Assembly (NCBI GenBank): GCA_964429815.1
Contig: CAYSCM010000001.1
Span: 1-64,000, forward strand
Direction of reading: 5' to 3'
DNA length: 64,000 bases
Source: an uncultured Candidatus Saccharibacteria bacterium
GTDB taxonomy: Bacteria; Patescibacteriota; Minisyncoccia; Phycocordibacterales; CAYSCM01
The notes beneath the pieces were generated by a model, which was not told where the DNA came from, ran no database searches, and saw nothing but the letters and a program-made list of their open reading frames with translations. The position numbers were made by a program, and so were the translations under genes. Shown here one piece after another: positions 1 to 64,000 of the stretch (positions are counted from its first letter, which is position 1; every line of letters starts with the position of its first letter).

Positions 1-3000
1 CGTTGCTTCCCGCTTGGAGACAGCCGGGGCCGGTGGCGAGGTAGAGGGCGGAGGTCGAGGCGTTCCCGGAGACGTAGAGGTTAGTCGTCGTCGCGGAGGT
101 ACCGGTGGCATTCACGAAGGTGACGTTCTGGAGGGTGGTCGAGGCGGTGACGAGGAGGTTGGTCGTGGTGGCCTGACCGGCAATGGTGAGGCCGCTGCCC
201 TGGGTTCCCCCGCCGATCGTCGAGGAGCCGGAGGAGAGGAGGGTACTGAAGGTGCCAAGCCCGGTTGAGGTGAGGTTCCCTGCGGAGAGGACGGTGGCAA
301 AGAGGTTGGTGGAGGAGGCGGTCGTTGCGAAGAAGGAGGTGCTGGTTGCCTTGGTGGTGGTGGCGTTCCCCGAGGAGATGAGGTCGATGAGGCGGGTCAC
401 CCCAGCGTCGGTCACCGAGAGGAGCGTGGTCGACGCCTGGTTGACGAGCTCGAGGGCCTTGGTGGTTGAGGAGGTGCCGCTTCCCCACAGTGTGAGCTTT
501 CCGTACCCGGGAGTCGAGGTGCCGATCGTCGTCGTGCCCGAGACGTTGAGGGCGCCGATGACCGTCGAGGAGGCCCCCGAGATGAAGCCGGTGCTCCTCC
601 AGAGGGAGGAGGTGGCGTTGGTCCAGCTGACGTAGTCGGCGAGGGCCGTGGGGACGACGTAGTCGGTGCCGGCAAGGGCTGTGGTGACCAGGCCGCTGCT
701 CGTCTTGAGCAAGCCGTCCCCGGTTCCCAGGTAGAGGTTGCTGGTCGAGGCGGTGGTGGCGAAGAGGGTCGTGGTGGTGGCGTTGGTGGCGGTGGCGTTG
801 CCGGTCACCGTGAGGGAGCCCACCGTTGAGGAGGCGCGCACCGTGAGGTAGGTGAGGGCGACGGTGCCGGTGGCGTCGATGGAGAGTGCGGAGACGGAGC
901 TGGTGGCGAAGGTGCCCGCCGAGCTCGTGGCGAGGTAGAGGTTCCCGCCGGCGTTCCTGAAGCTCCAGTGGGCGTTCCCGAGCGAGGAGGAGTCGGAGAG
1001 CGTGAGCTGGGGACCGGTCGAAGAAGCAATTTGGAGGGCCCACTGGGGAGAGGTGGTGCCGATGCCGACCTTGAGGGCCGTGTTGGGTGAGATGGCGAAG
1101 GCGTCCGTGGTGGAGGTGGCCCACTTGGAGTTGGCCTGGAGGGCGCAATTGAGGTTGGTCGAGGTGATGAGGCCGTTGCTTCCCGCTTGGAGACAGCCGG
1201 GGCCGGTGGCGAGGTAGAGGGCGGAGGTGGAGGCGGTGCCGGAGACGTAGAGGTTAGTCGTCGTCGCGGAGGTACCGGTGGCATTCACGAAGGTGACGTT
1301 CTGGAGGGTGGTCGAGGCGGTGACGAGGAGGTTGGTCGTGGTGGCCTGACCGGCAATGGTGAGGCCGCTGCCCTGGGTTCCCCCGCCGATCGTCGAGGAG
1401 CCGGAGGAGAGGAGAGTGGCGAAGGTGCCGAGTCCCGTTGAGGTGAGGTTCCCTGCGGAGAGGACGGTGGCAAAGAGGTTGGTGGAGGAGGCGGTCGTTG
1501 CGAAGAAGGAGGTGCTGGTTGCGGCGGTTGAGGTGGAGCGGGTGATGTTGGCGAAGATGGTGGCTCCCGTGAAGGTGTTGTTGTCGCTAAGGAGCGTTGA
1601 GGAGGCGGCGGTTATGCTGCTGCAGGTGACCAATCCAGAGGCGCTGGTGAGCAGGGCAGTTCCGGCGGCGCAGGGGCCGACTCCCAGGTAGAGGGCGGAG
1701 GTGGAGGCGGTGGTGGCGAAGAGGGTCGTGGTGGTGGCGTTGGTGGCGGTGGCGTTGCCGGTCACCGTGAGGGAGCCCACCGTTGAGGAGGCGCGCACCG
1801 TGAGGTAGGTGAGGGCGACGGTGCCGGTGGCGTCGATGGAGAGCGCGGTGCCCGTCGCATTGAGAGAATCCGAGCTCGTGCCGATGCGGAAGATGCCGCC
1901 GATGTTGGAGAGGAGCCAATGTTTGAGGTTAGTCCCGGCGTTGGTGTTCGTGACGGCGATGTAGGGCGTGGCGGAAGCTACCTGGAGGCTCCATGCGGGC
2001 GTCGAGGTGCCGATGCCGACCGATACCGTGTCCTTCCCTGAGGTGCCGCCAAGCACGATGGCACGACTGATGCCAACATTCGCACCTGCGCCGATCGCGG
2101 TCGAGGAGGCGATGTTGTCCACACCGGTCGAAACATCGGCGAGATTACCGACGAAGACACTCGAGCTCACGTTCGTCGGATTAAAAGCTGCGGCATAGCC
2201 GAGCGCGACGTTGTTGGAGCCCGTCTGATTGCCCAAGAGTGCTGAGTCGCCGAGAGCCACGTTGTACGAGCCGCTCGTGTTGTTCTGAAGCGCCACGTAC
2301 CCTACCGCGGTGTTGTGAGAACCGCCGTTTCCGCTGATAAGGGCCGAAGCGCCGAGCGCCGTGTTGTAGGAGCCAGTCCCGTTAGTGAAGAGCGCTGAAT
2401 CGCCGACTGCAGTGTTTTGCGTGCCCGAGGTGTTGTTGGTAAGAGCTACGTTACCGAACGCACTGTTGTTGCTGCCGCCGACGTCTTTGAGGAGCGCCTG
2501 GGAGCCAACCGCGGTGTTGGCTGTGCCTCCTGAAACAGCCTTCAGCGTGTTGTATCCAAGCGCAGTGTTGTCGGTATCACTCACGCCTGCGGCCGCACCT
2601 GAGAGAAGACCGATGTAGATGCTGTGTGAGCCCGTTGGCAATTCGACAAAACGCGTGCCGTTCCAGTAGAGACCGGTAGCAACGAAGTTCGTATCGTTGA
2701 GGGTCGAGGTGCCGGTTCCCTGAACAATGAGGTTCCCTGTTGTTGTTGCCCCACCGGAAATGGTAAGCCCTGACGCTTGGGTTCCCCCACCTATCGTCGA
2801 TGAAGCTGTCGCAAGGAATCCCCCGAGTACCTCAAGTTTGGTGTTAAGCGAGGTGGTCGCGGTGCCGCCGATCACCACCGCTAGTGCGGCATTTGGATAA
2901 ATAGTTAAACCATTGGTCGAGGTTGCAAATTTGTCGGTATTGATGCCCCCACAGGAAGCGCCCGAGACCACTCCCGACCCATTCACTTGGAGACACTGGG

Positions 3001-6000
3001 TCGACCCATTCCCCACCCCAGAGACTACGAGGGCGGAGGTGGAGGCGGTGCCCGTTACCGCCAGGGTCGTCGTGGTGGCGTTGGTGGTCGTCGCATTGAG
3101 AGCGGTGAAGTTTTGGAGCGTCGAGGAGCCGGTAGCAAGGAGGTTGCTGAAGGTGCCAAGCCCGGTTGAGGTGAGGTTCCCTGCGGAGAGGACGGTGGCA
3201 AAGAGGTTGGTGGAGCTGGCCGTGGTGGCAAAGAGGGTCGTGGTGGTGGCGTTGGTGCCGGTGGCGTTTTGGAAGTTCGTGCCCAGGCCGTCGACGTAGA
3301 AGAGCGAGGTGCTGGCGGCGTTCACGACCGAGAGGATGCGTCCCCCGGCATCGATGCTCGTCGGCGCTCCCCCGCCCCACAGCGTGAGCTTCGCGTAGCC
3401 CGTCGAGGTGCCGACCGTGGAGGAGGCGAGGCTCGTGAAGCCGCCGGTGAGGGTCGAGAGGCCGGTGACCGAAAGAGTGCTGCCGAAGGCGCCGCTCCCG
3501 CTGCTCGTGAGGTTCCCTGTCGAGAGGATGGTCGAGAAGAGGTTCGTCGAGCTCGCGGTGGTGGTGAAGAGGGTGGTTCCCGTCGCGTTGGTGAAGGTGA
3601 AGGAGCCGAGGGTGCCCACCGTGAGGGAGCCGATGGTCGCGCTGTTGGCGAAGAGGTTGGTGGTCGAGGCGTTCCCGGAGACGTAGAGGTTAGTCGTCGT
3701 CGCGGAGGTACCGGTGGCATTCACGAAGGTGACGTTCTGGAGGGTGGTCGAGGCGGTGACGAGGAGGTTGGTCGTGGTGGCCTGACCGGCAATGGTGAGG
3801 CCGCTGCCCTGGGTTCCCCCGCCGATCGTCGAGGAGCCGGAGGAGAGGAGGGTACTGAAGGTGCCAAGCCCGGTTGAGGTGAGGTTCCCTGCGGAGAGGA
3901 CGGTGGCAAAGAGGTTGGTGGAGGAGGCGGTCGTTGCGAAGAAAGAGGTGCTGGTTGCGGCGGTTGAGGTGGAGCGGGTGATGTTGGCGAAGATGGTGGC
4001 TCCCGTGAAGGTGTTGTTGTCGCTAAGGAGCGTTGAGGAGGCGGCGGTTATGCTGCTGCAGGTGACCAATCCAGAGGCGCTGGTGAGCAGGGCAGTTCCG
4101 GCGGCGCAGGGGCCGACTCCCAGGTAGAGGGCGGAGGTGGAGGCGGTGGTGGCGAAGAGGGTCGTGGTGGTGGCGTTGGTGGCGGTGGCGTTCACGAAGG
4201 TGACGTTCTGGAGGGTAGTGGAGCCGGTAGCAAGGAGGTTGCTGAAGATGCCAATCCCGGCTGAGGTGAGGTTGCCCGCGTTGATGGAGGTGGCGTAGAG
4301 ATTCGAGGTGCTTGCGACCGATGCGAAGAGGTTCGTGGTCGTCGCCGAGGAGCCTGTAGCGTTTTGGAAGGTAAGGTTCTGGAGCGTTGAGCTTCCGGTC
4401 GCCAGGAGGTTGCTGAAGGTGCCGATACCCGAGCTTGTGATATTTCCTGCGGAAAGAACCGTTGCAAAGAAGTTCGTGGAACTTGCCGTCGTCGCAAATA
4501 AGGTGGTGGTCGTCGCATTGGTGCCGGTGGCGTTGCTGAACGTGATGTTTTGGAAAGTAGAGGAAGCCGTCACGAGGAGGTTGGTGGTGGTAGCCTGGCC
4601 GAAAACCGTGAGACCGCCCCCTTGCGTACCGTTGCCGATGGTCGAAGAAGCGTAGGCGGTGAGGCCGCCGTTGAATTGCGTGAGGGTCGAGGTTGCGTTG
4701 CCCGCAAGCTGAAATGGATACGCTCCGCCACCGCCTGAGCCGCACGCCGCGCCGGTAGCTGAAACGACGCCAGTGCCGGAAATCTGGAGACACTGCGTCG
4801 AGCCGTTCCCAAGACTCGAAATGATAAGCGCAGAGGTCGAGGCGGTGCCGGAGATGGCGAGGTTTGTGGTAGTGGCATTCGTGGTCGTCGCATTGAGAGC
4901 GGTGAAGTTTTGGAGGGTCGTGGAGCCAGTGGCCAGAAGTGTGCTGAAGGTGCCAAGCCCGGTCGAGGTGATGTTACCGGCAGAGAGGACCTGGGCAAAG
5001 AGGTTGGTGGAGCTTGCGGTCGTCGTAAAGAAGTTGGTGGTCGTCGCCGAAGTACCCGTCGCATTCCCAAAGGTGAAGTTCTGGAGGGTGGTCGAGGAGG
5101 TCGCGAGGAGGTTTTGGAGCGTAAAGAGTTTCGTCGTTTTGTTGAACGTAAGCGTTGCGTCGCCGTTGAAGATTCCGCCGTCATTGAACTGCACTTGCGT
5201 GTTGCTTCCGCCCGGGTTACCCGCGCCGCCGTTGGCCGAGAGGCAGGTGCCGTTGATCGAGAAGCATCCGCCGGTGAGATTGACCCCGCTTGCGAGGGTC
5301 GAGGTGGCCGTGGTCGTCGAGACATTGAGGACCCCGACCGAAAGGCCGTTCGCGACCGTCGAGGTACCGGCCGAGGCGGAAATGGAGAGGGCGCCGGTGA
5401 GCGTTCCTCCTGAAAGCGGCAAAAAATTAAGTCCGGTGATCGAGCCAGTGAACGTGGCGTCTTTGATGGTTACACCCGAAAGATTGTCGATGCGGTTGGT
5501 GAGGGCGACGCTCTGGAAATTGGCGGGGGTGGTCGGCGCAGGGCCGCTGAACTGAGGCGTGAACGCGCCGATCGAATAGATTTGGGCGGAAAGTTTATTG
5601 TCGAGCTGGTTCAAACGCACATTGAGCTCATCCTCGGTCACACTTGCAGCGACCGGCGCGCCGGAGACGACGCGCTCGATGGTTCGTTCAACCACTTTCG
5701 TCTGAATGGGCTGAACGATGACCGTCGTACTCGCCGGATTGTACGTGTTGTTGATATTTTGAACGATCGACTGCAGGGAAGGTGCGTTTGAACGGTGCCA
5801 GAACGCGAATATGGCCCGCACCGCGTCATATACGCTCGTCGGAGAAAGCGCGAAAGCGACCTGATGCGAAGCGCTCACGAGTCCCGAGCGGATCTGCGCA
5901 ACACTTACCGAAAATGCTTGCCCAAGACTTTCATGAGCCAACGTATCACGGAGGTTTCGAGAAGAGGAAGACGCTACGGAAGAGGAAACGGCTGCAAGGG

Positions 6001-6871
6001 ATGCGGACACTTTAGAGCGACCAGCGTCTGTGAGTTTGAGGCCAGACACTAAAGACGTGCCGGCAGCGCGTCCGAGCTCAGCGCTACCAACGGAAGCGTG
6101 GAAGGAGAGAGTCCCGATAGTTTCCCCAAGCTGATGGATAACCGCCACGTACCTATCACCAAACTCTAAAACAGCGGATAGAGCCGCTCTGTGAACGTTT
6201 CCACCAAAGGCGCTCACGGCGTCGGAGAACGTCAGAGGCTCTAAGTGAAGTTCAGAGATGGTCCGGGCAAGTTCACGGCCGCTTCGATACACACCAAAAG
6301 CTGGCTCATTCGCATGAATCGCGCCGTAGGAAAGAACAACCGCAACATCACGGAGCACGTTCAACTCTCCTGGAGAAGGAGCAATGCGCTGCGCCAAGGC
6401 GTGGAATCTCTCTGCTCCGGCAAACACTCCCCCGAAGACGCTGAAAAATATAAGCGCTGCCGTCGCCACCCGAAACGCTGAAAATGCAAATATGGCCGGC
6501 TTTCGTGGGGATGTCAACGTTCTGACAGGAAAAGAAATCGGCGCAAGAGGTTCAACCACGACCTTCATCGAAGGGACGAGTCTCGTTGCCGGTTTGGAAA
6601 GAGGTCTCGCGATTGAGTGCGTGGCAGCACGATGGTACTCAGCCTTACGAGATCGACTTATTTCCGCATGGCGACGGGTAGTGCCCTCCTTTGCCTTTGC
6701 GATAAACGCGAAGAAAGATTCCTCTTCAACGTACCAGATGCGCCCGATGCGCTGCGCAGTTACCTTGCCCTGACGACATAGGCGAGCGACATAATCGTTG
6801 GTATAACCAACAGCATCCCCGGCTGCTTTTGCGGAAAGATATTTTTTATCGAGGATGAGTAGGTGACTCAT
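1..6871 (-). CDS. Giant repeat-rich surface/adhesin-like protein, partial (C-terminus beyond window start). N-terminal excisionase-type HTH (HTH_17-like), single TM helix, then >2,200 aa Thr/Ser/Asn/Ala/Gly-rich repeats with Hep_Hag/YadA-head-like and tail-fibre-like modules
   Basis: Manual translation of minus frame (codon top position = 1 mod 3): ATG at 6871-6869 preceded by in-frame TAA (6901-6899); no stop down to position 1 (no M-to-stop ORF in this frame in the ORF track because it runs off the window). N-term MSHLLILDKKYLSAKAAGDAVGYTNDYVARLCRQGKVTAQRIGRIWYVEEE = Xis-like HTH; hydrophobic KPAIFAFSAFRVATAALIFFSVFGGVFAGA = TM; downstream low-complexity repeats e.g. STLQNVTFVNATGTSATTTNLYVSG, NTAVGDSALFTNGTGSYNTALGASAL, KVGIGTTSPQWALQIASST. 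Wrong-frame ORFs in the track (His/Arg-rich, Pro-rich, Gly/Glu-rich) are artefacts of this frame. Confidence 0.75.
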   Translation of the reverse strand, partial: MSHLLILDKKYLSAKAAGDAVGYTNDYVARLCRQGKVTAQRIGRIWYVEEESFFAFIAKAKEGTTRRHAEISRSRKAEYHRAATHSIARPLSKPATRLVPSMKVVVEPLAPISFPVRTLTSPRKPAIFAFSAFRVATAALIFFSVFGGVFAGAERFHALAQRIAPSPGELNVLRDVAVVLSYGAIHANEPAFGVYRSGRELARTISELHLEPLTFSDAVSAFGGNVHRAALSAVLEFGDRYVAVIHQLGETIGTLSFHASVGSAELGRAAGTSLVSGLKLTDAGRSKVSASLAAVSSSVASSSSRNLRDTLAHESLGQAFSVSVAQIRSGLVSASHQVAFALSPTSVYDAVRAIFAFWHRSNAPSLQSIVQNINNTYNPASTTVIVQPIQTKVVERTIERVVSGAPVAASVTEDELNVRLNQLDNKLSAQIYSIGAFTPQFSGPAPTTPANFQSVALTNRIDNLSGVTIKDATFTGSITGLNFLPLSGGTLTGALSISASAGTSTVANGLSVGVLNVSTTTATSTLASGVNLTGGCFSINGTCLSANGGAGNPGGSNTQVQFNDGGIFNGDATLTFNKTTKLFTLQNLLATSSTTLQNFTFGNATGTSATTTNFFTTTASSTNLFAQVLSAGNITSTGLGTFSTLLATGSTTLQNFTALNATTTNATTTNLAISGTASTSALIISSLGNGSTQCLQISGTGVVSATGAACGSGGGGAYPFQLAGNATSTLTQFNGGLTAYASSTIGNGTQGGGLTVFGQATTTNLLVTASSTFQNITFSNATGTNATTTTLFATTASSTNFFATVLSAGNITSSGIGTFSNLLATGSSTLQNLTFQNATGSSATTTNLFASVASTSNLYATSINAGNLTSAGIGIFSNLLATGSTTLQNVTFVNATATNATTTTLFATTASTSALYLGVGPCAAGTALLTSASGLVTCSSITAASSTLLSDNNTFTGATIFANITRSTSTAATSTSFFATTASSTNLFATVLSAGNLTSTGLGTFSTLLSSGSSTIGGGTQGSGLTIAGQATTTNLLVTASTTLQNVTFVNATGTSATTTNLYVSGNASTTNLFANSATIGSLTVGTLGSFTFTNATGTTLFTTTASSTNLFSTILSTGNLTSSGSGAFGSTLSVTGLSTLTGGFTSLASSTVGTSTGYAKLTLWGGGAPTSIDAGGRILSVVNAASTSLFYVDGLGTNFQNATGTNATTTTLFATTASSTNLFATVLSAGNLTSTGLGTFSNLLATGSSTLQNFTALNATTTNATTTTLAVTGTASTSALVVSGVGNGSTQCLQVNGSGVVSGASCGGINTDKFATSTNGLTIYPNAALAVVIGGTATTSLNTKLEVLGGFLATASSTIGGGTQASGLTISGGATTTGNLIVQGTGTSTLNDTNFVATGLYWNGTRFVELPTGSHSIYIGLLSGAAAGVSDTDNTALGYNTLKAVSGGTANTAVGSQALLKDVGGSNNSAFGNVALTNNTSGTQNTAVGDSALFTNGTGSYNTALGASALISGNGGSHNTAVGYVALQNNTSGSYNVALGDSALLGNQTGSNNVALGYAAAFNPTNVSSSVFVGNLADVSTGVDNIASSTAIGAGANVGISRAIVLGGTSGKDTVSVGIGTSTPAWSLQVASATPYIAVTNTNAGTNLKHWLLSNIGGIFRIGTSSDSLNATGTALSIDATGTVALTYLTVRASSTVGSLTVTGNATATNATTTTLFATTASTSALYLGVGPCAAGTALLTSASGLVTCSSITAASSTLLSDNNTFTGATIFANITRSTSTAATSTSFFATTASSTNLFATVLSAGNLTSTGLGTFATLLSSGSSTIGGGTQGSGLTIAGQATTTNLLVTASTTLQNVTFVNATGTSATTTNLYVSGTASTSALYLATGPGCLQAGSNGLITSTNLNCALQANSKWATSTTDAFAISPNTALKVGIGTTSPQWALQIASSTGPQLTLSDSSSLGNAHWSFRNAGGNLYLATSSAGTFATSSVSALSIDATGTVALTYLTVRASSTVGSLTVTGNATATNATTTTLFATTASTSNLYLGTGDGLLKTSSGLVTTALAGTDYVVPTALADYVSWTNATSSLWRSTGFISGASSTVIGALNVSGTTTIGTSTPGYGKLTLWGSGTSSTTKALELVNQASTTLLSVTDAGVTRLIDLISSGNATTTKATSTSFFATTASSTNLFATVLSAGNLTSTGLGTFSTLLSSGSSTIGGGTQGSGLTIAGQATTTNLLVTASTTLQNVTFVNATGTSATTTNLYVSGNASTSALYLATGPGCLQAGSN
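2..350. repeat. Intragenic near-identical DNA repeat, copy A (matches 1176..1524 and 3661..3953)
   Basis: Identical 62-aa and 84-aa spurious ORFs recur at 112..300 / 1285..1473 / 3721..3909 and 14..268 / 1187..1441; direct sequence comparison shows ~300 bp identity with 1-2 mismatches. Confidence 0.85.
1176..1750. repeat. Intragenic near-identical DNA repeat, copy B (about 510 bp near-identical to 3676..4186; 1707..1852 also matches 751..896)
   Basis: ORF 1356..1691 (+) is identical in protein to 3792..4127 (+); direct comparison of the nucleotide rows. Confidence 0.85.
3661..4190. repeat. Intragenic near-identical DNA repeat, copy C
   Basis: See copies A and B; offsets are 2436 bp (B to C) and 3603 bp (A to C). 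Confidence 0.85.
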
Positions 6872-7132
6872 TGGTCGCCCACCCGAAGTGCTTATAGTTT
6901 ACGCCATCATTTCGAAAATTACCTAGAAAAAATGTGGAAAACTGGCCAGGTAATTCCTAGATATGTCGCCACACTTTTTAGCCCTTTGAATAAAGGTTTC
7001 TTAGCTAGTCCAGCGCGAGACCTGCCGAGGCTCATTTATTATTCCGCCCAGTTCAGGCCTAGATTTCTGATGCTCCTCCTGTAGTGCTTTGGCCGAGAAA
7101 TAATATGCCTTAAAACCTATATTTATATATCG

Positions 7133-8305
7133 TTAGAGCTGTAAAAGATGCCCTAGGGCCAGGTATACATTTATAGCCACATGGGCTATGAATCCAAAAG
7201 CCGCGGGAGCTGGCGGAGTCGCGATTTGTGCGATAGGCCTTGTGACGGCGTACGTGCCGCTCAAAAAGCCACTAAGAACAGCAAACAAGAAAGCCGAAAG
7301 CGCAAAGGCGGCTGCTAGGAGCTTTCCAAGGGAGCGAAGGTATCCATAGCGATCGATCGTAAGGGTCTGGGCGGTAACAACCCCAGCAGGGACCAGAAGT
7401 GCCTTTGCACCCTGCTTAGAAGGAGGCGCTGCTACTATGTCGGTCTTCATTGGTTTTGTGAGCGCAGGGATGAGTGGGTGCGCATCTGGATGATAGGTAA
7501 TGGGAACACGACGCTCACCGGAAACTATTCTTTCCTTTATTTGATCCTCATGAGGGGAAATAGGCGCAGTGGTGGCATTGAGAGCGGGAGAATTAAGCAT
7601 ATTTTGTGGGCTGTTTTTTGAAACCTCCTCACGAGATTCTCCCAAACTGACCGACAATGGCGTAGTCCCCAGATCGGCAACCGGGTGAAGCTCAGTTGAT
7701 TGAGGAGCCTCGGTGTTTGTATCCGCCTTTGCGCTCTGAGGTATGCTCTCCGGTAATAGACTCTTTTGAACCTCGGTTTCGAAAAACGTAGGCCACCATG
7801 ACAGGAGCTGGTCGGGAACATTCCCTGCCCCCGGAAGTTTGCTAGGGTTGAAAATGGATTGTTGAGGGAGTCTCTCATAGGTATGTACTCTAGCTACTAA
7901 TGGCTTTACTTGTGCCCGGGACCCTCGTTTTCGACCACGAGCTTCACGGCTGCGGTTTTTCATATACTGTTCAAGCTCCTCTGGGTCCAAAAACCATGAG
8001 CGCCCCACCAGCTTTCCCGCTACCCTTCCAGCACGGATGAGCTGACCGACGTAGTCAGACTCGTACCCGAAAAGCGCGGAGGCCTCCCGTGCAGTTATGT
8101 ATTTTTTGCCGTTGACGAAAAGAGTGTGCTCCACCCTTTCAGTATAGGGCTTTTTTTCTCGGTTACCTGAGAAATGAAGTGGATATGCTGTCAGCAAAAC
8201 TTTTCCGCGGCGTCGTTTTCTGCATTTAGGTAAGCATCCGTGCAAGGAGGTCCCGCAGAAGAACGGGATTAGCTGAGCCCTTACTTGCACGCATTCCCTG
8301 CCCAA
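7133..8305 (-). CDS. HTH_17 (excisionase-like) domain protein with Pro/Ser-rich linker and C-terminal membrane anchor; paralog of the N-terminus of the giant protein. Start uncertain: the M at 8305 overlaps the gatB 3' end by 80 nt; an in-frame TTG at 8197 is possible
   Basis: ORF track 390 aa; motif KKYITAREASALFGYESDYVGQLIRAGRVAGKLVGRSWFL parallels KKYLSAKAAGDAVGYTNDYVARLCRQGKVTAQRIGRIWYV of the giant gene; C-terminal hydrophobic LLAAAFALSAFLFAVLSGFLSG...FGFIAHVAINVYLALGHLL. Confidence 0.55.
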   Translation of the reverse strand: MGRECVQVRAQLIPFFCGTSLHGCLPKCRKRRRGKVLLTAYPLHFSGNREKKPYTERVEHTLFVNGKKYITAREASALFGYESDYVGQLIRAGRVAGKLVGRSWFLDPEELEQYMKNRSREARGRKRGSRAQVKPLVARVHTYERLPQQSIFNPSKLPGAGNVPDQLLSWWPTFFETEVQKSLLPESIPQSAKADTNTEAPQSTELHPVADLGTTPLSVSLGESREEVSKNSPQNMLNSPALNATTAPISPHEDQIKERIVSGERRVPITYHPDAHPLIPALTKPMKTDIVAAPPSKQGAKALLVPAGVVTAQTLTIDRYGYLRSLGKLLAAAFALSAFLFAVLSGFLSGTYAVTRPIAQIATPPAPAAFGFIAHVAINVYLALGHLLQL

Positions 8306-9650
8306 CCAGGTACTGAAGAGCCGTTTCCTTCCCCGCCTTGTACTCGGAGACGACCCCTGGGTTCGCTCGAATTATATCTGCGGCAATTTGAGAGAGGGCG
8401 CTTGGGTCGCTTGTCTGCAAAAGATTCTTTTCCGCAGCAATACGTGCCGGATCTCCGCCACCTTCTATCATGACCTCAAGAATTTCTTTTGCGCCGCGCG
8501 AAGAAATTTTGCTTTCGTCCAGCAATACTATCAAACCGGCGAATGCTTCCGCTGTCATCGGCAGCATCGTGAGCTCAATCCCCCGCTGTGCAAGATGGCC
8601 GCGTACGTCGGAAAGAAGATAGTTGCTTGCTCGTTGAACCGATTCCTTTTGCACAAGGTGCGATGCCGTACGCTCAAAAAATTCCGCCATCAGCATATCC
8701 GACGTCAAAAGCTGTGCATCACTTTCCTTAATGCCAAAATCGCGCTGATAGCGCGCTTGCTTCTCCCACGGAAGTTCAGCCATGTCTTGCTTGAGAGCTT
8801 CCGGTAAAAATTCCGGTATCTCCGAGCGATACAACTTTGGGAGATCGGGGTCAGGAAAATAGCGATAGTCGTGAGACTCTTCCTTGAGGCGCTGCGAAAA
8901 TGTCTGCTGCTTCCCCTCGTCCCATCCGCGTGTTTCTTGCAAAACTTTTTCACCACGTTCAAGGAGTACGCGTTGCCGATTGATTTCGAATTCGATCGCG
9001 CGCTCAACGGAGCGAAACGAGTTGAGATTTTTTACTTCGACTTTCGTCCCACGTTCATCCCCCTTCCCTACTGAGACGTTTGCTTCGATACGCATCTGGC
9101 CCTTCTCCATATTTGCCTCACCGGCTCCGAGCGTACGCAGCAGGAGCTGCAACTTGCGTGCGAAATCTCCTGCCTCCGCTGCAGTGTGAATTACCGGCTC
9201 CGTAACAAGTTCCATGAGCGGCACACCAGCCCGATTGAAATCGATGAGGCTGTAGTCATCCTTATGTTGAGAACGCGCCGTATCCTCCTCGAGGTGGACG
9301 CGTGTGAGGGATACGTTGTGAAGGTTCCCTCCCTGCACCAGAGGGTACTGATACTGGCTTATTTGATAGCCTTTGGGAATGTCCGGATAGAAGTAATTTT
9401 TGCGATCAAACTCCGTGAAATCAGCAAGCGTACCTCCGACCGCAATGCCGATTTTAAGTACGTGCTTGACTGCCTCTTTATTCACCACGGGAAGAGTGCC
9501 CGGGTGAGCCATACAGACGGGGCAAATGTTCGTATTCGCCTCCTTTTCGTCGGGGTCGTTCTTGCAACGGCAAAACATTTTCGTCGCCGTCTTAAGCTCC
9601 GCGTGAACTTCGAGGCCTATGGTTGGTCGGTATGCGCCCTCCGTTTTCAT
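8226..9650 (-). CDS. gatB: Asp-tRNA(Asn)/Glu-tRNA(Gln) amidotransferase subunit B
   Basis: 474 aa; RPTIGLEVHAEL, CPVCMAHPGTLPVVN, GatB/YqeY C-terminal region. Confidence 0.95.
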   Translation of the reverse strand: MKTEGAYRPTIGLEVHAELKTATKMFCRCKNDPDEKEANTNICPVCMAHPGTLPVVNKEAVKHVLKIGIAVGGTLADFTEFDRKNYFYPDIPKGYQISQYQYPLVQGGNLHNVSLTRVHLEEDTARSQHKDDYSLIDFNRAGVPLMELVTEPVIHTAAEAGDFARKLQLLLRTLGAGEANMEKGQMRIEANVSVGKGDERGTKVEVKNLNSFRSVERAIEFEINRQRVLLERGEKVLQETRGWDEGKQQTFSQRLKEESHDYRYFPDPDLPKLYRSEIPEFLPEALKQDMAELPWEKQARYQRDFGIKESDAQLLTSDMLMAEFFERTASHLVQKESVQRASNYLLSDVRGHLAQRGIELTMLPMTAEAFAGLIVLLDESKISSRGAKEILEVMIEGGGDPARIAAEKNLLQTSDPSALSQIAADIIRANPGVVSEYKAGKETALQYLVGQGMRASKGSANPVLLRDLLARMLT

Positions 9651-9668
9651 GGAGGGAATACTAGCAGA

Positions 9669-10643
9669 TTAGGAAAGCGCACTCAAAAAGGCGACGAGCT
9701 CATCGCGCGCTGTTTTGATGCTCCCGTCATCAAGGACCGATACCGGCATGACAAGGGCCTTGTGCACTGCAAGAAGAGCCCTTATCTCGGCTATCCGAGT
9801 AGAAGATACTGTGTCTGCTTTCGTGAGCACTATCATCTCGGCCTTCTCGGGGAGGGCACTGTCGAACGCGCGAAGTTCTTGTCGTACGGTCTCATACTGG
9901 GAAAGCGGGTCGACGGCATCCGCATTGACGCAGTGGATAAGTGCTTTGGTGCGACGGATATGCCGCAGGAATTTATACCCGAGCCCCTTCCCCTGATGTG
10001 CTCCCTCGATGAGGCCGGGAATATCGGCGAGGACGAACCCGTACATAACGCCGAGGTTCGGCTCGAGCGTCGTGAATGCGTAGCTGCCGACCTTGGCTTT
10101 GGCGTTGGTGAGCGCGTTGAGAAGGCTCGATTTCCCCGCATTAGGAACACCGACAAGTCCGGCGTCAGCGATAAGCTGAAGTTCGACGCGAAACATTCCT
10201 TCTTCGCCGGGCTTTCCTTCGGTCGATTCTGTCGGTGAGCGATTGACGGAACTCTTGAAGTACTCGTTCCCCAGACCTCCACGCCCGCCGGAAAGGACCG
10301 TTTCGACCTGCCCCTCGGTGAGAAGCTCGAAAGCTCCCCCCGTTTCCCTATTGGTGACTATCGAACCGATGGGAAGATCAATGGTGAGAGCATCTCCGTC
10401 GCGACCGTGCTTACTGCCCGAGCGTCCGTTCCCGCCGTTCTCGGCGATGAATTCTTTTTTTCCCGTGTAGCGCGAAAGGGCAGCGAGGTCGCGAATGCCG
10501 TGGATGCGCACATCTCCTCCCCTACCGCCATCGCCTCCGGCAGGACCTGCGAGATCTTTTGTTTTGATATGGAGCCAACGGACGACACCGCTCCCGCCAT
10601 GGCCGGCACGGGCGTAAAAACGTAGCTCGTCGACAAATGCCAT
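9669..10643 (-). CDS. obg: GTPase Obg/CgtA (short form, no C-terminal TGS extension)
   Basis: 324 aa; Obg fold glycine-rich N-domain (GGDGGRGGDV), G motifs GVPNAGKSSLLNALTNAK, DIPGLIEGA, LTKAD. Confidence 0.93.
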   Translation of the reverse strand: MAFVDELRFYARAGHGGSGVVRWLHIKTKDLAGPAGGDGGRGGDVRIHGIRDLAALSRYTGKKEFIAENGGNGRSGSKHGRDGDALTIDLPIGSIVTNRETGGAFELLTEGQVETVLSGGRGGLGNEYFKSSVNRSPTESTEGKPGEEGMFRVELQLIADAGLVGVPNAGKSSLLNALTNAKAKVGSYAFTTLEPNLGVMYGFVLADIPGLIEGAHQGKGLGYKFLRHIRRTKALIHCVNADAVDPLSQYETVRQELRAFDSALPEKAEMIVLTKADTVSSTRIAEIRALLAVHKALVMPVSVLDDGSIKTARDELVAFLSALS

Positions 10644-10682
10644 AGAGGTCAGCCTACGACACAGGAGCCTTTTAGCAAAACG

Positions 10683-11018
10683 CTAGAAGAGACGGTGCGA
10701 GAGCCACACAGCAAGCGAGAGGAGCGCCGAACCGACGAGCGCGGCGATGAAACCCGAGACGTAGAACCCTGGTACGAGACTGGCAATAAGCCAGAAAAGG
10801 ACCGCGTTGAGGATGAAGGAGAACAGTCCGAACGAGATGATGGTGATGGGGAACGTCAGAAGCTCGAGCATGGGCTTTAGAGTGACGCTTATGATGGCCC
10901 ACACGACGGCGACAATGACGGCCGTTTGCCAATCGGAAATGGAAATTCCCAAATTCGCATGCGTGATGGCAAGGAGCGCGGCGGTAATGACAGCGATACG
11001 TAGAAGAATTTTTATCAT
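10683..11018 (-). CDS. Small 4-TM membrane protein, phage-holin-4-like (DUF360/YvlD-type)
   Basis: 111 aa, four hydrophobic segments; the R/H-rich ORF 10672..11049 in another frame is rejected. Confidence 0.55.
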   Translation of the reverse strand: MIKILLRIAVITAALLAITHANLGISISDWQTAVIVAVVWAIISVTLKPMLELLTFPITIISFGLFSFILNAVLFWLIASLVPGFYVSGFIAALVGSALLSLAVWLSHRLF

Positions 11019-11024
11019 ATGACC

Positions 11025-11519
11025 TTATGCGACGCGCGCCCGGGCCCACTCGTGGGACATACCTAGACGCCTCTCCTCCGCCATAACAAGCTCATCGTAG
11101 ATACCGTCAATAAGATTGTATCCTTTGGCTTCACTGAGAGTGACCCACGCATGCTCGTCCATTTCATCCCTCTGGAGCGTGACGTCCCCTCCAGCATAAT
11201 CCGCGAGACAGGAAATCACCAGCGAGGCTTTGGAGTCTGCGTGCACCGTAGCAAGCGACGTGAGGTATTCGATATGCTCGATATCGATGCCCACCTCCTC
11301 TTTCACCTCACGTCGCAAGGTTCGCTCAAGAACGTTGTACCAGTAATGTTCAGTGTCCTTCGGGAGGGCGAGATAGTCATTCGCCTCGAGCTTACCGCCG
11401 GGCACCGTCCACATACCGGGAAATCGTTTTTTATTCGCCGAACGCCGCGCGATGAGGTACTTCCCCTCCCGGACGACGATAGCGGTAATGGCGACCTCAT
11501 GGAGCGTGTTCGCGCTCAT
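11025..11519 (-). CDS. NUDIX hydrolase
   Basis: Nudix box region RREVKEEVGIDIE; start taken at internal Met (cat at 11517-11519) because the longer ORF to 11891 overlaps the upstream permease gene. Confidence 0.75.
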   Translation of the reverse strand: MSANTLHEVAITAIVVREGKYLIARRSANKKRFPGMWTVPGGKLEANDYLALPKDTEHYWYNVLERTLRREVKEEVGIDIEHIEYLTSLATVHADSKASLVISCLADYAGGDVTLQRDEMDEHAWVTLSEAKGYNLIDGIYDELVMAEERRLGMSHEWARARVA

Positions 11520-11536
11520 GGGTCCAGTATACTTCA

Positions 11537-12313
11537 CTATTGCTTGAGCCCTAGTCCTTTTTTGAGAAGGTACCAGGAGAACCCCGTGAGGATGAGGGTC
11601 AAGGTAAGAAGTACCGCAAGCGAGAGGGTGAGCGACACGTCCGCGAACCCGAGAAAGCCGTACCGGAACCCATTGATGAGATAGAAAATCGGGTTGACGT
11701 GGGAGATCGTCTGCCAAAACGCCGGCAGGGAACTCACGGAGTAGAAGATGCCGCCGAGGTAGATGAGCGGGGTGAGAAAAAACGTCGGTACGATATTGAT
11801 GCCGTCGATCGACTTCGCATAGACGCCGTTGACGAGGCCACCGAGGGAAAAGATGAGGCTCGAGAGTATGAAGAAGAGCGCGACGATCCATACGTTCGCG
11901 ACGACGAGGTGCGTGAAGCCAAGCGAAACGAGGAGCACCAGGAATCCCACCAGTATGCCGCGCGCGACGCCGCCGGCGATGTAGCCCGCTATCATAATGG
12001 AGGGGGGCGTCGGGGATACGAGCACTTCATCGATATTGCGGGCGAAGAATTTCGAAGCGAAAAACGTGAACGCAACGTTGTTGTACGCGTTCATGATTAT
12101 CTGCATCATCACGAGTCCCGGCACTACGAAAAGCGTGTAGGAGGTGCCGCCGATGGAGCCAATGCGCGAGCCTAGGAACGCTCCAAAGATGAGAAAATAG
12201 AGAATCGAGGTAATGAGCGCCGGTAGAAAGGTCTGCGGCCAAATACGGAACATTCGCACGACATCCTTGCGCACGATGGTATAAAACGATATCCAAAGAC
12301 CTTTCGCGTCCAT
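11537..12313 (-). CDS. ABC-2 type transporter permease
   Basis: 258 aa, 6 TM segments, ABC-2 family topology; adjacent to the ATPase. Confidence 0.85.
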   Translation of the reverse strand: MDAKGLWISFYTIVRKDVVRMFRIWPQTFLPALITSILYFLIFGAFLGSRIGSIGGTSYTLFVVPGLVMMQIIMNAYNNVAFTFFASKFFARNIDEVLVSPTPPSIMIAGYIAGGVARGILVGFLVLLVSLGFTHLVVANVWIVALFFILSSLIFSLGGLVNGVYAKSIDGINIVPTFFLTPLIYLGGIFYSVSSLPAFWQTISHVNPIFYLINGFRYGFLGFADVSLTLSLAVLLTLTLILTGFSWYLLKKGLGLKQ

Positions 12314-12314
12314 A

Positions 12315-13250
12315 TCAGGCGCCGTTACCCTTTCCCGTTAAGCGCACGAACACCTCCTCGAGACGCCCCGACTTGCTGCGTATCGCCTGTATCGGAAAAC
12401 CGTTCTTGTTGAGGGAGAGTATCGCATCGTTGAGACCGAGCCCCTCCCCTATTTCTATTTCGAGGGTAGTATCATCGACTTTTTTCGCCCGGTACGCAGA
12501 AAGGTCCGCGAGCGCATGTGCGTTCACCGGTTTGACGAGATCGACGAGCACGGACTCTGTCTTGAGCTGACCGAGAATGTCTTTCATGGTGCCGGAGGCG
12601 ATTATCTCTCCCTTGTTTATGATAGCGACGTGCTTGCAGAGCTGCTCTGCTTCCTCGAGATAGTGGGTGGTGAGGAGAATAGTAATGCCGGCGCCAGTGA
12701 GGGTTTTGAGGTAATCCCACATGCCACGGCGCAGCTCCACGTCGACACCGGCCGTCGGCTCATCGAGGATGAGGAACGTCGGCTGATGAATGAGAGCGCG
12801 GGCGATCATGAGACGCCTCTTCATGCCGCCCGAGAGCGCCATAGACTTCTGGTCCTTTTTGTTGTAGATGCCAAGGTCGCGAAGTATCTGCTCCGCGCGC
12901 GGGATGGCGATGGAACGGGGGATGCCGTAGTAGCCTGCCTGGTTCACGACGACATCGATGACTTTTTCGAAGATATTGAAGTTGAGCTCCTGCGGTACGA
13001 CACCGATGTAAGTGCGCGCCTTTTCGTGATTGACGTCGATATCGGTGTCGAAGACCTTGATACTGCCTCCAGATTTCGTGACGAGCCCCGTAACAATGCC
13101 GATGACCGTGGTCTTTCCCGCGCCGTTGGGGCCCAGAAGCGCGAAAAAATCCCCCTGTGGGACGATGAGATCGACGCCCTTAAGCGCGACGGTGCCGCTC
13201 GTGTAGACCTTTTTAAGACCCTTTATTTCAAGCGCATTTTCTTTCGACAT
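12315..13250 (-). CDS. ABC transporter ATP-binding protein
   Basis: Walker A GPNGAGKTT, signature LSGGMKRRL, Walker B ILDEPT; start at internal Met 13250 (MSKENALEIKGL...), upstream extension rejected. Confidence 0.9.
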   Translation of the reverse strand: MSKENALEIKGLKKVYTSGTVALKGVDLIVPQGDFFALLGPNGAGKTTVIGIVTGLVTKSGGSIKVFDTDIDVNHEKARTYIGVVPQELNFNIFEKVIDVVVNQAGYYGIPRSIAIPRAEQILRDLGIYNKKDQKSMALSGGMKRRLMIARALIHQPTFLILDEPTAGVDVELRRGMWDYLKTLTGAGITILLTTHYLEEAEQLCKHVAIINKGEIIASGTMKDILGQLKTESVLVDLVKPVNAHALADLSAYRAKKVDDTTLEIEIGEGLGLNDAILSLNKNGFPIQAIRSKSGRLEEVFVRLTGKGNGA

Positions 13251-13296
13251 GGGAAAAGTCCAGCCATGATACCACATCGCTCTTTGGGGCGCCGTT

Positions 13297-13746
13297 TTAT
13301 CTCTTTCCGGAGCGCTCCGTGTACGCTGCAAGAAGCCACGAGCTTGATTGGATCTTATCCCCGAGGCCGAACGCCATCCGTATCCCGAGTCGCTCACAGA
13401 GCTCCATTTCCGGAGTTGTTTTATCCGTGCGGTCACCGCCATTGCCAAAAATGTCAGGACGAAGTTTCTCGAGCGCCGCGCAGACGGTCATGTCGGCGGG
13501 GTCTGCTGGGTGCTCTGTGATAATGACCTCGTCGACGACACGGAGCGCCTCAAGGATTTTTTTGCGCTCATCTTGCGACATGAAGGGTTTCCCCTTCTTT
13601 TTGCGCAACCAATTGTCGTTATTGAGTATCACGACCAGGCGATCTCCCAACTTTTTTGCCGCCTCAAAGAGCTCCACGTGGCCGATATGCACAGGGTCAA
13701 AACCTCCAGAGACCGCGACGATACTTTTCTTTTTTCTTGCACTCAT
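13297..13746 (-). CDS. Cytidylyltransferase-like nucleotidyltransferase (RfaE domain II / heptose-1-P adenylyltransferase-like)
   Basis: 149 aa; SGGFDPVHIGHVELF (HxGH motif), ...LNNDNWLRKKKGKPFMSQDERKKILEALRVVDEV. Confidence 0.7.
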   Translation of the reverse strand: MSARKKKSIVAVSGGFDPVHIGHVELFEAAKKLGDRLVVILNNDNWLRKKKGKPFMSQDERKKILEALRVVDEVIITEHPADPADMTVCAALEKLRPDIFGNGGDRTDKTTPEMELCERLGIRMAFGLGDKIQSSSWLLAAYTERSGKR

Positions 13747-13928
13747 GGTTACCGTTTAAACTCTTGTACCCTCCCGCACCAGGGGCAATGCCACTTCTTT
13801 TTCCTCAGAGGTGCATCCGCAATTGACCACCATTTGTGACAAAAAGCGCAACGAAAATGCGAGAGTCTTTCCACGCTTCTTTTTCCTTTTTTCTTCACCT
13901 TACTACGACCCTGCGATTGGCCAGGTTA

Positions 13929-14789
13929 CTAATTTACATTCACGGTCGCGTTGCAACTCGCGGCTCCGTTCGGACCTGTAAACGTCGCGCTGTAGAGGGT
14001 GGTCGTCGTCGGGGCGATACCGATAATGCCGCTTGTCGCGACGGCACCGATGCTAGGGAAGATGCTGCCGCTCGTCGTATTCTTCGAGCTCCAGATGAGT
14101 TCGAGCGAGGAGGATGTCGCGCCAGCCTGCGAGGTTTGCGCGAAGCCGATGGCAAGTGAGCAGGTCGGAGAGGAGCTCGTGGCAGAACCGGTCGACGTCA
14201 CCGTGACGGTTCCCGAAGAGGTGACCGGCCCTTGCGCGCGCTCTACGAACGTGCCACCGGAGCTACCCGATGAGCTTACCGAGACGGAGGTACTGGTACC
14301 GCCGGAGCCGGCGCTTGCGCACAAGAAGCCTATTTTCGCACGGGTCAGCGCTCCGAAGTAGCCGGTCCCCGAGAGCCCGTGGGCGCTTTGGTATTTCGCG
14401 AGCGCGGCCTTGGTCGCGACGCCAAAGTAGGTGCTCTCATGCCCAACCGAGCCGACTCCCGTAGTAGCTATCGTCGCCCCGTTTCCATTGAGAAACTGCT
14501 GGAGAGCTTTGACATCGAGGCCGGCCGAGCCGACCTCTAGATCCCTCGCCCATGCATAGGCGCACTGTGCCGTGGCAGATGCGCTGCTCCCCGGAGGGGT
14601 TGCTGGGGAAGTACCGTGAAGCGAGGCATTGACGTTTTGAACCACGGACGCATCGGCTCCGAACGACTGGAGAAGGCCAACAATGGCCTGAATTTGGGAT
14701 TCGGTGAGTCCCGCGGCGAAGGTCGGCGTTGCTACTAAATAAGCTCCAATCGCAAGCCAAACAAGAGCTCGTTTATAGTTTCGTCTCAT
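13929..14789 (-). CDS. Secreted peptidoglycan-binding domain protein with Ser/Thr/Gly-rich region
   Basis: Signal peptide MRRNYKRALVWLAIGAYLVATPTFAAG; PG_binding_1-like DLEVGSAGLDVKALQQFLNGNG...YFGVATKAALAKYQSAHGLSGTGYFG. Confidence 0.7.
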   Translation of the reverse strand: MRRNYKRALVWLAIGAYLVATPTFAAGLTESQIQAIVGLLQSFGADASVVQNVNASLHGTSPATPPGSSASATAQCAYAWARDLEVGSAGLDVKALQQFLNGNGATIATTGVGSVGHESTYFGVATKAALAKYQSAHGLSGTGYFGALTRAKIGFLCASAGSGGTSTSVSVSSSGSSGGTFVERAQGPVTSSGTVTVTSTGSATSSSPTCSLAIGFAQTSQAGATSSSLELIWSSKNTTSGSIFPSIGAVATSGIIGIAPTTTTLYSATFTGPNGAASCNATVNVN

Positions 14790-14793
14790 ACCT

Positions 14794-15288
14794 CTATACT
14801 AGCACTGACTCTTCTGGGCAGGTTATGGCCGGAATGTTATTAAGGTCACCTTCGAGAAGCACCGGTTTCATACTGTAAATTTCTTGCTTGTAGGAAAGAT
14901 TTGAAGAAATTGGATTAAGGATGAATATTCGTTTTTTTAGGAAAAATGCCGCACCTATTTCAATGAGCGTGTTGCCTCCAATGTATCCTGCGACGCCGCG
15001 CTTTTCGTAATTGGCAACGATAATTGCGTCGCTCCAAGCGATTTTTTTGTAATGATCCCAGATCGCATCCTCCTTAATGTTCCAGATGGAGTGTGCCGGG
15101 GGAAAAGCGTCGATGCCTCCGTTTTCTTCTATAAACTTACCGACATAAAATTTTCTGTCATTGCCAAGTTCTGGGACTTCTTTACTAAGAAGTGGAACGA
15201 GCACTTCATGCCGGCGTGCTTCCAGATCGCGCTTCAGCGCCTCCATTTCACCGTAGAATGCGATGCTGCCACAAACTGTAATTTTCAT
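14794..15288 (-). CDS. Hypothetical Rossmann-like protein (nucleoside 2-deoxyribosyltransferase-like fold)
   Basis: Start at internal Met MKITVCGSIAFYG (cat 15286-15288); the upstream part of the ORF looks non-coding and contains a terminator. Confidence 0.45.
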   Translation of the reverse strand: MKITVCGSIAFYGEMEALKRDLEARRHEVLVPLLSKEVPELGNDRKFYVGKFIEENGGIDAFPPAHSIWNIKEDAIWDHYKKIAWSDAIIVANYEKRGVAGYIGGNTLIEIGAAFFLKKRIFILNPISSNLSYKQEIYSMKPVLLEGDLNNIPAITCPEESVLV

Positions 15289-15316
15289 AGACGTATGATA
15301 CACCTCGTGTACTTCA

Positions 15317-15348
15317 GAAAGAAAAAGCCGCTCGATTGTTCGAGCGGC
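15317..15348 (-). terminator. Rho-independent terminator (minus strand): GCCGCTCGA-acaa-TCGAGCGGC followed by TTTTTCTTTC
   Basis: Read from the reverse complement of 15317..15348. Confidence 0.6.
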
Positions 15349-15551
15349 AGCTGCAGCCGATCCTATACTACATTCCGGCCGGCACACCTCGAGGGGTGTG
15401 CGCGGTTTTTGGTCGGTCCAACACTGATCAGGTGTTAGGTTCGGGGGATTCCCGAAGCTTGATCGCCTGGGCGCACCGGTTAGATCGCGGGTGATCAAAT
15501 CCCGAAATCGCCGGCTAATTGTCCGCTTCCCGCCACTGCAGCCGAGACTAT

Positions 15552-18077
15552 TTAAGACCGACCTGTTTGTTTTTGCAAATTTCTCTGGTGCTCTTCAGAG
15601 TTTATGAGCCCGCAATTCTTGTACTTTTTGCCGGAACCACAGGGACAGGGGTCGTTGCGGCCTATTTTTTCCTCACTGCGACGCACCGACGCTGAGCTCC
15701 CTTTTGAACCATCTCCCGCGCCGATAAGCTGTGCCTGCTCGTGCACTTCCTGAAGCTTCACGTTCTCGTGCTTGAATGCGCCGGCACCAATGCCGGGGAG
15801 TAGTTCAACGACAGTATTCTCGACGGCCTGCTGCATTTCCTTGAAAAGCTGCGAGCCTTCTTTACGGTATTCGATGAGGGGGTCGCGCTGGCCGTAGGCA
15901 CGCAAATTCACGCTGCCGCGCAGGTAATCCATCACTTCGAGGTGCTCGACCCAGAGCATGTCGATAGTCTGGAGCATGAGGCGTCGCACCGTCGCGAGAA
16001 AATCCTTTTCGCCAAGCGCGGCCCTCTTCTCATCGATCACCTTATTTTTCTCTTCGTCGCCAAGGATGAACGCGCGAAGCTCCTCTTCGACTTCCGCTTC
16101 AGAACCGAGGAGTATTTTCCTGCGGCGCCCATACACGGCGGTGCGCTGGATATTGAGAACATTGTCATACTCGAGAACGTGTTTGCGCGCGTCGAAATTG
16201 AATCCTTCGATTTTTTTTTGGGCGCTTTCGAGCGAGCGCGTTATGAGACCATTTTGAATAGGCTCATCCTCCGGGATACCAAGCCGACCCATCATTTTTT
16301 TTACCGTCTCGGAGGCGAAAACACGCATCAAGGTGTCTTCCATGGAAACGAAAAACTGCGTCTCGCCGGGATCCCCTTGGCGCCCAGAGCGTCCGCGAAG
16401 CTGGTTGTCGATGCGGCGCGCCTCGTGCCGCTCCGTGCCGAGGACGTAGAGACCGCCGAGGCCCTTCACTTCCTCATACTCTTGTGTGGTCGCCGGGTTA
16501 CCGCCGAGCTTAATGTCGACACCGCGTCCGGCGAGGTTCGTCGCGATGGTCACCCGCCCCCTTTTCCCCGCCTGCGCGATTATTTCCCCTTCTTTCTCGT
16601 GGTTCTTGGCATTGAGGGCCTCGTGCGGGATGCCCTCACGGGTTAGATATGCGCTAAGCACTTCGTTTTTTTCAATGGACGCGGTGCCCACAAGGACCGG
16701 CTGACCCTTTTTGTGAAGCTCCTTTACCTTGCGGGCGGCAGAGGTGAATTTTCCGTGCTCGCTCTGGTAAATGAAGTCGTCGCGATCGATACGCTGACTA
16801 TCGACGTTGGTCGGCACCTCGACCGTCTCAAGCTTGTAGACGGTGTAAAACTCCTCCGCAGAGGTGAGCGCAGTACCTGTCATACCCGAGAGCTTCTCGT
16901 AGAGTTTGAAGTAGTTCTGAAACGTTATGGAGGCGAAGGTTCGTGACTCTTTTTGCACCTTGACCCCCTCCTTGGCCTCGATGGCCTGATGAAGACCCTC
17001 GCTCCAGCGCCGCCCCGGCTGGAGACGCCCCGTGAACTCGTCGACGATGACGACTTCGCCCTCGCGCACGACGTACTCCTTGTCCTTGTGGTAGAGCGCC
17101 TGTGCGCGCACTGCGGTCTCGAGATGGTGCACGTACTTGATGCCCCCTTCCGTGTATATATTCTCGATGCCGAGAAGCTTCTGCGCCTTTTCGATGCCGG
17201 AATCCGTGAGCGTCGCGGCCTTCATCTTCTCGTCCACCGTGTAGTCCTCCTCTGCGGAGAGACGTTTCGCTATCGTCGCGAAGGTCTGATAGAGACTTTC
17301 TGATTCCGTCGTCGGCGCGGAGATGATCAAGGGGGTTCGCGCCTCGTCGATGAGAATGGAGTCGACCTCGTCTATGATAGCGAAGTGGTGCGGACGTTGA
17401 CGGAGATCTTTCTCTTCGTACTCAAGGTTGTCGCGCAAGTAGTCGAAGCCGAACTCGTTGTTCGTGCCGTAGGTTATGTCGGCCGCATAGGCTTCTCGTC
17501 GCGTCGAAGGTCGCAAAAAATCGTAGAAAACTTTAAAGCTCCCGAGCTCATCGCGCTTTTGGTCCACTTCCTTGTGCCCTGGGTCGTACAAGTATGACGC
17601 TTCGTGGTTGATGACACCGACGGAGAGCCCGAGGAGGGCGTAAATCTGCCCCATCCATACGCTGTCACGGCGCGCAAGGTAGTCATTCACCGTGACGATA
17701 TGGACGCCTTTGCCGGTAAGCGCATTGAGGTACGCGGGGAGCGTTGCGACCAGGGTCTTCCCCTCGCCAGTGCGCATCTCGGCGATGGCGTGCGAATGGA
17801 GGACCATGCCGCCGAGAAGCTGTACATCAAAATGGCGAAGTCCCAAAGCGCGCTTTCCCGCCTCGCGGACCGCGGCGAACGCCTCGGGGAGAATGTCATC
17901 GAGCGTCTCGCCCTTGCGAAGACGCTCCCGAAAAAGCCCGCTCTTTCCGCTCAACTCTTCGTCGGTGAGCTTTTGGAGCGTAGGCTCAAGGGCGTTTATG
18001 CGCGCAACGGCCGGCTCGAAGCGCCCGAGCGTGCGCGCACTCTTGCCCTTGCCGAAAACGGAACCGAGAGAAAACAT
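15552..18077 (-). CDS. secA: Preprotein translocase ATPase SecA
   Basis: 841 aa; DEAD-like motor motifs, C-terminal zinc-binding CPCGSGKKYKNCG. Confidence 0.96.
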   Translation of the reverse strand: MFSLGSVFGKGKSARTLGRFEPAVARINALEPTLQKLTDEELSGKSGLFRERLRKGETLDDILPEAFAAVREAGKRALGLRHFDVQLLGGMVLHSHAIAEMRTGEGKTLVATLPAYLNALTGKGVHIVTVNDYLARRDSVWMGQIYALLGLSVGVINHEASYLYDPGHKEVDQKRDELGSFKVFYDFLRPSTRREAYAADITYGTNNEFGFDYLRDNLEYEEKDLRQRPHHFAIIDEVDSILIDEARTPLIISAPTTESESLYQTFATIAKRLSAEEDYTVDEKMKAATLTDSGIEKAQKLLGIENIYTEGGIKYVHHLETAVRAQALYHKDKEYVVREGEVVIVDEFTGRLQPGRRWSEGLHQAIEAKEGVKVQKESRTFASITFQNYFKLYEKLSGMTGTALTSAEEFYTVYKLETVEVPTNVDSQRIDRDDFIYQSEHGKFTSAARKVKELHKKGQPVLVGTASIEKNEVLSAYLTREGIPHEALNAKNHEKEGEIIAQAGKRGRVTIATNLAGRGVDIKLGGNPATTQEYEEVKGLGGLYVLGTERHEARRIDNQLRGRSGRQGDPGETQFFVSMEDTLMRVFASETVKKMMGRLGIPEDEPIQNGLITRSLESAQKKIEGFNFDARKHVLEYDNVLNIQRTAVYGRRRKILLGSEAEVEEELRAFILGDEEKNKVIDEKRAALGEKDFLATVRRLMLQTIDMLWVEHLEVMDYLRGSVNLRAYGQRDPLIEYRKEGSQLFKEMQQAVENTVVELLPGIGAGAFKHENVKLQEVHEQAQLIGAGDGSKGSSASVRRSEEKIGRNDPCPCGSGKKYKNCGLINSEEHQRNLQKQTGRS

Positions 18078-18159
18078 AGGAGGATACTAGCCTAAAACCG
18101 CCGCGCCTGCTAGACGCGGCGGTTCGGCCGACCCAGGGTTTAGGCGTAAATCAAACCCC

Positions 18160-18197
18160 GACACCAGAAACACAAAACGCCCTCCGGGCGTTTTGTG
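18160..18197 (-). terminator. Rho-independent terminator (hairpin ACAAAACGCCC-ggag-GGGCGTTTTGT, then T-rich on minus strand)
   Basis: Perfect 11-bp stem seen directly; sits immediately 3' of the micro-ORF 18211..18303. Confidence 0.55.
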
Positions 18198-18210
18198 TAG
18201 AGACATGGAG

Positions 18211-18303
18211 CTATCGTCTCCTGCGGCGCGATGACGTGCGGCGCTTGGTTGTGCGACGGCGCTTCGCAGTCTTCTTGGCGGCCTTTCGCCTTCGTTTTGC
18301 CAT
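18211..18303 (-). CDS. Candidate micro-ORF encoding a 30-aa highly basic peptide MAKRRRKAAKKTAKRRRTTKRRTSSRRRRR
   Basis: ATG at 18303-18301, TAG at 18213-18211, immediately followed by terminator 18160..18197; below the size cutoff of the ORF track. Confidence 0.3.
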   Translation of the reverse strand: MAKRRRKAAKKTAKRRRTTKRRTSSRRRRR

Positions 18304-18591
18304 GTGTGATGAGCATTACTGGTAAAACGTTGCACTCTCATCGACACAAGCGGATCGCCTGAATGAGAATGCTCTGGGCTCATACTCAGTATCGCAACTT
18401 ACGCGCCGCTCACAATGTACGCGCGAGAAATTGTGTGGATAACTTGCAAGCGCAAAAAGCATCGCGAAATCTCCGCACTATGCGCAGTATTTCTGACACC
18501 GATCTCAAAAAAATTGCGCCGACGTATGGGGAGCGGGTGCGTGCTCCATCGAAAGTCTAATGTGAGTGCCGCCGCTCCCCGTACCTAAGCA

Positions 18592-18624
18592 CAATCTTTC
18601 CCGTAAGTATGCCATAAACGAAAA
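18592..18624 (-). terminator. Rho-independent terminator (GGCCGCCC-tcg-GGCGGCC + TTTTCGTTT on minus strand) about 100 nt 3' of the ligase/TPR gene
   Basis: Seen directly. Confidence 0.55.
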
Positions 18625-18725
18625 GGCCGCCCGAGGGCGGCCGCTTTCGCAGACTTTTGATGGGCCGACACTGATAGTCGGTCACTCACGTCGATAACCC
18701 TAACATAGTCTCTAGGCTGTGGCAA

Positions 18726-20906
18726 TCACTGCGGATTCTTTCCTGCCCTGATGTCTCGAACGTAAGACTCTCCCTGGTCCTTGAAAGATGGATCGGCAGC
18801 TATCGCTTGCTCAAGGGCCACAATACTTTGCGCCCGGTCACCGGTCTTAAGGTAGAGCGCCGCGAGCGAAAGATAGAGCTGGACGTTTTTGGGTTCCTTC
18901 TCGATGCGGAGCCGGAGAATCTTTGCAGCGCGGTCATACATGCCGCGATCGTAATAGACCTTAAGGAGAAGATCGTTGTCGACTATAAGGCTCCCGAACC
19001 GCTCCGAGATGAGCCCATCTGCCTCGGCGGTCTGCCCCGCGTAGTAGAGCGCGGTCACATAATACATGCGCGCGGAGTCGAACATCGTGTCGAGTTCGAA
19101 CGCCCTCTTGAGAATATCGACGGACTCAGAAATCTTTCCCGCGTTAAGGCGGTTGAGGCCCATTTCAAAGAGTATTTGCTGCTTGTTGGGAGAAAGTTTC
19201 GAGGCTTGCTCGAGATACGGGAAGCTCTGGTCGAATTGGCCGAACGCGTCGAAGAGCGTCCCCATAAAAAGCGGGAAGCGGGCGTCCTGCGGCGTGAGCG
19301 TGATCTGTTTTTGCATCTCGGTCGCCGCCAGCGTCGCGAATTGTGCGACGACGTCCTGTTTGCCGCTTTGCGCCCCGTTGGCCGCGGCCTGGATGAGCTG
19401 CTCGCGGATCTCCTGAGTGCCGAAACCGCCCCGGTCGAGAGCCTTCTTATAGTAGGTGAGGCTCAGCGCCGCATTGCCTTGTCCGGGCGCAAGCGCGTGC
19501 AAAAGGTCGTTCCCCGCGAGAAGGCTCGGGACGTTGGCAAAGTAGACGACGAACACTGCCACGATAAGAATGAGTGGCGAGAGGACATTGCTGGGCGAGC
19601 CGGTGAGCGGCTCGACGCGGGCTATTTTCCCCGGCACGCCTTCCCTGCTGTGCACGTACGCGAGGAAAAGGACAAACAGAATATAGCTCGTGATGTTGTC
19701 GAACACGAAGATGTTGTGGATCAGGTAGCCAACCCACGCGCCCGTAAAAAGCACTCTCTGGATGGAGTCGAACGAAGAGCCGCGTCGCCACACGTAGTAG
19801 AGCGGCGAGAAAAAGAGCGCGAAGTAGGCGAGGAGGCCGAGCGCACCGCCGGCGATAAGCCAGTCAAAGACGATGTCGTGCACGCGATCGAACCATTGCT
19901 CCTGGCTGTAGAGGTGCGGATTGTAGTATTTATTGAATACGTAGTTGAAGCTCTCCTGTCCCCACCCGATGAGGACCGTTTTTGGAGACTCGCTGAACCC
20001 CTCCCATCCCATGGTCCAGATGCGGAAACGGGTCTGGCCGCTCTGGAGCGTTATAGAAGCGAGGCGCGAGAGCACCGGGCTCTCTTTTACGAACGACGTG
20101 TTCTTAACGAGCATGAAGCCTCCGACGAGGATAGCGATGACCGCGAGCCCGACGTAGGCGCTCTTACGCAATCTCGGCCGCTGCCGCTCAAAGAGAGCGA
20201 ATAGGAGAAGCGCGAACCCCGCCCCGCCGAGGAGACCGAGGATGGCCCCGCGTGTCGCCGTGTGGTAGAGGATAACCGTGAAAAATGCGGCGAGGATGCC
20301 GTACACTCCCTTGAGGGTCTTGTTGTCGGTACGAAAAAAAAGCAGAAGCGCGATGAACACATGGAAGAGCATGTAAATGGCCAGGTAGGAAGCGTTCCCC
20401 AGCGTCGCATCGAGGCGTGTTCCGCTCTGCTGGATGGCGAGTACGCCGAAGAGCTGCAGCGCCCCGTAGAGGGCTACAACGGTCGCCACCCCGAGCGACG
20501 TGTTCCACAAAGCGTTCCAGAGCTTCTTTCCATTCAGGACGCTTCCCACGACGAGGAAGAGTGCGCCGAGATGAAGGAGCGTGATGTACCCCTCCATGCG
20601 CTCGTAGTTGCTCCAGAAACTCTTGAACGCATTGGCGCTCAAGGCATCCGCGAAACCCATGACGAGGAGAAACGCCCCGAAGAGGACGGCTATCCAGGAG
20701 AACTTTGGCCGGTACTGCGGGTCCCTGAGCGCCAGAATAAGCCAAAGAGCGAAGATGATCTCCACGACGAAGCGTAGGAGAAAATTCTTTCCCGTTATGT
20801 ACGGAAAGAAGAGCGAGGTCGTTACAACAAGCGGGATAAACGGAACGATAAAAAGACCGACAAGTATAGCTGCCCGCAAGAGGCGATTAAAATCCATTGG
20901 CAGCAC
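18726..20906 (-). CDS. O-antigen ligase (Wzy_C)-like polytopic membrane protein fused to C-terminal TPR repeats
   Basis: 726 aa; about 12 TM helices then TPR-like helical repeats (YYKKALDRG..., LYLKTGDRAQSIVALEQAIAADP). Confidence 0.85.
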   Translation of the reverse strand: MLPMDFNRLLRAAILVGLFIVPFIPLVVTTSLFFPYITGKNFLLRFVVEIIFALWLILALRDPQYRPKFSWIAVLFGAFLLVMGFADALSANAFKSFWSNYERMEGYITLLHLGALFLVVGSVLNGKKLWNALWNTSLGVATVVALYGALQLFGVLAIQQSGTRLDATLGNASYLAIYMLFHVFIALLLFFRTDNKTLKGVYGILAAFFTVILYHTATRGAILGLLGGAGFALLLFALFERQRPRLRKSAYVGLAVIAILVGGFMLVKNTSFVKESPVLSRLASITLQSGQTRFRIWTMGWEGFSESPKTVLIGWGQESFNYVFNKYYNPHLYSQEQWFDRVHDIVFDWLIAGGALGLLAYFALFFSPLYYVWRRGSSFDSIQRVLFTGAWVGYLIHNIFVFDNITSYILFVLFLAYVHSREGVPGKIARVEPLTGSPSNVLSPLILIVAVFVVYFANVPSLLAGNDLLHALAPGQGNAALSLTYYKKALDRGGFGTQEIREQLIQAAANGAQSGKQDVVAQFATLAATEMQKQITLTPQDARFPLFMGTLFDAFGQFDQSFPYLEQASKLSPNKQQILFEMGLNRLNAGKISESVDILKRAFELDTMFDSARMYYVTALYYAGQTAEADGLISERFGSLIVDNDLLLKVYYDRGMYDRAAKILRLRIEKEPKNVQLYLSLAALYLKTGDRAQSIVALEQAIAADPSFKDQGESYVRDIRAGKNPQ

Positions 20907-20930
20907 TATAGCACGTAGGGCAAACGACTC

Positions 20931-22637
20931 CTATGCGAGGTTATGCTCGGAAAGGTAGGACAAAATGAGGTCGGCAGCTTCGATCGGTGAGAGGCCGCTC
21001 GTGTCAATGGTGAGCTCCGCGGCCTCGGGCGCTTCGTACGGGTCGTCAACGCCGGTAAGTCCCTTGAGGAGCCCCGCTTCGGCCTTCTTATAGAGGCCCT
21101 TAACGTCGCGCTCTCTGCATACTGCAAGGGGCGTCGCGACGTGTACTTCAATGTACGTGCCGTTTTTGCGGATAAGCTCGCGGTTCTCATCGCGCGACTC
21201 GCGGTACGGCGCGACCGCGGAACATATCGCGATGCCGCCGTGCTTCACGACTTCGTTTGCGACGAAACCAATGCGGCGGATGTTGGTGTTGCGGTCTTCT
21301 TTGGAAAAGCCGAGCCCTTTTGAAAGATGAAGGCGCACGACGTCGCCATCGAGGAGCGTTACCTTGCGGTCCTGGACCTCGAGGAGCTTGGTGTAGAGAA
21401 TGGTGGCTATGGTCGACTTTCCCGCTCCTGAGAGTCCCGTAAAAAAGATCGCGATACCGCGACTCTTAAGCGCCTGCCGATGTCCCCGTTTGAGCTCCTC
21501 GATAACCTCCGGGAATGAAAACCATTCGGGCACGGCCCCCTCTCCGCCGAGCATGCCGCGGAACTGCGTGCCGGAGATTTTGCCGATCTCTTCGCCTTCC
21601 CGTACTTCATTCATTGGCTTGTATCGTTTTTCAGCCACGGCATATACCATTTCCTGTGAGGTAATGATAGAGATACCGATATCTTTCTCAAACTTTTTCA
21701 CGAGCTCCTGTGCGGCATACGGTGCATAAAACGGTTTCCCTTCCGAATCATTGCCGGGTCCAGCGTGATCGCGCCCGACGATAAAGTGCGTGCAGCCGTA
21801 GTTGCGGCGAATGATGGCGTGCCAGAGCGCCTCGCGCGGCCCCCCCATGCGCATCGCGAGCTGAAGGAGCGAAAGGGTCGCGAACTCTTTCATGCGCGCC
21901 TCGTGGAGCTTTTTGTAGGCGCGCACGCGTGTGATGTAGTCGATGTCGCCTTCTTTCGTGAGACCGACCGTCGGGTGAAGGAGGATGTGGCCGCCGACGT
22001 TTTCAGCGGCACGCTTCATGAGCTCGAAGTGCGCGCGATGCACGGGGTTACGCGTCTGGAAGCCTATGACCTTCTCTACACCGTTGGCGCTGAAGTGCGC
22101 GCGAAGTTCTCGGGGTGTCTTGCGAAGCTCGGCGAAGTCGTGGCGCGTGGGAAGCTGGATGCCGACGACGGGCCCGCCAATGATGACCGGCTCAACCTCC
22201 CGCGTGAGGCGATAGACGCCGGGATGCTTCTCGTCGAGCGTACCGAACACCATCTGTGCCTCATGCGCCCGATCGGGCCGGAAGATGGATTCTACTTTCA
22301 AGATGGCGAGCGGCAGTCCGTACTTGTCCGCAAGCATTACCTCGTCGCCGAGCGCGAAGTGCGCATCCGCGATGTCGAGCGTGATCGGCATCGGGAATAT
22401 CTCCCCGCTGGGAAGTCGCATGGCGTTCACGACGCTCTTGTACTCCTCTTCGGTCATGAAACCGGAGAGCGGCGAGAACCCGCCAATAAGGATTTGCTCA
22501 AGATCGCACACCTGGTAGTCGGTGAGGTTAATGCTCGGGAGCGTCGCGGCGCGATCGAGGAGCGAGCGTTTCTGCACTGCGGAAGCGGGAAGTAGCTCCT
22601 TCACGTCAAGCTTAGCCTTGTGCGTGGTAGTGTGCAT
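20931..22637 (-). CDS. sat: Bifunctional sulfate adenylyltransferase (ATP sulfurylase) / adenylylsulfate kinase, PAPS synthesis
   Basis: N-domain QTRNPVHRAHFEL and HFIVGRDHAGPG; C-domain APS kinase P-loop FTGLSGAGKSTIA; start taken at Met MHTTTHKAKL (cat 22635-22637), ORF open to 22757. Confidence 0.9.
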   Translation of the reverse strand: MHTTTHKAKLDVKELLPASAVQKRSLLDRAATLPSINLTDYQVCDLEQILIGGFSPLSGFMTEEEYKSVVNAMRLPSGEIFPMPITLDIADAHFALGDEVMLADKYGLPLAILKVESIFRPDRAHEAQMVFGTLDEKHPGVYRLTREVEPVIIGGPVVGIQLPTRHDFAELRKTPRELRAHFSANGVEKVIGFQTRNPVHRAHFELMKRAAENVGGHILLHPTVGLTKEGDIDYITRVRAYKKLHEARMKEFATLSLLQLAMRMGGPREALWHAIIRRNYGCTHFIVGRDHAGPGNDSEGKPFYAPYAAQELVKKFEKDIGISIITSQEMVYAVAEKRYKPMNEVREGEEIGKISGTQFRGMLGGEGAVPEWFSFPEVIEELKRGHRQALKSRGIAIFFTGLSGAGKSTIATILYTKLLEVQDRKVTLLDGDVVRLHLSKGLGFSKEDRNTNIRRIGFVANEVVKHGGIAICSAVAPYRESRDENRELIRKNGTYIEVHVATPLAVCRERDVKGLYKKAEAGLLKGLTGVDDPYEAPEAAELTIDTSGLSPIEAADLILSYLSEHNLA

Positions 22638-22756
22638 TGAAATTCGATAGTAGCATGGTAGACGTTTTCTACAACCGGCCCACTGCGCCATGGTTACAGA
22701 CTTTTTGAATATAAAAGCGCCCGCACGTTGAAGTGCGGGCGCAGAGTCCTTATCCA

Positions 22757-23833
22757 TTAGGCGCTGAGGCCTCGTATCGCTGCGGCAGCGATCGTTCCCT
22801 CAAAGGGCCGGAGACGTTCCCGGACCATAGAAATGGGAGTCGGCACGAGTGCGAGGAAACGTTCGGCGATGAGCGGATCGTCCGCCTCCACGTCGGTACA
22901 AAGCCCGAGACGAACGAGCGGAGCCTGCGTCGCGCCCGCGAAATCCGCCTTGAGCATTTTTCGCGTCCGCTCGCCGACGACGGAAAGCGCCACCTTGCCG
23001 CTCACGACCGCTGCTGTGAGGGAGCTGGTAGCGCCGCCCGCAACGACCGCTTTCACCTGCGGCAGTGCGATGACCTCATCGGTCGTCGGCCCCACCGGAG
23101 AGGGTACAAGCCGTTCGCTGATCGGAGAAAAGCACTGACGCAAGTAGGTCCCGAAGGCCCTTCCTCCGTTTCCGGGCGCCGGTATTTTCTCCCACTTTGG
23201 GTGGAGCCGAACGCACAGACGCCAGGGTGCCGGAAGTTGTCGCATAAGCCGTATGGCTGCTGCAATCTGCTCCTCGGCCGCACCGTTCTCCGGCGAGCAA
23301 AACTCGCTGAAAACGATGACCGGCTTTTCCTTCCATTCCTTTTCCGCCCACGCAACGAGATCATCGCGTGGAATCGTGGGTTTGTCGGGAACGGCATGGC
23401 TGCCGACGATGACGGTCCGGAGGCTCCTGCCCCAGATCTTTTTCGCCTGCGATTCTCCGAGCAGGTCGGGCGTCAGAAGAAGGTCAGGGCGTTCGTAGCA
23501 ACGACTCGAAACTCCTGCTTGGTCCTCGAAACCGACCCAGGGGATCTTGCGCCGTGACGCCTGTTGCGCCGCGATGCTCTCCAGCTGCATCGGGGAGCTG
23601 AAGCCGACGGCAAGCGCGACGTGATCGAGTGGGCCACCGAAAAGCGGCCCGACGCCCTCGTCTGGATGTATCGTCTTATAGGATAGTTCCTGGCTTATCG
23701 CTACATCTGCACTGCGTCCGTGTTCTTCGCACCACAGTTCGCAGGAAATCCCTGCTTTGCGTAGGTGCGGGATCGTAGCGACTATCATCTTTGCGGGAGA
23801 GATATCCCGCACCAAAAAGATCACTCTTCCCAC
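22757..23833 (-). CDS. Hypothetical protein (possible GT-B-like / polymer-synthesis accessory protein)
   Basis: 358 aa, protein-like composition; antisense ORF 22733..23557 (+) is Arg-rich junk. Confidence 0.45.
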   Translation of the reverse strand: MGRVIFLVRDISPAKMIVATIPHLRKAGISCELWCEEHGRSADVAISQELSYKTIHPDEGVGPLFGGPLDHVALAVGFSSPMQLESIAAQQASRRKIPWVGFEDQAGVSSRCYERPDLLLTPDLLGESQAKKIWGRSLRTVIVGSHAVPDKPTIPRDDLVAWAEKEWKEKPVIVFSEFCSPENGAAEEQIAAAIRLMRQLPAPWRLCVRLHPKWEKIPAPGNGGRAFGTYLRQCFSPISERLVPSPVGPTTDEVIALPQVKAVVAGGATSSLTAAVVSGKVALSVVGERTRKMLKADFAGATQAPLVRLGLCTDVEADDPLIAERFLALVPTPISMVRERLRPFEGTIAAAAIRGLSA

Positions 23834-23995
23834 CGGTCACCTCCATACTTTGAAAAGAACGTCCTTAAAACAGTACCCTAGATTTTTCTTTTGTCAACAT
23901 TTCTCACTGTTTTGCGTCTTGAAACGCTGCATTGCATAAGCGTGTTTCTCTAGGTAGAGTGCATGTGGCTATAGGTTCTCAAACCGGAGGAGGTC

Positions 23996-24715
23996 ATGCC
24001 GAAGGGTAAAGCGCCTCCGATCGGAGGCATAAGTCTAGATCTCGAAGGGACGCTTATCGATCTGGAGGAATTCCACTTCGAGGCGTTCGTGAACGCCGCG
24101 TCGGAACACGGCTATACGATCACTGTCGACGAAATAGTAGGCCAGCACCCCTACGTGGTTGGTGGCGGTGACGAGCGAGTCGCCGAAGCGGTGCGAGAGG
24201 TATGTAATCTCGGACTCACTATCCAGGAAATCCGGCGCTCCAAGAATGCGCACTTCACGAAACTTGTTAACGGGAGATCCATCCGCCTACGTGCCGATGC
24301 CGAACGCGTCCTTGCGCAGGCACAGCGCCTCGGTCTGAAGCTCGCTATCGGTTCGTTGACCGATCGCGCGCGGGCGATGCACCTCATTAACGAGACCGGA
24401 CTTCTCCAGTACGTGAGGCCCGAGTACATTGTGCTCTTCGAAGATGTCGCCCACCACAAACCGGAGCCAGACGTGTACCTCGAGACGGCACGGCGAATGG
24501 GGATCGACCCGACCGAGCAGTTGGTGTTTGAAGATTCAAACACGGGCATCGAGGCGGCACGACGCGCGCGCTCTGCTCGAGTGGCAATCCCTATATTCCA
24601 GACAAAAGAATACCTTGAACGTCTCGTCGAGGCCGGTGCGTCGCGTATATTCGGTTCGTGGCGCGAAATTAATCTCGAGGGCCTTATCGAGAGCATTAAC
24701 GAGGGCAACCGCTAA
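23996..24715 (+). CDS. HAD-superfamily hydrolase (subfamily IA, beta-phosphoglucomutase-like)
   Basis: Motif I ISLDLEGTLID; motifs II-IV present; good SD GGAGGA 8 nt upstream. Confidence 0.8.
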   Translation: MPKGKAPPIGGISLDLEGTLIDLEEFHFEAFVNAASEHGYTITVDEIVGQHPYVVGGGDERVAEAVREVCNLGLTIQEIRRSKNAHFTKLVNGRSIRLRADAERVLAQAQRLGLKLAIGSLTDRARAMHLINETGLLQYVRPEYIVLFEDVAHHKPEPDVYLETARRMGIDPTEQLVFEDSNTGIEAARRARSARVAIPIFQTKEYLERLVEAGASRIFGSWREINLEGLIESINEGNR

Positions 24716-24733
24716 CCACGGATGCCCTTTTTC

Positions 24734-25192
24734 TTACTCACGTGGGTTTTCAAAAACGTCGATGTGTTCTTCGGGGACGGAAATTTCTATGTCTCTTCCG
24801 TAGACGATTCCCTCGATCTTCGGCGCAAGAAGTTCAATGACGCCACGCTCCTTCGTCTGTATATCCGAGGGAAGCGGGTAATAGATGTAACCTGAATAGG
24901 AACGACTCTCAAAGCGGATATCTACTGGAACCAACTGAAATGTTTCGGTAACTCTCGGATGCCATGTGAACGTCATCGTATAGTGGGGATCCTTCAAGCG
25001 AAACTGCCGGGGCGCGATCGTCATGTTGATCGTACCTGTGAAGAGAGACTCTGCTCCCGGAAGTCCTTGTTCGATAAAATACGGCATCTGTTGCACGACG
25101 GTCGCATTGAGGCCATCCTTGCCGGTTGCGCTCATGCCTGAGGCTATTTGATGGCCTTTTCGTATTTTTCCTTTGAGAACCCTTTTTTTCAT
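24734..25192 (-). CDS. DUF120 / CTP-dependent riboflavin-kinase-like domain protein
   Basis: LKGKIRKGHQIASGMS...TGTINMTI resembles the archaeal RibK G-x-V-x-x-G-x-G and GTLNV motifs. Confidence 0.45.
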   Translation of the reverse strand: MKKRVLKGKIRKGHQIASGMSATGKDGLNATVVQQMPYFIEQGLPGAESLFTGTINMTIAPRQFRLKDPHYTMTFTWHPRVTETFQLVPVDIRFESRSYSGYIYYPLPSDIQTKERGVIELLAPKIEGIVYGRDIEISVPEEHIDVFENPRE

Positions 25193-25206
25193 GTGCAGCG
25201 TGGATC

Positions 25207-25923
25207 CTACCGATTGCTTCTGCTGAGAATAAACTCGTAGTATTCCCAGTTCTTGGGAGTATCAAGACCGGTGTACGCTTCCTTCACGGGGTGCGCTAGT
25301 ATCTTGTCGCCGCTCATGTGGTTTTTTTCAAGGAGCGTACGCGGCCATATCACATCGGCCGTACCAATGTGGCGATATGCTTTTGGCAGAGCCTGGGTAG
25401 GCATATTTATAAAACCCTTCTCCCCGGCGATGGCAAGAATTGGGCTCAGAAGTCCATCACTAGAAATTTTATACATCTTATAGGGACTCGGCTCAGCCTC
25501 GATCACCGTGCGCACGGAATCTACCTCCGGGTGAGCCAGTAAAAGTTCGATTGCAGCATCTACATCCTCAACGCTCCGTAGGGGCGAGGTCGGCCGTAGC
25601 TGCACCACCACGTCTGGCACGTATTCCTCATTTTCCTTAAGCCAGACAAGTGCATGTTGAAACACGGGAAGATCGGGCGTCATATCCTCGGCCAATTCGG
25701 ACGGCCGCATAAAAGGAACCTCCGCCCCGTAGGACGTTGCGACGGCGGCTGTTTCTTGATCGTCGGTGGAGACCACGATGCGGTTAATGTGTTTGGATTT
25801 TTTTGCGTGTTCGATGGTCCACGCGATGAGGGGCTTGCCGCCAAGCACCTTTACGTTTTTCCGCGGAATACGCTTCGAACCGCCTCGAGCTGGGATGATG
25901 GCGATGATTTTCGAAGTTGCCAT
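25207..25923 (-). CDS. Acylneuraminate/ulosonic-acid cytidylyltransferase (CMP-sugar synthetase, NeuA/KdsB family)
   Basis: IIAIIPARGGSKRIPRKNVKVLGGKPLIAWTIEHA, VVSTDD. Confidence 0.85.
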   Translation of the reverse strand: MATSKIIAIIPARGGSKRIPRKNVKVLGGKPLIAWTIEHAKKSKHINRIVVSTDDQETAAVATSYGAEVPFMRPSELAEDMTPDLPVFQHALVWLKENEEYVPDVVVQLRPTSPLRSVEDVDAAIELLLAHPEVDSVRTVIEAEPSPYKMYKISSDGLLSPILAIAGEKGFINMPTQALPKAYRHIGTADVIWPRTLLEKNHMSGDKILAHPVKEAYTGLDTPKNWEYYEFILSRSNR

Positions 25924-26017
25924 AGGGTGATACTTACCCTAGGTACAACCGAGCAAAAAGTCAACGCGTTTTGAATGTTGCCTGGAAAAAGATATAACGT
26001 AGTCATCTTAACCGGCT

Positions 26018-27046
26018 ATGTCTCGTATTCTTGCGGCAACCAAAGACTCCCAATCGGCTCTTTTCGTGCAGGAAATCCTGCAGAGCCTTTCACCTAGTCA
26101 CGAGATCTTTGTCTTTGCAGAAGGTATGTCAAAAACGTTTTGGAAAAATGCGGGAGTTCCGCTCTCGTACGAAGCCGACGTGGACGGATCATCAGACTCG
26201 AAGCTCGCGTCGGAGCTTGACCGCATCAACCCGCGACTGGTTCTCACCAGCACCTCCTCCCCCGCAGGAATCGAGGCAAAAATCGCCGACCTCGCCAAAG
26301 CCCGCCGCATTCCCCTTGTGATATTTGCCGACATATGGGGTGGCGTGTCCCGGATCGGAGCTAAAGCGGACCTCCTTCTTGCCTTTGACCAACAGGAAGA
26401 AGACATAGAAGCGATAGCGTATCCGGATATCCCTCGAGTGCTTGTCGGCGACCCTATGATCAAAAAAATTAAAGATTCCAAAAACTCAATGCGCAAAGAA
26501 ATCCAAGATCACTTCGAACACCTCGACCAACGAGGCCTTCGCACCTTGCTTATCGTGGGACAAGGGGGTTCCTACACAGGGGCCATGCTCGAGGTGGCAA
26601 GGCAATCCCTTTTGCGCAGTTCCTCCTCGTGGCGCGTTATTCCGCGGGTGGTCCATCCGAAAAAACCCGACCCCACCCTTACCAATCTATGGAATAGCAT
26701 CGCGCAAGAACTCGGAGATACCGTGCTTACCATCGATGGCGGTTGGAGTACCGACGATGTGGCGATCTGCTCTGATGCTACTATTTCCATTTTCTCTACC
26801 GTTCTCAGGTATGCGGCGGAGAGCGGCAAGCTTGCACTCTCGGTGTCGACGCCAGAAACCCTTGCCGGCATGCTCAAATCCACCTCGATCCCCTACTATC
26901 CGCCGACTCGAATTGGATATGTGCGCGAGATTACGGGACCGGTAAATCTCGATGAAGAGCTCAAAGTGTGGCAGGCCATGGATCGCAAGGGAAGAATTCC
27001 CTTCTCCTCGACAGTGGCAAGGGAGGCAATCGAGGGTTTTCTTTAG
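26018..27046 (+). CDS. Hypothetical protein
   Basis: 342 aa, no confident family from sequence inspection. Confidence 0.45.
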   Translation: MSRILAATKDSQSALFVQEILQSLSPSHEIFVFAEGMSKTFWKNAGVPLSYEADVDGSSDSKLASELDRINPRLVLTSTSSPAGIEAKIADLAKARRIPLVIFADIWGGVSRIGAKADLLLAFDQQEEDIEAIAYPDIPRVLVGDPMIKKIKDSKNSMRKEIQDHFEHLDQRGLRTLLIVGQGGSYTGAMLEVARQSLLRSSSSWRVIPRVVHPKKPDPTLTNLWNSIAQELGDTVLTIDGGWSTDDVAICSDATISIFSTVLRYAAESGKLALSVSTPETLAGMLKSTSIPYYPPTRIGYVREITGPVNLDEELKVWQAMDRKGRIPFSSTVAREAIEGFL

Positions 27047-27549
27047 GATCGGCGATCAACCACGTTGGGTTTCGGAAAGTGCGTAAGCGGTATCGCTTCC
27101 TTGGCAGGAATTTTAATTATCCAAAGCCGTCCGGCTTGCCTCCCCGTCCAGTGCCGATGCGGTTGCCCTGCGGGGATAAACAGAATATCCCCGGCACCGA
27201 CCGTATACGTCGTGCCGCCTTGTATTCCGTTTGCCCGAAGTTCCAGCTCGTTGGTGCTGCCGTCCTCCCTCCGGCGCACAAACACCTCCGTGGGAGTGCC
27301 ACCCACTTCAAAGTGAACTTCCCCGTCTATGCCAATCCATAGGTCGCCTTCGTGACGATGGATTTCCACCGCATTATCTCCATCGGCGACGTTTTTTTCT
27401 ACGAGAATAGAGACCGGGGCCCCAAGCGCATCGGCTTGGCTCTTGAGAGGGTCTGGCTGATACTTGCCCTCCTTAAGCGCTTCGAGCGAGGGAGAAAGGG
27501 TCTCACGAGATACCGAAGCTTTGATAAAGGCGCAGGGCTGGAGTTCCAC
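27043..27549 (-). CDS. Cupin-domain protein
   Basis: 168 aa; cupin motifs EIHRHEGDLWIGIDGEV...GDILFIPAGQPH. Confidence 0.6.
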   Translation of the reverse strand: MELQPCAFIKASVSRETLSPSLEALKEGKYQPDPLKSQADALGAPVSILVEKNVADGDNAVEIHRHEGDLWIGIDGEVHFEVGGTPTEVFVRRREDGSTNELELRANGIQGGTTYTVGAGDILFIPAGQPHRHWTGRQAGRLWIIKIPAKEAIPLTHFPKPNVVDRRS

Positions 27550-27551
27550 GT

Positions 27552-28604
27552 TTATTTCCTGCGCAATTTTTTCTGAATGGGAATTTCCGCTTCGATGATG
27601 CGCTTAACGCCATCCCCAAAGGCCGCCTCCATCGAGCGCACATCCGCGACGAGCTGCTTAAACTCGGCTGGTTCCATGCTGGCCGACTGATCTGAACCAA
27701 ACATTTTTTTATCTAGGGTGACGTGGCGTTCAATGAGATGCGCACCGAGCGTGGCGGCGGCGACCGAGGTTGCAGTTCCCCGCTCGTGTCCGCTGTAGCC
27801 GACCACTACATCGGGAAACAGCCTTCGAAGGGTGTAGATCACCTTCAGGTTTAAATCTTTATCCTCAGAGGGGTAGGTCGAAACGGTATGAAGGAGGATC
27901 AAGTTTTCAGTACCGAGGAGATTGACTGCGGCGTGCACTTCTTCCATGGAACTCATGCCTGTTGAAAGAATGACCGGCTTTTTGCAAACATCCTTAATTT
28001 TTATGAGAAGCCCGTGGTCAGTGATGCTTGCTGAAGCAACTTTCAAGCAAGGCACCCCCAGTCGCTCCAGCACGTCAACGCTTTCCTCATCCCACGGCGA
28101 AGCGAACGCGAGGATCCCCTTCGCGTTTGCGTAGGAGAACAGGTCCCGGTACTCATCTTCCGTAAATTCGAGTGCCCACTTCAAGTCACCGTTGGTGCTG
28201 TCTTTAAAATCGCTCTTGCGCAGTCGCGCAACTGCCTCCTTTCCAAGAACACCCCGCTTGACTGCATTTTCGAGTACCGCGCGGTCAACAGGGCGCGGCT
28301 TTGCGAGTTCTTCGGCAGAATAGACGACCGGTACCGTGCGCTTTTGAAATTTAACGGCCTGTGCACCAGCTTCTACGGCCGCATCGATGAGGCGCTTTGC
28401 AATCTCGACATCCCCGTTGTGGTTTATGCCGATTTCGGCAATGAAAAAAATGGGATGCTCCTTCCCAACCGGGATACCTCCTACGTGGACGGTTTTCGGA
28501 ACTGGGGAGTGAAAACCGAGGAGTCGGCGCACGCTGCCTGAAATGCTCATGGGGGACACTATACTGCGCATATATATATGTTGTAAACGGTGGTTACTTA
28601 ACAA
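27552..28604 (-). CDS. N-acylneuraminate/ulosonic-acid synthase family (NeuB/PseI/LegI-like); alternative starts at 28571 or 28550
   Basis: IFFIAEIGINHNGDVEIAKRLIDAAVEAGAQAVKFQK, C-terminal SAF domain. Confidence 0.85.
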   Translation of the reverse strand: MLSNHRLQHIYMRSIVSPMSISGSVRRLLGFHSPVPKTVHVGGIPVGKEHPIFFIAEIGINHNGDVEIAKRLIDAAVEAGAQAVKFQKRTVPVVYSAEELAKPRPVDRAVLENAVKRGVLGKEAVARLRKSDFKDSTNGDLKWALEFTEDEYRDLFSYANAKGILAFASPWDEESVDVLERLGVPCLKVASASITDHGLLIKIKDVCKKPVILSTGMSSMEEVHAAVNLLGTENLILLHTVSTYPSEDKDLNLKVIYTLRRLFPDVVVGYSGHERGTATSVAAATLGAHLIERHVTLDKKMFGSDQSASMEPAEFKQLVADVRSMEAAFGDGVKRIIEAEIPIQKKLRRK

Positions 28605-28695
28605 TAGACAACTCCGAGAGTCAACGCGAGGTTACACCTCCCTCCACAAATGGAAAGGCGCCGACGATTGCCCGTCGGCGCCCACGTGAAAGGCC

Positions 28696-29409
28696 CTAGC
28701 CGATCACGATCTTCTTCAATTCCTCCCAAGAACGGACAAACTCGGCCTTGCGCTGTTTGAACACGTCCTCGCTTTGCTCGAGAGTTTCGAGAATGAAGCT
28801 GTCGATCTCCACGAGGCACTTGCCAAGTCCTAGTTCGGACTCGTCGGAGGTGTCGATGAGAAGGGGCTGATAGAGCAGTGGGAACTCAAATTGCTCGAGC
28901 GCTCCGCGAATACCGGTGAGATCAAAAATAGAGGCATTCGACTTGCGCCGCTCTTCCATGGAGCGATTCGCGCGATCGACGATCACCTCGGTTGCGGCAT
29001 AGAGGAGCACGACCTTTGGCTTGACGGAGCTTGGGGTCGCCGGTTCAGGCAACTCGTCACGCACGCGGGCCTCCGCTTCGATCGCCTTCACGTACGCGTC
29101 GGCGCGAGCGACCATGTCGAGAAAAGGCTTCTGATGTCCCTTTTCGGTGAGCATCACGGCTTCGGTCGCGACCATGGGAGCCCCGAGGACGAGAGCTTCG
29201 AGGATTGCATTGCGGACCTTTTCGTTTTTGTAGAGGTGCTCGCTCTTGGTTACGTGGGTGTCCCCGCGGTCTCCGTAGAGCTTCTTGCGGATGTCATCCA
29301 TCCGGACAAGGGTTGCCCCTTTCGCGTACGGAGCCTCGAGCACCCTGTTGAGAATCGTGGACTTGCCGGCATAGGGCATGCCGGAAGCGACAAACACCGT
29401 ACGGTCCAT
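28696..29409 (-). CDS. P-loop NTPase kinase (AAA_33/zeta-toxin-like), paralog A
   Basis: Walker A GMPYAGKST; C-terminal PLLYQPLLIDTSDES shared with 29571..30203. Confidence 0.6.
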   Translation of the reverse strand: MDRTVFVASGMPYAGKSTILNRVLEAPYAKGATLVRMDDIRKKLYGDRGDTHVTKSEHLYKNEKVRNAILEALVLGAPMVATEAVMLTEKGHQKPFLDMVARADAYVKAIEAEARVRDELPEPATPSSVKPKVVLLYAATEVIVDRANRSMEERRKSNASIFDLTGIRGALEQFEFPLLYQPLLIDTSDESELGLGKCLVEIDSFILETLEQSEDVFKQRKAEFVRSWEELKKIVIG

Positions 29410-29468
29410 GGGACCTCCTTATTTTGATTTTCCTTTCTGGATAGCATTTTACACTAGCGTCTACGCCA

Positions 29469-29514
29469 TGTCAAATTTTGCCATCTATATAATGCCGCGT
29501 CAAATTTGACAATA
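29469..29514. promoter_or_regulatory. Divergent promoter/operator region: half-site TGTCAAATTTT (29469-29479), TATATAAT box (29486-29493), perfect 12-bp palindrome GTCAAATTTGAC (29499-29510)
   Basis: Seen directly in the 161-bp AT-rich spacer between the divergent kinase paralogs. Confidence 0.5.
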
Positions 29515-29570
29515 AAAAAATTAATGTAGAGTATTCGCGGCAAGAACCCACCAGCCCCAAGGAGCGCGAG

Positions 29571-30203
29571 ATGAAGCACCTATACCTTCTTTCTGGGCTT
29601 GGCACCAGCGGCAAGGATTACTGGGCGCAGCGGATACTCGCCTGGTACAAGGAAGAGCGCCCCGAGCTCATCACGGCATTCGTCGGTATCTCGCAGGCCC
29701 GCCTCAAGTACTGGGGCAAAAGCGCCGGCATGACGGACGCAGACCACCTGCTCAAAAACGAGATCACGCTCACCGATGTTGCGGTCGAGTTTATGGCGAA
29801 GAATACCGACGTGGTCGTCCTCAACATGACCATGCTCACGGTGCTGCAACACCAGGTACCGTTCATGGCGATGCTGAACAAGACTCGCGCGCTCCTTGCC
29901 CTCAAGGAGCGCGAGCTCCGGCACCGCTTCCCCGGGCGGACTCCGGAGGAAGCGGGCATCGAGCTGCGCGCGATGGTCTTTACCTGCGATTTCGAGACGA
30001 CCAAGCGCCGCATCGAGGCTCGCAATCGGGGGGAGAACAAATCTGGCGGGATTCTCGATATCGCCGAGTTCGAAAAGGGCCGCAAAGCCTTCGAACTCCC
30101 GGCTCTCTACGAGGCCATCACGGTCGATACCTCGGACGAGTCCCCCTCGTACGAGATGGCCAGGAACGTTACGATCCGTAACCACATTGGCTTCCCTACT
30201 TGA
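29571..30203 (+). CDS. P-loop NTPase kinase, paralog B
   Basis: Walker A SGLGTSGKDY; C-terminal PALYEAITVDTSDES. Confidence 0.6.
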   Translation: MKHLYLLSGLGTSGKDYWAQRILAWYKEERPELITAFVGISQARLKYWGKSAGMTDADHLLKNEITLTDVAVEFMAKNTDVVVLNMTMLTVLQHQVPFMAMLNKTRALLALKERELRHRFPGRTPEEAGIELRAMVFTCDFETTKRRIEARNRGENKSGGILDIAEFEKGRKAFELPALYEAITVDTSDESPSYEMARNVTIRNHIGFPT

Positions 30204-30226
30204 TTCGGGGTTGCTCGAATCAGAAA

Positions 30227-30252
30227 GCCCCGACGTACGTCGGGGCTTTTTT
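30227..30252. terminator. Bidirectional rho-independent terminator: palindrome GCCCCGACGTACGTCGGGGC followed by TTTTTT
   Basis: Seen directly; lies between the convergent genes 29571..30203 (+) and 30251..31213 (-). Confidence 0.65.
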
Positions 30253-31213
30253 ATGTCACTTTTTGTGAAGGATCGAGAGCGCCCTTTTCAAGGGCCGCAA
30301 TATTTTCAAAAATCTTCGCAAATGCTTCCTGCTTCCACTCGCGGGTGTTCGTAGCCACGTGCGGAGACACGATGACCTTTTTGTGAAGGACGATCTTTCG
30401 TAGTGTTTCATCTTCAAAGGGAGGTTCCTTAGAAAACACATCAAGAGCCGCCCCCGCTATCGTCCCTTTCTCAAGGGCCGCAAGGAGATCCTCCTCGTTT
30501 ACGATGCCGCCGCGGGCGGTGTTAATGAGATACGCCGAAGGTTTCATGCGCGAAAGTGACTGCACGTTGATGAGATTCCGCGTTTCGGGAGTAAGCGGGA
30601 CGTGAAGGGTCACAAAATCGCTCCTCGATATGATCTCCTGAAGTGAGGCCTTCTCCATGCCATGCTCCGCAGCAAATTCTTGATCGAAGTTAGTGTCGAA
30701 TGCCATAACGTGCATGCCAAGAGCGCCCGCCATTTTTGCCACCTCCTTGCCGATACTCCCCAAACCCACTATGCCGAGCGTCTTCCCTGCGATCGTGTCA
30801 CAAATTTCTTTCTGCCAAAGGCCTTCTCTCATGGCGTCTTGAAATTGAACTATTCGTTTTGCAAGCGCACCTATGAACGCAATGACCATTTCGGCCCCAA
30901 AACGTGCGTGGAGTTTTGGAACATTCATAACGGTAACACCGAGCTCTCGTGCGGCGGCGAGATCTATGTGATCGTACCCAACCCCAGCTGCCGAAACAAA
31001 GCGCAGCGAGGGAAATCGCCTCATCAGCGAAGCGTCAACTACTTGCGGAGCTCCGACGATGAGCCCGATCACCGAATCCGAATCAAATCCCTGCGGTGGC
31101 TTCATATCTTTGAGGAGCTTTAGCTCATAGCCCTCGGCTCGCATCGTCTCCGCGTGGACTGATTTCAAAAAAAAATCGTGGAGCCCACGACTGTTAGTAA
31201 GAATGGTCTTCAT
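30251..31213 (-). CDS. D-isomer-specific 2-hydroxyacid dehydrogenase (NAD-binding)
   Basis: GIVGLGSIGKEVAKMAGALGMHVMAFD; catalytic R/E/H region. Confidence 0.85.
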   Translation of the reverse strand: MKTILTNSRGLHDFFLKSVHAETMRAEGYELKLLKDMKPPQGFDSDSVIGLIVGAPQVVDASLMRRFPSLRFVSAAGVGYDHIDLAAARELGVTVMNVPKLHARFGAEMVIAFIGALAKRIVQFQDAMREGLWQKEICDTIAGKTLGIVGLGSIGKEVAKMAGALGMHVMAFDTNFDQEFAAEHGMEKASLQEIISRSDFVTLHVPLTPETRNLINVQSLSRMKPSAYLINTARGGIVNEEDLLAALEKGTIAGAALDVFSKEPPFEDETLRKIVLHKKVIVSPHVATNTREWKQEAFAKIFENIAALEKGALDPSQKVT

Positions 31214-31281
31214 TTCTATTACGATAGATCAAACAAGAAAAAACACAACGGGGTTACCGCTGTGTTTGAAGGTTCTTTAGG

Positions 31282-32268
31282 CTACGCTTTCGCGAGAGGT
31301 TCCCGCGAAAGCGCGCCGATCACATTTCGTAGCGAAGCCATGGCGCGTCGGTCAGAGGCTTCCTTACTCTTGGATGCAATGTGCGGGGTAAGAATCACGT
31401 TATATCCCTGCTTCGCGCAGCGCGCGAGACGCATAAACGCACTCCTGTGGTAGGGCGGTTCTGCCGAGAAGACATCGAGGGCAACACCCCCCATCTTCCC
31501 TGCTTCGACCCTATCGGCGAGCGCGTCTTCATCAACAAGAGCTCCCCGGCAGATGTTGACGAGATAGGCTCCCTCGCGCAAAAGGGAGAGCTTTTCGCGC
31601 GAGAGCATGCCACGGGTCTCTGGGGTCAGTGCGAGCGCGACCAGAATGAAGTCGCTTTTGCGAAGAACCTCCTCGAATGAGCAGAGCTTCAACACCCCTT
31701 CACGTTCGAGAAGTCGGGCTCCCTCCCGCGATGTCCTGTTCCAGCCGAGGATTGCCCCCGCACCATTTTGTTGAAGTCGCTTCGCAATTGATACCCCGAT
31801 AGCTCCGAGTCCGACGATGCCGCAGGTTGCTTCGGGAAGCCCCACACCAACAGGACGCGCATCCCACGGGCGGTTGGCATCGGCATCGCCTCCGGCGAGG
31901 AAATGGTGCCCGAGCACCACGCGCCGCCCCAAAGCAAGCACGAGGCTAAGCGCGTATTCGGACACCAATTCCGTACCGAGGTCCAAGGTGGTGACGGTGA
32001 TTCCCCGCGCGCGAGCGTACGTGAGTGGGACGTTGTTGGAGCCCGAACCGTTGCGGGCAATGGTTTTGAGGTTGACCATCCGTGCAAGCGCATCGACAGT
32101 GAGAATCTCGTGCCCAAGAAGAAGGGCGACGACCCTCTCAGGCTCCGCAAGTGCGCCTGGATTTCTTTCGTGAAGAACTTCGAGACCCGCATCCTTGGCG
32201 AGAGTCTGGAAATCCTTTTTGCCCGCATAGGTTCCGGGCGTTACGACAAGAACATTTTCTTTCTGCAT
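31282..32268 (-). CDS. D-isomer-specific 2-hydroxyacid dehydrogenase, second paralog
   Basis: GIVGLGAIGVSIAKRLQQNGAGAILGWNRTS; start at MQKENVLVV (ORF open to 32298). Confidence 0.85.
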   Translation of the reverse strand: MQKENVLVVTPGTYAGKKDFQTLAKDAGLEVLHERNPGALAEPERVVALLLGHEILTVDALARMVNLKTIARNGSGSNNVPLTYARARGITVTTLDLGTELVSEYALSLVLALGRRVVLGHHFLAGGDADANRPWDARPVGVGLPEATCGIVGLGAIGVSIAKRLQQNGAGAILGWNRTSREGARLLEREGVLKLCSFEEVLRKSDFILVALALTPETRGMLSREKLSLLREGAYLVNICRGALVDEDALADRVEAGKMGGVALDVFSAEPPYHRSAFMRLARCAKQGYNVILTPHIASKSKEASDRRAMASLRNVIGALSREPLAKA

Positions 32269-32440
32269 GCCCTTCTCCTTCTTTCGTGGCCAACTCATGG
32301 GGCCCCTCGCAGTTGTTCGGGTTTGAGACGTGCAAAATCCTGGGCCATACTACTTACCGCTTGTCAAATAGTCAACTCCCCGATCTATAAAAAGTTAAGA
32401 GCGGTCCGAAGACCGCTCTCGTAGGGCAGAAATCCGCAGG

Positions 32441-33028
32441 TTAGCCGTAGGGCAGCTCAAAGGGATCCTTCTTGTGGACGACTTCGACCAGGAAGTTCGC
32501 GAGGTCGCGAATCGCACCCTCGCCGCCTGGCCGGATGCTCACGAAGTGGCAAATCCTCTTGATGGCCTCCTCGCCGGAGATCGGCGCTGCCGAAAAGTGC
32601 ACGGCCTTGAGCATCGCGACATCGACAAGGTCGTCGCCCATGGCCCCGCATTGATTAAGTGTTCCCCCGTGTTTGGCGAGCCATTCCTTGAGCGTCTCGA
32701 GCTTCTTGGGCCCGCCGCACCCTTCGAAAAGGTCGATGGGGGGCCAGGCACCGCTTTTGCAGGAAGGGAGATTGTTCAGCCGCTCTACGAGCGCGCGGAC
32801 ACCGGCTGCGTTATCATCCTTCTCGTTGGTGATGACGCACAGGCGGATGCCGAGCGCCCGCATAAGAGAGAGCCCCTGGCCGTCGTAGTACGTGCGGATT
32901 TTGGGTTTGAATTTCACGCCCCCGATCTCGACGCCTTCCCACACGGTGTTTGGAAAAAGGCATCCGTCGGAATCAAACGCGAAGAAAGAGACTTCGCGGG
33001 CACGTTCGAGTACTTCGGTGGACCACAT
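32441..33028 (-). CDS. KdsC/YrbI-family HAD-IIIA sugar-phosphate phosphatase
   Basis: FFAFDSDGCLF (DxDGxLT-type motif I), GDDLVDVAML; start at MWSTEVL. Confidence 0.75.
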   Translation of the reverse strand: MWSTEVLERAREVSFFAFDSDGCLFPNTVWEGVEIGGVKFKPKIRTYYDGQGLSLMRALGIRLCVITNEKDDNAAGVRALVERLNNLPSCKSGAWPPIDLFEGCGGPKKLETLKEWLAKHGGTLNQCGAMGDDLVDVAMLKAVHFSAAPISGEEAIKRICHFVSIRPGGEGAIRDLANFLVEVVHKKDPFELPYG

Positions 33029-33160
33029 GGTCCCTCCTGTTTGTTTGTTGGCTACTGTTTGGCCGGACGCATTCTGACACATCCATTTTATTTGTCAATA
33101 TTCTTCCAGGCTGTCTGGCAATAGAAACCCGTGCTAAGCTTCGCGAGTAACAAACGCGCT

Positions 33161-33697
33161 ATGGACCACCTTAGTCCAGAACTTAGGAAGAAATTCTCGC
33201 AGGTACAGTTTCTCGCGCTCGACTTCGACGGCATTTTCACCACGGGCCACGTGTACGTGCGCCAAGATGGAGAAGAAAGCGTTAAGTGCGACCGGCGCGA
33301 CGGCTTTGGGATTGAGCTTCTGCGCCGAGCCGGAGCCGTTAAAGCTTGCATCATCTCGCGAGAGCCAAACCCCGTCGTGACGGCGCGCGCAAAAAAGCTC
33401 CAACTCCCGGTGTGGCAAGGGATCGAGCGCGGAGGAGGAAAGCTCGAGGTACTCAAAGCTCACGTGGCCGAGCTCGGCATTGCGCTTGAGAACGTCGCAT
33501 ACATGGGGGATGACCTCATCGACATTGCGGTGCTACGAAGCGTCGGACTCCCTATCAGCGTCCCGAACGCCCATCCGAAAGCGCAGAGAGAGGCCCTCTA
33601 CGTCACCAGAGCAGGCGGCGGGGACGGAGCGATCCGTGAGGTCGCCGAGCTTCTCTTGCTAAGCAAAGGTTTCGACCTCGAGGAGCTCTCCCGTTAG
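33161..33697 (+). CDS. KdsC/YrbI-family HAD-IIIA sugar-phosphate phosphatase, second paralog
   Basis: LALDFDGIFTTG, YMGDDLIDIAVL; ORF begins at 33131, Met at 33161 preferred. Confidence 0.75.
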   Translation: MDHLSPELRKKFSQVQFLALDFDGIFTTGHVYVRQDGEESVKCDRRDGFGIELLRRAGAVKACIISREPNPVVTARAKKLQLPVWQGIERGGGKLEVLKAHVAELGIALENVAYMGDDLIDIAVLRSVGLPISVPNAHPKAQREALYVTRAGGGDGAIREVAELLLLSKGFDLEELSR

Positions 33698-33737
33698 CCC
33701 AGTGACCCTTTATATGCGTGGTATGGTTATCTCACCT

Positions 33738-34454
33738 ATGAAAAACGATGTCGTGCTAGTGATCCCGGCTCGCGGTGGAAGCAAGGGAGTGCCGCGGAAA
33801 AATATCCGCCCGCTCTATGGAAAGCCCTTGGTTGCCTACACCATTGAAGCGGCGCTTTCCTCAGGAGCCATTAGCCGCGTTATTGTCTCGACCGATGATC
33901 AAGAGATTGGAGCAGTGGCAGAAAAATTTGGTGCGGAGTATCTTGACCGACCGAAAGAAATTTCCGGTGATAAGGTGACACTCGAGCCGGTGATTAAACA
34001 CGCTCTTGCGGCGCTAAAAGAAAAGGAAAACTACGTACCCACCTACATTGCCTGCATTCAGCCGACTTCCCCACTCCTTAGTGGAGATGTTATACGACGT
34101 TGTGTGGAAAAACTTACAAAAGAAAATTTTGATTCATGCATTACTGCGTTTTTGCCTGACACCTACGAATGGAAGTGGAGTCCAATCGTCAAAGACGGTA
34201 AAGAAGTCGGCTTCGAACCTGAACGACCTGTTATGAAGCGCGTGGTGCGGCAAGATTTGCCCAAGGTTTACCACGAGAACGGCGCCTTTTACGTCACCAA
34301 GACCTCACTTTTTAACGAAATCGGCCATCGCTGGGGAGGCAAGATGGCGATCGTTGAGATGACGCAGTTGAATTCTATACAAGTCGATAGCGAAGACCAA
34401 TTCTGGTTTATTGAACAGATCCTCCGCAAGCGCGAAAAAGACAACAAATCGTAG
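33738..34454 (+). CDS. Acylneuraminate/ulosonic-acid cytidylyltransferase, second copy
   Basis: VLVIPARGGSKGVPRKNIRPLYGKPLVAYTIEAA, VVSTDDQEI; ORF begins at 33702. Confidence 0.85.
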   Translation: MKNDVVLVIPARGGSKGVPRKNIRPLYGKPLVAYTIEAALSSGAISRVIVSTDDQEIGAVAEKFGAEYLDRPKEISGDKVTLEPVIKHALAALKEKENYVPTYIACIQPTSPLLSGDVIRRCVEKLTKENFDSCITAFLPDTYEWKWSPIVKDGKEVGFEPERPVMKRVVRQDLPKVYHENGAFYVTKTSLFNEIGHRWGGKMAIVEMTQLNSIQVDSEDQFWFIEQILRKREKDNKS

Positions 34455-34564
34455 CCGCAGTCACTAGACAAATCATCGATTTTCTGGTCTATTGACACCA
34501 GTAACAGATCGCCCTCTAAAAATGTTTAGAGGGTAGGCTCTTTTACAGTTTACAGGAGGAACCA

Positions 34565-36307
34565 ATGACTCTCGAGCTCAGGGACTTTGTCCCGAAGAAG
34601 GCCCTCGGGCTCCATCCCGCCGACGTTGTCGCTGGGATTCCCTGGGGAGGACTCTCCGGTATGCGGGTGTGTTTCATCAACATGCCACTGCGGGAGTCCG
34701 CGAAGCCAAATACCCCGCCGCAAGGTCCCGGCCTTATGGCGGCCCGTCTTATGCAGTATGGCGCTGACGTCTCGATTATCGACCTCAACGGCTACCGTAT
34801 CGATGACGAAGAAGCGCACAAGCGCGGACTCGTCAATGGCCGACACGTCTCCCACAATGAGGCGCGTCAGCTCATCGAGGCGACTTTCCACAAGTTCGGC
34901 GAACCGCACGTGATTGGCCTTTCGGGGAAAATCACGACGTTGCGCTGGCAGGAGTGGACCGCCAAGACGTGTCGTTCGCTCGCTCCAGAGGCGTTTCTCA
35001 TCTCCGGCGGTGGGCTCGCGACCGAGTTCAAAGAAGGACTCTTCAGCTGGGTGCCGCAGCTCGACGCGGTCGGCCACTCGGAAGGCGACGACATCATGGT
35101 CGCCTGCGTGAATGACGTTCGCAAGAGCGGAGGCAAGCGCGAGCGCATGACCGACTCGCCCTACTACGTGGGCGAAATCGGCGGACGCCACCGCTTCCTC
35201 TATGCGGGCGATCGACCAAGGGACCTCGATGCGCTACCGTTTGCTGCGCTCGAACTTCTCGAAGAAGACGTCTTTGGCAATCGCATACTCGACGAGTACA
35301 TCGCGACCCCCGTATGGGGACTCGCGGCGAACAACTCGTCGGCGGCACCTTTCGAGATGAGGAAGTCTCTCACGACCGTCTCCTCTCGCGGCTGTCCGTA
35401 TGCCTGCGCGTTCTGCTTCCGTGGAGCGCAAGGCGAGCAAAAGTGGGGGATCCGCTCCCCCGAGAACCTGCGAGCCGAAGCCGAGTGGATGATTCGGAAG
35501 TATGGCGTGGATTTCATCGGGTTTCCCGATGACAACTTTGCCGTAAGCGTCAAGCGCTGCCAATCGCTTCCGGAGGCCTTTGACGGGCTCTCGTTTCGTT
35601 GGGGCACGCATACGCGCCTTGACGAATGCACGCTCGATCGGATCGTGCCCATGGCGAAAGCTGGGTGCATCTATATCGGCGTCGGTGCCGAATCGGCCTC
35701 GAAACACACCCTCTACCGCATGAAAAAGGGCGGACACATCGTCCGCAAGGACGGCGTGGAGCGTCTCACGAAATGGAACGGGTTCGAATTTCCGACAACG
35801 ATGATCGAGGGGATTCGAAATTGCCGAGACGTGGGTATCCACGTGAACGCGACCTGGATCATGGGATACCCAGGGGAAACCTTGGAGGACCTCAAGACCT
35901 CGGTTGCTTTCATTTCCTGGCAACAGGAGCACTACACCAAGGGATTGGTGCCCGGCACGCCGGAGTATCAAAATGCCTCGGCGTCGGTGAATCGACGCAT
36001 GTTCACGGCGACGTGGTATCCGGGGACCACCATGGTGGAAGCCCCCGAAGCCACGAAACCGCGGGAGCTCCTCGGCGAGCACTTCGGGATTCGTTTCGTC
36101 GAGAAAGGAAGCGGGCATGCACACAAGTTCGTCCCCGTTCCCGACGACGCAATGAAAGCCTATGTGCTGGAACTCGATGACGCGACTAAGATCCTCCACG
36201 GATCCGACGGAGCGCCCATCAACTACTCGGACATGCCGGAGGAGGTCTTCCTCGAGGCCCGTAGTCACATCGATTCGGGTCAAACGGAAAAGATCCTGTC
36301 GATGTAA
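34565..36307 (+). CDS. B12-binding-domain radical SAM enzyme
   Basis: 580 aa; N-terminal B12-binding-like region, CxxxCxxC cluster SSRGCPYACAFCF. Confidence 0.85.
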   Translation: MTLELRDFVPKKALGLHPADVVAGIPWGGLSGMRVCFINMPLRESAKPNTPPQGPGLMAARLMQYGADVSIIDLNGYRIDDEEAHKRGLVNGRHVSHNEARQLIEATFHKFGEPHVIGLSGKITTLRWQEWTAKTCRSLAPEAFLISGGGLATEFKEGLFSWVPQLDAVGHSEGDDIMVACVNDVRKSGGKRERMTDSPYYVGEIGGRHRFLYAGDRPRDLDALPFAALELLEEDVFGNRILDEYIATPVWGLAANNSSAAPFEMRKSLTTVSSRGCPYACAFCFRGAQGEQKWGIRSPENLRAEAEWMIRKYGVDFIGFPDDNFAVSVKRCQSLPEAFDGLSFRWGTHTRLDECTLDRIVPMAKAGCIYIGVGAESASKHTLYRMKKGGHIVRKDGVERLTKWNGFEFPTTMIEGIRNCRDVGIHVNATWIMGYPGETLEDLKTSVAFISWQQEHYTKGLVPGTPEYQNASASVNRRMFTATWYPGTTMVEAPEATKPRELLGEHFGIRFVEKGSGHAHKFVPVPDDAMKAYVLELDDATKILHGSDGAPINYSDMPEEVFLEARSHIDSGQTEKILSM

Positions 36308-36325
36308 TCCAGTTCTCTCACTCAG

Positions 36326-36358
36326 GGACCGCAGCAATGCGGTCCTTTTTTATTTTTA
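36326..36358 (+). terminator. Rho-independent terminator GGACCGCA-gcaa-TGCGGTCC + TTTTTTATTTTTA
   Basis: Seen directly 19 nt after the radical SAM stop. Confidence 0.7.
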
Positions 36359-36431
36359 TGGTCGTTCGCATCCTCATCCTGACCAATCATCGTGCTTTTT
36401 GATGTGAGCGTGCTTTAGGTATAGTGGAGCG

Positions 36432-37394
36432 ATGAAGATAGTACGGTGGTCCATACCCAAGCACCTCGATCTGTCGATTGAGATTTCCGGTAGAGAACAT
36501 ATGGCACAGGGAGAAAAGATGGGGTCTACGAAAGCCTTGGATGTCCTGCGCGGAATAACCTTCAGCGGCTCAGCGCCGGCGATACAGTTTGCCGATGTCG
36601 AGTCTTTATTTTCCTTTGTAGAAAAAAAATTTTTACATAAGACATTTGCGGGAGTCGGCATCGAAGTCGGCGCGGGGCCGATGATATTTAGCTCGCTCCT
36701 TACGCGCTCACGACCAAACATTCAACAGATGTATGGAATCGAACTAAGTGGCGGTATCGTAGAATTCATTGCCCCGGGAGTGGTTGATGAATTGCTGGGA
36801 CCCAAGAGTGAAAAGGTAGTCGGGGTCATCGGCAGTTTCGACGCGATGGAGCTTACAAGCGAGAGTGTCGATTTTGTTCTTGATTTTATGTCGCTTCACC
36901 ATGCGACCGACCTCGGAGAGGCGTTCGCCGAATGCTACCGGGTGCTAAAACCAGGCGGCTTCGTTGTTCTTTTTGACAAGGCTCGCCCCGATTCCTTCAC
37001 CTCTCAAGACCTGGAGGGATTGCTCAATACCGAGTACAGCGATGAAGAGAAAAAACGCTTTGGGGTGCCTTCCGGCGAACACTTTACACGCCGGATGAAC
37101 GGGGAAAAAGAATACCGGCTTAAAGATTGGTCGGCGGGGGCCTTAGAGGCCGGTTTCCCGACCCTTATGCATTGGCGACTCGCGCGCACCAACGTGCCGG
37201 GTATCTCAGGATTGTACCGACGTTTGCTTTCTCATGTGCCGCTACGCACCCAGATGGCTACTACCGCTATTGCACAAAGCGTACTGGGCAGCGGCTCAAG
37301 AGTGAAGTTTTCACAAAAAAATTTGGTGTACTCGCGGTACGTGAACCCCTTCCCCCGCGAGATCTCGCTCATGATCGCGCACAAGGCTTACTAA
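36432..37394 (+). CDS. Class I SAM-dependent methyltransferase
   Basis: GIEVGAGPM (motif I), VLKPGGFVVL. Confidence 0.75.
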   Translation: MKIVRWSIPKHLDLSIEISGREHMAQGEKMGSTKALDVLRGITFSGSAPAIQFADVESLFSFVEKKFLHKTFAGVGIEVGAGPMIFSSLLTRSRPNIQQMYGIELSGGIVEFIAPGVVDELLGPKSEKVVGVIGSFDAMELTSESVDFVLDFMSLHHATDLGEAFAECYRVLKPGGFVVLFDKARPDSFTSQDLEGLLNTEYSDEEKKRFGVPSGEHFTRRMNGEKEYRLKDWSAGALEAGFPTLMHWRLARTNVPGISGLYRRLLSHVPLRTQMATTAIAQSVLGSGSRVKFSQKNLVYSRYVNPFPREISLMIAHKAY

Positions 37395-38299
37395 CTTCTC
37401 CACGCGCTCAGGTCGCGCCCGGTAAATGCCTCGAGTTTTTGCAGTTCGGGTTCATAGCGAGCGCGGAGGGCTTCTTTGAGCTTCGGGTCGAGCGTCCCGT
37501 AGCTAGCTTCCCCGGTCCCCGCCCTCGTGTCGATGGAGCGCACTACTTTTTGGTGGAGCGGCGTTTTGCGGAAGAGGGAGAGGAGGGGCTCTCCGAATGG
37601 CAGGGCTTTGAGTAGCTTCCGCGCCCTGAGCGCGTGTCTGCGCAAGAGTGTCGCTCCGGCGGAATTTATGGTCGTGGCGAGCGAGGGCGGCACGAACGAG
37701 GCATCGACGCCGATGAAAGAAAAGATATCTCTCATATATTTTTTTGGGTCGGCACGCATATCGTCATAGAACGTAATGAGTATCTGGTCGCGGGAAAATA
37801 CCTTGAGATAATTTTCGAGGTGCTTCATATAGAAGCTCTCCTCGATAAACGACGGTTTAGTTTTAATAATTTCCTCAAGGGTTGGGAGCTCATGTGCGCC
37901 CTTTAGCTTCGTGTACATGTAGTGGGAAAAAAAGCGCTCCGTAGGGTTTCGCAATACCGCAATGATCTTCGCTTTAGGAAAATGTGTACGGAGGCGCTCC
38001 GGCACCTCGGGTGCGTGAATATAGATAGGAGTGACTTCTCCGTATACCCTCTTCCCTACACAGTGACCAAAATGTTCAAAATACCCTTCGAGAGCGCCGT
38101 TGTATTTTGTTTTCCCCACCAAATCAGTGCGCCAGAAACTTTGCGTCGTGTTAAAAAAGTTGAGCTCTTTGGGTTCGGAAACACAGACCTCGGGGTGCTC
38201 TTTGAGACATTGGTGGAGCCAGGTGGTGCCCGTCCGCTCCGGACCAATCACGAAGAAATCAATGGAAAAAGGCTTTGCTGTAGATGAAATGGTACTCAT
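37391..38299 (-). CDS. Sulfotransferase (PAPS-dependent)
   Basis: 5'-PSB-like VIGPERTGTTWL and 3'-PB-like IIAVLRNPTERFFSHY motifs. Confidence 0.8.
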   Translation of the reverse strand: MSTISSTAKPFSIDFFVIGPERTGTTWLHQCLKEHPEVCVSEPKELNFFNTTQSFWRTDLVGKTKYNGALEGYFEHFGHCVGKRVYGEVTPIYIHAPEVPERLRTHFPKAKIIAVLRNPTERFFSHYMYTKLKGAHELPTLEEIIKTKPSFIEESFYMKHLENYLKVFSRDQILITFYDDMRADPKKYMRDIFSFIGVDASFVPPSLATTINSAGATLLRRHALRARKLLKALPFGEPLLSLFRKTPLHQKVVRSIDTRAGTGEASYGTLDPKLKEALRARYEPELQKLEAFTGRDLSAWRS

Positions 38300-38931
38300 G
38301 AGGCCGTCGGGATGGATTCCTTGTCGCGGTTTGAGAAAAACAGGTAGTCGACGATGGCGTGGAAGAAAACCGCGTGAAGCGCCTCAACGGGACCGTAGGC
38401 ACCTTTTCCTGTCTCAATGATTATCTTGTGGTGACAGAGGCTCTTCGCTTTGCCTCCGTCAAAACCAAGAACGCCTATCGCCGTGCCGCCCTTAGCGCAT
38501 ATGTACTCGATCGCGCGAAGCACATTGGGGGAATTGCCACTTGCGGAAATGACGATGAGCACATCGTCGGGACGAAAAATGTGCTTAAGCTGGTCCGCAA
38601 AAACGTTCTCGTAGCCGACATCGTTCCCGAGCGCCGTCACGGCGGCGATATTGTTGAGCGCGTGAATACGAAACGGCTTTTCTTCCGTACCACCCCCGTT
38701 CGTGGTGAGATCGGCCGCAAAGTGAGCCGCCATGGCAGCGCTCCCCCCGTTGCCGGCGATGTAGATCGTAGAGCCCCTCTCCCGGGCCTTTTGAAGCACG
38801 TCGATAATCTCCTCGACCGCTTTGGAATCTACGGCGGAAGCAAGCTCGAAGGCATGCGCAAGATACCCTTCCATAAATTCGGGTACCGATCCTTTTGTCT
38901 TTTGATAGATGGTATCGACGTGTCCTCTCAT
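38296..38931 (-). CDS. gmhA: SIS-domain phosphoheptose isomerase (GmhA-like)
   Basis: 211 aa; IYIAGNGGSAAMAAHFAADL, VLIVISASGNSPNVL. Confidence 0.75.
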   Translation of the reverse strand: MRGHVDTIYQKTKGSVPEFMEGYLAHAFELASAVDSKAVEEIIDVLQKARERGSTIYIAGNGGSAAMAAHFAADLTTNGGGTEEKPFRIHALNNIAAVTALGNDVGYENVFADQLKHIFRPDDVLIVISASGNSPNVLRAIEYICAKGGTAIGVLGFDGGKAKSLCHHKIIIETGKGAYGPVEALHAVFFHAIVDYLFFSNRDKESIPTAS

Positions 38932-39932
38932 AGCGTTGTGAGCACCCCGCGGATGAGCTTCCCTTCCTCGAGGTCTTTGAGGGCGGCTCCTATCTCGTCG
39001 AAGGAATACTCTTTCGTAAGTAACTTATCCAAGCACATGACCTTCGGGTTTTCAACGTATTCACGCGCGTAGCGAGGAATGTCGCGGTCGAGCTCGCTCT
39101 CTCCGCCCCAGGTGCCGTAAAGCTTTTTGCCCTTGATGAGCCCGAAAGGGTTGATCGATATGGTTTCCCCGGGCGCAAGGTTTCCTGCAATAACGACGGT
39201 CCCGGCGTCCTTGACCGCGCGGTAGGCGCTCTCCATGGCGCCCTTGTTTCCCGAACACTCGACGGCCACATCGAAATCCTTTCCCTGAAACTCTTCGGCA
39301 GAGATCGCTTCATCGACGCCGAGCTCCTTTTTCGCATGCGCGAGCTTCCACGGAACGACGTCGATCGCGGTAACGTGAGCACCCTTCATGACGGCTCGAA
39401 TGAGTGCACTCGCTCCGATCCCCCCGATGCCGAATATAACCACTCGTTTGCCGTTGAGGTCTCCTAGGCGGTCGATGATACCCATGCCGGTCGGCACCGC
39501 GCACCCAAGAAGTGCCGCAATCGCGGGCTCCACCCCTTTTGACACCTTGGTGACACGATTCTCTGAGACGACCGCAAGCTCGGTAAACGTCGCCACGGAG
39601 CCACCGTTTACCTTCCCTTCTTTGCTTTGATACGTCGGCACCGGAGCGGATATACCCTCTCCAAGGATCCAACTTGCAACCACATAATCTCCGCTCCTTA
39701 CTTTCTGCACGCCTTCTCCGGCCGCGACCACCTCCGCTGCGGCTTCATGTCCCAATAAGTGGGGAATATATTCCGCTCCTTTCCTGCCGCGGATTTCATT
39801 GAGTTGGCTGTGGCAAAGTCCTGTCGCTAGCACTTTAATAAGTACCTGCCCCTTTTGAAGGGAGGGAACCTCAAGCTCCTCGATGGAGAGCGGTCCACCG
39901 ACGACGCGGAGTACTGCAGCGCGCGTTTTCAT
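38928..39932 (-). CDS. Zinc-binding alcohol dehydrogenase family (MDR) oxidoreductase
   Basis: GLCHSQLNEIRG...GHEAAAEVVAAGEGV; GxGxxG NAD site; start at MKTRAAVL. Confidence 0.85.
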   Translation of the reverse strand: MKTRAAVLRVVGGPLSIEELEVPSLQKGQVLIKVLATGLCHSQLNEIRGRKGAEYIPHLLGHEAAAEVVAAGEGVQKVRSGDYVVASWILGEGISAPVPTYQSKEGKVNGGSVATFTELAVVSENRVTKVSKGVEPAIAALLGCAVPTGMGIIDRLGDLNGKRVVIFGIGGIGASALIRAVMKGAHVTAIDVVPWKLAHAKKELGVDEAISAEEFQGKDFDVAVECSGNKGAMESAYRAVKDAGTVVIAGNLAPGETISINPFGLIKGKKLYGTWGGESELDRDIPRYAREYVENPKVMCLDKLLTKEYSFDEIGAALKDLEEGKLIRGVLTTL

Positions 39933-39933
39933 G

Positions 39934-40587
39934 CTAGGGGATAAACCAGTAGTAGTCACCCGTGTAGCCGACCTCGGCGAAGAGTTTTTTCCAATCATCG
40001 ACAGATAGGATGGTCTTTGCAGTAAGATTCCACTTCATCATGCGATCCTTCTCTTCTTCATGGTGGTAGGCGTCGACGGTAATGAACGAGTGTTTTCCTT
40101 TCACACGCTCAATCTCTCGAAGAGCCTCTTTACACTCAGGCAGTGGTAGGTTGTGAATGGTGTTAATCGAAATCACGAGATCGTAGGATTTATCCGCAAA
40201 TTGACTAAGATTTCTTGCATCTCCAACCGATACTGCGCCCGCAATTGAGGGCATGGCATTTTCGATAGCGTAGGAGGAAACATCAATACCGCGAACCACC
40301 ATGTGGGGAAGCCAATAGAGAAAATCATTAAGCATAAATCCCTTAGCACACCCGACATCAAGTACCGAAGAGTTGTTGTTGAGTCCGTAGTAATTTATGA
40401 AATCCCGAACCACCGGTACCCACCTCCCATCATAGCGGAAGCCGCCGTAGCCCTGATCCCTGGTGCCATCAAAAAACTCCCTGCCAAACTTTCGGGCAGT
40501 AGCAACATCCTCAGGAGACTTTTGTCCTCGAGCTTCAATGTTGCGTTTGGCTTTTGGATATTTCGAAAGAAGATCGATTTCTGCCAT
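39934..40587 (-). CDS. Class I SAM-dependent methyltransferase
   Basis: VLDVGCAKGFMLN, DLVISINTIHNL. Confidence 0.75.
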   Translation of the reverse strand: MAEIDLLSKYPKAKRNIEARGQKSPEDVATARKFGREFFDGTRDQGYGGFRYDGRWVPVVRDFINYYGLNNNSSVLDVGCAKGFMLNDFLYWLPHMVVRGIDVSSYAIENAMPSIAGAVSVGDARNLSQFADKSYDLVISINTIHNLPLPECKEALREIERVKGKHSFITVDAYHHEEEKDRMMKWNLTAKTILSVDDWKKLFAEVGYTGDYYWFIP

Positions 40588-40596
40588 AGTGGTTGG

Positions 40597-42366
40597 TTAT
40601 TTTTTTTCGGGAAGAAGCTTAACCATCATGTTGTCATTGAACTCTTTTCTTGCAAGTAGCGGCTCGGGATCCTCGAGCGGCCGACCGAACTTTACCTGCG
40701 GGATTACGCGGTGCTTCGGGTTAATCTCGATGTTACAAAACACAGGCCCCCTCATCGCGAGCACCTTCTTAACTCCCCCGCTCAACTCGCGGTTCTTCTT
40801 GATCGTAATGGTTTTGAAGCCAAAGGAGGAAGCAATTTTGGCAAAGTCTGGGAACGCAAGTCCTCCCCCTTCCGAAGACGCAAGATACGCCGAATTAAAC
40901 CACTGATCTTGAGTCTGCTGTATCATACTGTAGCCGTGGTTATTCAATACAAAAATCTTGATCGGAAGTTTGTGCTTGAGAAGGGTACTTAACTCTTGCA
41001 AATTCATTTGGAGTGAACCATCTCCGGTTACACAAATAATTGATTTCTTGTTAAGCGCCAGGCTTACCCCAATGCTCGCCGGCAAAGCCCACCCCATCGC
41101 GGTGTTGTTCCAATCGTGGTAAAGACGCTGACCTTTCTTGAAGGAAAATCCCTGCATCATCCATGCGACCGTGCAGCCGGTATCAATGACCATTACTTCG
41201 TTCTGACGCGTGTAGCGAGAGAGCTCCTCAACAAATACATACGGATTGACCCCTTTCTCTTTGTAGTACGCGGGTGGGCACATGGGATATTTTTTCTTCC
41301 ATGCGGCAATACGTCTAAGCCAGGGTGAGATGTCGTTTTTTGGCAAACGTGCGGCGTGCTTTTGAAATGCCTTCAGCAGCTCTTTTGCGTCACCGGAGAT
41401 ACGCACATCGACTTTCAGGCCAAATTTTTTAAACTTCTTAAGTTCGTAGGGGTCAATATCGATGACTATCTTTTTTGCCTCTCGCGCAAACGTGTTGGGA
41501 GGACTACCCGTCGATTTGGTATCAAGACGGCTTCCGATTGAGAGGATCATGTCAGCGTTCTGGACGGCAAAATTGGCAAACCGCGTGCCGTGAGTGCCAA
41601 AGGTGCCGATGCGAAGTGGATGACTCTCTGGCAGGAGATCCCCTGCCCCCCATGTGAGTGCCGCAGGAAAGCCGAGTGTTTCCAAAAGTGAGATGGCCTC
41701 TTTTTCGGCCCCCGCGAGGTGGATTCCCCACCCAAACACAACGACGGGGCGCTTCGCCTGCCGTAGATAGTTTATGCTTCGAGCTACATCAACCGGCGCT
41801 TTCTTCTTCTCGACGGAGGGTGTAAACGAGGGAAGCTCTCCTGGATTAATTTCTCTGCGCTGAATGTCGTCGGGAATATCGAGCACTACGGGTCCTGGCC
41901 TACCACTTCGCGCCAGAAAGATCGCTTTCTCAAGCTCGTAGCGTATGCGCCTCTCATCGGTGATGAGTATCGCGTACTTAGTGATAGGACGATACATTTC
42001 GACCGTTGCCGTTTCTTGAAAACCCACTTGCCGCACGTTGGTATGACCTTTCATCCTAAAGGTGGCTACTTGGCCGGTAATAAATATGACGGGTACCGAA
42101 TCGTAGTAGGCGGAGCACACTCCCGTGATCATGTTCGTAGCACCTGGCCCTGAGGTGGACATCGCTACACCGAGGCCACCCGTGGCCCTCGCGTACCCGT
42201 CGGCAGCCATTGCCCCCGCTTGCTCGTGTCCTGGACAGATGACCTCCATTCCCCCCGTGCGCGCCACCGAATGAATAAGGTGAAGGGATGCTCCGCCGGA
42301 GATGGCAAAGACATGCTTCACCCCTTCTTTGCGGAGAACCTGTGCTACGTAGTCGGTGAGCTTCAT
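40597..42366 (-). CDS. Thiamine-pyrophosphate enzyme, acetolactate-synthase-large-subunit-like (YerE-type candidate)
   Basis: 589 aa; N-terminal Pyr domain, central domain, C-terminal PP domain GDGSLQMNLQELST. Confidence 0.88.
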   Translation of the reverse strand: MKLTDYVAQVLRKEGVKHVFAISGGASLHLIHSVARTGGMEVICPGHEQAGAMAADGYARATGGLGVAMSTSGPGATNMITGVCSAYYDSVPVIFITGQVATFRMKGHTNVRQVGFQETATVEMYRPITKYAILITDERRIRYELEKAIFLARSGRPGPVVLDIPDDIQRREINPGELPSFTPSVEKKKAPVDVARSINYLRQAKRPVVVFGWGIHLAGAEKEAISLLETLGFPAALTWGAGDLLPESHPLRIGTFGTHGTRFANFAVQNADMILSIGSRLDTKSTGSPPNTFAREAKKIVIDIDPYELKKFKKFGLKVDVRISGDAKELLKAFQKHAARLPKNDISPWLRRIAAWKKKYPMCPPAYYKEKGVNPYVFVEELSRYTRQNEVMVIDTGCTVAWMMQGFSFKKGQRLYHDWNNTAMGWALPASIGVSLALNKKSIICVTGDGSLQMNLQELSTLLKHKLPIKIFVLNNHGYSMIQQTQDQWFNSAYLASSEGGGLAFPDFAKIASSFGFKTITIKKNRELSGGVKKVLAMRGPVFCNIEINPKHRVIPQVKFGRPLEDPEPLLARKEFNDNMMVKLLPEKK

Positions 42367-42370
42367 GGCG

Positions 42371-43228
42371 CTACCAGGGCATCTGCTCCTTAACGCTTAT
42401 AAAGAGTGTCCCGTCACGGTAGCTCTCGGGCATATCGCCGGCTTTTGTGACAAGTCCCCACCCTATCTTCTGCGAGAACAAATTGACGCCGGAGCCTGTA
42501 AAGTGCTTGAAAATGTGCTTGGCATTCTCCGCGGTCCCAACCTCGACCAGGCCGTCACAGCTCTCCCAATCGGAAGCTTCGGTCGAGAGGAGTACTTCCT
42601 TCTCGTGCCCTTCGACGTCCATTTTGATGAGATCAGCGCCGGCGAGAATCGGCCCGAACGCTTCGAGCTCCACGGAGAACATTTCCCGATCCCCGTAGAC
42701 GTCGTGCTTTGCTCCCGAGAGGTGACTCCCCGTAGTGTTGCCGAGCACTCGGGTAAAATCTGCTGAACCCGAGCGACTTGAGACGGCGCTGTTGTGAAGG
42801 CTGGCAGAATTACATCCGTTACGCGCAAGATTTTTTTTGAGGATATCGAAATGAACCGGATCGGGCTCGTAGGAGGAAACCTTAAAACCACAACGACAAA
42901 GGATAATCGAGTGAAGTCCAATATTTGCTCCGAGGTCTACAACGCTCGTATAGCGATTGCGATTGCGCCAGTAAAAACTGAAAATAACGAGTTCATTGAG
43001 GTCAAAGAGATTCCGCGAATCGACATTACCCATGTTGTGGTATGGAAACGAGATATCTCCAAATGGCGGAAAGTGGACCGACTCTTTTGAATCAACGGGA
43101 AAGAGCCTCTCCACTTCCTTCCGAGCTTTGGCGGCACGTTCTTTGAATGGCGCGCTTGTCGGAGTATGAGAGGGTAATTCCTGCGGGAGCGTGGCAAAGA
43201 TATTCTCCAAAAAAGCCGAGGATTCCAT
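42371..43228 (-). CDS. FkbM-family methyltransferase
   Basis: VVDLGANIGLHS, IKMDVEGHEKEVL. Confidence 0.8.
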   Translation of the reverse strand: MESSAFLENIFATLPQELPSHTPTSAPFKERAAKARKEVERLFPVDSKESVHFPPFGDISFPYHNMGNVDSRNLFDLNELVIFSFYWRNRNRYTSVVDLGANIGLHSIILCRCGFKVSSYEPDPVHFDILKKNLARNGCNSASLHNSAVSSRSGSADFTRVLGNTTGSHLSGAKHDVYGDREMFSVELEAFGPILAGADLIKMDVEGHEKEVLLSTEASDWESCDGLVEVGTAENAKHIFKHFTGSGVNLFSQKIGWGLVTKAGDMPESYRDGTLFISVKEQMPW

Positions 43229-43244
43229 GACGGGAGATACCCTA

Positions 43245-44042
43245 TCAGATTTTTCGTAATTTTAATAGCTCGGGGTCACGCGCGAGCGTTTTTGAAAAGC
43301 GCGCGCTCCCCCACGCGTCATAGACAACGTGTACATCTCTTCCCCCGACTACCTTTTTTGCTGACCCAATGACCCAGTCGAGACAGTCGAGAACTCGCTC
43401 CATGGGTATAAAGTCCCCGCGCGCTAGCTTTTTCCTTGTTCGAGCATACGTATCGCCCGCGCGCCTGCCGGCGGTGATAGTCTCCTGATGGATTTTGCTG
43501 CGCACCCAACCGGGGCCTATGGTGACGAAGCGAGCATCGTTCAGCTCCGCGTCGAGGATTTCAAACATTTTTATGGTCGCTATCTTTGAAACGGTATACG
43601 CCGAGAAATTGCGTGGTGCGTTGTTCGTCCCCCCACCAGAAAATGAAATTATGCAGGGTTTTTTGGATTTCGAACGTCTGGGCAGAAGTCCGTGGATGAT
43701 GCCCATGTGAGAAAGAAAATTGAGGCGAATTGATTTTTCCCAGTCTCCGAAAGAAACGCGTTGAAAAGCTCCTATGGGCGTAAGGGTCGCCGGAGCCAGT
43801 ACAAGAACGTCCCAGGCCACCGCGAGGCTCCGCAACGTACGTAGCGCCCTATGTACAGAGGCAGGTCGAGCGACGTCACAGTGTATAAGGTGTGCGCCAA
43901 GTTTTTGCAATCCTTCTGTGGTGTGGCTGCCGGTTCTATACGTGCCGAAAACCGCCCAGCCGCGGTTTAAGTATCTTCGAGCTATGGCGGTGCCGATATC
44001 GCTTGAAATGCCGACGATGATTATTGAGCCAGTTTTTTTCAT
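43245..44042 (-). CDS. Short-chain dehydrogenase/reductase (SDR)
   Basis: IIIVGISSDIGTAIARRYLNRGWAV; YxxxK region. Confidence 0.8.
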   Translation of the reverse strand: MKKTGSIIIVGISSDIGTAIARRYLNRGWAVFGTYRTGSHTTEGLQKLGAHLIHCDVARPASVHRALRTLRSLAVAWDVLVLAPATLTPIGAFQRVSFGDWEKSIRLNFLSHMGIIHGLLPRRSKSKKPCIISFSGGGTNNAPRNFSAYTVSKIATIKMFEILDAELNDARFVTIGPGWVRSKIHQETITAGRRAGDTYARTRKKLARGDFIPMERVLDCLDWVIGSAKKVVGGRDVHVVYDAWGSARFSKTLARDPELLKLRKI

Positions 44043-44215
44043 GACGCGCTCTTTTGGTTGATGACGCTCGCGTTTTTCACGAATATGCCTATACTACACT
44101 ACTGCGCCACCGCAGGTTTCCAACCTACAAAACGCAGTGGAAAAGAAAAATTAATGGGTACGGTGAATTACAACGGGTCGAAACTTGACCCGTCTCTGGT
44201 AGAGTTGTACAGAAC

Positions 44216-45496
44216 ATGCGCCAAAAATTGAGCACCCTTGTCGAAAAACTGACGGTCGCGACCGGCATAAACTTTTCCTACCTCCTGCGCGGAGGGTCCT
44301 GGGCGTTTTCCGAGCAGGTGGTTACCAACGCCATCTCCCTCCTCCAGGCCATCGCGTTTGCCAACCTTATCTCTCCGCAGACGTATGGAGTGTTTAGTGT
44401 CGTGCAATCGTGGATAGGCATTCTCGTTACGTTCGCGCTCGGGAGCCTTCCAAACGCGCTTATAAAAAGCGTTGCGGAAGGCAACGACGGGGAGCTCAAA
44501 CGCGGATTTCTCCTCAAGCTTAAGTATGCTCCCCTTGCCTCTCTGCTCGGGCTCGGATTCTCCTTCTACTATCTATTTATAGGGAACAATACGACCCTCG
44601 CTTACTCGTTTCTCATTGCTTCGTTTTGCATGCCGCTTTACGTAGCGCTTCCGCAGGTCACGTTCTTCCTGTTCGCCAAGGGAGCATTTCTCGATAAGTT
44701 CATCGTGCAAGTGAGCGTTAGTCTTGCTTCGCTGGCAGGAATGACTATTTCAATGCTCTATTTCGGTTCTGTTCCATACCTGATGCTCGCCTACTTCATT
44801 CCACCGATCATCGTGAACGGCATCTTTTTTTGGCGCACGCTGCGCACCAAGGTTCATAATGCCAAGACCGGCGCGAACACGGAGCGGTTTGCGCTCCACC
44901 TTACGGGCATGAGTCTTCTTGGTTCGATAACCAAAAACATCGACCAACTCCTCATGTTCCACTTCAGCGGCGCAGTTCAGCTCGCGGTATATAAATTTGC
45001 CTTGATTCCCATACGAAAGCTGGAGACCTTTTTCCAGATCATCCTCGATCTGCTCCTCCCGCGATTTGCCAAGAGAGAGTACCGCGAGATTTACCAGGGG
45101 TTCGACAGAAAGCTCCTCCTTTCAGGCGCTTTTTCGTTGACGGTCGTGGCTGTTTATTTTTTCAGCATCCCCTACCTCTACAAGCTCTTTTTCCCGAAAT
45201 ACACCGACGCGGTGATATACTCGCGACTCCTTTCCCTGCTGTTTTTGTTTGGCCCTCTCTCATACGTTCAGCAGCTTTGGCTTGCGAAGGCGGAAACTAA
45301 ACGTCTCTATTTTTTAAAAATTCTCGGTGATTCCACCCGGATCTCACTTCATGTCGCGCTTATTCCCGTATTTGGGATCGCCGGTGCAGTGGGAAGCCGG
45401 ATGGTCGCATCCTCCTTTGTCAGCACCGCGGCATTCATTTTATTTTTGAAGGATAGGAGACGGTACGGTAAAGGCTCGAAGCGCCAATCGCAGTAA
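44216..45496 (+). CDS. Polysaccharide biosynthesis protein / Wzx-like oligosaccharide flippase (MOP superfamily)
   Basis: 426 aa, about 12 TM helices. Confidence 0.8.
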   Translation: MRQKLSTLVEKLTVATGINFSYLLRGGSWAFSEQVVTNAISLLQAIAFANLISPQTYGVFSVVQSWIGILVTFALGSLPNALIKSVAEGNDGELKRGFLLKLKYAPLASLLGLGFSFYYLFIGNNTTLAYSFLIASFCMPLYVALPQVTFFLFAKGAFLDKFIVQVSVSLASLAGMTISMLYFGSVPYLMLAYFIPPIIVNGIFFWRTLRTKVHNAKTGANTERFALHLTGMSLLGSITKNIDQLLMFHFSGAVQLAVYKFALIPIRKLETFFQIILDLLLPRFAKREYREIYQGFDRKLLLSGAFSLTVVAVYFFSIPYLYKLFFPKYTDAVIYSRLLSLLFLFGPLSYVQQLWLAKAETKRLYFLKILGDSTRISLHVALIPVFGIAGAVGSRMVASSFVSTAAFILFLKDRRRYGKGSKRQSQ

Positions 45497-45508
45497 AAAA
45501 CCTTACTA

Positions 45509-46732
45509 TCACGCGCTCCCGCGGGGAGCGAGGGTGTGCGGCCAGGTAAGTACGCCAAGATCTGCCTCCTCGATGTTCTCTTTCCATTTTCGCATATCCG
45601 AAACCGAGATAAGATGTGCAAATTCCTTTTTCAGGGTTTCGAGTGTTTCCTGTTCCCAGGAAACTTTCTGAAATGCTTGTCGTTGCCACGGAAACGAGTC
45701 ACCTTCCTTGAGCCAGCTGTAGTTGTTGGCGACGTCGGGCATCACGAAACTGGACGCAAAGTACGCTATATCATCCCGCAAAAAGGCCCACGAGAGAGGG
45801 CCACTCGAGACGCACAGGTAAAAGAGCGCGCGCTGTACTAGGGCTAGATCCTGCTCGCTGTTCGTCCCATAGTCTTTGGTAAAGATAACGTTTGGCCCGC
45901 GCAGCGCTTCATTGATCTCGGCTCCCCTGCCTAAAATAATGAAGGTGCACTCGGGATACTGCTTCGAACAGTACCTAAAAAATTCTCGCCAGACTTTCGG
46001 TTTAGCGTTTCGGTGCGAGGCAAAAAAGGGATTGCTGCGCAGGCTGACCGCTACGGCGTATCCAGGCGCATGTTTTTTGATAAATGCTCGTGCCCACGCA
46101 TCAGTGAGGGCGGGTATCTTCAGCTTCGGTAGAGATCCGTACCGCTCGTAGAATTCCTTGAAAAACAAGTAGCCACGACGGTAGGGAGAATTGCTATTTA
46201 CGTAGTCAAAAAGAGATGGGGTGAGGATATACTTTCCCCGGCGCTCAGCGAGAAAAGACTCGAATTCATCCCTGGAATCGAAAATGTGGACCGACCCCAA
46301 CTTTGGATTGGTACGCAAAACAGGAAAAATCTCAATGAAGTGGAGCGGGACATTTTCTTTGGTGATCCAACCCGCATATTTAGAATGTCGACTAGGTCTT
46401 TCTCTGTCGTATACAAAAGCGTAGTCGATCTTTTCAACTTCATGGATGTGGGCCTCGCATAGCGTCCTGATCTGGTGCTCGATCAGTATCCCAAATGAGA
46501 CATCGGTGGTGAGAAAATCATTAATGCCCAGAATCCTTCGATCATTTCGCTCGTGGCGACGCAGAACGTAGCGGGCATAGCGCATCGAACCAACAATGCC
46601 TCGACGATACCAACGTTCATACACGCGATACGTCAAAAAATTGACTGCGACATCAAAGGCGGGTACCAAAAAGGGGGGCAGCATTTTTCGAAAATGCACA
46701 ACCGCAGGTTTCTTGTTGAGTGCGCGCAACAT
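45509..46732 (-). CDS. Hypothetical protein (possible glycosyltransferase-like)
   Basis: 407 aa; no confident motif. Confidence 0.45.
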   Translation of the reverse strand: MLRALNKKPAVVHFRKMLPPFLVPAFDVAVNFLTYRVYERWYRRGIVGSMRYARYVLRRHERNDRRILGINDFLTTDVSFGILIEHQIRTLCEAHIHEVEKIDYAFVYDRERPSRHSKYAGWITKENVPLHFIEIFPVLRTNPKLGSVHIFDSRDEFESFLAERRGKYILTPSLFDYVNSNSPYRRGYLFFKEFYERYGSLPKLKIPALTDAWARAFIKKHAPGYAVAVSLRSNPFFASHRNAKPKVWREFFRYCSKQYPECTFIILGRGAEINEALRGPNVIFTKDYGTNSEQDLALVQRALFYLCVSSGPLSWAFLRDDIAYFASSFVMPDVANNYSWLKEGDSFPWQRQAFQKVSWEQETLETLKKEFAHLISVSDMRKWKENIEEADLGVLTWPHTLAPRGSA

Positions 46733-46733
46733 G

Positions 46734-47231
46734 TTAGCGTCGGTAGGTTGAATTTTTTTTGATTGCCGTAATGATATCGCGTGTGCTTAATTTTTTGTCT
46801 TTCGTAAAGGTAATCCTGCAACCCACCTTCTGAGCGCTTTGTATTTCCTCTGCGAAATCTTTATTCGGCGGGATACCGCGGTAATCGGGACCGCGCACAT
46901 ACAGGTCCGGCTTGAGAGCACGTATGAATCTTGATCCATTGTTAGCATCATTAATGAACACGAAATCAACCGGGCGAAGCTGCGAGAGCATGTAGGCCCG
47001 CATATGCTCGGTGAACACCGGGCGGCCGATACCTTTTTGTCTTCGTACCTGTTTATCACTTGCGATCGCAACCACGAGCACATCACAGAGGCGCTTTGCG
47101 GATTCAAAATGCATCGCATGCCCGGGGTGGAGCAGATCATAGTTGCCGTTACAAAAACCGATGATCTTCCCCTCCTTTTTACGTCGAGCAAGTATGGGAC
47201 GAAGCTGCTGAAAGGAGATGATGCGTGCCAT
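46734..47231 (-). CDS. Cytidylyltransferase-like nucleotidyltransferase (heptose-1-P adenylyltransferase / RfaE domain II-like), second copy
   Basis: IIGFCNGNYDLLHPGHAMHFESAKRL, ASDKQVRRQKGIGRP. Confidence 0.7.
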   Translation of the reverse strand: MARIISFQQLRPILARRKKEGKIIGFCNGNYDLLHPGHAMHFESAKRLCDVLVVAIASDKQVRRQKGIGRPVFTEHMRAYMLSQLRPVDFVFINDANNGSRFIRALKPDLYVRGPDYRGIPPNKDFAEEIQSAQKVGCRITFTKDKKLSTRDIITAIKKNSTYRR

Positions 47232-47233
47232 AG

Positions 47234-48238
47234 CTACGGCTGATGGATATACTCGCGTGGATACTTTTTAAGTACATCCCACGACTCAGTGAGCCAAGAG
47301 ATAACTTCCTCAACCCCTCGCTCGAGCGGAATGCGCGGTTTCCACCCAAGAGCCTTCGCGGTCCCTCCAAACGAAAGCGCATAGACCTTATCCTGTCCAG
47401 GACGACCTTCACTCACTTTGGCGACTTCATTGAAACGAACCCCCATCTTGCGACACACGAGCTCAACGACGCCTCGAATGGAGCTCTGAGTGTGTGTCGA
47501 AAAATGATACACGCCACCAGACTTCCCTTTCTGGATCACGAGCTCAATACCGCGACATACATCCTCGATGTGTATGAAGCTACGCTTGATGGTGCCCCCT
47601 TGGTGAAGCGAGAGTTTAGTACCAACAAGGACCGAGAGGACCGTTTTTGGGATTACTTTGAAGAGCTGCTGATGCGCTCCATAGACATTCGCCGAGCGCA
47701 CAAAGCACACCGGAAAACCCTTGGTCTTATGGAGCGCGATGAGGAAGAGATCCCCTGCTCCCTTTGAGGCGGCGTAGGGCGTCGTCGGATTAAAGTAGGT
47801 AAGCGTCTCGGGGCCGCTGTATGAACCGTAAATTTCCGGCGTCGATATTTGTATGTACTTTTTTAAATAGGCCGTGTCTTTGAGGTGATCCGCGAGAGCA
47901 ACAATACCCAAGCAGTTGGTTCTAAACCAATCAAGCGGTTTTTTCCAACTAGCCTCAACGATGCCTTGGGCCGCGAAATTCACGACTATGTCAGGACGCT
48001 CGCTATCAAGGAGAGCGGCAAGTTTTTTTACATCTTTGTTTACGTCGAGCTTATGGAAACGATAGCGGCGCGCGGAGGGTTTTTTCCCTTTGTAGAGGTA
48101 GGGCAAAAATTCAGGCTCCTTCTCAGATGAGCGACTAATACCGATGACTATGTAATTTGTTTTCCGAAGCAGGTAATCGACGAGGTGTCCTCCCGAAAAA
48201 GAATTACTCCCGATGATAGCTATTTTTTTCAGAGCCAT
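47234..48238 (-). CDS. NDP-sugar 4,6-dehydratase (RfbB/extended SDR)
   Basis: KKIAIIGSNSFSGGHLVDYLL, YAASKGAGD. Confidence 0.85.
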   Translation of the reverse strand: MALKKIAIIGSNSFSGGHLVDYLLRKTNYIVIGISRSSEKEPEFLPYLYKGKKPSARRYRFHKLDVNKDVKKLAALLDSERPDIVVNFAAQGIVEASWKKPLDWFRTNCLGIVALADHLKDTAYLKKYIQISTPEIYGSYSGPETLTYFNPTTPYAASKGAGDLFLIALHKTKGFPVCFVRSANVYGAHQQLFKVIPKTVLSVLVGTKLSLHQGGTIKRSFIHIEDVCRGIELVIQKGKSGGVYHFSTHTQSSIRGVVELVCRKMGVRFNEVAKVSEGRPGQDKVYALSFGGTAKALGWKPRIPLERGVEEVISWLTESWDVLKKYPREYIHQP

Positions 48239-48249
48239 GTGAGCAAAGT

Positions 48250-49317
48250 TTAAAACGGACCGGTAAAACGCTTATCGGGCACATCGAGCGGCGTCGTGCG
48301 TTTCTTCTCTTCCGCTGCGACGAGCGACTCTAATTTTTTTGTATCCCCCTCAACCATAGAGACCACCATTCTGGCCATATCGATATAGCGCGGGTAGTAC
48401 TCATTGGCAAGCGCAGGCGTTGATGGGCTTGGCAGATCCGGCGCGGTAAGCCGGCGAGGGTTGGTCCGTAGACTGATTGTCGAATCCTCCGCGACTTGTG
48501 TGATTATCTCTCCCGCGACCCCGAAGCTGCGATGCCCGAGATCGGCCACAAGCAGCCGTCCTGTTTTTTTGACTGAGCGTGCTATTGTCTCGGTATCAAG
48601 AGGTTTAAGACTTCGCACATCGACGACCTCGGCGCTCACGCCAACCTTTTGGAGTAACTCCTGCGCACGCAGAGCCTCGTAGGTGAAGTAGGACGTTGTT
48701 ACAAGGGAAACATCGCTTCCCCGGCGCATTATACGAGCCTTGCCGATGGGCACCCTATAGTGACCCTCGGGAACATCTTCAGCAAGATCATGGAGCCATC
48801 GATGATCGATATATATGACCGGATTATCGTCCTCAATCGCGGCGAGCATCAGTCCCTTGGCATCGGAGGGGGTCGCGGGCATCACTACCTTGAGCCCGGG
48901 GATGTGCGCATAGAGGGCTTGGAGATTTTGTGAATGCTGCGGGCCCTGCCCCCATCCCATGCCGATGGTCATTTTCACCGTAAGGGGTACCGATTGCGCT
49001 CCGTTGTACATGTACGACCATTTCGCCGCATTGTTGATCACCTGCTCGATCGCAAGAAGGCTGAAGTCAACTCTCTGGTGCGTTAGGACTGGGCGCATCC
49101 CATTTACCGCCGCACCGATGCAGATCCCGGTTACCGCGAGCTCAGAAGTTGGCATATCAAGTACTCGTTTTGCGCCATGTTTTTTCTGAAGTCCCGTCGT
49201 CGTGCCAAAAATTCCCTTTGGATCAGGGACACCCAATCCTATAAGGAACACCGACTTGTCTTTAGCCAGAGCAAGATCAAATGCTTCTCGTATTGCTTGC
49301 GAATATGTTTTACGCAT
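48250..49317 (-). CDS. TPP-dependent dehydrogenase E1 component beta subunit (transketolase-like C-terminal)
   Basis: VLDMPTSELAVTGICIGAAVNGMRPV; start at MRKTYSQ; 8-nt overlap with the alpha subunit. Confidence 0.85.
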   Translation of the reverse strand: MRKTYSQAIREAFDLALAKDKSVFLIGLGVPDPKGIFGTTTGLQKKHGAKRVLDMPTSELAVTGICIGAAVNGMRPVLTHQRVDFSLLAIEQVINNAAKWSYMYNGAQSVPLTVKMTIGMGWGQGPQHSQNLQALYAHIPGLKVVMPATPSDAKGLMLAAIEDDNPVIYIDHRWLHDLAEDVPEGHYRVPIGKARIMRRGSDVSLVTTSYFTYEALRAQELLQKVGVSAEVVDVRSLKPLDTETIARSVKKTGRLLVADLGHRSFGVAGEIITQVAEDSTISLRTNPRRLTAPDLPSPSTPALANEYYPRYIDMARMVVSMVEGDTKKLESLVAAEEKKRTTPLDVPDKRFTGPF

Positions 49318-50269
49318 AGAGGTGTTCGGCAAGAGCTTCCCTCTTTGGAAACGGGCTCTTTTCGGCAAAACGGAATGCTCCATCAACCTGTCGAATCGCA
49401 TCGTTTCGGATTTTTTCGATGAGGTCGCTAGAAAGCACCTCTTTCTTCAGGAGCTCACGCTCGAACATCGCGACAGGATCCTTCTTCTTCCACACGGCAA
49501 CCTCCTTCGGATCACGGTACCCAAGCTCGTCATCAAAATTTGGGCCGCAGTGCTCACGGTAGCGGTAGGTCGAAAATTCCAAAAAAACTGGACCCGAACG
49601 GACGGCTTTTCTGGCTTTTGTTGCGGCAGCGAGAACGGTCGAAACATCGTTACCATCGTGGCGCGACGCAGGAATGCCGTGCCCTTTGGCAAGCGCGTAG
49701 ATGGGGCGTTTAGGTTGGCGCTCAGAGAGATGTGTGTACACCGAGAAGCGGTTATCTTCGCACACAAATACAATGGGTAGTTTGTGGAGCGCCGCAAAAT
49801 TGAGACTTTCATGGAAAGCCCCCTCCTCGACGGTACCATCCCCAAAAAACGAAACGATGACGCGGTTTTCCTTCCGGAGCTTCGCTGCAAACGCCGCTCC
49901 CGTTGCAATCGGAATGCTGTTGCCGACGATGGGTGTGGCCCCGCCAAAACCGGCCTTGAGATCAATGAGGTGCATGGAGCCGCCCTTGCCACCGCAGCAG
50001 CCCGTAGCTTTGCCATAGAGCTCAGCCATCATCGCATTGAGGTTGCCGCCTTTAGCGAGGTAATGAGCGTGACAGCGATGGGTACTATACACGAGATCCT
50101 CTGCCGTGAGCGCCGCGCACACCCCAACCGCAACGGCCTCTTGGCCGATCGAGAGGTGGACGGGACAGCGCATCTTTCCTTCGCTATAGCGACGAGCTAT
50201 CGTCTCTTCCGTCGTGCGTATGAGAATGAGCTTGCGGTAGAGCGATAGGAGTGCTTCATTTTTCTTCAT
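49310..50269 (-). CDS. TPP-dependent dehydrogenase E1 component alpha subunit
   Basis: CGGKGGSMHL, TPP-binding GDGTVEEG. Confidence 0.85.
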   Translation of the reverse strand: MKKNEALLSLYRKLILIRTTEETIARRYSEGKMRCPVHLSIGQEAVAVGVCAALTAEDLVYSTHRCHAHYLAKGGNLNAMMAELYGKATGCCGGKGGSMHLIDLKAGFGGATPIVGNSIPIATGAAFAAKLRKENRVIVSFFGDGTVEEGAFHESLNFAALHKLPIVFVCEDNRFSVYTHLSERQPKRPIYALAKGHGIPASRHDGNDVSTVLAAATKARKAVRSGPVFLEFSTYRYREHCGPNFDDELGYRDPKEVAVWKKKDPVAMFERELLKKEVLSSDLIEKIRNDAIRQVDGAFRFAEKSPFPKREALAEHLYA

Positions 50270-50270
50270 G

Positions 50271-51248
50271 CTACGTAAGCCCTAGCTTCTGCATCATCTT
50301 GACGTTGTGGTAGAGAGGATTGTTGAGACCGTCTGTTATGTCGCCCCGTTCGTATGCTGCCTTTATAGAGCGCACTGCCTCGGGGATATCAAACTGGGCC
50401 TTAAAGCCGAGTACACGCTCTATCTTGTCGGCATTGAGCTTGTAGGAGCGGTTATCGACGATCGAAGCCGATACCTTGATCGAAACTGCGGGGTCGTTGA
50501 GAACATCCTTGATGAGTTTCCCCGTATCGAGCACCGAAATATTCCAGAACCCGGTATTGAAGACTTCGCGATGAATTTTCTCCTGCGGAGCTGCGAGGAG
50601 CGTCTCGTAAATACGCACCATGTCGCGGATATTTATATGGGGTCGCAACTGGCTCCCGCCGAAGATGGTTATTTTCTTGTTTACGAGCGCATGCATGGTA
50701 AGTAAGTTCACGGTGAGGTCAAGTCGCAAACGCGTCGCGTAACCACACACCGTGCCCGGACGCACCGTCACGTAGTTGAGGTTGGTACCCTCAAGAACCT
50801 TTTCACACTCGAGCTTGTACTTGCCGTAATCCGTGATCGGCCTTCCCACCCTCTCCTCGGTCACTTCCCCCTCTTGGATACCATAGGTGCTCGCGGAGCT
50901 TGCGTAGATAAACCGACCGATGTCGTTTTCCTTCGCCGCATCGATGACGTTGAAGAACGCGTCGTAGTTGATCGATTTCCCGAGCGTTGGGTCGAGCTCG
51001 AAGCTCGGGTCGTTCGACACGCACGCAAGGTGAATGAGGGAATCGCAGCCTTTGGCCGACTCGATTAACTTTTTTCGGTCACGGATATCTCCCCGGATCT
51101 CAGTGAGGTTTTTCTGCTTGATGCCGGAAAAAACATCGCCGTAGAGATAGAGGTCGTACACAACGACGCTATGGCCCGCTTCGAGAAGTTTCGGAACGAG
51201 AGCGCTGCCGACGTATCCCGCTCCGCCTGTGATGAAGATCTTGGTCAT
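50271..51248 (-). CDS. NAD-dependent epimerase/dehydratase
   Basis: KIFITGGAGYVGSALVPKLLEAGHSVVVYD. Confidence 0.85.
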   Translation of the reverse strand: MTKIFITGGAGYVGSALVPKLLEAGHSVVVYDLYLYGDVFSGIKQKNLTEIRGDIRDRKKLIESAKGCDSLIHLACVSNDPSFELDPTLGKSINYDAFFNVIDAAKENDIGRFIYASSASTYGIQEGEVTEERVGRPITDYGKYKLECEKVLEGTNLNYVTVRPGTVCGYATRLRLDLTVNLLTMHALVNKKITIFGGSQLRPHINIRDMVRIYETLLAAPQEKIHREVFNTGFWNISVLDTGKLIKDVLNDPAVSIKVSASIVDNRSYKLNADKIERVLGFKAQFDIPEAVRSIKAAYERGDITDGLNNPLYHNVKMMQKLGLT

Positions 51249-51250
51249 AG

Positions 51251-52309
51251 TTATGCGAGAAGTTCGCTTATAAAATCTTTGAGTTCCGCTTTCTTGATAG
51301 GTCTCTTATTGCCCACTATGCCTATCGCAAGTGCTCCGACTGCATTGCCGATAAAGCCGACCACGTCGAGCGGCACCCGGTTATGTACCAACGGGGCCGT
51401 CAGGGCCAGGAAAGCATCTCCCGCCCCCATTCGGTCGGTAAACGAGCTCCTCATCGTGGGGGCGTTCGTGATCTTCCCCCGATTATATAGGTAACAACCC
51501 ATGGGCCCTCCGGTCACAATGAAGTTTTTGTACCGGAGCTTGGTGGCGACGTTTCGCATGACGCTTATTAGGTCGTGATTGCGCTCGCGCGCCTCGAGCC
51601 GGAGCTCTCGCTCATCGGCGCAAACATAGTCGGCTTTTGGAAATACCGAAAGGGTATGAAACCCCATATTACCCGCGTTCGCCTGGGCCGTAAGGGCCAA
51701 AAAGGGTGAACGCTGCATAAGCTCCTTACGGCTCGCCCGGTCGAGCATGCCGTGCCCGAAATCACCGCAGATGACCAGATCGTGGGACTTGAAGAGCTTG
51801 CGAAGTGTCCGGACGACCTCCGCGCTCTCGCTTGCGCTCGGAGACTTGTCGCTCATAACGTAAAACTCGAGGAGTTTCTGAAGCGGTACCTCTTCCATAA
51901 ACCGCTTCTTCATGATGGTGGGAGCGCTCTTTTTGTAGAAAAAGACTGGCTTGACGTTTTTCGGGAGCGAGCGGCGAACGAATGCTTCTTGGGAATTTTC
52001 CTCGCCGAGCATGGCAAAAAGCGTCACCTCCTTGCAAAAGCTCGCGAGATGGTTGGCGATGGCGATGGACCCTCCGGCGTAGAGCTCTTTTTTTATTTCT
52101 TTGAGCGCGACGATGGGTTCCTTAGCGGACTTTCCAATGGACCTTCCGAACGTATATTCGTCGAGAATAGCCTCGCCCACCACGAGGACTCGCGTGTCTT
52201 TCATCGCTTCGAGCACATCAAAAAGGTACTCTTTCGAATACCTCTTCTTGAAACGCATCAGGTACGAATTCCAGTCGGTGCTAAGATTCTCTTTCATGGA
52301 TTCCGACAT
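51251..52309 (-). CDS. PfkB-family sugar kinase (heptose-7-phosphate kinase / RfaE domain I-like)
   Basis: Start at MSESMKEN (cat 52307-52309); VLVVGEAILDEY, C-terminal GAGDAF. Confidence 0.8.
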   Translation of the reverse strand: MSESMKENLSTDWNSYLMRFKKRYSKEYLFDVLEAMKDTRVLVVGEAILDEYTFGRSIGKSAKEPIVALKEIKKELYAGGSIAIANHLASFCKEVTLFAMLGEENSQEAFVRRSLPKNVKPVFFYKKSAPTIMKKRFMEEVPLQKLLEFYVMSDKSPSASESAEVVRTLRKLFKSHDLVICGDFGHGMLDRASRKELMQRSPFLALTAQANAGNMGFHTLSVFPKADYVCADERELRLEARERNHDLISVMRNVATKLRYKNFIVTGGPMGCYLYNRGKITNAPTMRSSFTDRMGAGDAFLALTAPLVHNRVPLDVVGFIGNAVGALAIGIVGNKRPIKKAELKDFISELLA

Positions 52310-52353
52310 GGTACCTGATGGGTGGGAAAAGAAAAGCCGCGAAAAGCTTCCTC

Positions 52354-53724
52354 CTAGGAAATAAAACTGAGCACAGCGGAAGCGATGTGAGAGGCCGACA
52401 TTCCGTCGAATTTCCAGCAGTAGCGATCTTTGAAAACTTTGCGCCGGTCGCTGTGAATCTCGGGGTGCGCAAGGTAGATGTTGATCCATTTCGCAAGTTC
52501 TCCCTTGGAGCCCACGAGAGCGGTCGAGCCGATGGAGAGCCAGGAAACTTGATTTTCCTCCAATCTCCAGCGCCTCACGAGGCTGCGCAGGAACGGTACC
52601 TTTGTTTCCCACCCGTCGAAATTGATGGTGATGAGCGGTTTATCGAAAATAGAAGAATCGATGATGATGGAAGAGATGGTATTGATGACCAGCGAGCTCC
52701 AGTAGAGTGAATCGTAAATGTGTTGAAAGAAGCTCATGTCGAGTTCCCCCTCTCGCTTGTCACGCTCAAGGTCATTGAGCTTGGCGGGGCCTGGAATATC
52801 AATAATAAAGTGCTCGTCTGGTGTGAATTTGGAGAGGTCGACGGGGAGGAACGGGTGGAGCCGAACCAAAATTTGCAAATCGTCGGGGATTTTCTTCTCC
52901 GCAAAGAGGTCTTTGAGGATCTGGCAGGTCTGCCAGTCGGTGTCGATGAAAAAATGTCCGGCGGGCGCGAAGAGGACGAGGCGTTTCTTCGGGTCAGCGC
53001 CGATTTTCTTAAAAAATTCTTCACGCGGGGTCGGCTGCATGGTGAGGTACTTTTCAAACTGCGGGACACCTGATAGCACGATCGTGGTCTCTTTGATGTG
53101 GTGGTAGCGCACCATATCCTCTTTCATGACCTCGTTATGGACGATGAGCCGATCCGGCACGAAGCGAGCATAGCTACGGGACGTCGTATTGTCCCACGAA
53201 CGCACCATCGCGACCGTTCTCACCCCGCGTGCTTTGGCATTTTTGAGAAGGAAGAGGTCCGAGTGATTAAAAAGGTCGGTCGCGAACACGACGCTGGGCC
53301 GATATGTCTCAACATATCGATTGAACGTGTCCTGATTATTGAGCCTATAGTCGAGAAAACGCAGGAATTTCTTGACTGGCGTGATCGGAGCGAACAGGGC
53401 CGTGAAGAGAAGCGACGTATAGTACTTCGGCCAGTTACCCGTCTTCGTCCGCGCCTCGAGTTTATGGATCCACATGACGTTCGTGTCGAGGAGCCACTCG
53501 GCCAGTCTTTGGAACAGCCGGTTGCGGAAACTGGTTACGTTCTTTCCAAGTTCCACCCCCTCGACAATGACGCCCGGGTAGCGTATTTTAAAATATTCCT
53601 CCTGGGGTTTTGCAACAAAAAGGACGACCCGCGCCTCCTTGGTGAGAAGATCGAGCACTCCCGTGTTGAGGATATTTTTTGTTATAAACGGATGAAAATC
53701 CGTAATGAAAACCGTCGGCTTCAT
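52354..53724 (-). CDS. CDP-glycerol glycerophosphotransferase (TagB/TagF) family
   Basis: 456 aa; Glyphos_transf-like C-terminal region. Confidence 0.6.
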   Translation of the reverse strand: MKPTVFITDFHPFITKNILNTGVLDLLTKEARVVLFVAKPQEEYFKIRYPGVIVEGVELGKNVTSFRNRLFQRLAEWLLDTNVMWIHKLEARTKTGNWPKYYTSLLFTALFAPITPVKKFLRFLDYRLNNQDTFNRYVETYRPSVVFATDLFNHSDLFLLKNAKARGVRTVAMVRSWDNTTSRSYARFVPDRLIVHNEVMKEDMVRYHHIKETTIVLSGVPQFEKYLTMQPTPREEFFKKIGADPKKRLVLFAPAGHFFIDTDWQTCQILKDLFAEKKIPDDLQILVRLHPFLPVDLSKFTPDEHFIIDIPGPAKLNDLERDKREGELDMSFFQHIYDSLYWSSLVINTISSIIIDSSIFDKPLITINFDGWETKVPFLRSLVRRWRLEENQVSWLSIGSTALVGSKGELAKWINIYLAHPEIHSDRRKVFKDRYCWKFDGMSASHIASAVLSFIS

Positions 53725-54821
53725 TGAAATAGAGACTTCACCGAGGCAATCACGTGGTCCGACTCAGTTTTCGTAAGTGACGGATAGAGCGGTAGTGCGA
53801 TCATGCCGAAGCCACGCCGCTCGGCGTTGGGGAAGTCCCCTTTTTTGTACGCATATTTTTCCACGTAGTAAGGTTCGAGTGGGATGGGATCGTGATTGAC
53901 TCCGGTCTCCACTCCTAAGGCAGAAAGTTTTTTGCGCAGCTCATCCCGATCGTTCGGATCGACATACATCGCAAAGACATCGTACGCGTGCCGAACATTC
54001 TTATTTCGTCTTGGAAAGGAGACGCCTTGGATGCCGACAAACGCCCTCTCATAGACCTCATACCACTTTTTGCGCTTTTTCCACTGGGCCTCAATACGCG
54101 CGAGTTGGGGAATAAGCATGGCGGCCTGGAATGAGGTCAGAGGGTAACGATAGCCCAGGTAGAGCATACGACGATTACCCTCTCTTTTTTCCATCCCACT
54201 GTCACAAAAAACCCGTACCTTGCGGCACAGCTCAGCGTCGTTGGAGACCATAGCCCCCCCTTGCCCGCTCGTGATGTTTTTTGCCGCATGGAAACTGAAG
54301 AAGGCCGCCGCGGTGAGCTGTCCAGGGCGGATCCCCTCAAAATCACTCTCGAGTGCATGCGCGGCGTCCTCGATGACAAGAAGATTGTGCTTTTTTGCGA
54401 TCTGTGCGAGCCGCTTGATATCGACCATGTTGCCGTAGTAGTGGACCGGTACGATAGCCTTTGTTTTTACGGTTACAGCTGCCTCAATTTTGGCGAGGTC
54501 GATGAGCGATGTGTCTGGATCGACATCAACAAATACTGGTTTCGCACCGGTGTATTCGATGGCGTTTGCAGTCTGGACCGCAGAGAGGGCCGACGTGATA
54601 ACTTCATCTCCTGATCCGACACCAAGGGATGCCAGGGTCGCATGGAGCGCCGCAGTGCCACTTCCCACGACCGCGGTGTCTTTCGCCCCAAGGTATGCCG
54701 CCAAGTCTCCTTCAAGCTCCTTGGAAACCGGCCCGTATGTAAGCCATCCCGATTTCATCGCTTCGGTGGCTCGTTGTATGTCAGCCTTCTTAATTTCGGG
54801 TTTTAGAAATTCTACCTTCAT
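53721..54821 (-). CDS. DegT/DnrJ/EryC1/StrS-family PLP-dependent sugar aminotransferase
   Basis: 366 aa; SGTAALHATL, FSFHAAKNIT (Lys). Confidence 0.9.
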   Translation of the reverse strand: MKVEFLKPEIKKADIQRATEAMKSGWLTYGPVSKELEGDLAAYLGAKDTAVVGSGTAALHATLASLGVGSGDEVITSALSAVQTANAIEYTGAKPVFVDVDPDTSLIDLAKIEAAVTVKTKAIVPVHYYGNMVDIKRLAQIAKKHNLLVIEDAAHALESDFEGIRPGQLTAAAFFSFHAAKNITSGQGGAMVSNDAELCRKVRVFCDSGMEKREGNRRMLYLGYRYPLTSFQAAMLIPQLARIEAQWKKRKKWYEVYERAFVGIQGVSFPRRNKNVRHAYDVFAMYVDPNDRDELRKKLSALGVETGVNHDPIPLEPYYVEKYAYKKGDFPNAERRGFGMIALPLYPSLTKTESDHVIASVKSLFQ

Positions 54822-55537
54822 CTCGTGAAGACAAGCATTTTGTATTTCGACTTCGTGGCGCCGACCATGCGATACAGCGAATCCAAAAACAAGGTGAGCG
54901 TGTATACAAACCAGTTTTTACCTAAATGAAAGAAAAGAAAACTATCGATGAAGTTGACATGGCGCAGTTCTGAGAGCGTGGCACCCACAGCCTCAAACTT
55001 AGCCTTAATCTCCGGCAGGGTTTCGACCTCCTTGTAAGACAACCCTTTCTGGAACGAAGGTACGCTCTCAGGTATGTACTCAAGCAATAGAATTTTGCTC
55101 CCCTTTTTCATGCCAGCTATTCCTTCAAAAAAGGCCAGCCTGGCTTCCGCCGAGAGGTGGACATATACGGTCGTAGTGTATACCACGTCGGCCTTCTTGA
55201 TAGCCTCGACAACTTCCGGTCGTGGTAATGGTTTTGGAACGAAGGATGTTTGCGGCAGGGTTCCGCGTATCCTCTGCACAATTTCGATATTGAACGGGAA
55301 ATCAAAACCCGTGAAGTGCGCGTTTGGCGCCAGTCTGTGAATCGCCTCAAGGTACTCGCCTACGCCGCACCCGACATCTACAACTTCCCTTGCTCCGGCA
55401 AAGTCACGGCGAGAGAAGGCGCCCGTGCGAATGTGGTAGGCGTACCGGTCTTGCCAAACATTATGATAGTGGCAGGGATTGTGGCCTTTTTTTGTTTGTT
55501 CGAGCCAATAGTCTTCTGTGCCGTTCGTATCAAGCAT
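54818..55537 (-). CDS. Class I SAM-dependent methyltransferase
   Basis: VVDVGCGVGEYLE. Confidence 0.75.
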   Translation of the reverse strand: MLDTNGTEDYWLEQTKKGHNPCHYHNVWQDRYAYHIRTGAFSRRDFAGAREVVDVGCGVGEYLEAIHRLAPNAHFTGFDFPFNIEIVQRIRGTLPQTSFVPKPLPRPEVVEAIKKADVVYTTTVYVHLSAEARLAFFEGIAGMKKGSKILLLEYIPESVPSFQKGLSYKEVETLPEIKAKFEAVGATLSELRHVNFIDSFLFFHLGKNWFVYTLTLFLDSLYRMVGATKSKYKMLVFTR

Positions 55538-56669
55538 GGGTGAGTATCGATTCGTATGCGCCTATGTACAGCTCCCCAATTCTATCCCAGCTGTGTTTTT
55601 TCGCTTCCTCTTTTCCATGCCGTGACATTTCCTCGCGAAGCGCGGGGTTCCCTACGATCTTTCGAATGGCGTCCGCGAGTTCTTTCACTGAATCCTGCGG
55701 CACCAAAAATCCATTGTAGCCGTTTTTTATCACATACTCAGAACCAAACCCGTTGGTACTCACGATAGGAGCCCCCAGTGAATGGGCTTCGTAGTAGACC
55801 ATGGGGAATCCTTCGAATGATCCTTCGATCGTCTGTGCCGCCAGCACGAAAAGAGTACAAGTGCTGTAAAGCTCAAGGAGCTTCTCGTCACTCACGCGCC
55901 CGAGAATATGGACCTGGTCTTCAAGCTTGAGCTCTTTCACAAGGGCCTTCAGCTCTTGTGCAAAAACATCGGTATCATGATAACTTCCCGCGATCTTATA
56001 TTCGAGCTCAGGAAATTCATCGCGAAGCAAATTGAGCGCGCGGACCACATAATTAGTACCCTTGCGCGGTTTGAGGCCTCCGACGGTCAGGAGAAATGGT
56101 TTCTTGGAAGCGGGGTAGCTTTTGATACCAATGAATTTGGATGGATCGACACCGAAGGGCACAAAGTGCCATCGATTGCCGAGCTTTACTGCTCGCTCGA
56201 TGCGCTCAATATTTTGCTTTGACCCGGTCGCGATGTAAGCGGCGTGGTCGTACATAAAGCGCATTACGATGCGCTTAATTCGCTGCCGCATGGTGTTTCC
56301 CGTCGGAACCACGCAGTAGGTCCCAGCAAGGGTGATAATGAATGGCTTACCTAGCACCCATGCCGCAAACGCCGCGCCTGGGCCGAGCGGCTCTATAAGC
56401 GCATGGATCACATCGCAATCTCGTAAATAACGAAAACACATAAAGGCGGTGTGGATCTGGTTCTTGAGTCCGAAACTCAAGTGATTCTTGGACAGGACGT
56501 TTTTTATTTCGTAGTTGACCAGATCATTTTCTGCCTTCTTCGAGGAAAGTACCACCACATTGTGGTAGCGCGCGACCCCACCAACAATGCCCTTCGAAAG
56601 CGTGTCCCAGCCGCCGTGGTAGGAAATCGAGGAGGTCACGTAGCCGATTTTGAGCCGCTTCATTGCCAT
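55530..56669 (-). CDS. Glycosyltransferase family 4 (GT-B)
   Basis: E-x7-E region EGFPMVYYEAHSLGAPIVST. Confidence 0.85.
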   Translation of the reverse strand: MAMKRLKIGYVTSSISYHGGWDTLSKGIVGGVARYHNVVVLSSKKAENDLVNYEIKNVLSKNHLSFGLKNQIHTAFMCFRYLRDCDVIHALIEPLGPGAAFAAWVLGKPFIITLAGTYCVVPTGNTMRQRIKRIVMRFMYDHAAYIATGSKQNIERIERAVKLGNRWHFVPFGVDPSKFIGIKSYPASKKPFLLTVGGLKPRKGTNYVVRALNLLRDEFPELEYKIAGSYHDTDVFAQELKALVKELKLEDQVHILGRVSDEKLLELYSTCTLFVLAAQTIEGSFEGFPMVYYEAHSLGAPIVSTNGFGSEYVIKNGYNGFLVPQDSVKELADAIRKIVGNPALREEMSRHGKEEAKKHSWDRIGELYIGAYESILTHA

Positions 56670-56771
56670 ACGCTAGCAGATAAGCCAATAAATACGAACT
56701 GGATGATGGATAGTTGACTATTGCAGATAATCGTGCTACAATTTTGCCCGGTCTACAAAGCCGAGGAGGCA

Positions 56772-57362
56772 CACATGCCGAAGTTCTTTCCTGCCCGCCC
56801 CGACCCGGAGCCGCCGGTCTTTTTCGAAGGCGGCGATGGCGTCCGCAAGGGATGGAGCCGGCCGTTCCTTGATGACGCTGAATACCTCACTGCCCTCAAC
56901 AAGCTCCTGATCGTCTGTTCGGACGTCTTATGGGTGAGGCCGGAATCGCAAGAGCTCTGGCTCACCTGGCGCAAGGTGCACAGCACGAAAGGCCCGTGGA
57001 TGTTCGGCGGGCGTCAGCTGCGCGGGGAAACGCCGCGCGAAGCGGCCGTGAGGAAACTCTCACGGGAGGTCGGTACCGACGTCGGGCCGGATGAACTCTC
57101 GTACCTGGCGACGCTCGTGTGGCTCTCCGAATTTCGTCAACAAGAACCCCAGGGCGCCGGCTGCCATTTCATCCTGTTCCACTACTGCTGGCAGCCACAG
57201 GACGAGCTGGTCGCTTCGAAGCAGGCAAAGCTCGACCCGGCCGAGTACGATCTCGAGCACGGCATCAAAGCCTACGGCTTGGCCGACATCGAAGCGCTCG
57301 ACGGGAAACTCTGGCCGCAACGCCAGCTTCTCATCGATCACTGGCGTCGCTGCTTCGGCTAG
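56772..57362 (+). CDS. NUDIX hydrolase-like protein
   Basis: Nudix box GGRQLRGETPREAAVRKLSREVG; ORF begins at 56721, Met at 56772 preferred. Confidence 0.6.
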   Translation, partial: HMPKFFPARPDPEPPVFFEGGDGVRKGWSRPFLDDAEYLTALNKLLIVCSDVLWVRPESQELWLTWRKVHSTKGPWMFGGRQLRGETPREAAVRKLSREVGTDVGPDELSYLATLVWLSEFRQQEPQGAGCHFILFHYCWQPQDELVASKQAKLDPAEYDLEHGIKAYGLADIEALDGKLWPQRQLLIDHWRRCFG

Positions 57363-57390
57363 TAGACGTCCGCTCTCGTTCTTAACACTT

Positions 57391-57424
57391 TCGGCCGCAC
57401 CCACAGGGTGCGGCTGATTTTTCT
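57391..57424 (+). terminator. Rho-independent terminator CGGCCGCACCC-acag-GGTGCGGCTG + ATTTTTCT
   Basis: Seen directly; near-identical copy at 57986..58019. Confidence 0.7.
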
Positions 57425-57451
57425 TGACTATTTAAAATAGTGTGATATTAT
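57424..57451 (+). promoter_or_regulatory. Sigma70-like promoter TTGACT-N16-TATTAT, with SD AGGAGAGGA before the ATG at 57483
   Basis: Seen directly. Confidence 0.55.
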
Positions 57452-57482
57452 CTTCCTAGACTAGAAATTTCAGGAGAGGAAC

Positions 57483-57977
57483 ATGAGCGTGGATAGACTA
57501 CTAATCTCCAAAGAAACAAAAACCCATGAATGGTATCTTCAAAAAAAAGCCCGCGCCGCAGGCGAAACGGGCTATGATCTCTTCTTCAGCAGACTGCAGC
57601 CGTCGGACTTCAGTTTTGTCCTAGAGAAAGAGGCGGGCCGAGTCCTAATTGTAGGGACGAATTCTCAAATTCGCAATTTTTTTGCGGACCAAGAAAAAAT
57701 CCTTCGCGAGGTCTGCACAAGACGTGCCATAGCAAATCCGACGTTCATGGCCGCTGCCTCAACCAACTGGTTCTGGCAAAAATTCTTCAACTATGGAAAT
57801 TTTTTGGACAACCATCCCGAGGGAGCGACCCTTCCCGCGTTGGTTATTGCCTCGGGCGACATCCGCCACTACGACGACTGGGGTCGCGGCACCACTATCG
57901 ACAAGATCGATACGTGGCTCTCTGGCCATTGCGAGCGCTTCGGTGTACCGATTGAGTACATCAAAAGCGCCAATTAA
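57483..57977 (+). CDS. Hypothetical protein
   Basis: 164 aa; flanked by its own promoter and a pair of matching terminators. Confidence 0.5.
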   Translation: MSVDRLLISKETKTHEWYLQKKARAAGETGYDLFFSRLQPSDFSFVLEKEAGRVLIVGTNSQIRNFFADQEKILREVCTRRAIANPTFMAAASTNWFWQKFFNYGNFLDNHPEGATLPALVIASGDIRHYDDWGRGTTIDKIDTWLSGHCERFGVPIEYIKSAN

Positions 57978-57985
57978 TTAAGACT

Positions 57986-58019
57986 TCGGCCGCACCCATA
58001 GGGTGCGGCCGATTTTTAC
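57986..58019 (+). terminator. Rho-independent terminator TCGGCCGCACCC-ata-GGGTGCGGCCGA + TTTTTA (possibly bidirectional)
   Basis: Seen directly. Confidence 0.7.
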
Positions 58020-58996
58020 TTTCCGGGATTTTTTTCGTACCAGGCGATTGTTTTTTTGAGGCCATCTCGTAGTGCCGTCACCGCTTCCCAGCCGGTATCG
58101 CGTTTTATTTTTGAGACGTCCGGAACACGTCGCTTCACGCTTCCCGTGGGACCTGGTTTGCGTTCAATAACGTTCGGCCTCCATCCGGCACGTTCGAACA
58201 AGACTTCGACGAGTTCCCCGATGTTAGTCTCGACGCTCGTACCGATATGATACGTCTCCCCGTCCGTTTTAGAACTTTCCATTACCGCCTGCATCGCCTC
58301 GACCGCATCATCAATGTAGCAAAATGAGCGCGTCTCATCGGCGCCGTAGAGGGCGAACGGATCTTCGCGTCGCTCGATGCGCCCCAACACATCGGGAATC
58401 ACGTGGTGGCCGGAGCGGGGTCCGTAGAAATTATGGGGGCGTACAACGACCGTGCGAAGTCCATACTGTTTTGCATAACTGTTGAAGAGTAGTTCTCCTA
58501 TCAACTTAGTACCGGCATACGACCACCGGGGATTACGAGGGTCAGCGATGACAAGCGGGACATTTTCAAGCGTAGGCAGCGGCAAGATGCCGAAGGCTTC
58601 AAGGGCACCGGCATATGCCTCGTTCGACGAGGTAAAAAGTATTTTTGACCCCTTCTTGTTCTTCTTAAACCACTCGAGCGCATGGACATTAAGAAGAAGG
58701 GCGGAGCGGAGAATTTCCGCAGGTATCTCATAAAAAAGCTTGGTCGAGTTAATGGCGGCTAGATGGTAGACGTCGTCAAAATCGAAGCCGAGCTTCTCCC
58801 AAGCTCTTGCTTGCGTGAGGTCGCACTGTAGGAACACAACTCCCCTCTCCTTAGTGAGAGCCCGGAACTCTTCGTCATGCTGCCCGAGCGCAAAGTTATC
58901 TACCAGGGTGAGCTCGTACCCAGCACCCTGTAATCGCTTAGCTAGGTGGTAGCCGACAAATCCTGCTGCCCCGGTTATCAAAACTCTTTTTGCCAT
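58016..58996 (-). CDS. NAD-dependent nucleotide-sugar epimerase/dehydratase
   Basis: Start at MAKRVLITGAAGFVGYHLAKRL (cat 58994-58996). Confidence 0.85.
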   Translation of the reverse strand: MAKRVLITGAAGFVGYHLAKRLQGAGYELTLVDNFALGQHDEEFRALTKERGVVFLQCDLTQARAWEKLGFDFDDVYHLAAINSTKLFYEIPAEILRSALLLNVHALEWFKKNKKGSKILFTSSNEAYAGALEAFGILPLPTLENVPLVIADPRNPRWSYAGTKLIGELLFNSYAKQYGLRTVVVRPHNFYGPRSGHHVIPDVLGRIERREDPFALYGADETRSFCYIDDAVEAMQAVMESSKTDGETYHIGTSVETNIGELVEVLFERAGWRPNVIERKPGPTGSVKRRVPDVSKIKRDTGWEAVTALRDGLKKTIAWYEKNPGK

Positions 58997-59907
58997 GATA
59001 GTCTTCGCTTTATCGCGATCCGAAGAGCCTTGAGCGCTTCCCGACCGGAAACGATCGGCCTTGGCCACTCCGAGAACCATTCAGGAAGGATAGGGAACCG
59101 CTTCTCCGCTCTGAGTTGCACGTTATTTGCCTTGATGGCTCCGCCGAGAAGTTCCATGCTCTTCCCCGCTCGGCCGTGCGCATAGAAAAAGGCGCGCATA
59201 TCTTTCGGCAGACAATGCCCGCCGAAGGCTTTGCCATAGCGGAGGTACGGCTTTCGTTCGAACAAAAAATTGACGACGTTCTCTATTTTGGAGAGCTCCT
59301 TTTGGCTGGTCGGGGTTCCCATCGCGTTACCGAATTCATTCACGAATGCGATACGCATGGCATTCCAGACATTCGACAAATATTTTATGTACGATGCTTC
59401 TTCGGGGGTGCCTGCGAAAGATTTCACCGAACGTTTACGCCACTCATCGAGAAAGCTCGGTTTCTTTTTCCCGGTGCGTGCGCCAACGACGAAGTAGTAC
59501 GGATTGAGGCATTCCTCTACCGCCTTCTTTTCGTGCAAAAATTCAGGAACATAGAAATCAAATGCGAGTTTATCCAGTGATTGTGGTATGACGGTAGAGC
59601 GTAGTATGACCGTCCCCTTCGCTCCCTTCAGGGTCTCAAGGGCTTTTTCTATCGGGGAAACATCCTGAATGCCTTCTTCGGATACGCGATCGCCCACACA
59701 GACCACGTACACGGTGTTCGGGCCATCGTGTTCACGTGCGTGCGAGAGAGAAGCGATTTCCGAGCATTCTTTCTGATATTTTGGGACGTATTTGAGCGAA
59801 GTCTCTGCCACGTCATAGCAAAAAACCGGATATCTCATGATCCGCAGCGAGATGGCATTTGCTTGGCCGACCCAACCGTATCCAACGATGACAATCGTCT
59901 CCTTCAT
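58978..59907 (-). CDS. Nucleotide-sugar (UDP-glucose/GDP-mannose) 6-dehydrogenase family, short form
   Basis: IVIVGYGWVGQANA; catalytic Cys motif GGHCLPKD. Confidence 0.75.
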   Translation of the reverse strand: MKETIVIVGYGWVGQANAISLRIMRYPVFCYDVAETSLKYVPKYQKECSEIASLSHAREHDGPNTVYVVCVGDRVSEEGIQDVSPIEKALETLKGAKGTVILRSTVIPQSLDKLAFDFYVPEFLHEKKAVEECLNPYYFVVGARTGKKKPSFLDEWRKRSVKSFAGTPEEASYIKYLSNVWNAMRIAFVNEFGNAMGTPTSQKELSKIENVVNFLFERKPYLRYGKAFGGHCLPKDMRAFFYAHGRAGKSMELLGGAIKANNVQLRAEKRFPILPEWFSEWPRPIVSGREALKALRIAIKRRLSWQKEF

Positions 59908-59936
59908 GGCGAAAAACTATAACATAAAAATGGCCT

Positions 59937-61073
59937 TTAGGTAACGGCCCGAAGGGACTCGAGAATGAGGCGCGCCCGCGCTTCCCAGCTGTAGCGTTTC
60001 GCGAGTTCGCGAGCGACCCGACCTCGATCCACAAATTTGCCCCGAAGTCCTTCGAGCACCGTTTTCAAAAGAATTTCCCCATCGCCAGCGGGAACGAATG
60101 CCGCCTCCCGGTCGGAGAGAATTTCCCGCACCGAGGGAAGATCCGTCGTGACAATAGGAATTCCGCTCGCCATGTAGCTGAACATTTTAAGCGGTGACAT
60201 AAACTTGGCGTAGTGTTCCGTGTTTGGATAGTTCATGACGTGCACGTTGGCGGCTCGGAAATAACCGACCATGTCCTTTTGTGATGGAGTAGCATTAATA
60301 TGAAATTGACTATCTCGAAGACCGGCAGAGTGTGCCATATCGATCGCACGAGCCCTATCGACCTGCGACATACCAGCAAGAAGTAAATACGCGTTTGGTT
60401 CCTCATGGAGTAGTTTCGGAAACAGACGTATAAGCTCCTCGACGCCCTTGCCCCTTCCCATGGTGTGGAGTGCCCCTACATACCCGACCACCTTCGCTTC
60501 GGAGGGGATGCCGTTGCCCCGACGCCACACTCCTACATCAAACGGCTCACGGTAGGGTCGCACATCGACTCCATCGTGAGCTACCACGATCTTCCCAGGA
60601 TCCACCCCTTCGCTCTTCAGAAGCTCTGCGTGTGCTCCCGTGATGGCAACAATGAGCCGAGCACGTTGAAATAGAATTCGAGCGAATCGATTCAGTTTTT
60701 TGGTGTGAACTTCCCACACTACCCTCCCCGTTTTTGCGACAAGAGAAAGCGCCACCTCATCACGACCGTAGATGATATCCGCTCTCGAACTGCGAGCGTA
60801 GAGGTACGAAGCGAAAGCAAACGTTACCACCTGTACGAAAAAGCCAGCGCTCCCGAATCGCACGAGGTCGAGCGAGAAAAGCCTTACGATGCGAAACTGC
60901 GTGCGCACATCATAAAACTCAAACGGATCGACAGCAAGCCGACCGAAGCGCCACGGTACTGCGAGAATCACCTCATGGCCTTCACGGGCAAAGGCCTCGC
61001 ACATCTTCACGACCTGGAGGCCATGCGCCTTCTCGGTCGGCAGTCGGATGTTGGCGACGTAGAGGATTTTCAT
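59937..61073 (-). CDS. Glycosyltransferase family 4 (GT-B)
   Basis: KMFSYMASGIPIVTTDLPSVREIL. Confidence 0.85.
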   Translation of the reverse strand: MKILYVANIRLPTEKAHGLQVVKMCEAFAREGHEVILAVPWRFGRLAVDPFEFYDVRTQFRIVRLFSLDLVRFGSAGFFVQVVTFAFASYLYARSSRADIIYGRDEVALSLVAKTGRVVWEVHTKKLNRFARILFQRARLIVAITGAHAELLKSEGVDPGKIVVAHDGVDVRPYREPFDVGVWRRGNGIPSEAKVVGYVGALHTMGRGKGVEELIRLFPKLLHEEPNAYLLLAGMSQVDRARAIDMAHSAGLRDSQFHINATPSQKDMVGYFRAANVHVMNYPNTEHYAKFMSPLKMFSYMASGIPIVTTDLPSVREILSDREAAFVPAGDGEILLKTVLEGLRGKFVDRGRVARELAKRYSWEARARLILESLRAVT

Positions 61074-61876
61074 AGACTCCTGCGACGCTTATAGAGAAAA
61101 TTGAGCCAGCCGAACGCTAGGTTAAATGCGAGCTGCCGTGTCCACGAAAGATTCTCCTTCCAGGACTCATCGAGCTCTATTTTCTCACTCGCTTCCCCCT
61201 TCATACGGTTGCCACTTATTTGATGATGCGGAAAGGCCCGAAAAGAGAGCATGGCGGGTTCGTAGGAGAGGCCGACCGCTTCCAAGATGCGGGCGAGGGA
61301 TTCCTGCGGATGCGCAACAAGCTCCTCATAGCGCAAGAACAGGTAGCGCGCTTTGACCCTCCTGCGCAGAAGCTCGACTTTGGCGTTCATGAAAAACCAG
61401 CGCGAGAGCGAGAACCACACATGGGCTCCATATTTACGCAGATAGGATGAAAATACCCCGCGCCCGTCTCGCACTACGTGCACGATTACGGGGTCGGGGA
61501 GCGCCCGGCACATGAGTTCGGTATAGTCAGCGTTCTTTGATGAGTCGACAACGACCGAGGCCCCCTTGGTAGCGGCAGCCTTGGTATAGATGGTACGGAC
61601 ACGTTCTCGGTACTGCGCGATGTCGACCGCCTTCCCTGTCTTGGCGTAACGATAATTTTTTGAGCCGAATAGAAAACCGCTTTTGCTTCGGGCTACGTCA
61701 AAGAGTTCCCCTTTCGGGAGAATGTCCCGCCAAAAAGGGTCACTGGTGGGGTCCGAATCCTCCGAGACGAGCTCGCCGATGCCGATGACTTTCGAATGTG
61801 AGTCGAGAAGAAGGTCCAGGAGTGTTGAGCCACTGTGCCCACTTCCGAGGATAAAGAGTACTTGGGGGATTCGCAT
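61070..61876 (-). CDS. Sulfotransferase (PAPS-dependent), second copy
   Basis: Start at MRIPQVLFILGSGHSGSTLL (P-loop-like 5'-PSB); VHVVRDGRGVFSSY (3'-PB). Confidence 0.7.
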   Translation of the reverse strand: MRIPQVLFILGSGHSGSTLLDLLLDSHSKVIGIGELVSEDSDPTSDPFWRDILPKGELFDVARSKSGFLFGSKNYRYAKTGKAVDIAQYRERVRTIYTKAAATKGASVVVDSSKNADYTELMCRALPDPVIVHVVRDGRGVFSSYLRKYGAHVWFSLSRWFFMNAKVELLRRRVKARYLFLRYEELVAHPQESLARILEAVGLSYEPAMLSFRAFPHHQISGNRMKGEASEKIELDESWKENLSWTRQLAFNLAFGWLNFLYKRRRSL

Positions 61877-61974
61877 GAGAGTGAGTGTTACACGTAAACT
61901 AAATCGACATCGGGAAAGTTGCAATGAGGAGCCTGCGTTTTACTTGTGGCGCTGAGGGGATATAATCCTTACCT

Positions 61975-63243
61975 ATGGACGACCGGGAACGTAGGGTGTG
62001 CCGTATATCCGGCGAGCCTCTCACCGAACTTTTCACACTCGGCGAACTTTACATTTCCGATTTCATCCCGCGAGAGGGAAAGCCCCGTATGAAAAACAAG
62101 GTTGAACTTAAGCTTATGCTTGCACCAAAATCCGGTTTGGTACAGCTCGCGCACACCGCCCCTTTCGATGAGATGTACGGCGAGTATTGGTACCGCTCGG
62201 GCACCAATGAGACCATGCGTCGGGAGCTTAAGGACATCGCAGATTCCGCTTCAAGACTTATGCGACTTGCGAAGGGAGACGTGGTAATTGACATCGGCTG
62301 TAATGACGGGACGCTTTTGAGTTTCCTGGGCACCGAGGTCGTCCGCATAGGCTTTGACCCCGCACGCGGAGACTATCCCGAGCTTGCAAAAAAACATGCA
62401 GACCTTGTCGTGACCGACTACTTCACCTGCGCTGCGTTCAAAAAATCGAGCTTTGGCAAGCAAAGGGCTAAGGTTATCACATCGATCGCGATGTTTTATG
62501 ACCTCGAGAAGCCCGATGAGTTCGTTGCGGATATTGCCGAGGCTCTCGACGATGAAGGACTTTGGATAATACAGATGAGCTACACTCCGCTCATGCTCAA
62601 GCAGTTGGCCTTTGACAACATCTGCCACGAGCACCTTGAGTACTATACGCTCCATTCGCTCCAGTACCTCCTCGCGAAGCATGGGCTCAAGGTCGTTGAC
62701 TGTCAGCTCAATGACGTCAATGGAGGGAGTTTCAGGATCTATATCCGCAAGGAGAAAGCTACTCCCGCCACATTTGCGACCGCGCCATACCGTTATGTAG
62801 CGCAATTCCGGGTCGATTCCATACTCGCGTATGAGAAAACCCTCAACCTAACCGACCCGAAGACCTACCTCGACTTTTTCGAACACGCGAAACGATTGAA
62901 AAAAGAAACCGTCGACTTTATCGTATCCGAAAAGAAAAAGGGTAAGAAGATCTGGGCGTATGGGGCCTCCACCAAGGGCAATACACTCCTGCAGTGGTTC
63001 GGTCTCAATGAGACCCACATCGACGGCATAGCGGAGCGCTCTCCGGCAAAGTTCGGGCTCAAGACAGTGGGCAGTAATATCCCAATTTATTCAGAAGAGG
63101 AGATGCGGGCCGCAAAGCCCGATTACCTTTTGGTCCTGCCGTGGCACTTTATCGAAGAGTTCGTGCGGCGAGAACAGGCGTTCCTCAACGGCGGCGGGAA
63201 ATTCATAGTTCCCTGCCCGAAGTTCGAAATAGTTGGCGCCTAG
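61975..63243 (+). CDS. NDP-hexose C-methyltransferase (TylCIII-type)
   Basis: CRISGEPL zinc-ribbon-like N-terminus, VIDIGCNDGTLL SAM motif, C-methyltransferase C-terminal domain. Confidence 0.75.
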   Translation: MDDRERRVCRISGEPLTELFTLGELYISDFIPREGKPRMKNKVELKLMLAPKSGLVQLAHTAPFDEMYGEYWYRSGTNETMRRELKDIADSASRLMRLAKGDVVIDIGCNDGTLLSFLGTEVVRIGFDPARGDYPELAKKHADLVVTDYFTCAAFKKSSFGKQRAKVITSIAMFYDLEKPDEFVADIAEALDDEGLWIIQMSYTPLMLKQLAFDNICHEHLEYYTLHSLQYLLAKHGLKVVDCQLNDVNGGSFRIYIRKEKATPATFATAPYRYVAQFRVDSILAYEKTLNLTDPKTYLDFFEHAKRLKKETVDFIVSEKKKGKKIWAYGASTKGNTLLQWFGLNETHIDGIAERSPAKFGLKTVGSNIPIYSEEEMRAAKPDYLLVLPWHFIEEFVRREQAFLNGGGKFIVPCPKFEIVGA

Positions 63244-63246
63244 TCG

Positions 63247-64000
63247 TTATTCCCTCCTCTGAGCCGCCTCTACCATTTCTTCGACTAGTTCCTTGAAGGA
63301 AATCTTTGGCTCCCATTCGAGCTCCTCAGCAATTTTTGCGTTGTCTCCACGGCGCGGATACATTTCCGCAGGGCGATAGAACTCGCTCGCCACGCGCACA
63401 CGCACAGTACCGGACGGGTCCACTCCGACCTCATATTGCCCTTCCGCTTTCCACGCGATATCCATACCAAGACGTTTCGCAGCTATTTCGATAAACTCCC
63501 GTACGGTATGGGCCCTGCCAGAGGCTATGACGTAGGACTCCGCCCTATCGTGCTGCAGGGTCTTCCAAACGGCTTGGACGACGTCTCTGGCGTGTGACCA
63601 ATCGCGCCTCACATCGAGATTCCCTATCCGCAACTCCTGCTCTTTCCCCAGAGAAATGCGCGCGAGCGTCGTCGCTATTTTTTGGGTCACGAATTCCCTT
63701 CCACGACGAGGACTCTCGTGATTAAAAAGAATTCCAGACACGGAAAAAATATGGTGGTCACGCCGATATGCCTCGATAAGGTTATGCGCAGCTGTTTTTC
63801 CGACGCCGTAGGGGTTGCAGGGCCGAAAGGGCGTATTCTCATTTTGCGGGCTTTCTGACGCTTCGCCGTACATTTCTGCCGATGATGCTTGGAACAGTCT
63901 CGATCCAGGCAAAAATTCTCGCATCGCCTCGAGGATAGTGAGGGGAACGAACGCAGTGCTCTCAAGGGTTTTGCGCGGGTTCTCCCAGGGGTTTGCCACC
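63247..64000 (-). CDS. gmd: GDP-mannose 4,6-dehydratase, partial (N-terminus beyond window end)
   Basis: SSAEMYG, ILFNHESPRRG, close similarity in pattern to the enterobacterial Gmd C-terminal half. Confidence 0.9.
   Translation of the reverse strand, partial: VANPWENPRKTLESTAFVPLTILEAMREFLPGSRLFQASSAEMYGEASESPQNENTPFRPCNPYGVGKTAAHNLIEAYRRDHHIFSVSGILFNHESPRRGREFVTQKIATTLARISLGKEQELRIGNLDVRRDWSHARDVVQAVWKTLQHDRAESYVIASGRAHTVREFIEIAAKRLGMDIAWKAEGQYEVGVDPSGTVRVRVASEFYRPAEMYPRRGDNAKIAEELEWEPKISFKELVEEMVEAAQRRE

Follow-up and report, generated by a model that had tools for sequence, protein, structure and literature searches.

A candidate gene cassette for a carbon-branched higher sugar, with two TPP-dependent enzymes and heptose-like activation genes, in a Patescibacteria glycan locus

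RESULTS AND DISCUSSION

Described sugar-branching enzymes and nucleotide-heptose pathways

YerE-like carboligases, which include YpYerE of the yersiniose A pathway, PpYerE, ErwE, and JanthE, are TPP enzymes, and two of them, JanthE and PpYerE, accept ketones (PMC12188165, PMC12247030). E1 alpha/beta pairs have been established as another class of TPP enzymes that branch sugars (PMC12247030, section 2.2). These alpha-KADH2 pairs, found in actinomycete secondary metabolism (aldgamycin, kibdelomycin [KbDH], avilamycin, and paulomycin), move a C2 unit onto a keto sugar, with pyruvate as the donor (PMC12247030, PMC4753412). Nucleotide-activated heptoses are represented by the GmhA/HldE ADP-heptose pathway and by the GDP-heptose modification of Campylobacter, in which a 4,6-dehydratase is paired with the C4-dehydrogenase Cj1427, and keto-heptose-forming steps have been described (PMC10680097). 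Here we compare these systems with a locus in a 64,000-nucleotide stretch of DNA (the window) from a CPR/Patescibacteria bacterium with a tiny genome.

Organization of the locus

All of the genes named in a previous sequence-only reading of this DNA (the ALS-like, E1, methyltransferase, SDR, and Zn-ADH set) are present on the minus strand. Their grouping is far beyond chance, and an equivalent neighborhood is seen in dozens of other genomes. Domain calls bore out the flanking of the ALS-like TPP gene (positions 40597 to 42366; 589 amino acids [aa]; TPP_enzyme_N, M, and C, with E values of 1e-34 to 1e-39) by two methyltransferase genes, an SDR gene, and a Zn-ADH gene. The methyltransferases are an FkbM-family protein (42371 to 43228; PF05050; TIGR01444, 78 bits against a cut-off of 38) and a class I SAM methyltransferase (39934 to 40587; Methyltransf_31/25/11), the latter presumably a functional partner of the ALS-like enzyme. 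The classical SDR (43245 to 44042; adh_short) is a proposed branch ketoreductase. The Zn-dependent MDR alcohol dehydrogenase (38928 to 39932, with the start as given by the gene call; ADH_N and ADH_zinc_N) is a proposed side-chain ketoreductase whose nearest solved structures are class III ADHs, and its gene falls just beyond the range (40597 to 50269) to which the set had been assigned.

These genes had been described as co-operonic, but they do not form one operon, because a plus-strand gene for a Wzx-type flippase (44216 to 45496; Polysacc_synt, E = 1e-16) and a 173-bp divergent intergenic region separate two minus-strand units. The first unit (44042 to 37391) encodes the SDR, the FkbM protein, the ALS-like protein, the class I methyltransferase, the Zn-ADH, a SIS-domain isomerase, and a sulfotransferase. 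The second (56669 to 45509) starts with a GT1 gene and ends with genes for a PfkB-family kinase, a second SDR, E1 alpha, E1 beta, a dehydratase-like SDR, a nucleotidyltransferase, and a 407-aa protein (orf407). The flippase gene breaks up the cassette but is not conserved as part of it; among the related loci compared, a homologue lies close to the cassette in L044 only. Three TPP-dependent enzymes had been counted, whereas there are two, because E1 alpha (49310 to 50269, minus strand; E1_dh, E = 3e-68) and E1 beta (48250 to 49317, minus strand; PF02779 [Transket_pyr] and PF02780 [Transketolase_C]) are subunits of a single enzyme. On our preferred reading, the region holds both halves of a cassette of about 11 genes.

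Relationships of the two TPP enzymes

The ALS-like protein shares with the YerE-like carboligases a three-domain ALS/POX-type architecture, the GDG...NN cofactor motif, and the catalytic Glu. In its family, whose members are 50 to 69% identical across phyla, GDG is found in 75 of 80 members and H47-E48-Q49 (HEQ, with the catalytic Glu) is invariant. The nearest solved structures are JanthE (8rph) and PpYerE (5ahk). A profile of the family scored 451 bits against JanthE, 389 against PpYerE, 366 against plant AHAS, and 354 against Escherichia coli AHAS I; JanthE leads AHAS clearly, PpYerE by a small margin. As expected of YerE-like genes, the ALS-like gene adjoins genes for NDP-keto-sugar-forming enzymes and a branch ketoreductase; like yerE/yerF and erwE/erwF, it is part of a glycan locus and has keto-sugar-forming SDRs and ketoreductases as neighbors (PMC9306805). 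We therefore propose that the protein is a YerE/JanthE-type carboligase, which is predicted to transfer an acyl group to the ketone of an NDP-keto sugar.

There are also differences from described YerE-like systems. The ALS-like family forms a separate tight clade, since the 50 to 69% identity among its members contrasts with a far weaker single-sequence match to JanthE (373 bits), and the GDG motif of the family is replaced by CDG in JanthE. Unlike in YerE-like systems, there is no CDP-3,6-dideoxyhexose pathway alongside the gene, which is instead paired with E1 alpha/beta, heptose-type activation genes, and two methyltransferases, and its product is sometimes fused to one of the cassette methyltransferases.

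E1 alpha and E1 beta are separate proteins with the TPP motif and catalytic residues intact. E1 alpha (54 to 67% identity among family members) has the GDG...N motif and the His of YRYREH, and E1 beta keeps the catalytic Glu and the equivalent of His128, with a C terminus that is about 30 to 40 aa longer than that of the Geobacillus E1 beta. Like the alpha-KADH2 enzymes, this is a two-subunit PDH-E1-type pair with no E2 or E3 partner nearby, and it adjoins genes for an NDP-sugar 4,6-dehydratase-like protein and a ketoreductase. The likeness is one of architecture and context. The pairs here come from surface-glycan loci of uncultured bacteria and archaea rather than from actinomycete secondary metabolism. 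Unlike alpha-KADH2, the cassette E1 also has a YerE-like enzyme and heptose-type activation genes as partners.

The window proteins also share folds, cofactor motifs, and catalytic residues with AHAS and with the E1 of PDH and acetoin dehydrogenase. In NCBIfam they match acetolactate synthase and PDH E1 best, and the E1 catalytic residues, including the His pair, are kept, as they would be if AHAS and a pyruvate or acetoin dehydrogenase E1 of ordinary primary metabolism had come to lie in a glycan locus by chance. We consider this highly improbable. All three TPP proteins fall under the curated cut-offs for AHAS and PDH E1 (ALS-like protein, TIGR00118, 449 bits against 538; E1 alpha, TIGR03182, 326 against 394; E1 beta, NF006667, 280 against 321), in agreement with the biosynthetic rather than catabolic role suggested earlier. 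Neither the window nor the related loci with full annotation contained genes for E2, E3, ilvN (the regulatory subunit), ilvC, or ilvD, and E2, E3, and ilv genes were also absent among the recurrent flanking families of related loci. The conserved neighbors are sugar enzymes, and this synteny across phyla contradicts a primary metabolic role; the preference of the ALS-family profile for YerE-like structures also speaks against it.

Sugar activation and keto-forming genes

Hexose or yersiniose chemistry had been envisaged for this locus. We found no genes for a glucose-1-phosphate nucleotidyltransferase or a 3-dehydrase, and the window contains neither an NTP_transferase nor a 3-dehydrase/reductase pair that could supply yersiniose A; for the CDP-glucose dehydratase of that pathway, the CDP_4_6_dhtase score was 84 bits, far short of the cut-off of 278. 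The cassette instead contains, on the minus strand, genes for a GmhA-like SIS-domain isomerase, a paralogue of sedoheptulose-7-phosphate isomerase (38296 to 38931; PF13580, E = 5e-16); a PfkB-family sugar kinase resembling HldE domain I (51251 to 52297; PfkB, GAGD motif); and a nucleotidyltransferase resembling HldE domain II (46734 to 47231; CTP_transf_like, HPGH motif). The top matches of these three proteins are always heptose-enzyme families, although all scores are far under the family cut-offs (gmhA, 95 bits against 209; rfaE_dom_I, 102 against 345; rfaE_dom_II, 112 against 181). The presence of GmhA-like and HldE-like genes points to a heptose, which on these subthreshold best matches is probably the kind of sugar that is activated. 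In contrast to the nucleotide-heptose pathways, the window's cassette has no GmhB-type phosphatase (other HAD genes occur elsewhere in the window, and a small HAD gene lies near the cassette in L050 only), and the HldE domain order is reversed in cassette fusions, with the nucleotidyltransferase preceding the kinase. That all of the cassette enzymes score under the cut-offs of their housekeeping namesakes marks them as specialized paralogues.

The gene next to the E1 pair had been called an NDP-hexose 4,6-dehydratase. An RmlB-like extended SDR does adjoin E1 (47234 to 48238, minus strand; GDP_Man_Dehyd, E = 3e-46), but it departs from that enzyme: it scores 189 bits against the TIGR01181 cut-off of 365 and, with T-P-E in place of T-D-E, is without the Asp of the RmlB Asp-Glu dyad. 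YxxxK is present, and the motif [ST][ST]PEVYG is family wide (42 of 44 members). The Glu that is kept may permit dehydratase chemistry of the GMD (T-S-E) kind, and we regard the protein as a probable variant-type NDP-sugar 4,6-dehydratase. The second extended SDR (50271 to 51248, minus strand; Epimerase, E = 1e-35) has SSASTYG and YxxxK motifs and no catalytic Glu and is a proposed NDP-sugar C4 oxidoreductase or epimerase. Its nearest solved structure is 6vo6 (126 bits), which we take to be Cj1427. The pairing of a dehydratase-like SDR with a Glu-less SDR is reminiscent of the keto-heptose formation described in PMC10680097, although the cassette dehydratase is RmlB-like with T-P-E and not GMD-like.

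Conservation across genomes and alternative pathways

The comparison covered 81 loci related to the ALS-like gene from more than 25 phyla, including archaea, and the carriers of the cassette include CPR bacteria, methanogens, and cyanobacteria, as well as Pseudocolwellia agarivorans QM50. A gene was scored as co-occurring when it lay within 10 kb of the ALS-like gene, and many of these loci are cut by contig ends. By this measure, the class I methyltransferase was found in 61 of the 81 loci, E1 beta and the classical SDR in 60 each, E1 alpha in 54, the dehydratase-like SDR in 52, FkbM in 48, the second SDR in 47, the Zn-ADH in 45, PfkB in 36, and SIS in 33. The usual gene order is SIS-DH-kinase/NT-SDR-(MT)-E1a-E1b-SDR-FkbM-ALS-MT-ZnADH, where NT and MT denote the nucleotidyltransferase and methyltransferase. 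Several members are fused in other genomes: NT::PfkB in 29 related loci, SDR::FkbM in L024 and L025, ALS::MT in P0029 (844 aa) and P0047 (825 aa), and also E1a::E1b. We found no published description of the cassette in the literature.

Two independent TPP systems had been suggested earlier, and a similar reading would have a shared NDP-keto-sugar precursor split between two separate branched sugars, with the E1 pair producing a C2-branched sugar and the YerE-like enzyme, together with the SDR, FkbM, class I methyltransferase, and Zn-ADH, another acyl-branched one. The two keto-forming SDRs, two reductases, and two methyltransferases could indeed serve two branches, and each module occurs alone in some genomes. 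Mini-cassettes (L083 to L086) contain the E1 pair, SIS, an HldE-like gene, and an SDR without ALS, and ALS occurs without E1 in L052, L063, L072, L078, and L082, with SDR and FkbM or, as in L052, with the dehydratase-like SDR. Pairwise identities correlate only moderately between ALS and E1b (0.45, compared with 0.89 between E1a and E1b), which weakens the case for a single linear pathway, and the separation of the modules in a minority of genomes makes some independence possible. Even so, we judge two separate sugars unlikely, as both TPP enzymes are colocated in a fixed order with a single sugar-activation module in 54 to 60 of the 81 loci. Furthermore, the two keto-forming SDRs coevolve tightly as a pair (r = 0.87) instead of each following its own TPP enzyme, and the second SDR was seen only in E1-containing loci (28 with E1, 0 without).

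The mini-cassettes, in which the E1 pair is tightly linked to SIS and HldE-like genes, also bear on a different role for E1. It might act ahead of activation, like a transketolase or DXS, and build an unusual ketose phosphate for subsequent activation by the GmhA-like isomerase, kinase, and nucleotidyltransferase, by analogy with the lincosamide octose route, while the YerE-like enzyme alone would branch the sugar. A split transketolase takes the place of the E1 pair in Methanoregula (L050), and the isomerase and kinase of the cassette have diverged from their housekeeping counterparts GmhA and HldE; both observations fit this scheme. PDH-type E1 enzymes, however, use 2-oxo acids, and by established chemistry pyruvate would be expected to give a 1-deoxy-ketose, beyond the reach of an aldose-ketose isomerase. 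A keto-forming NDP-sugar SDR always accompanies the E1 pair, and the characterized E1 pairs of sugar pathways branch keto sugars (PMC12247030), which makes preactivation synthesis quite improbable.

Proposed pathway

On balance, we favor the view that these genes form one modular, horizontally spread cassette of about 11 genes that makes an NDP-activated, carbon-branched, methylated higher sugar for a surface glycan. What the enzymes act on, the sequence of reactions, and the end product are inferred as follows. The GmhA-like isomerase, the PfkB kinase, and the small nucleotidyltransferase would convert a ketoheptose phosphate to an NDP-heptose, on which the RmlB-like SDR and the coevolving Glu-less SDR would form one or more ring keto groups, for example, in a 4-keto-6-deoxyheptose. 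E1 alpha/beta would then decarboxylate pyruvate and add the C2 acyl anion to the sugar ketone, as E1 pairs of antibiotic pathways do, and the YerE/JanthE-like enzyme would carry out a second carboligation with a 2-oxo acid as the donor; the acceptor would be another ketone on the ring or the ketone of the branch just installed. The classical SDR and the Zn-ADH could reduce both branch ketones, and the FkbM and class I methyltransferases could methylate the product or a donor.

Such a product might belong to an undescribed class of monosaccharides, heptose derived, with two TPP-installed branches or extensions plus methyl groups (roughly C11 to C14), on cell surfaces in more than 25 phyla. This is a tentative idea about which we remain more doubtful than confident; if true, it would be the first pathway in which E1-type and YerE-type carboligases act on the same sugar.

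The finished sugar would be taken up by the glycosyltransferases of the surrounding CPR glycan locus. One of these may be encoded by orf407 (45509 to 46732, minus strand), which has no family match in Pfam or NCBIfam. Homologues of orf407 are encoded close to the cassette in L002, L044, L060, and L069, and its similarity to the TIGR04372 glycosyltransferase that flanks other cassettes is marginal (E = 0.025). The surrounding glycan locus is highly decorated, with sulfation genes among its members.

Gene layout and host

The window is a piece of bacterial chromosome in which housekeeping genes (GatB, Obg, and SecA) are followed by a glycan locus that starts at ~18.7 kb and continues past the window's right end. 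Among the best 120 matches to SecA (15552-18077), the named ones, at 67 to 71% identity, belong to CPR/Patescibacteria (Paceibacterota, Kaiserbacteria, Parcubacteria, and Taylorbacteria) with the exception of candidate division KSB1, which places the window in a CPR bacterium with a reduced genome. Its source contig spans 501,704 bp, so devoting >45 kb to a glycan locus represents a heavy investment for a genome of this kind (perhaps 1 Mb).

Pfam domains confirmed every gene named in the sequence-only reading, all on the minus strand, with gene starts following an independent annotation of an identical contig. The acetolactate synthase (ALS)-like protein (40597-42366, 589 aa) has all three TPP-enzyme domains; genes for an FkbM methyltransferase and a classical SDR lie upstream, and those for a class I methyltransferase, a Zn-ADH, and a SIS protein (GmhA-like isomerase) lie downstream. 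E1 alpha (49310-50269) and E1 beta (48250-49317) are flanked by an RmlB-like SDR, a second extended SDR, a small cytidylyltransferase-like protein, and a PfkB kinase. Three TPP enzymes had been claimed, but E1 alpha and beta are one enzyme. The cassette genes are tightly packed, with overlaps or gaps of only a few bases; nevertheless, they are not co-operonic as had been proposed, since they are divided between two transcription units by the plus-strand flippase gene Wzx (44216-45496) and a divergent spacer of 173 bp. A promoter and terminator scan was uninformative, finding fewer sites than in shuffled sequences.

Conservation of the cassette

Scanning the ALS-like family alignment against one genome per species yielded 80 loci (48 to 67% identity) from >25 phyla; archaea and Prochlorococcus are represented, as are a few cultured strains. 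Among the cultured carriers are Pseudocolwellia agarivorans QM50, whose 13-gene cassette is complete (L079, NZ_MUZU01000004.1, ~151-163 kb), and Phormidium sp. FACHB-1136 (L076). Window proteins were then compared with six-frame ORFs of the loci. Partners within 10 kb of the ALS-like gene, counted over 81 loci of which many are cut by contig ends, were the class I methyltransferase (61 loci), E1 beta and the classical SDR (60 each), E1 alpha (54), the dehydratase-like SDR (52), FkbM (48), the second SDR (47), Zn-ADH (45), PfkB (36), and SIS (33). Gene order is mostly kept among loci, and a TIGR04372 glycosyltransferase frequently flanks the cassette. In the window, the cassette is interrupted simply by Wzx and by orf407, a 407-aa protein (45509-46732, minus strand) whose single-sequence AF2 model (pLDDT 38) was unusable. 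Neither is conserved with the cassette, and the same applies to the sulfotransferases and the TagF-like and DegT genes.

Several partners are also fused. The nucleotidyltransferase is joined to the kinase in 29 loci, and SDR-FkbM, ALS-methyltransferase, and E1 alpha-beta fusions occur as well. An apparent fusion of the dehydratase-like SDR to E1 alpha in one locus (L039) was discarded because the first 81 E1 alpha residues are missing, which makes a truncation or assembly artifact probable; a genuine fusion would have linked E1 straight to the dehydratase.

Relationship to primary metabolism and to YerE

Every scored protein matched its housekeeping namesake best yet fell below the curated score: AHAS for the ALS-like protein (449 versus a cutoff of 538), PDH E1 alpha (326 versus 394), E1 beta (280 versus 321), RmlB for the RmlB-like SDR (189 versus 365), GmhA for the SIS protein (95 versus 209), HldE kinase for the PfkB protein (102 versus 345), and HldE nucleotidyltransferase (112 versus 181). 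Catalytic motifs are intact. The E2/E3 and ilvC/ilvD partners whose presence would have pointed to catabolism or branched-chain amino acid synthesis were sought together with ilvN; none occurs among the scanned window ORFs (a set covering most ORFs of ≥150 aa), in those related loci that are fully annotated, or among gene families recurring beside the cassette. The catabolic or ilv reading was dropped on the sub-cutoff scores and synteny, and ordinary primary metabolism (AHAS, PDH/acetoin E1) is effectively excluded.

Relatives of the ALS-like protein form a tight family (59 to 69% identity among the best 120 matches, from Elusimicrobia, Pirellulales, Nitrospirota, Chlamydiae, and CPR bacteria), some with a fused class I methyltransferase. 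We compared the protein with all solved structures, both as a family profile and as a single sequence. The profile scored highest against JanthE (8rph; 451 bits) and PpYerE (5ahk; 389 bits), compared with 366 bits for plant AHAS and 354 bits for E. coli AHAS I. At the family level, this supports the proposed YerE-type assignment, while the yersiniose pathway itself is absent. JanthE has been described as YerE-like, joining 2-oxo acids to ketones, with its natural substrates unknown (PMC12188165); YerE and ErwE branch CDP-3,6-dideoxy-4-keto-glucose (PMC9306805, PMC12247030).

Modularity of the two TPP enzymes

Each TPP enzyme also occurs separately. In four loci (L083-L086; Nitrosomonadaceae-labelled and other MAGs), the E1 pair lies within LPS core/O-antigen loci without the ALS-like gene, in a smaller, likewise conserved set comprising radical-SAM/SPASM, SDR, SIS, HldE-like, E1 alpha, E1 beta, a 111- to 128-aa ORF, and radical-SAM. 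Conversely, locus L052 has the ALS-like gene with a dehydratase-like SDR, reductases, and methyltransferases and without E1. Correlations of pairwise identity are 0.89 between E1 alpha and beta and 0.87 between the two extended SDRs, compared with 0.45 between ALS and E1 beta. The cassette is thus modular: the two TPP enzymes usually occur together, and neither depends on the other in every genome. At the usual E1 alpha/beta position, a Methanoregula MAG (L050, 3131-4886) carries a transketolase split into a Transketolase_N subunit and a Transket_pyr/Transketolase_C subunit, apparently as a non-orthologous replacement. A small GmhB-like HAD gene (9959-10519) follows it.

Sugar identity and proposed route

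The first match of the kinase, nucleotidyltransferase, and isomerase is always a heptose enzyme, fused homologues included, and the domain order of the fused nucleotidyltransferase-kinase homologues is opposite to that of HldE. In some loci, a sugar-1-phosphate nucleotidyltransferase is added or substituted. The RmlB-like SDR has a T-P-E motif throughout its family, with Glu kept and Asp lost; in the second SDR, the corresponding motif is S-S-x-S, as in GalE, and lacks Glu. The best solved relative of the second SDR is 6vo6, which we tentatively take to be the GDP-heptose C4-dehydrogenase Cj1427. The chemistry of that enzyme has been described (PMC10680097). Judging from these matches and motifs, the acceptor is therefore most likely a heptose that is oxidized or dehydrated to a keto sugar.

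We propose that activation would yield an NDP-heptose, from which the two coevolving SDRs would form the keto sugar. E1 alpha/beta would then add a C2 unit in the manner known from antibiotic sugars (PMC12247030, PMC4753412); that E1 instead acts before activation, building the ketose, seems rather improbable. On the route through an activated keto-heptose, the YerE-like enzyme would perform a second carboligation. The alternative that one precursor gives rise to two separate branched sugars is unlikely, if somewhat less so. After both carboligations on a single sugar, the SDR and Zn-ADH may reduce the branch ketones, and the FkbM and class I methyltransferases may methylate the product.

TPP-dependent sugar branching has been described for a few O-antigens (YerE type) and for antibiotics (E1 type). 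To our knowledge, each of these cases involves one enzyme class only, acting on a deoxyhexose, whereas here both classes share one conserved cassette with heptose-type activation genes. Literature searches on the cassette, branched heptoses, and aurantose returned nothing specific. Krug et al. 2024, reportedly an in silico survey of YerE-like and E1-type clusters, may list members of this family. Both enzyme classes and their chemistry are already known; as far as the literature searched shows, their joint conserved use with heptose-type activation, the breadth of its distribution, and the predicted product are new. The spread of the cassette, mostly through uncultured lineages, implies a widespread surface sugar that is chemically still unseen, and its enzymes are candidate biocatalysts for tertiary alcohols.

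Neighboring glycan genes

The glycan locus includes a fused ATP sulfurylase/APS kinase for PAPS supply (20931-22757) and two sulfotransferases (37391-38299 and 61070-61924), one of them sharing 4 bp with the last gene of the cassette operon; together, these genes suggest that the glycan is sulfated. A NeuB-type synthase, two CMP-sugar synthetases (one PseF-like), KdsC-like HAD phosphatases, two D-2-hydroxyacid dehydrogenases, and a cupin (25207-34454) point to a separate ulosonic-acid route; NeuB/CMP-transferase genes lie near the cassette in only ~5 of the 81 loci (L002, L030, L044, L050, and L069). Overall, the glycan appears sulfated, branched, and ulosonic acid containing, and such elaboration bears on host attachment by CPR episymbionts.

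A TylC3-type sugar C-methyltransferase (61975-63243, plus strand), found near the cassette in seven loci, adjoins a dehydratase with a strong GDP_Man_Dehyd/RmlB-type match (63247-63999, minus strand) that extends beyond the window's right end; together, they would make up a third route in the locus, leading to a methyl-branched deoxysugar. The gene at 34565-36307 (plus strand) encodes a B12-binding radical-SAM methyltransferase-like protein of 580 aa, relatives of which lie in or beside the cassette in ~15 loci (e.g., L002, L016, L022, and L030).

A TagF-like glycerophosphotransferase (52354-53724) shows weak similarity to the Tannerella BFO_1060 transferase family. Its gene shows translational coupling with those for a DegT aminotransferase and a methyltransferase, and only L044, the most closely related locus, shares it. 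For this neighbor, both a phosphonate (PEP mutase/Ppd) and a CDP-alditol/teichoic reading were rejected: PEP mutase is absent, and neither TagF nor DegT is conserved alongside the cassette.

At the window's left end, which it overruns, one uninterrupted reading frame of at least 2066 codons (2-6199, minus strand) is built of ~171-bp (57-aa) repeats, with a GC content of 60 to 67%, strong GC skew, and 66 N-x-S/T sequons. The product resembles a giant repetitive surface protein, which could itself be glycosylated.
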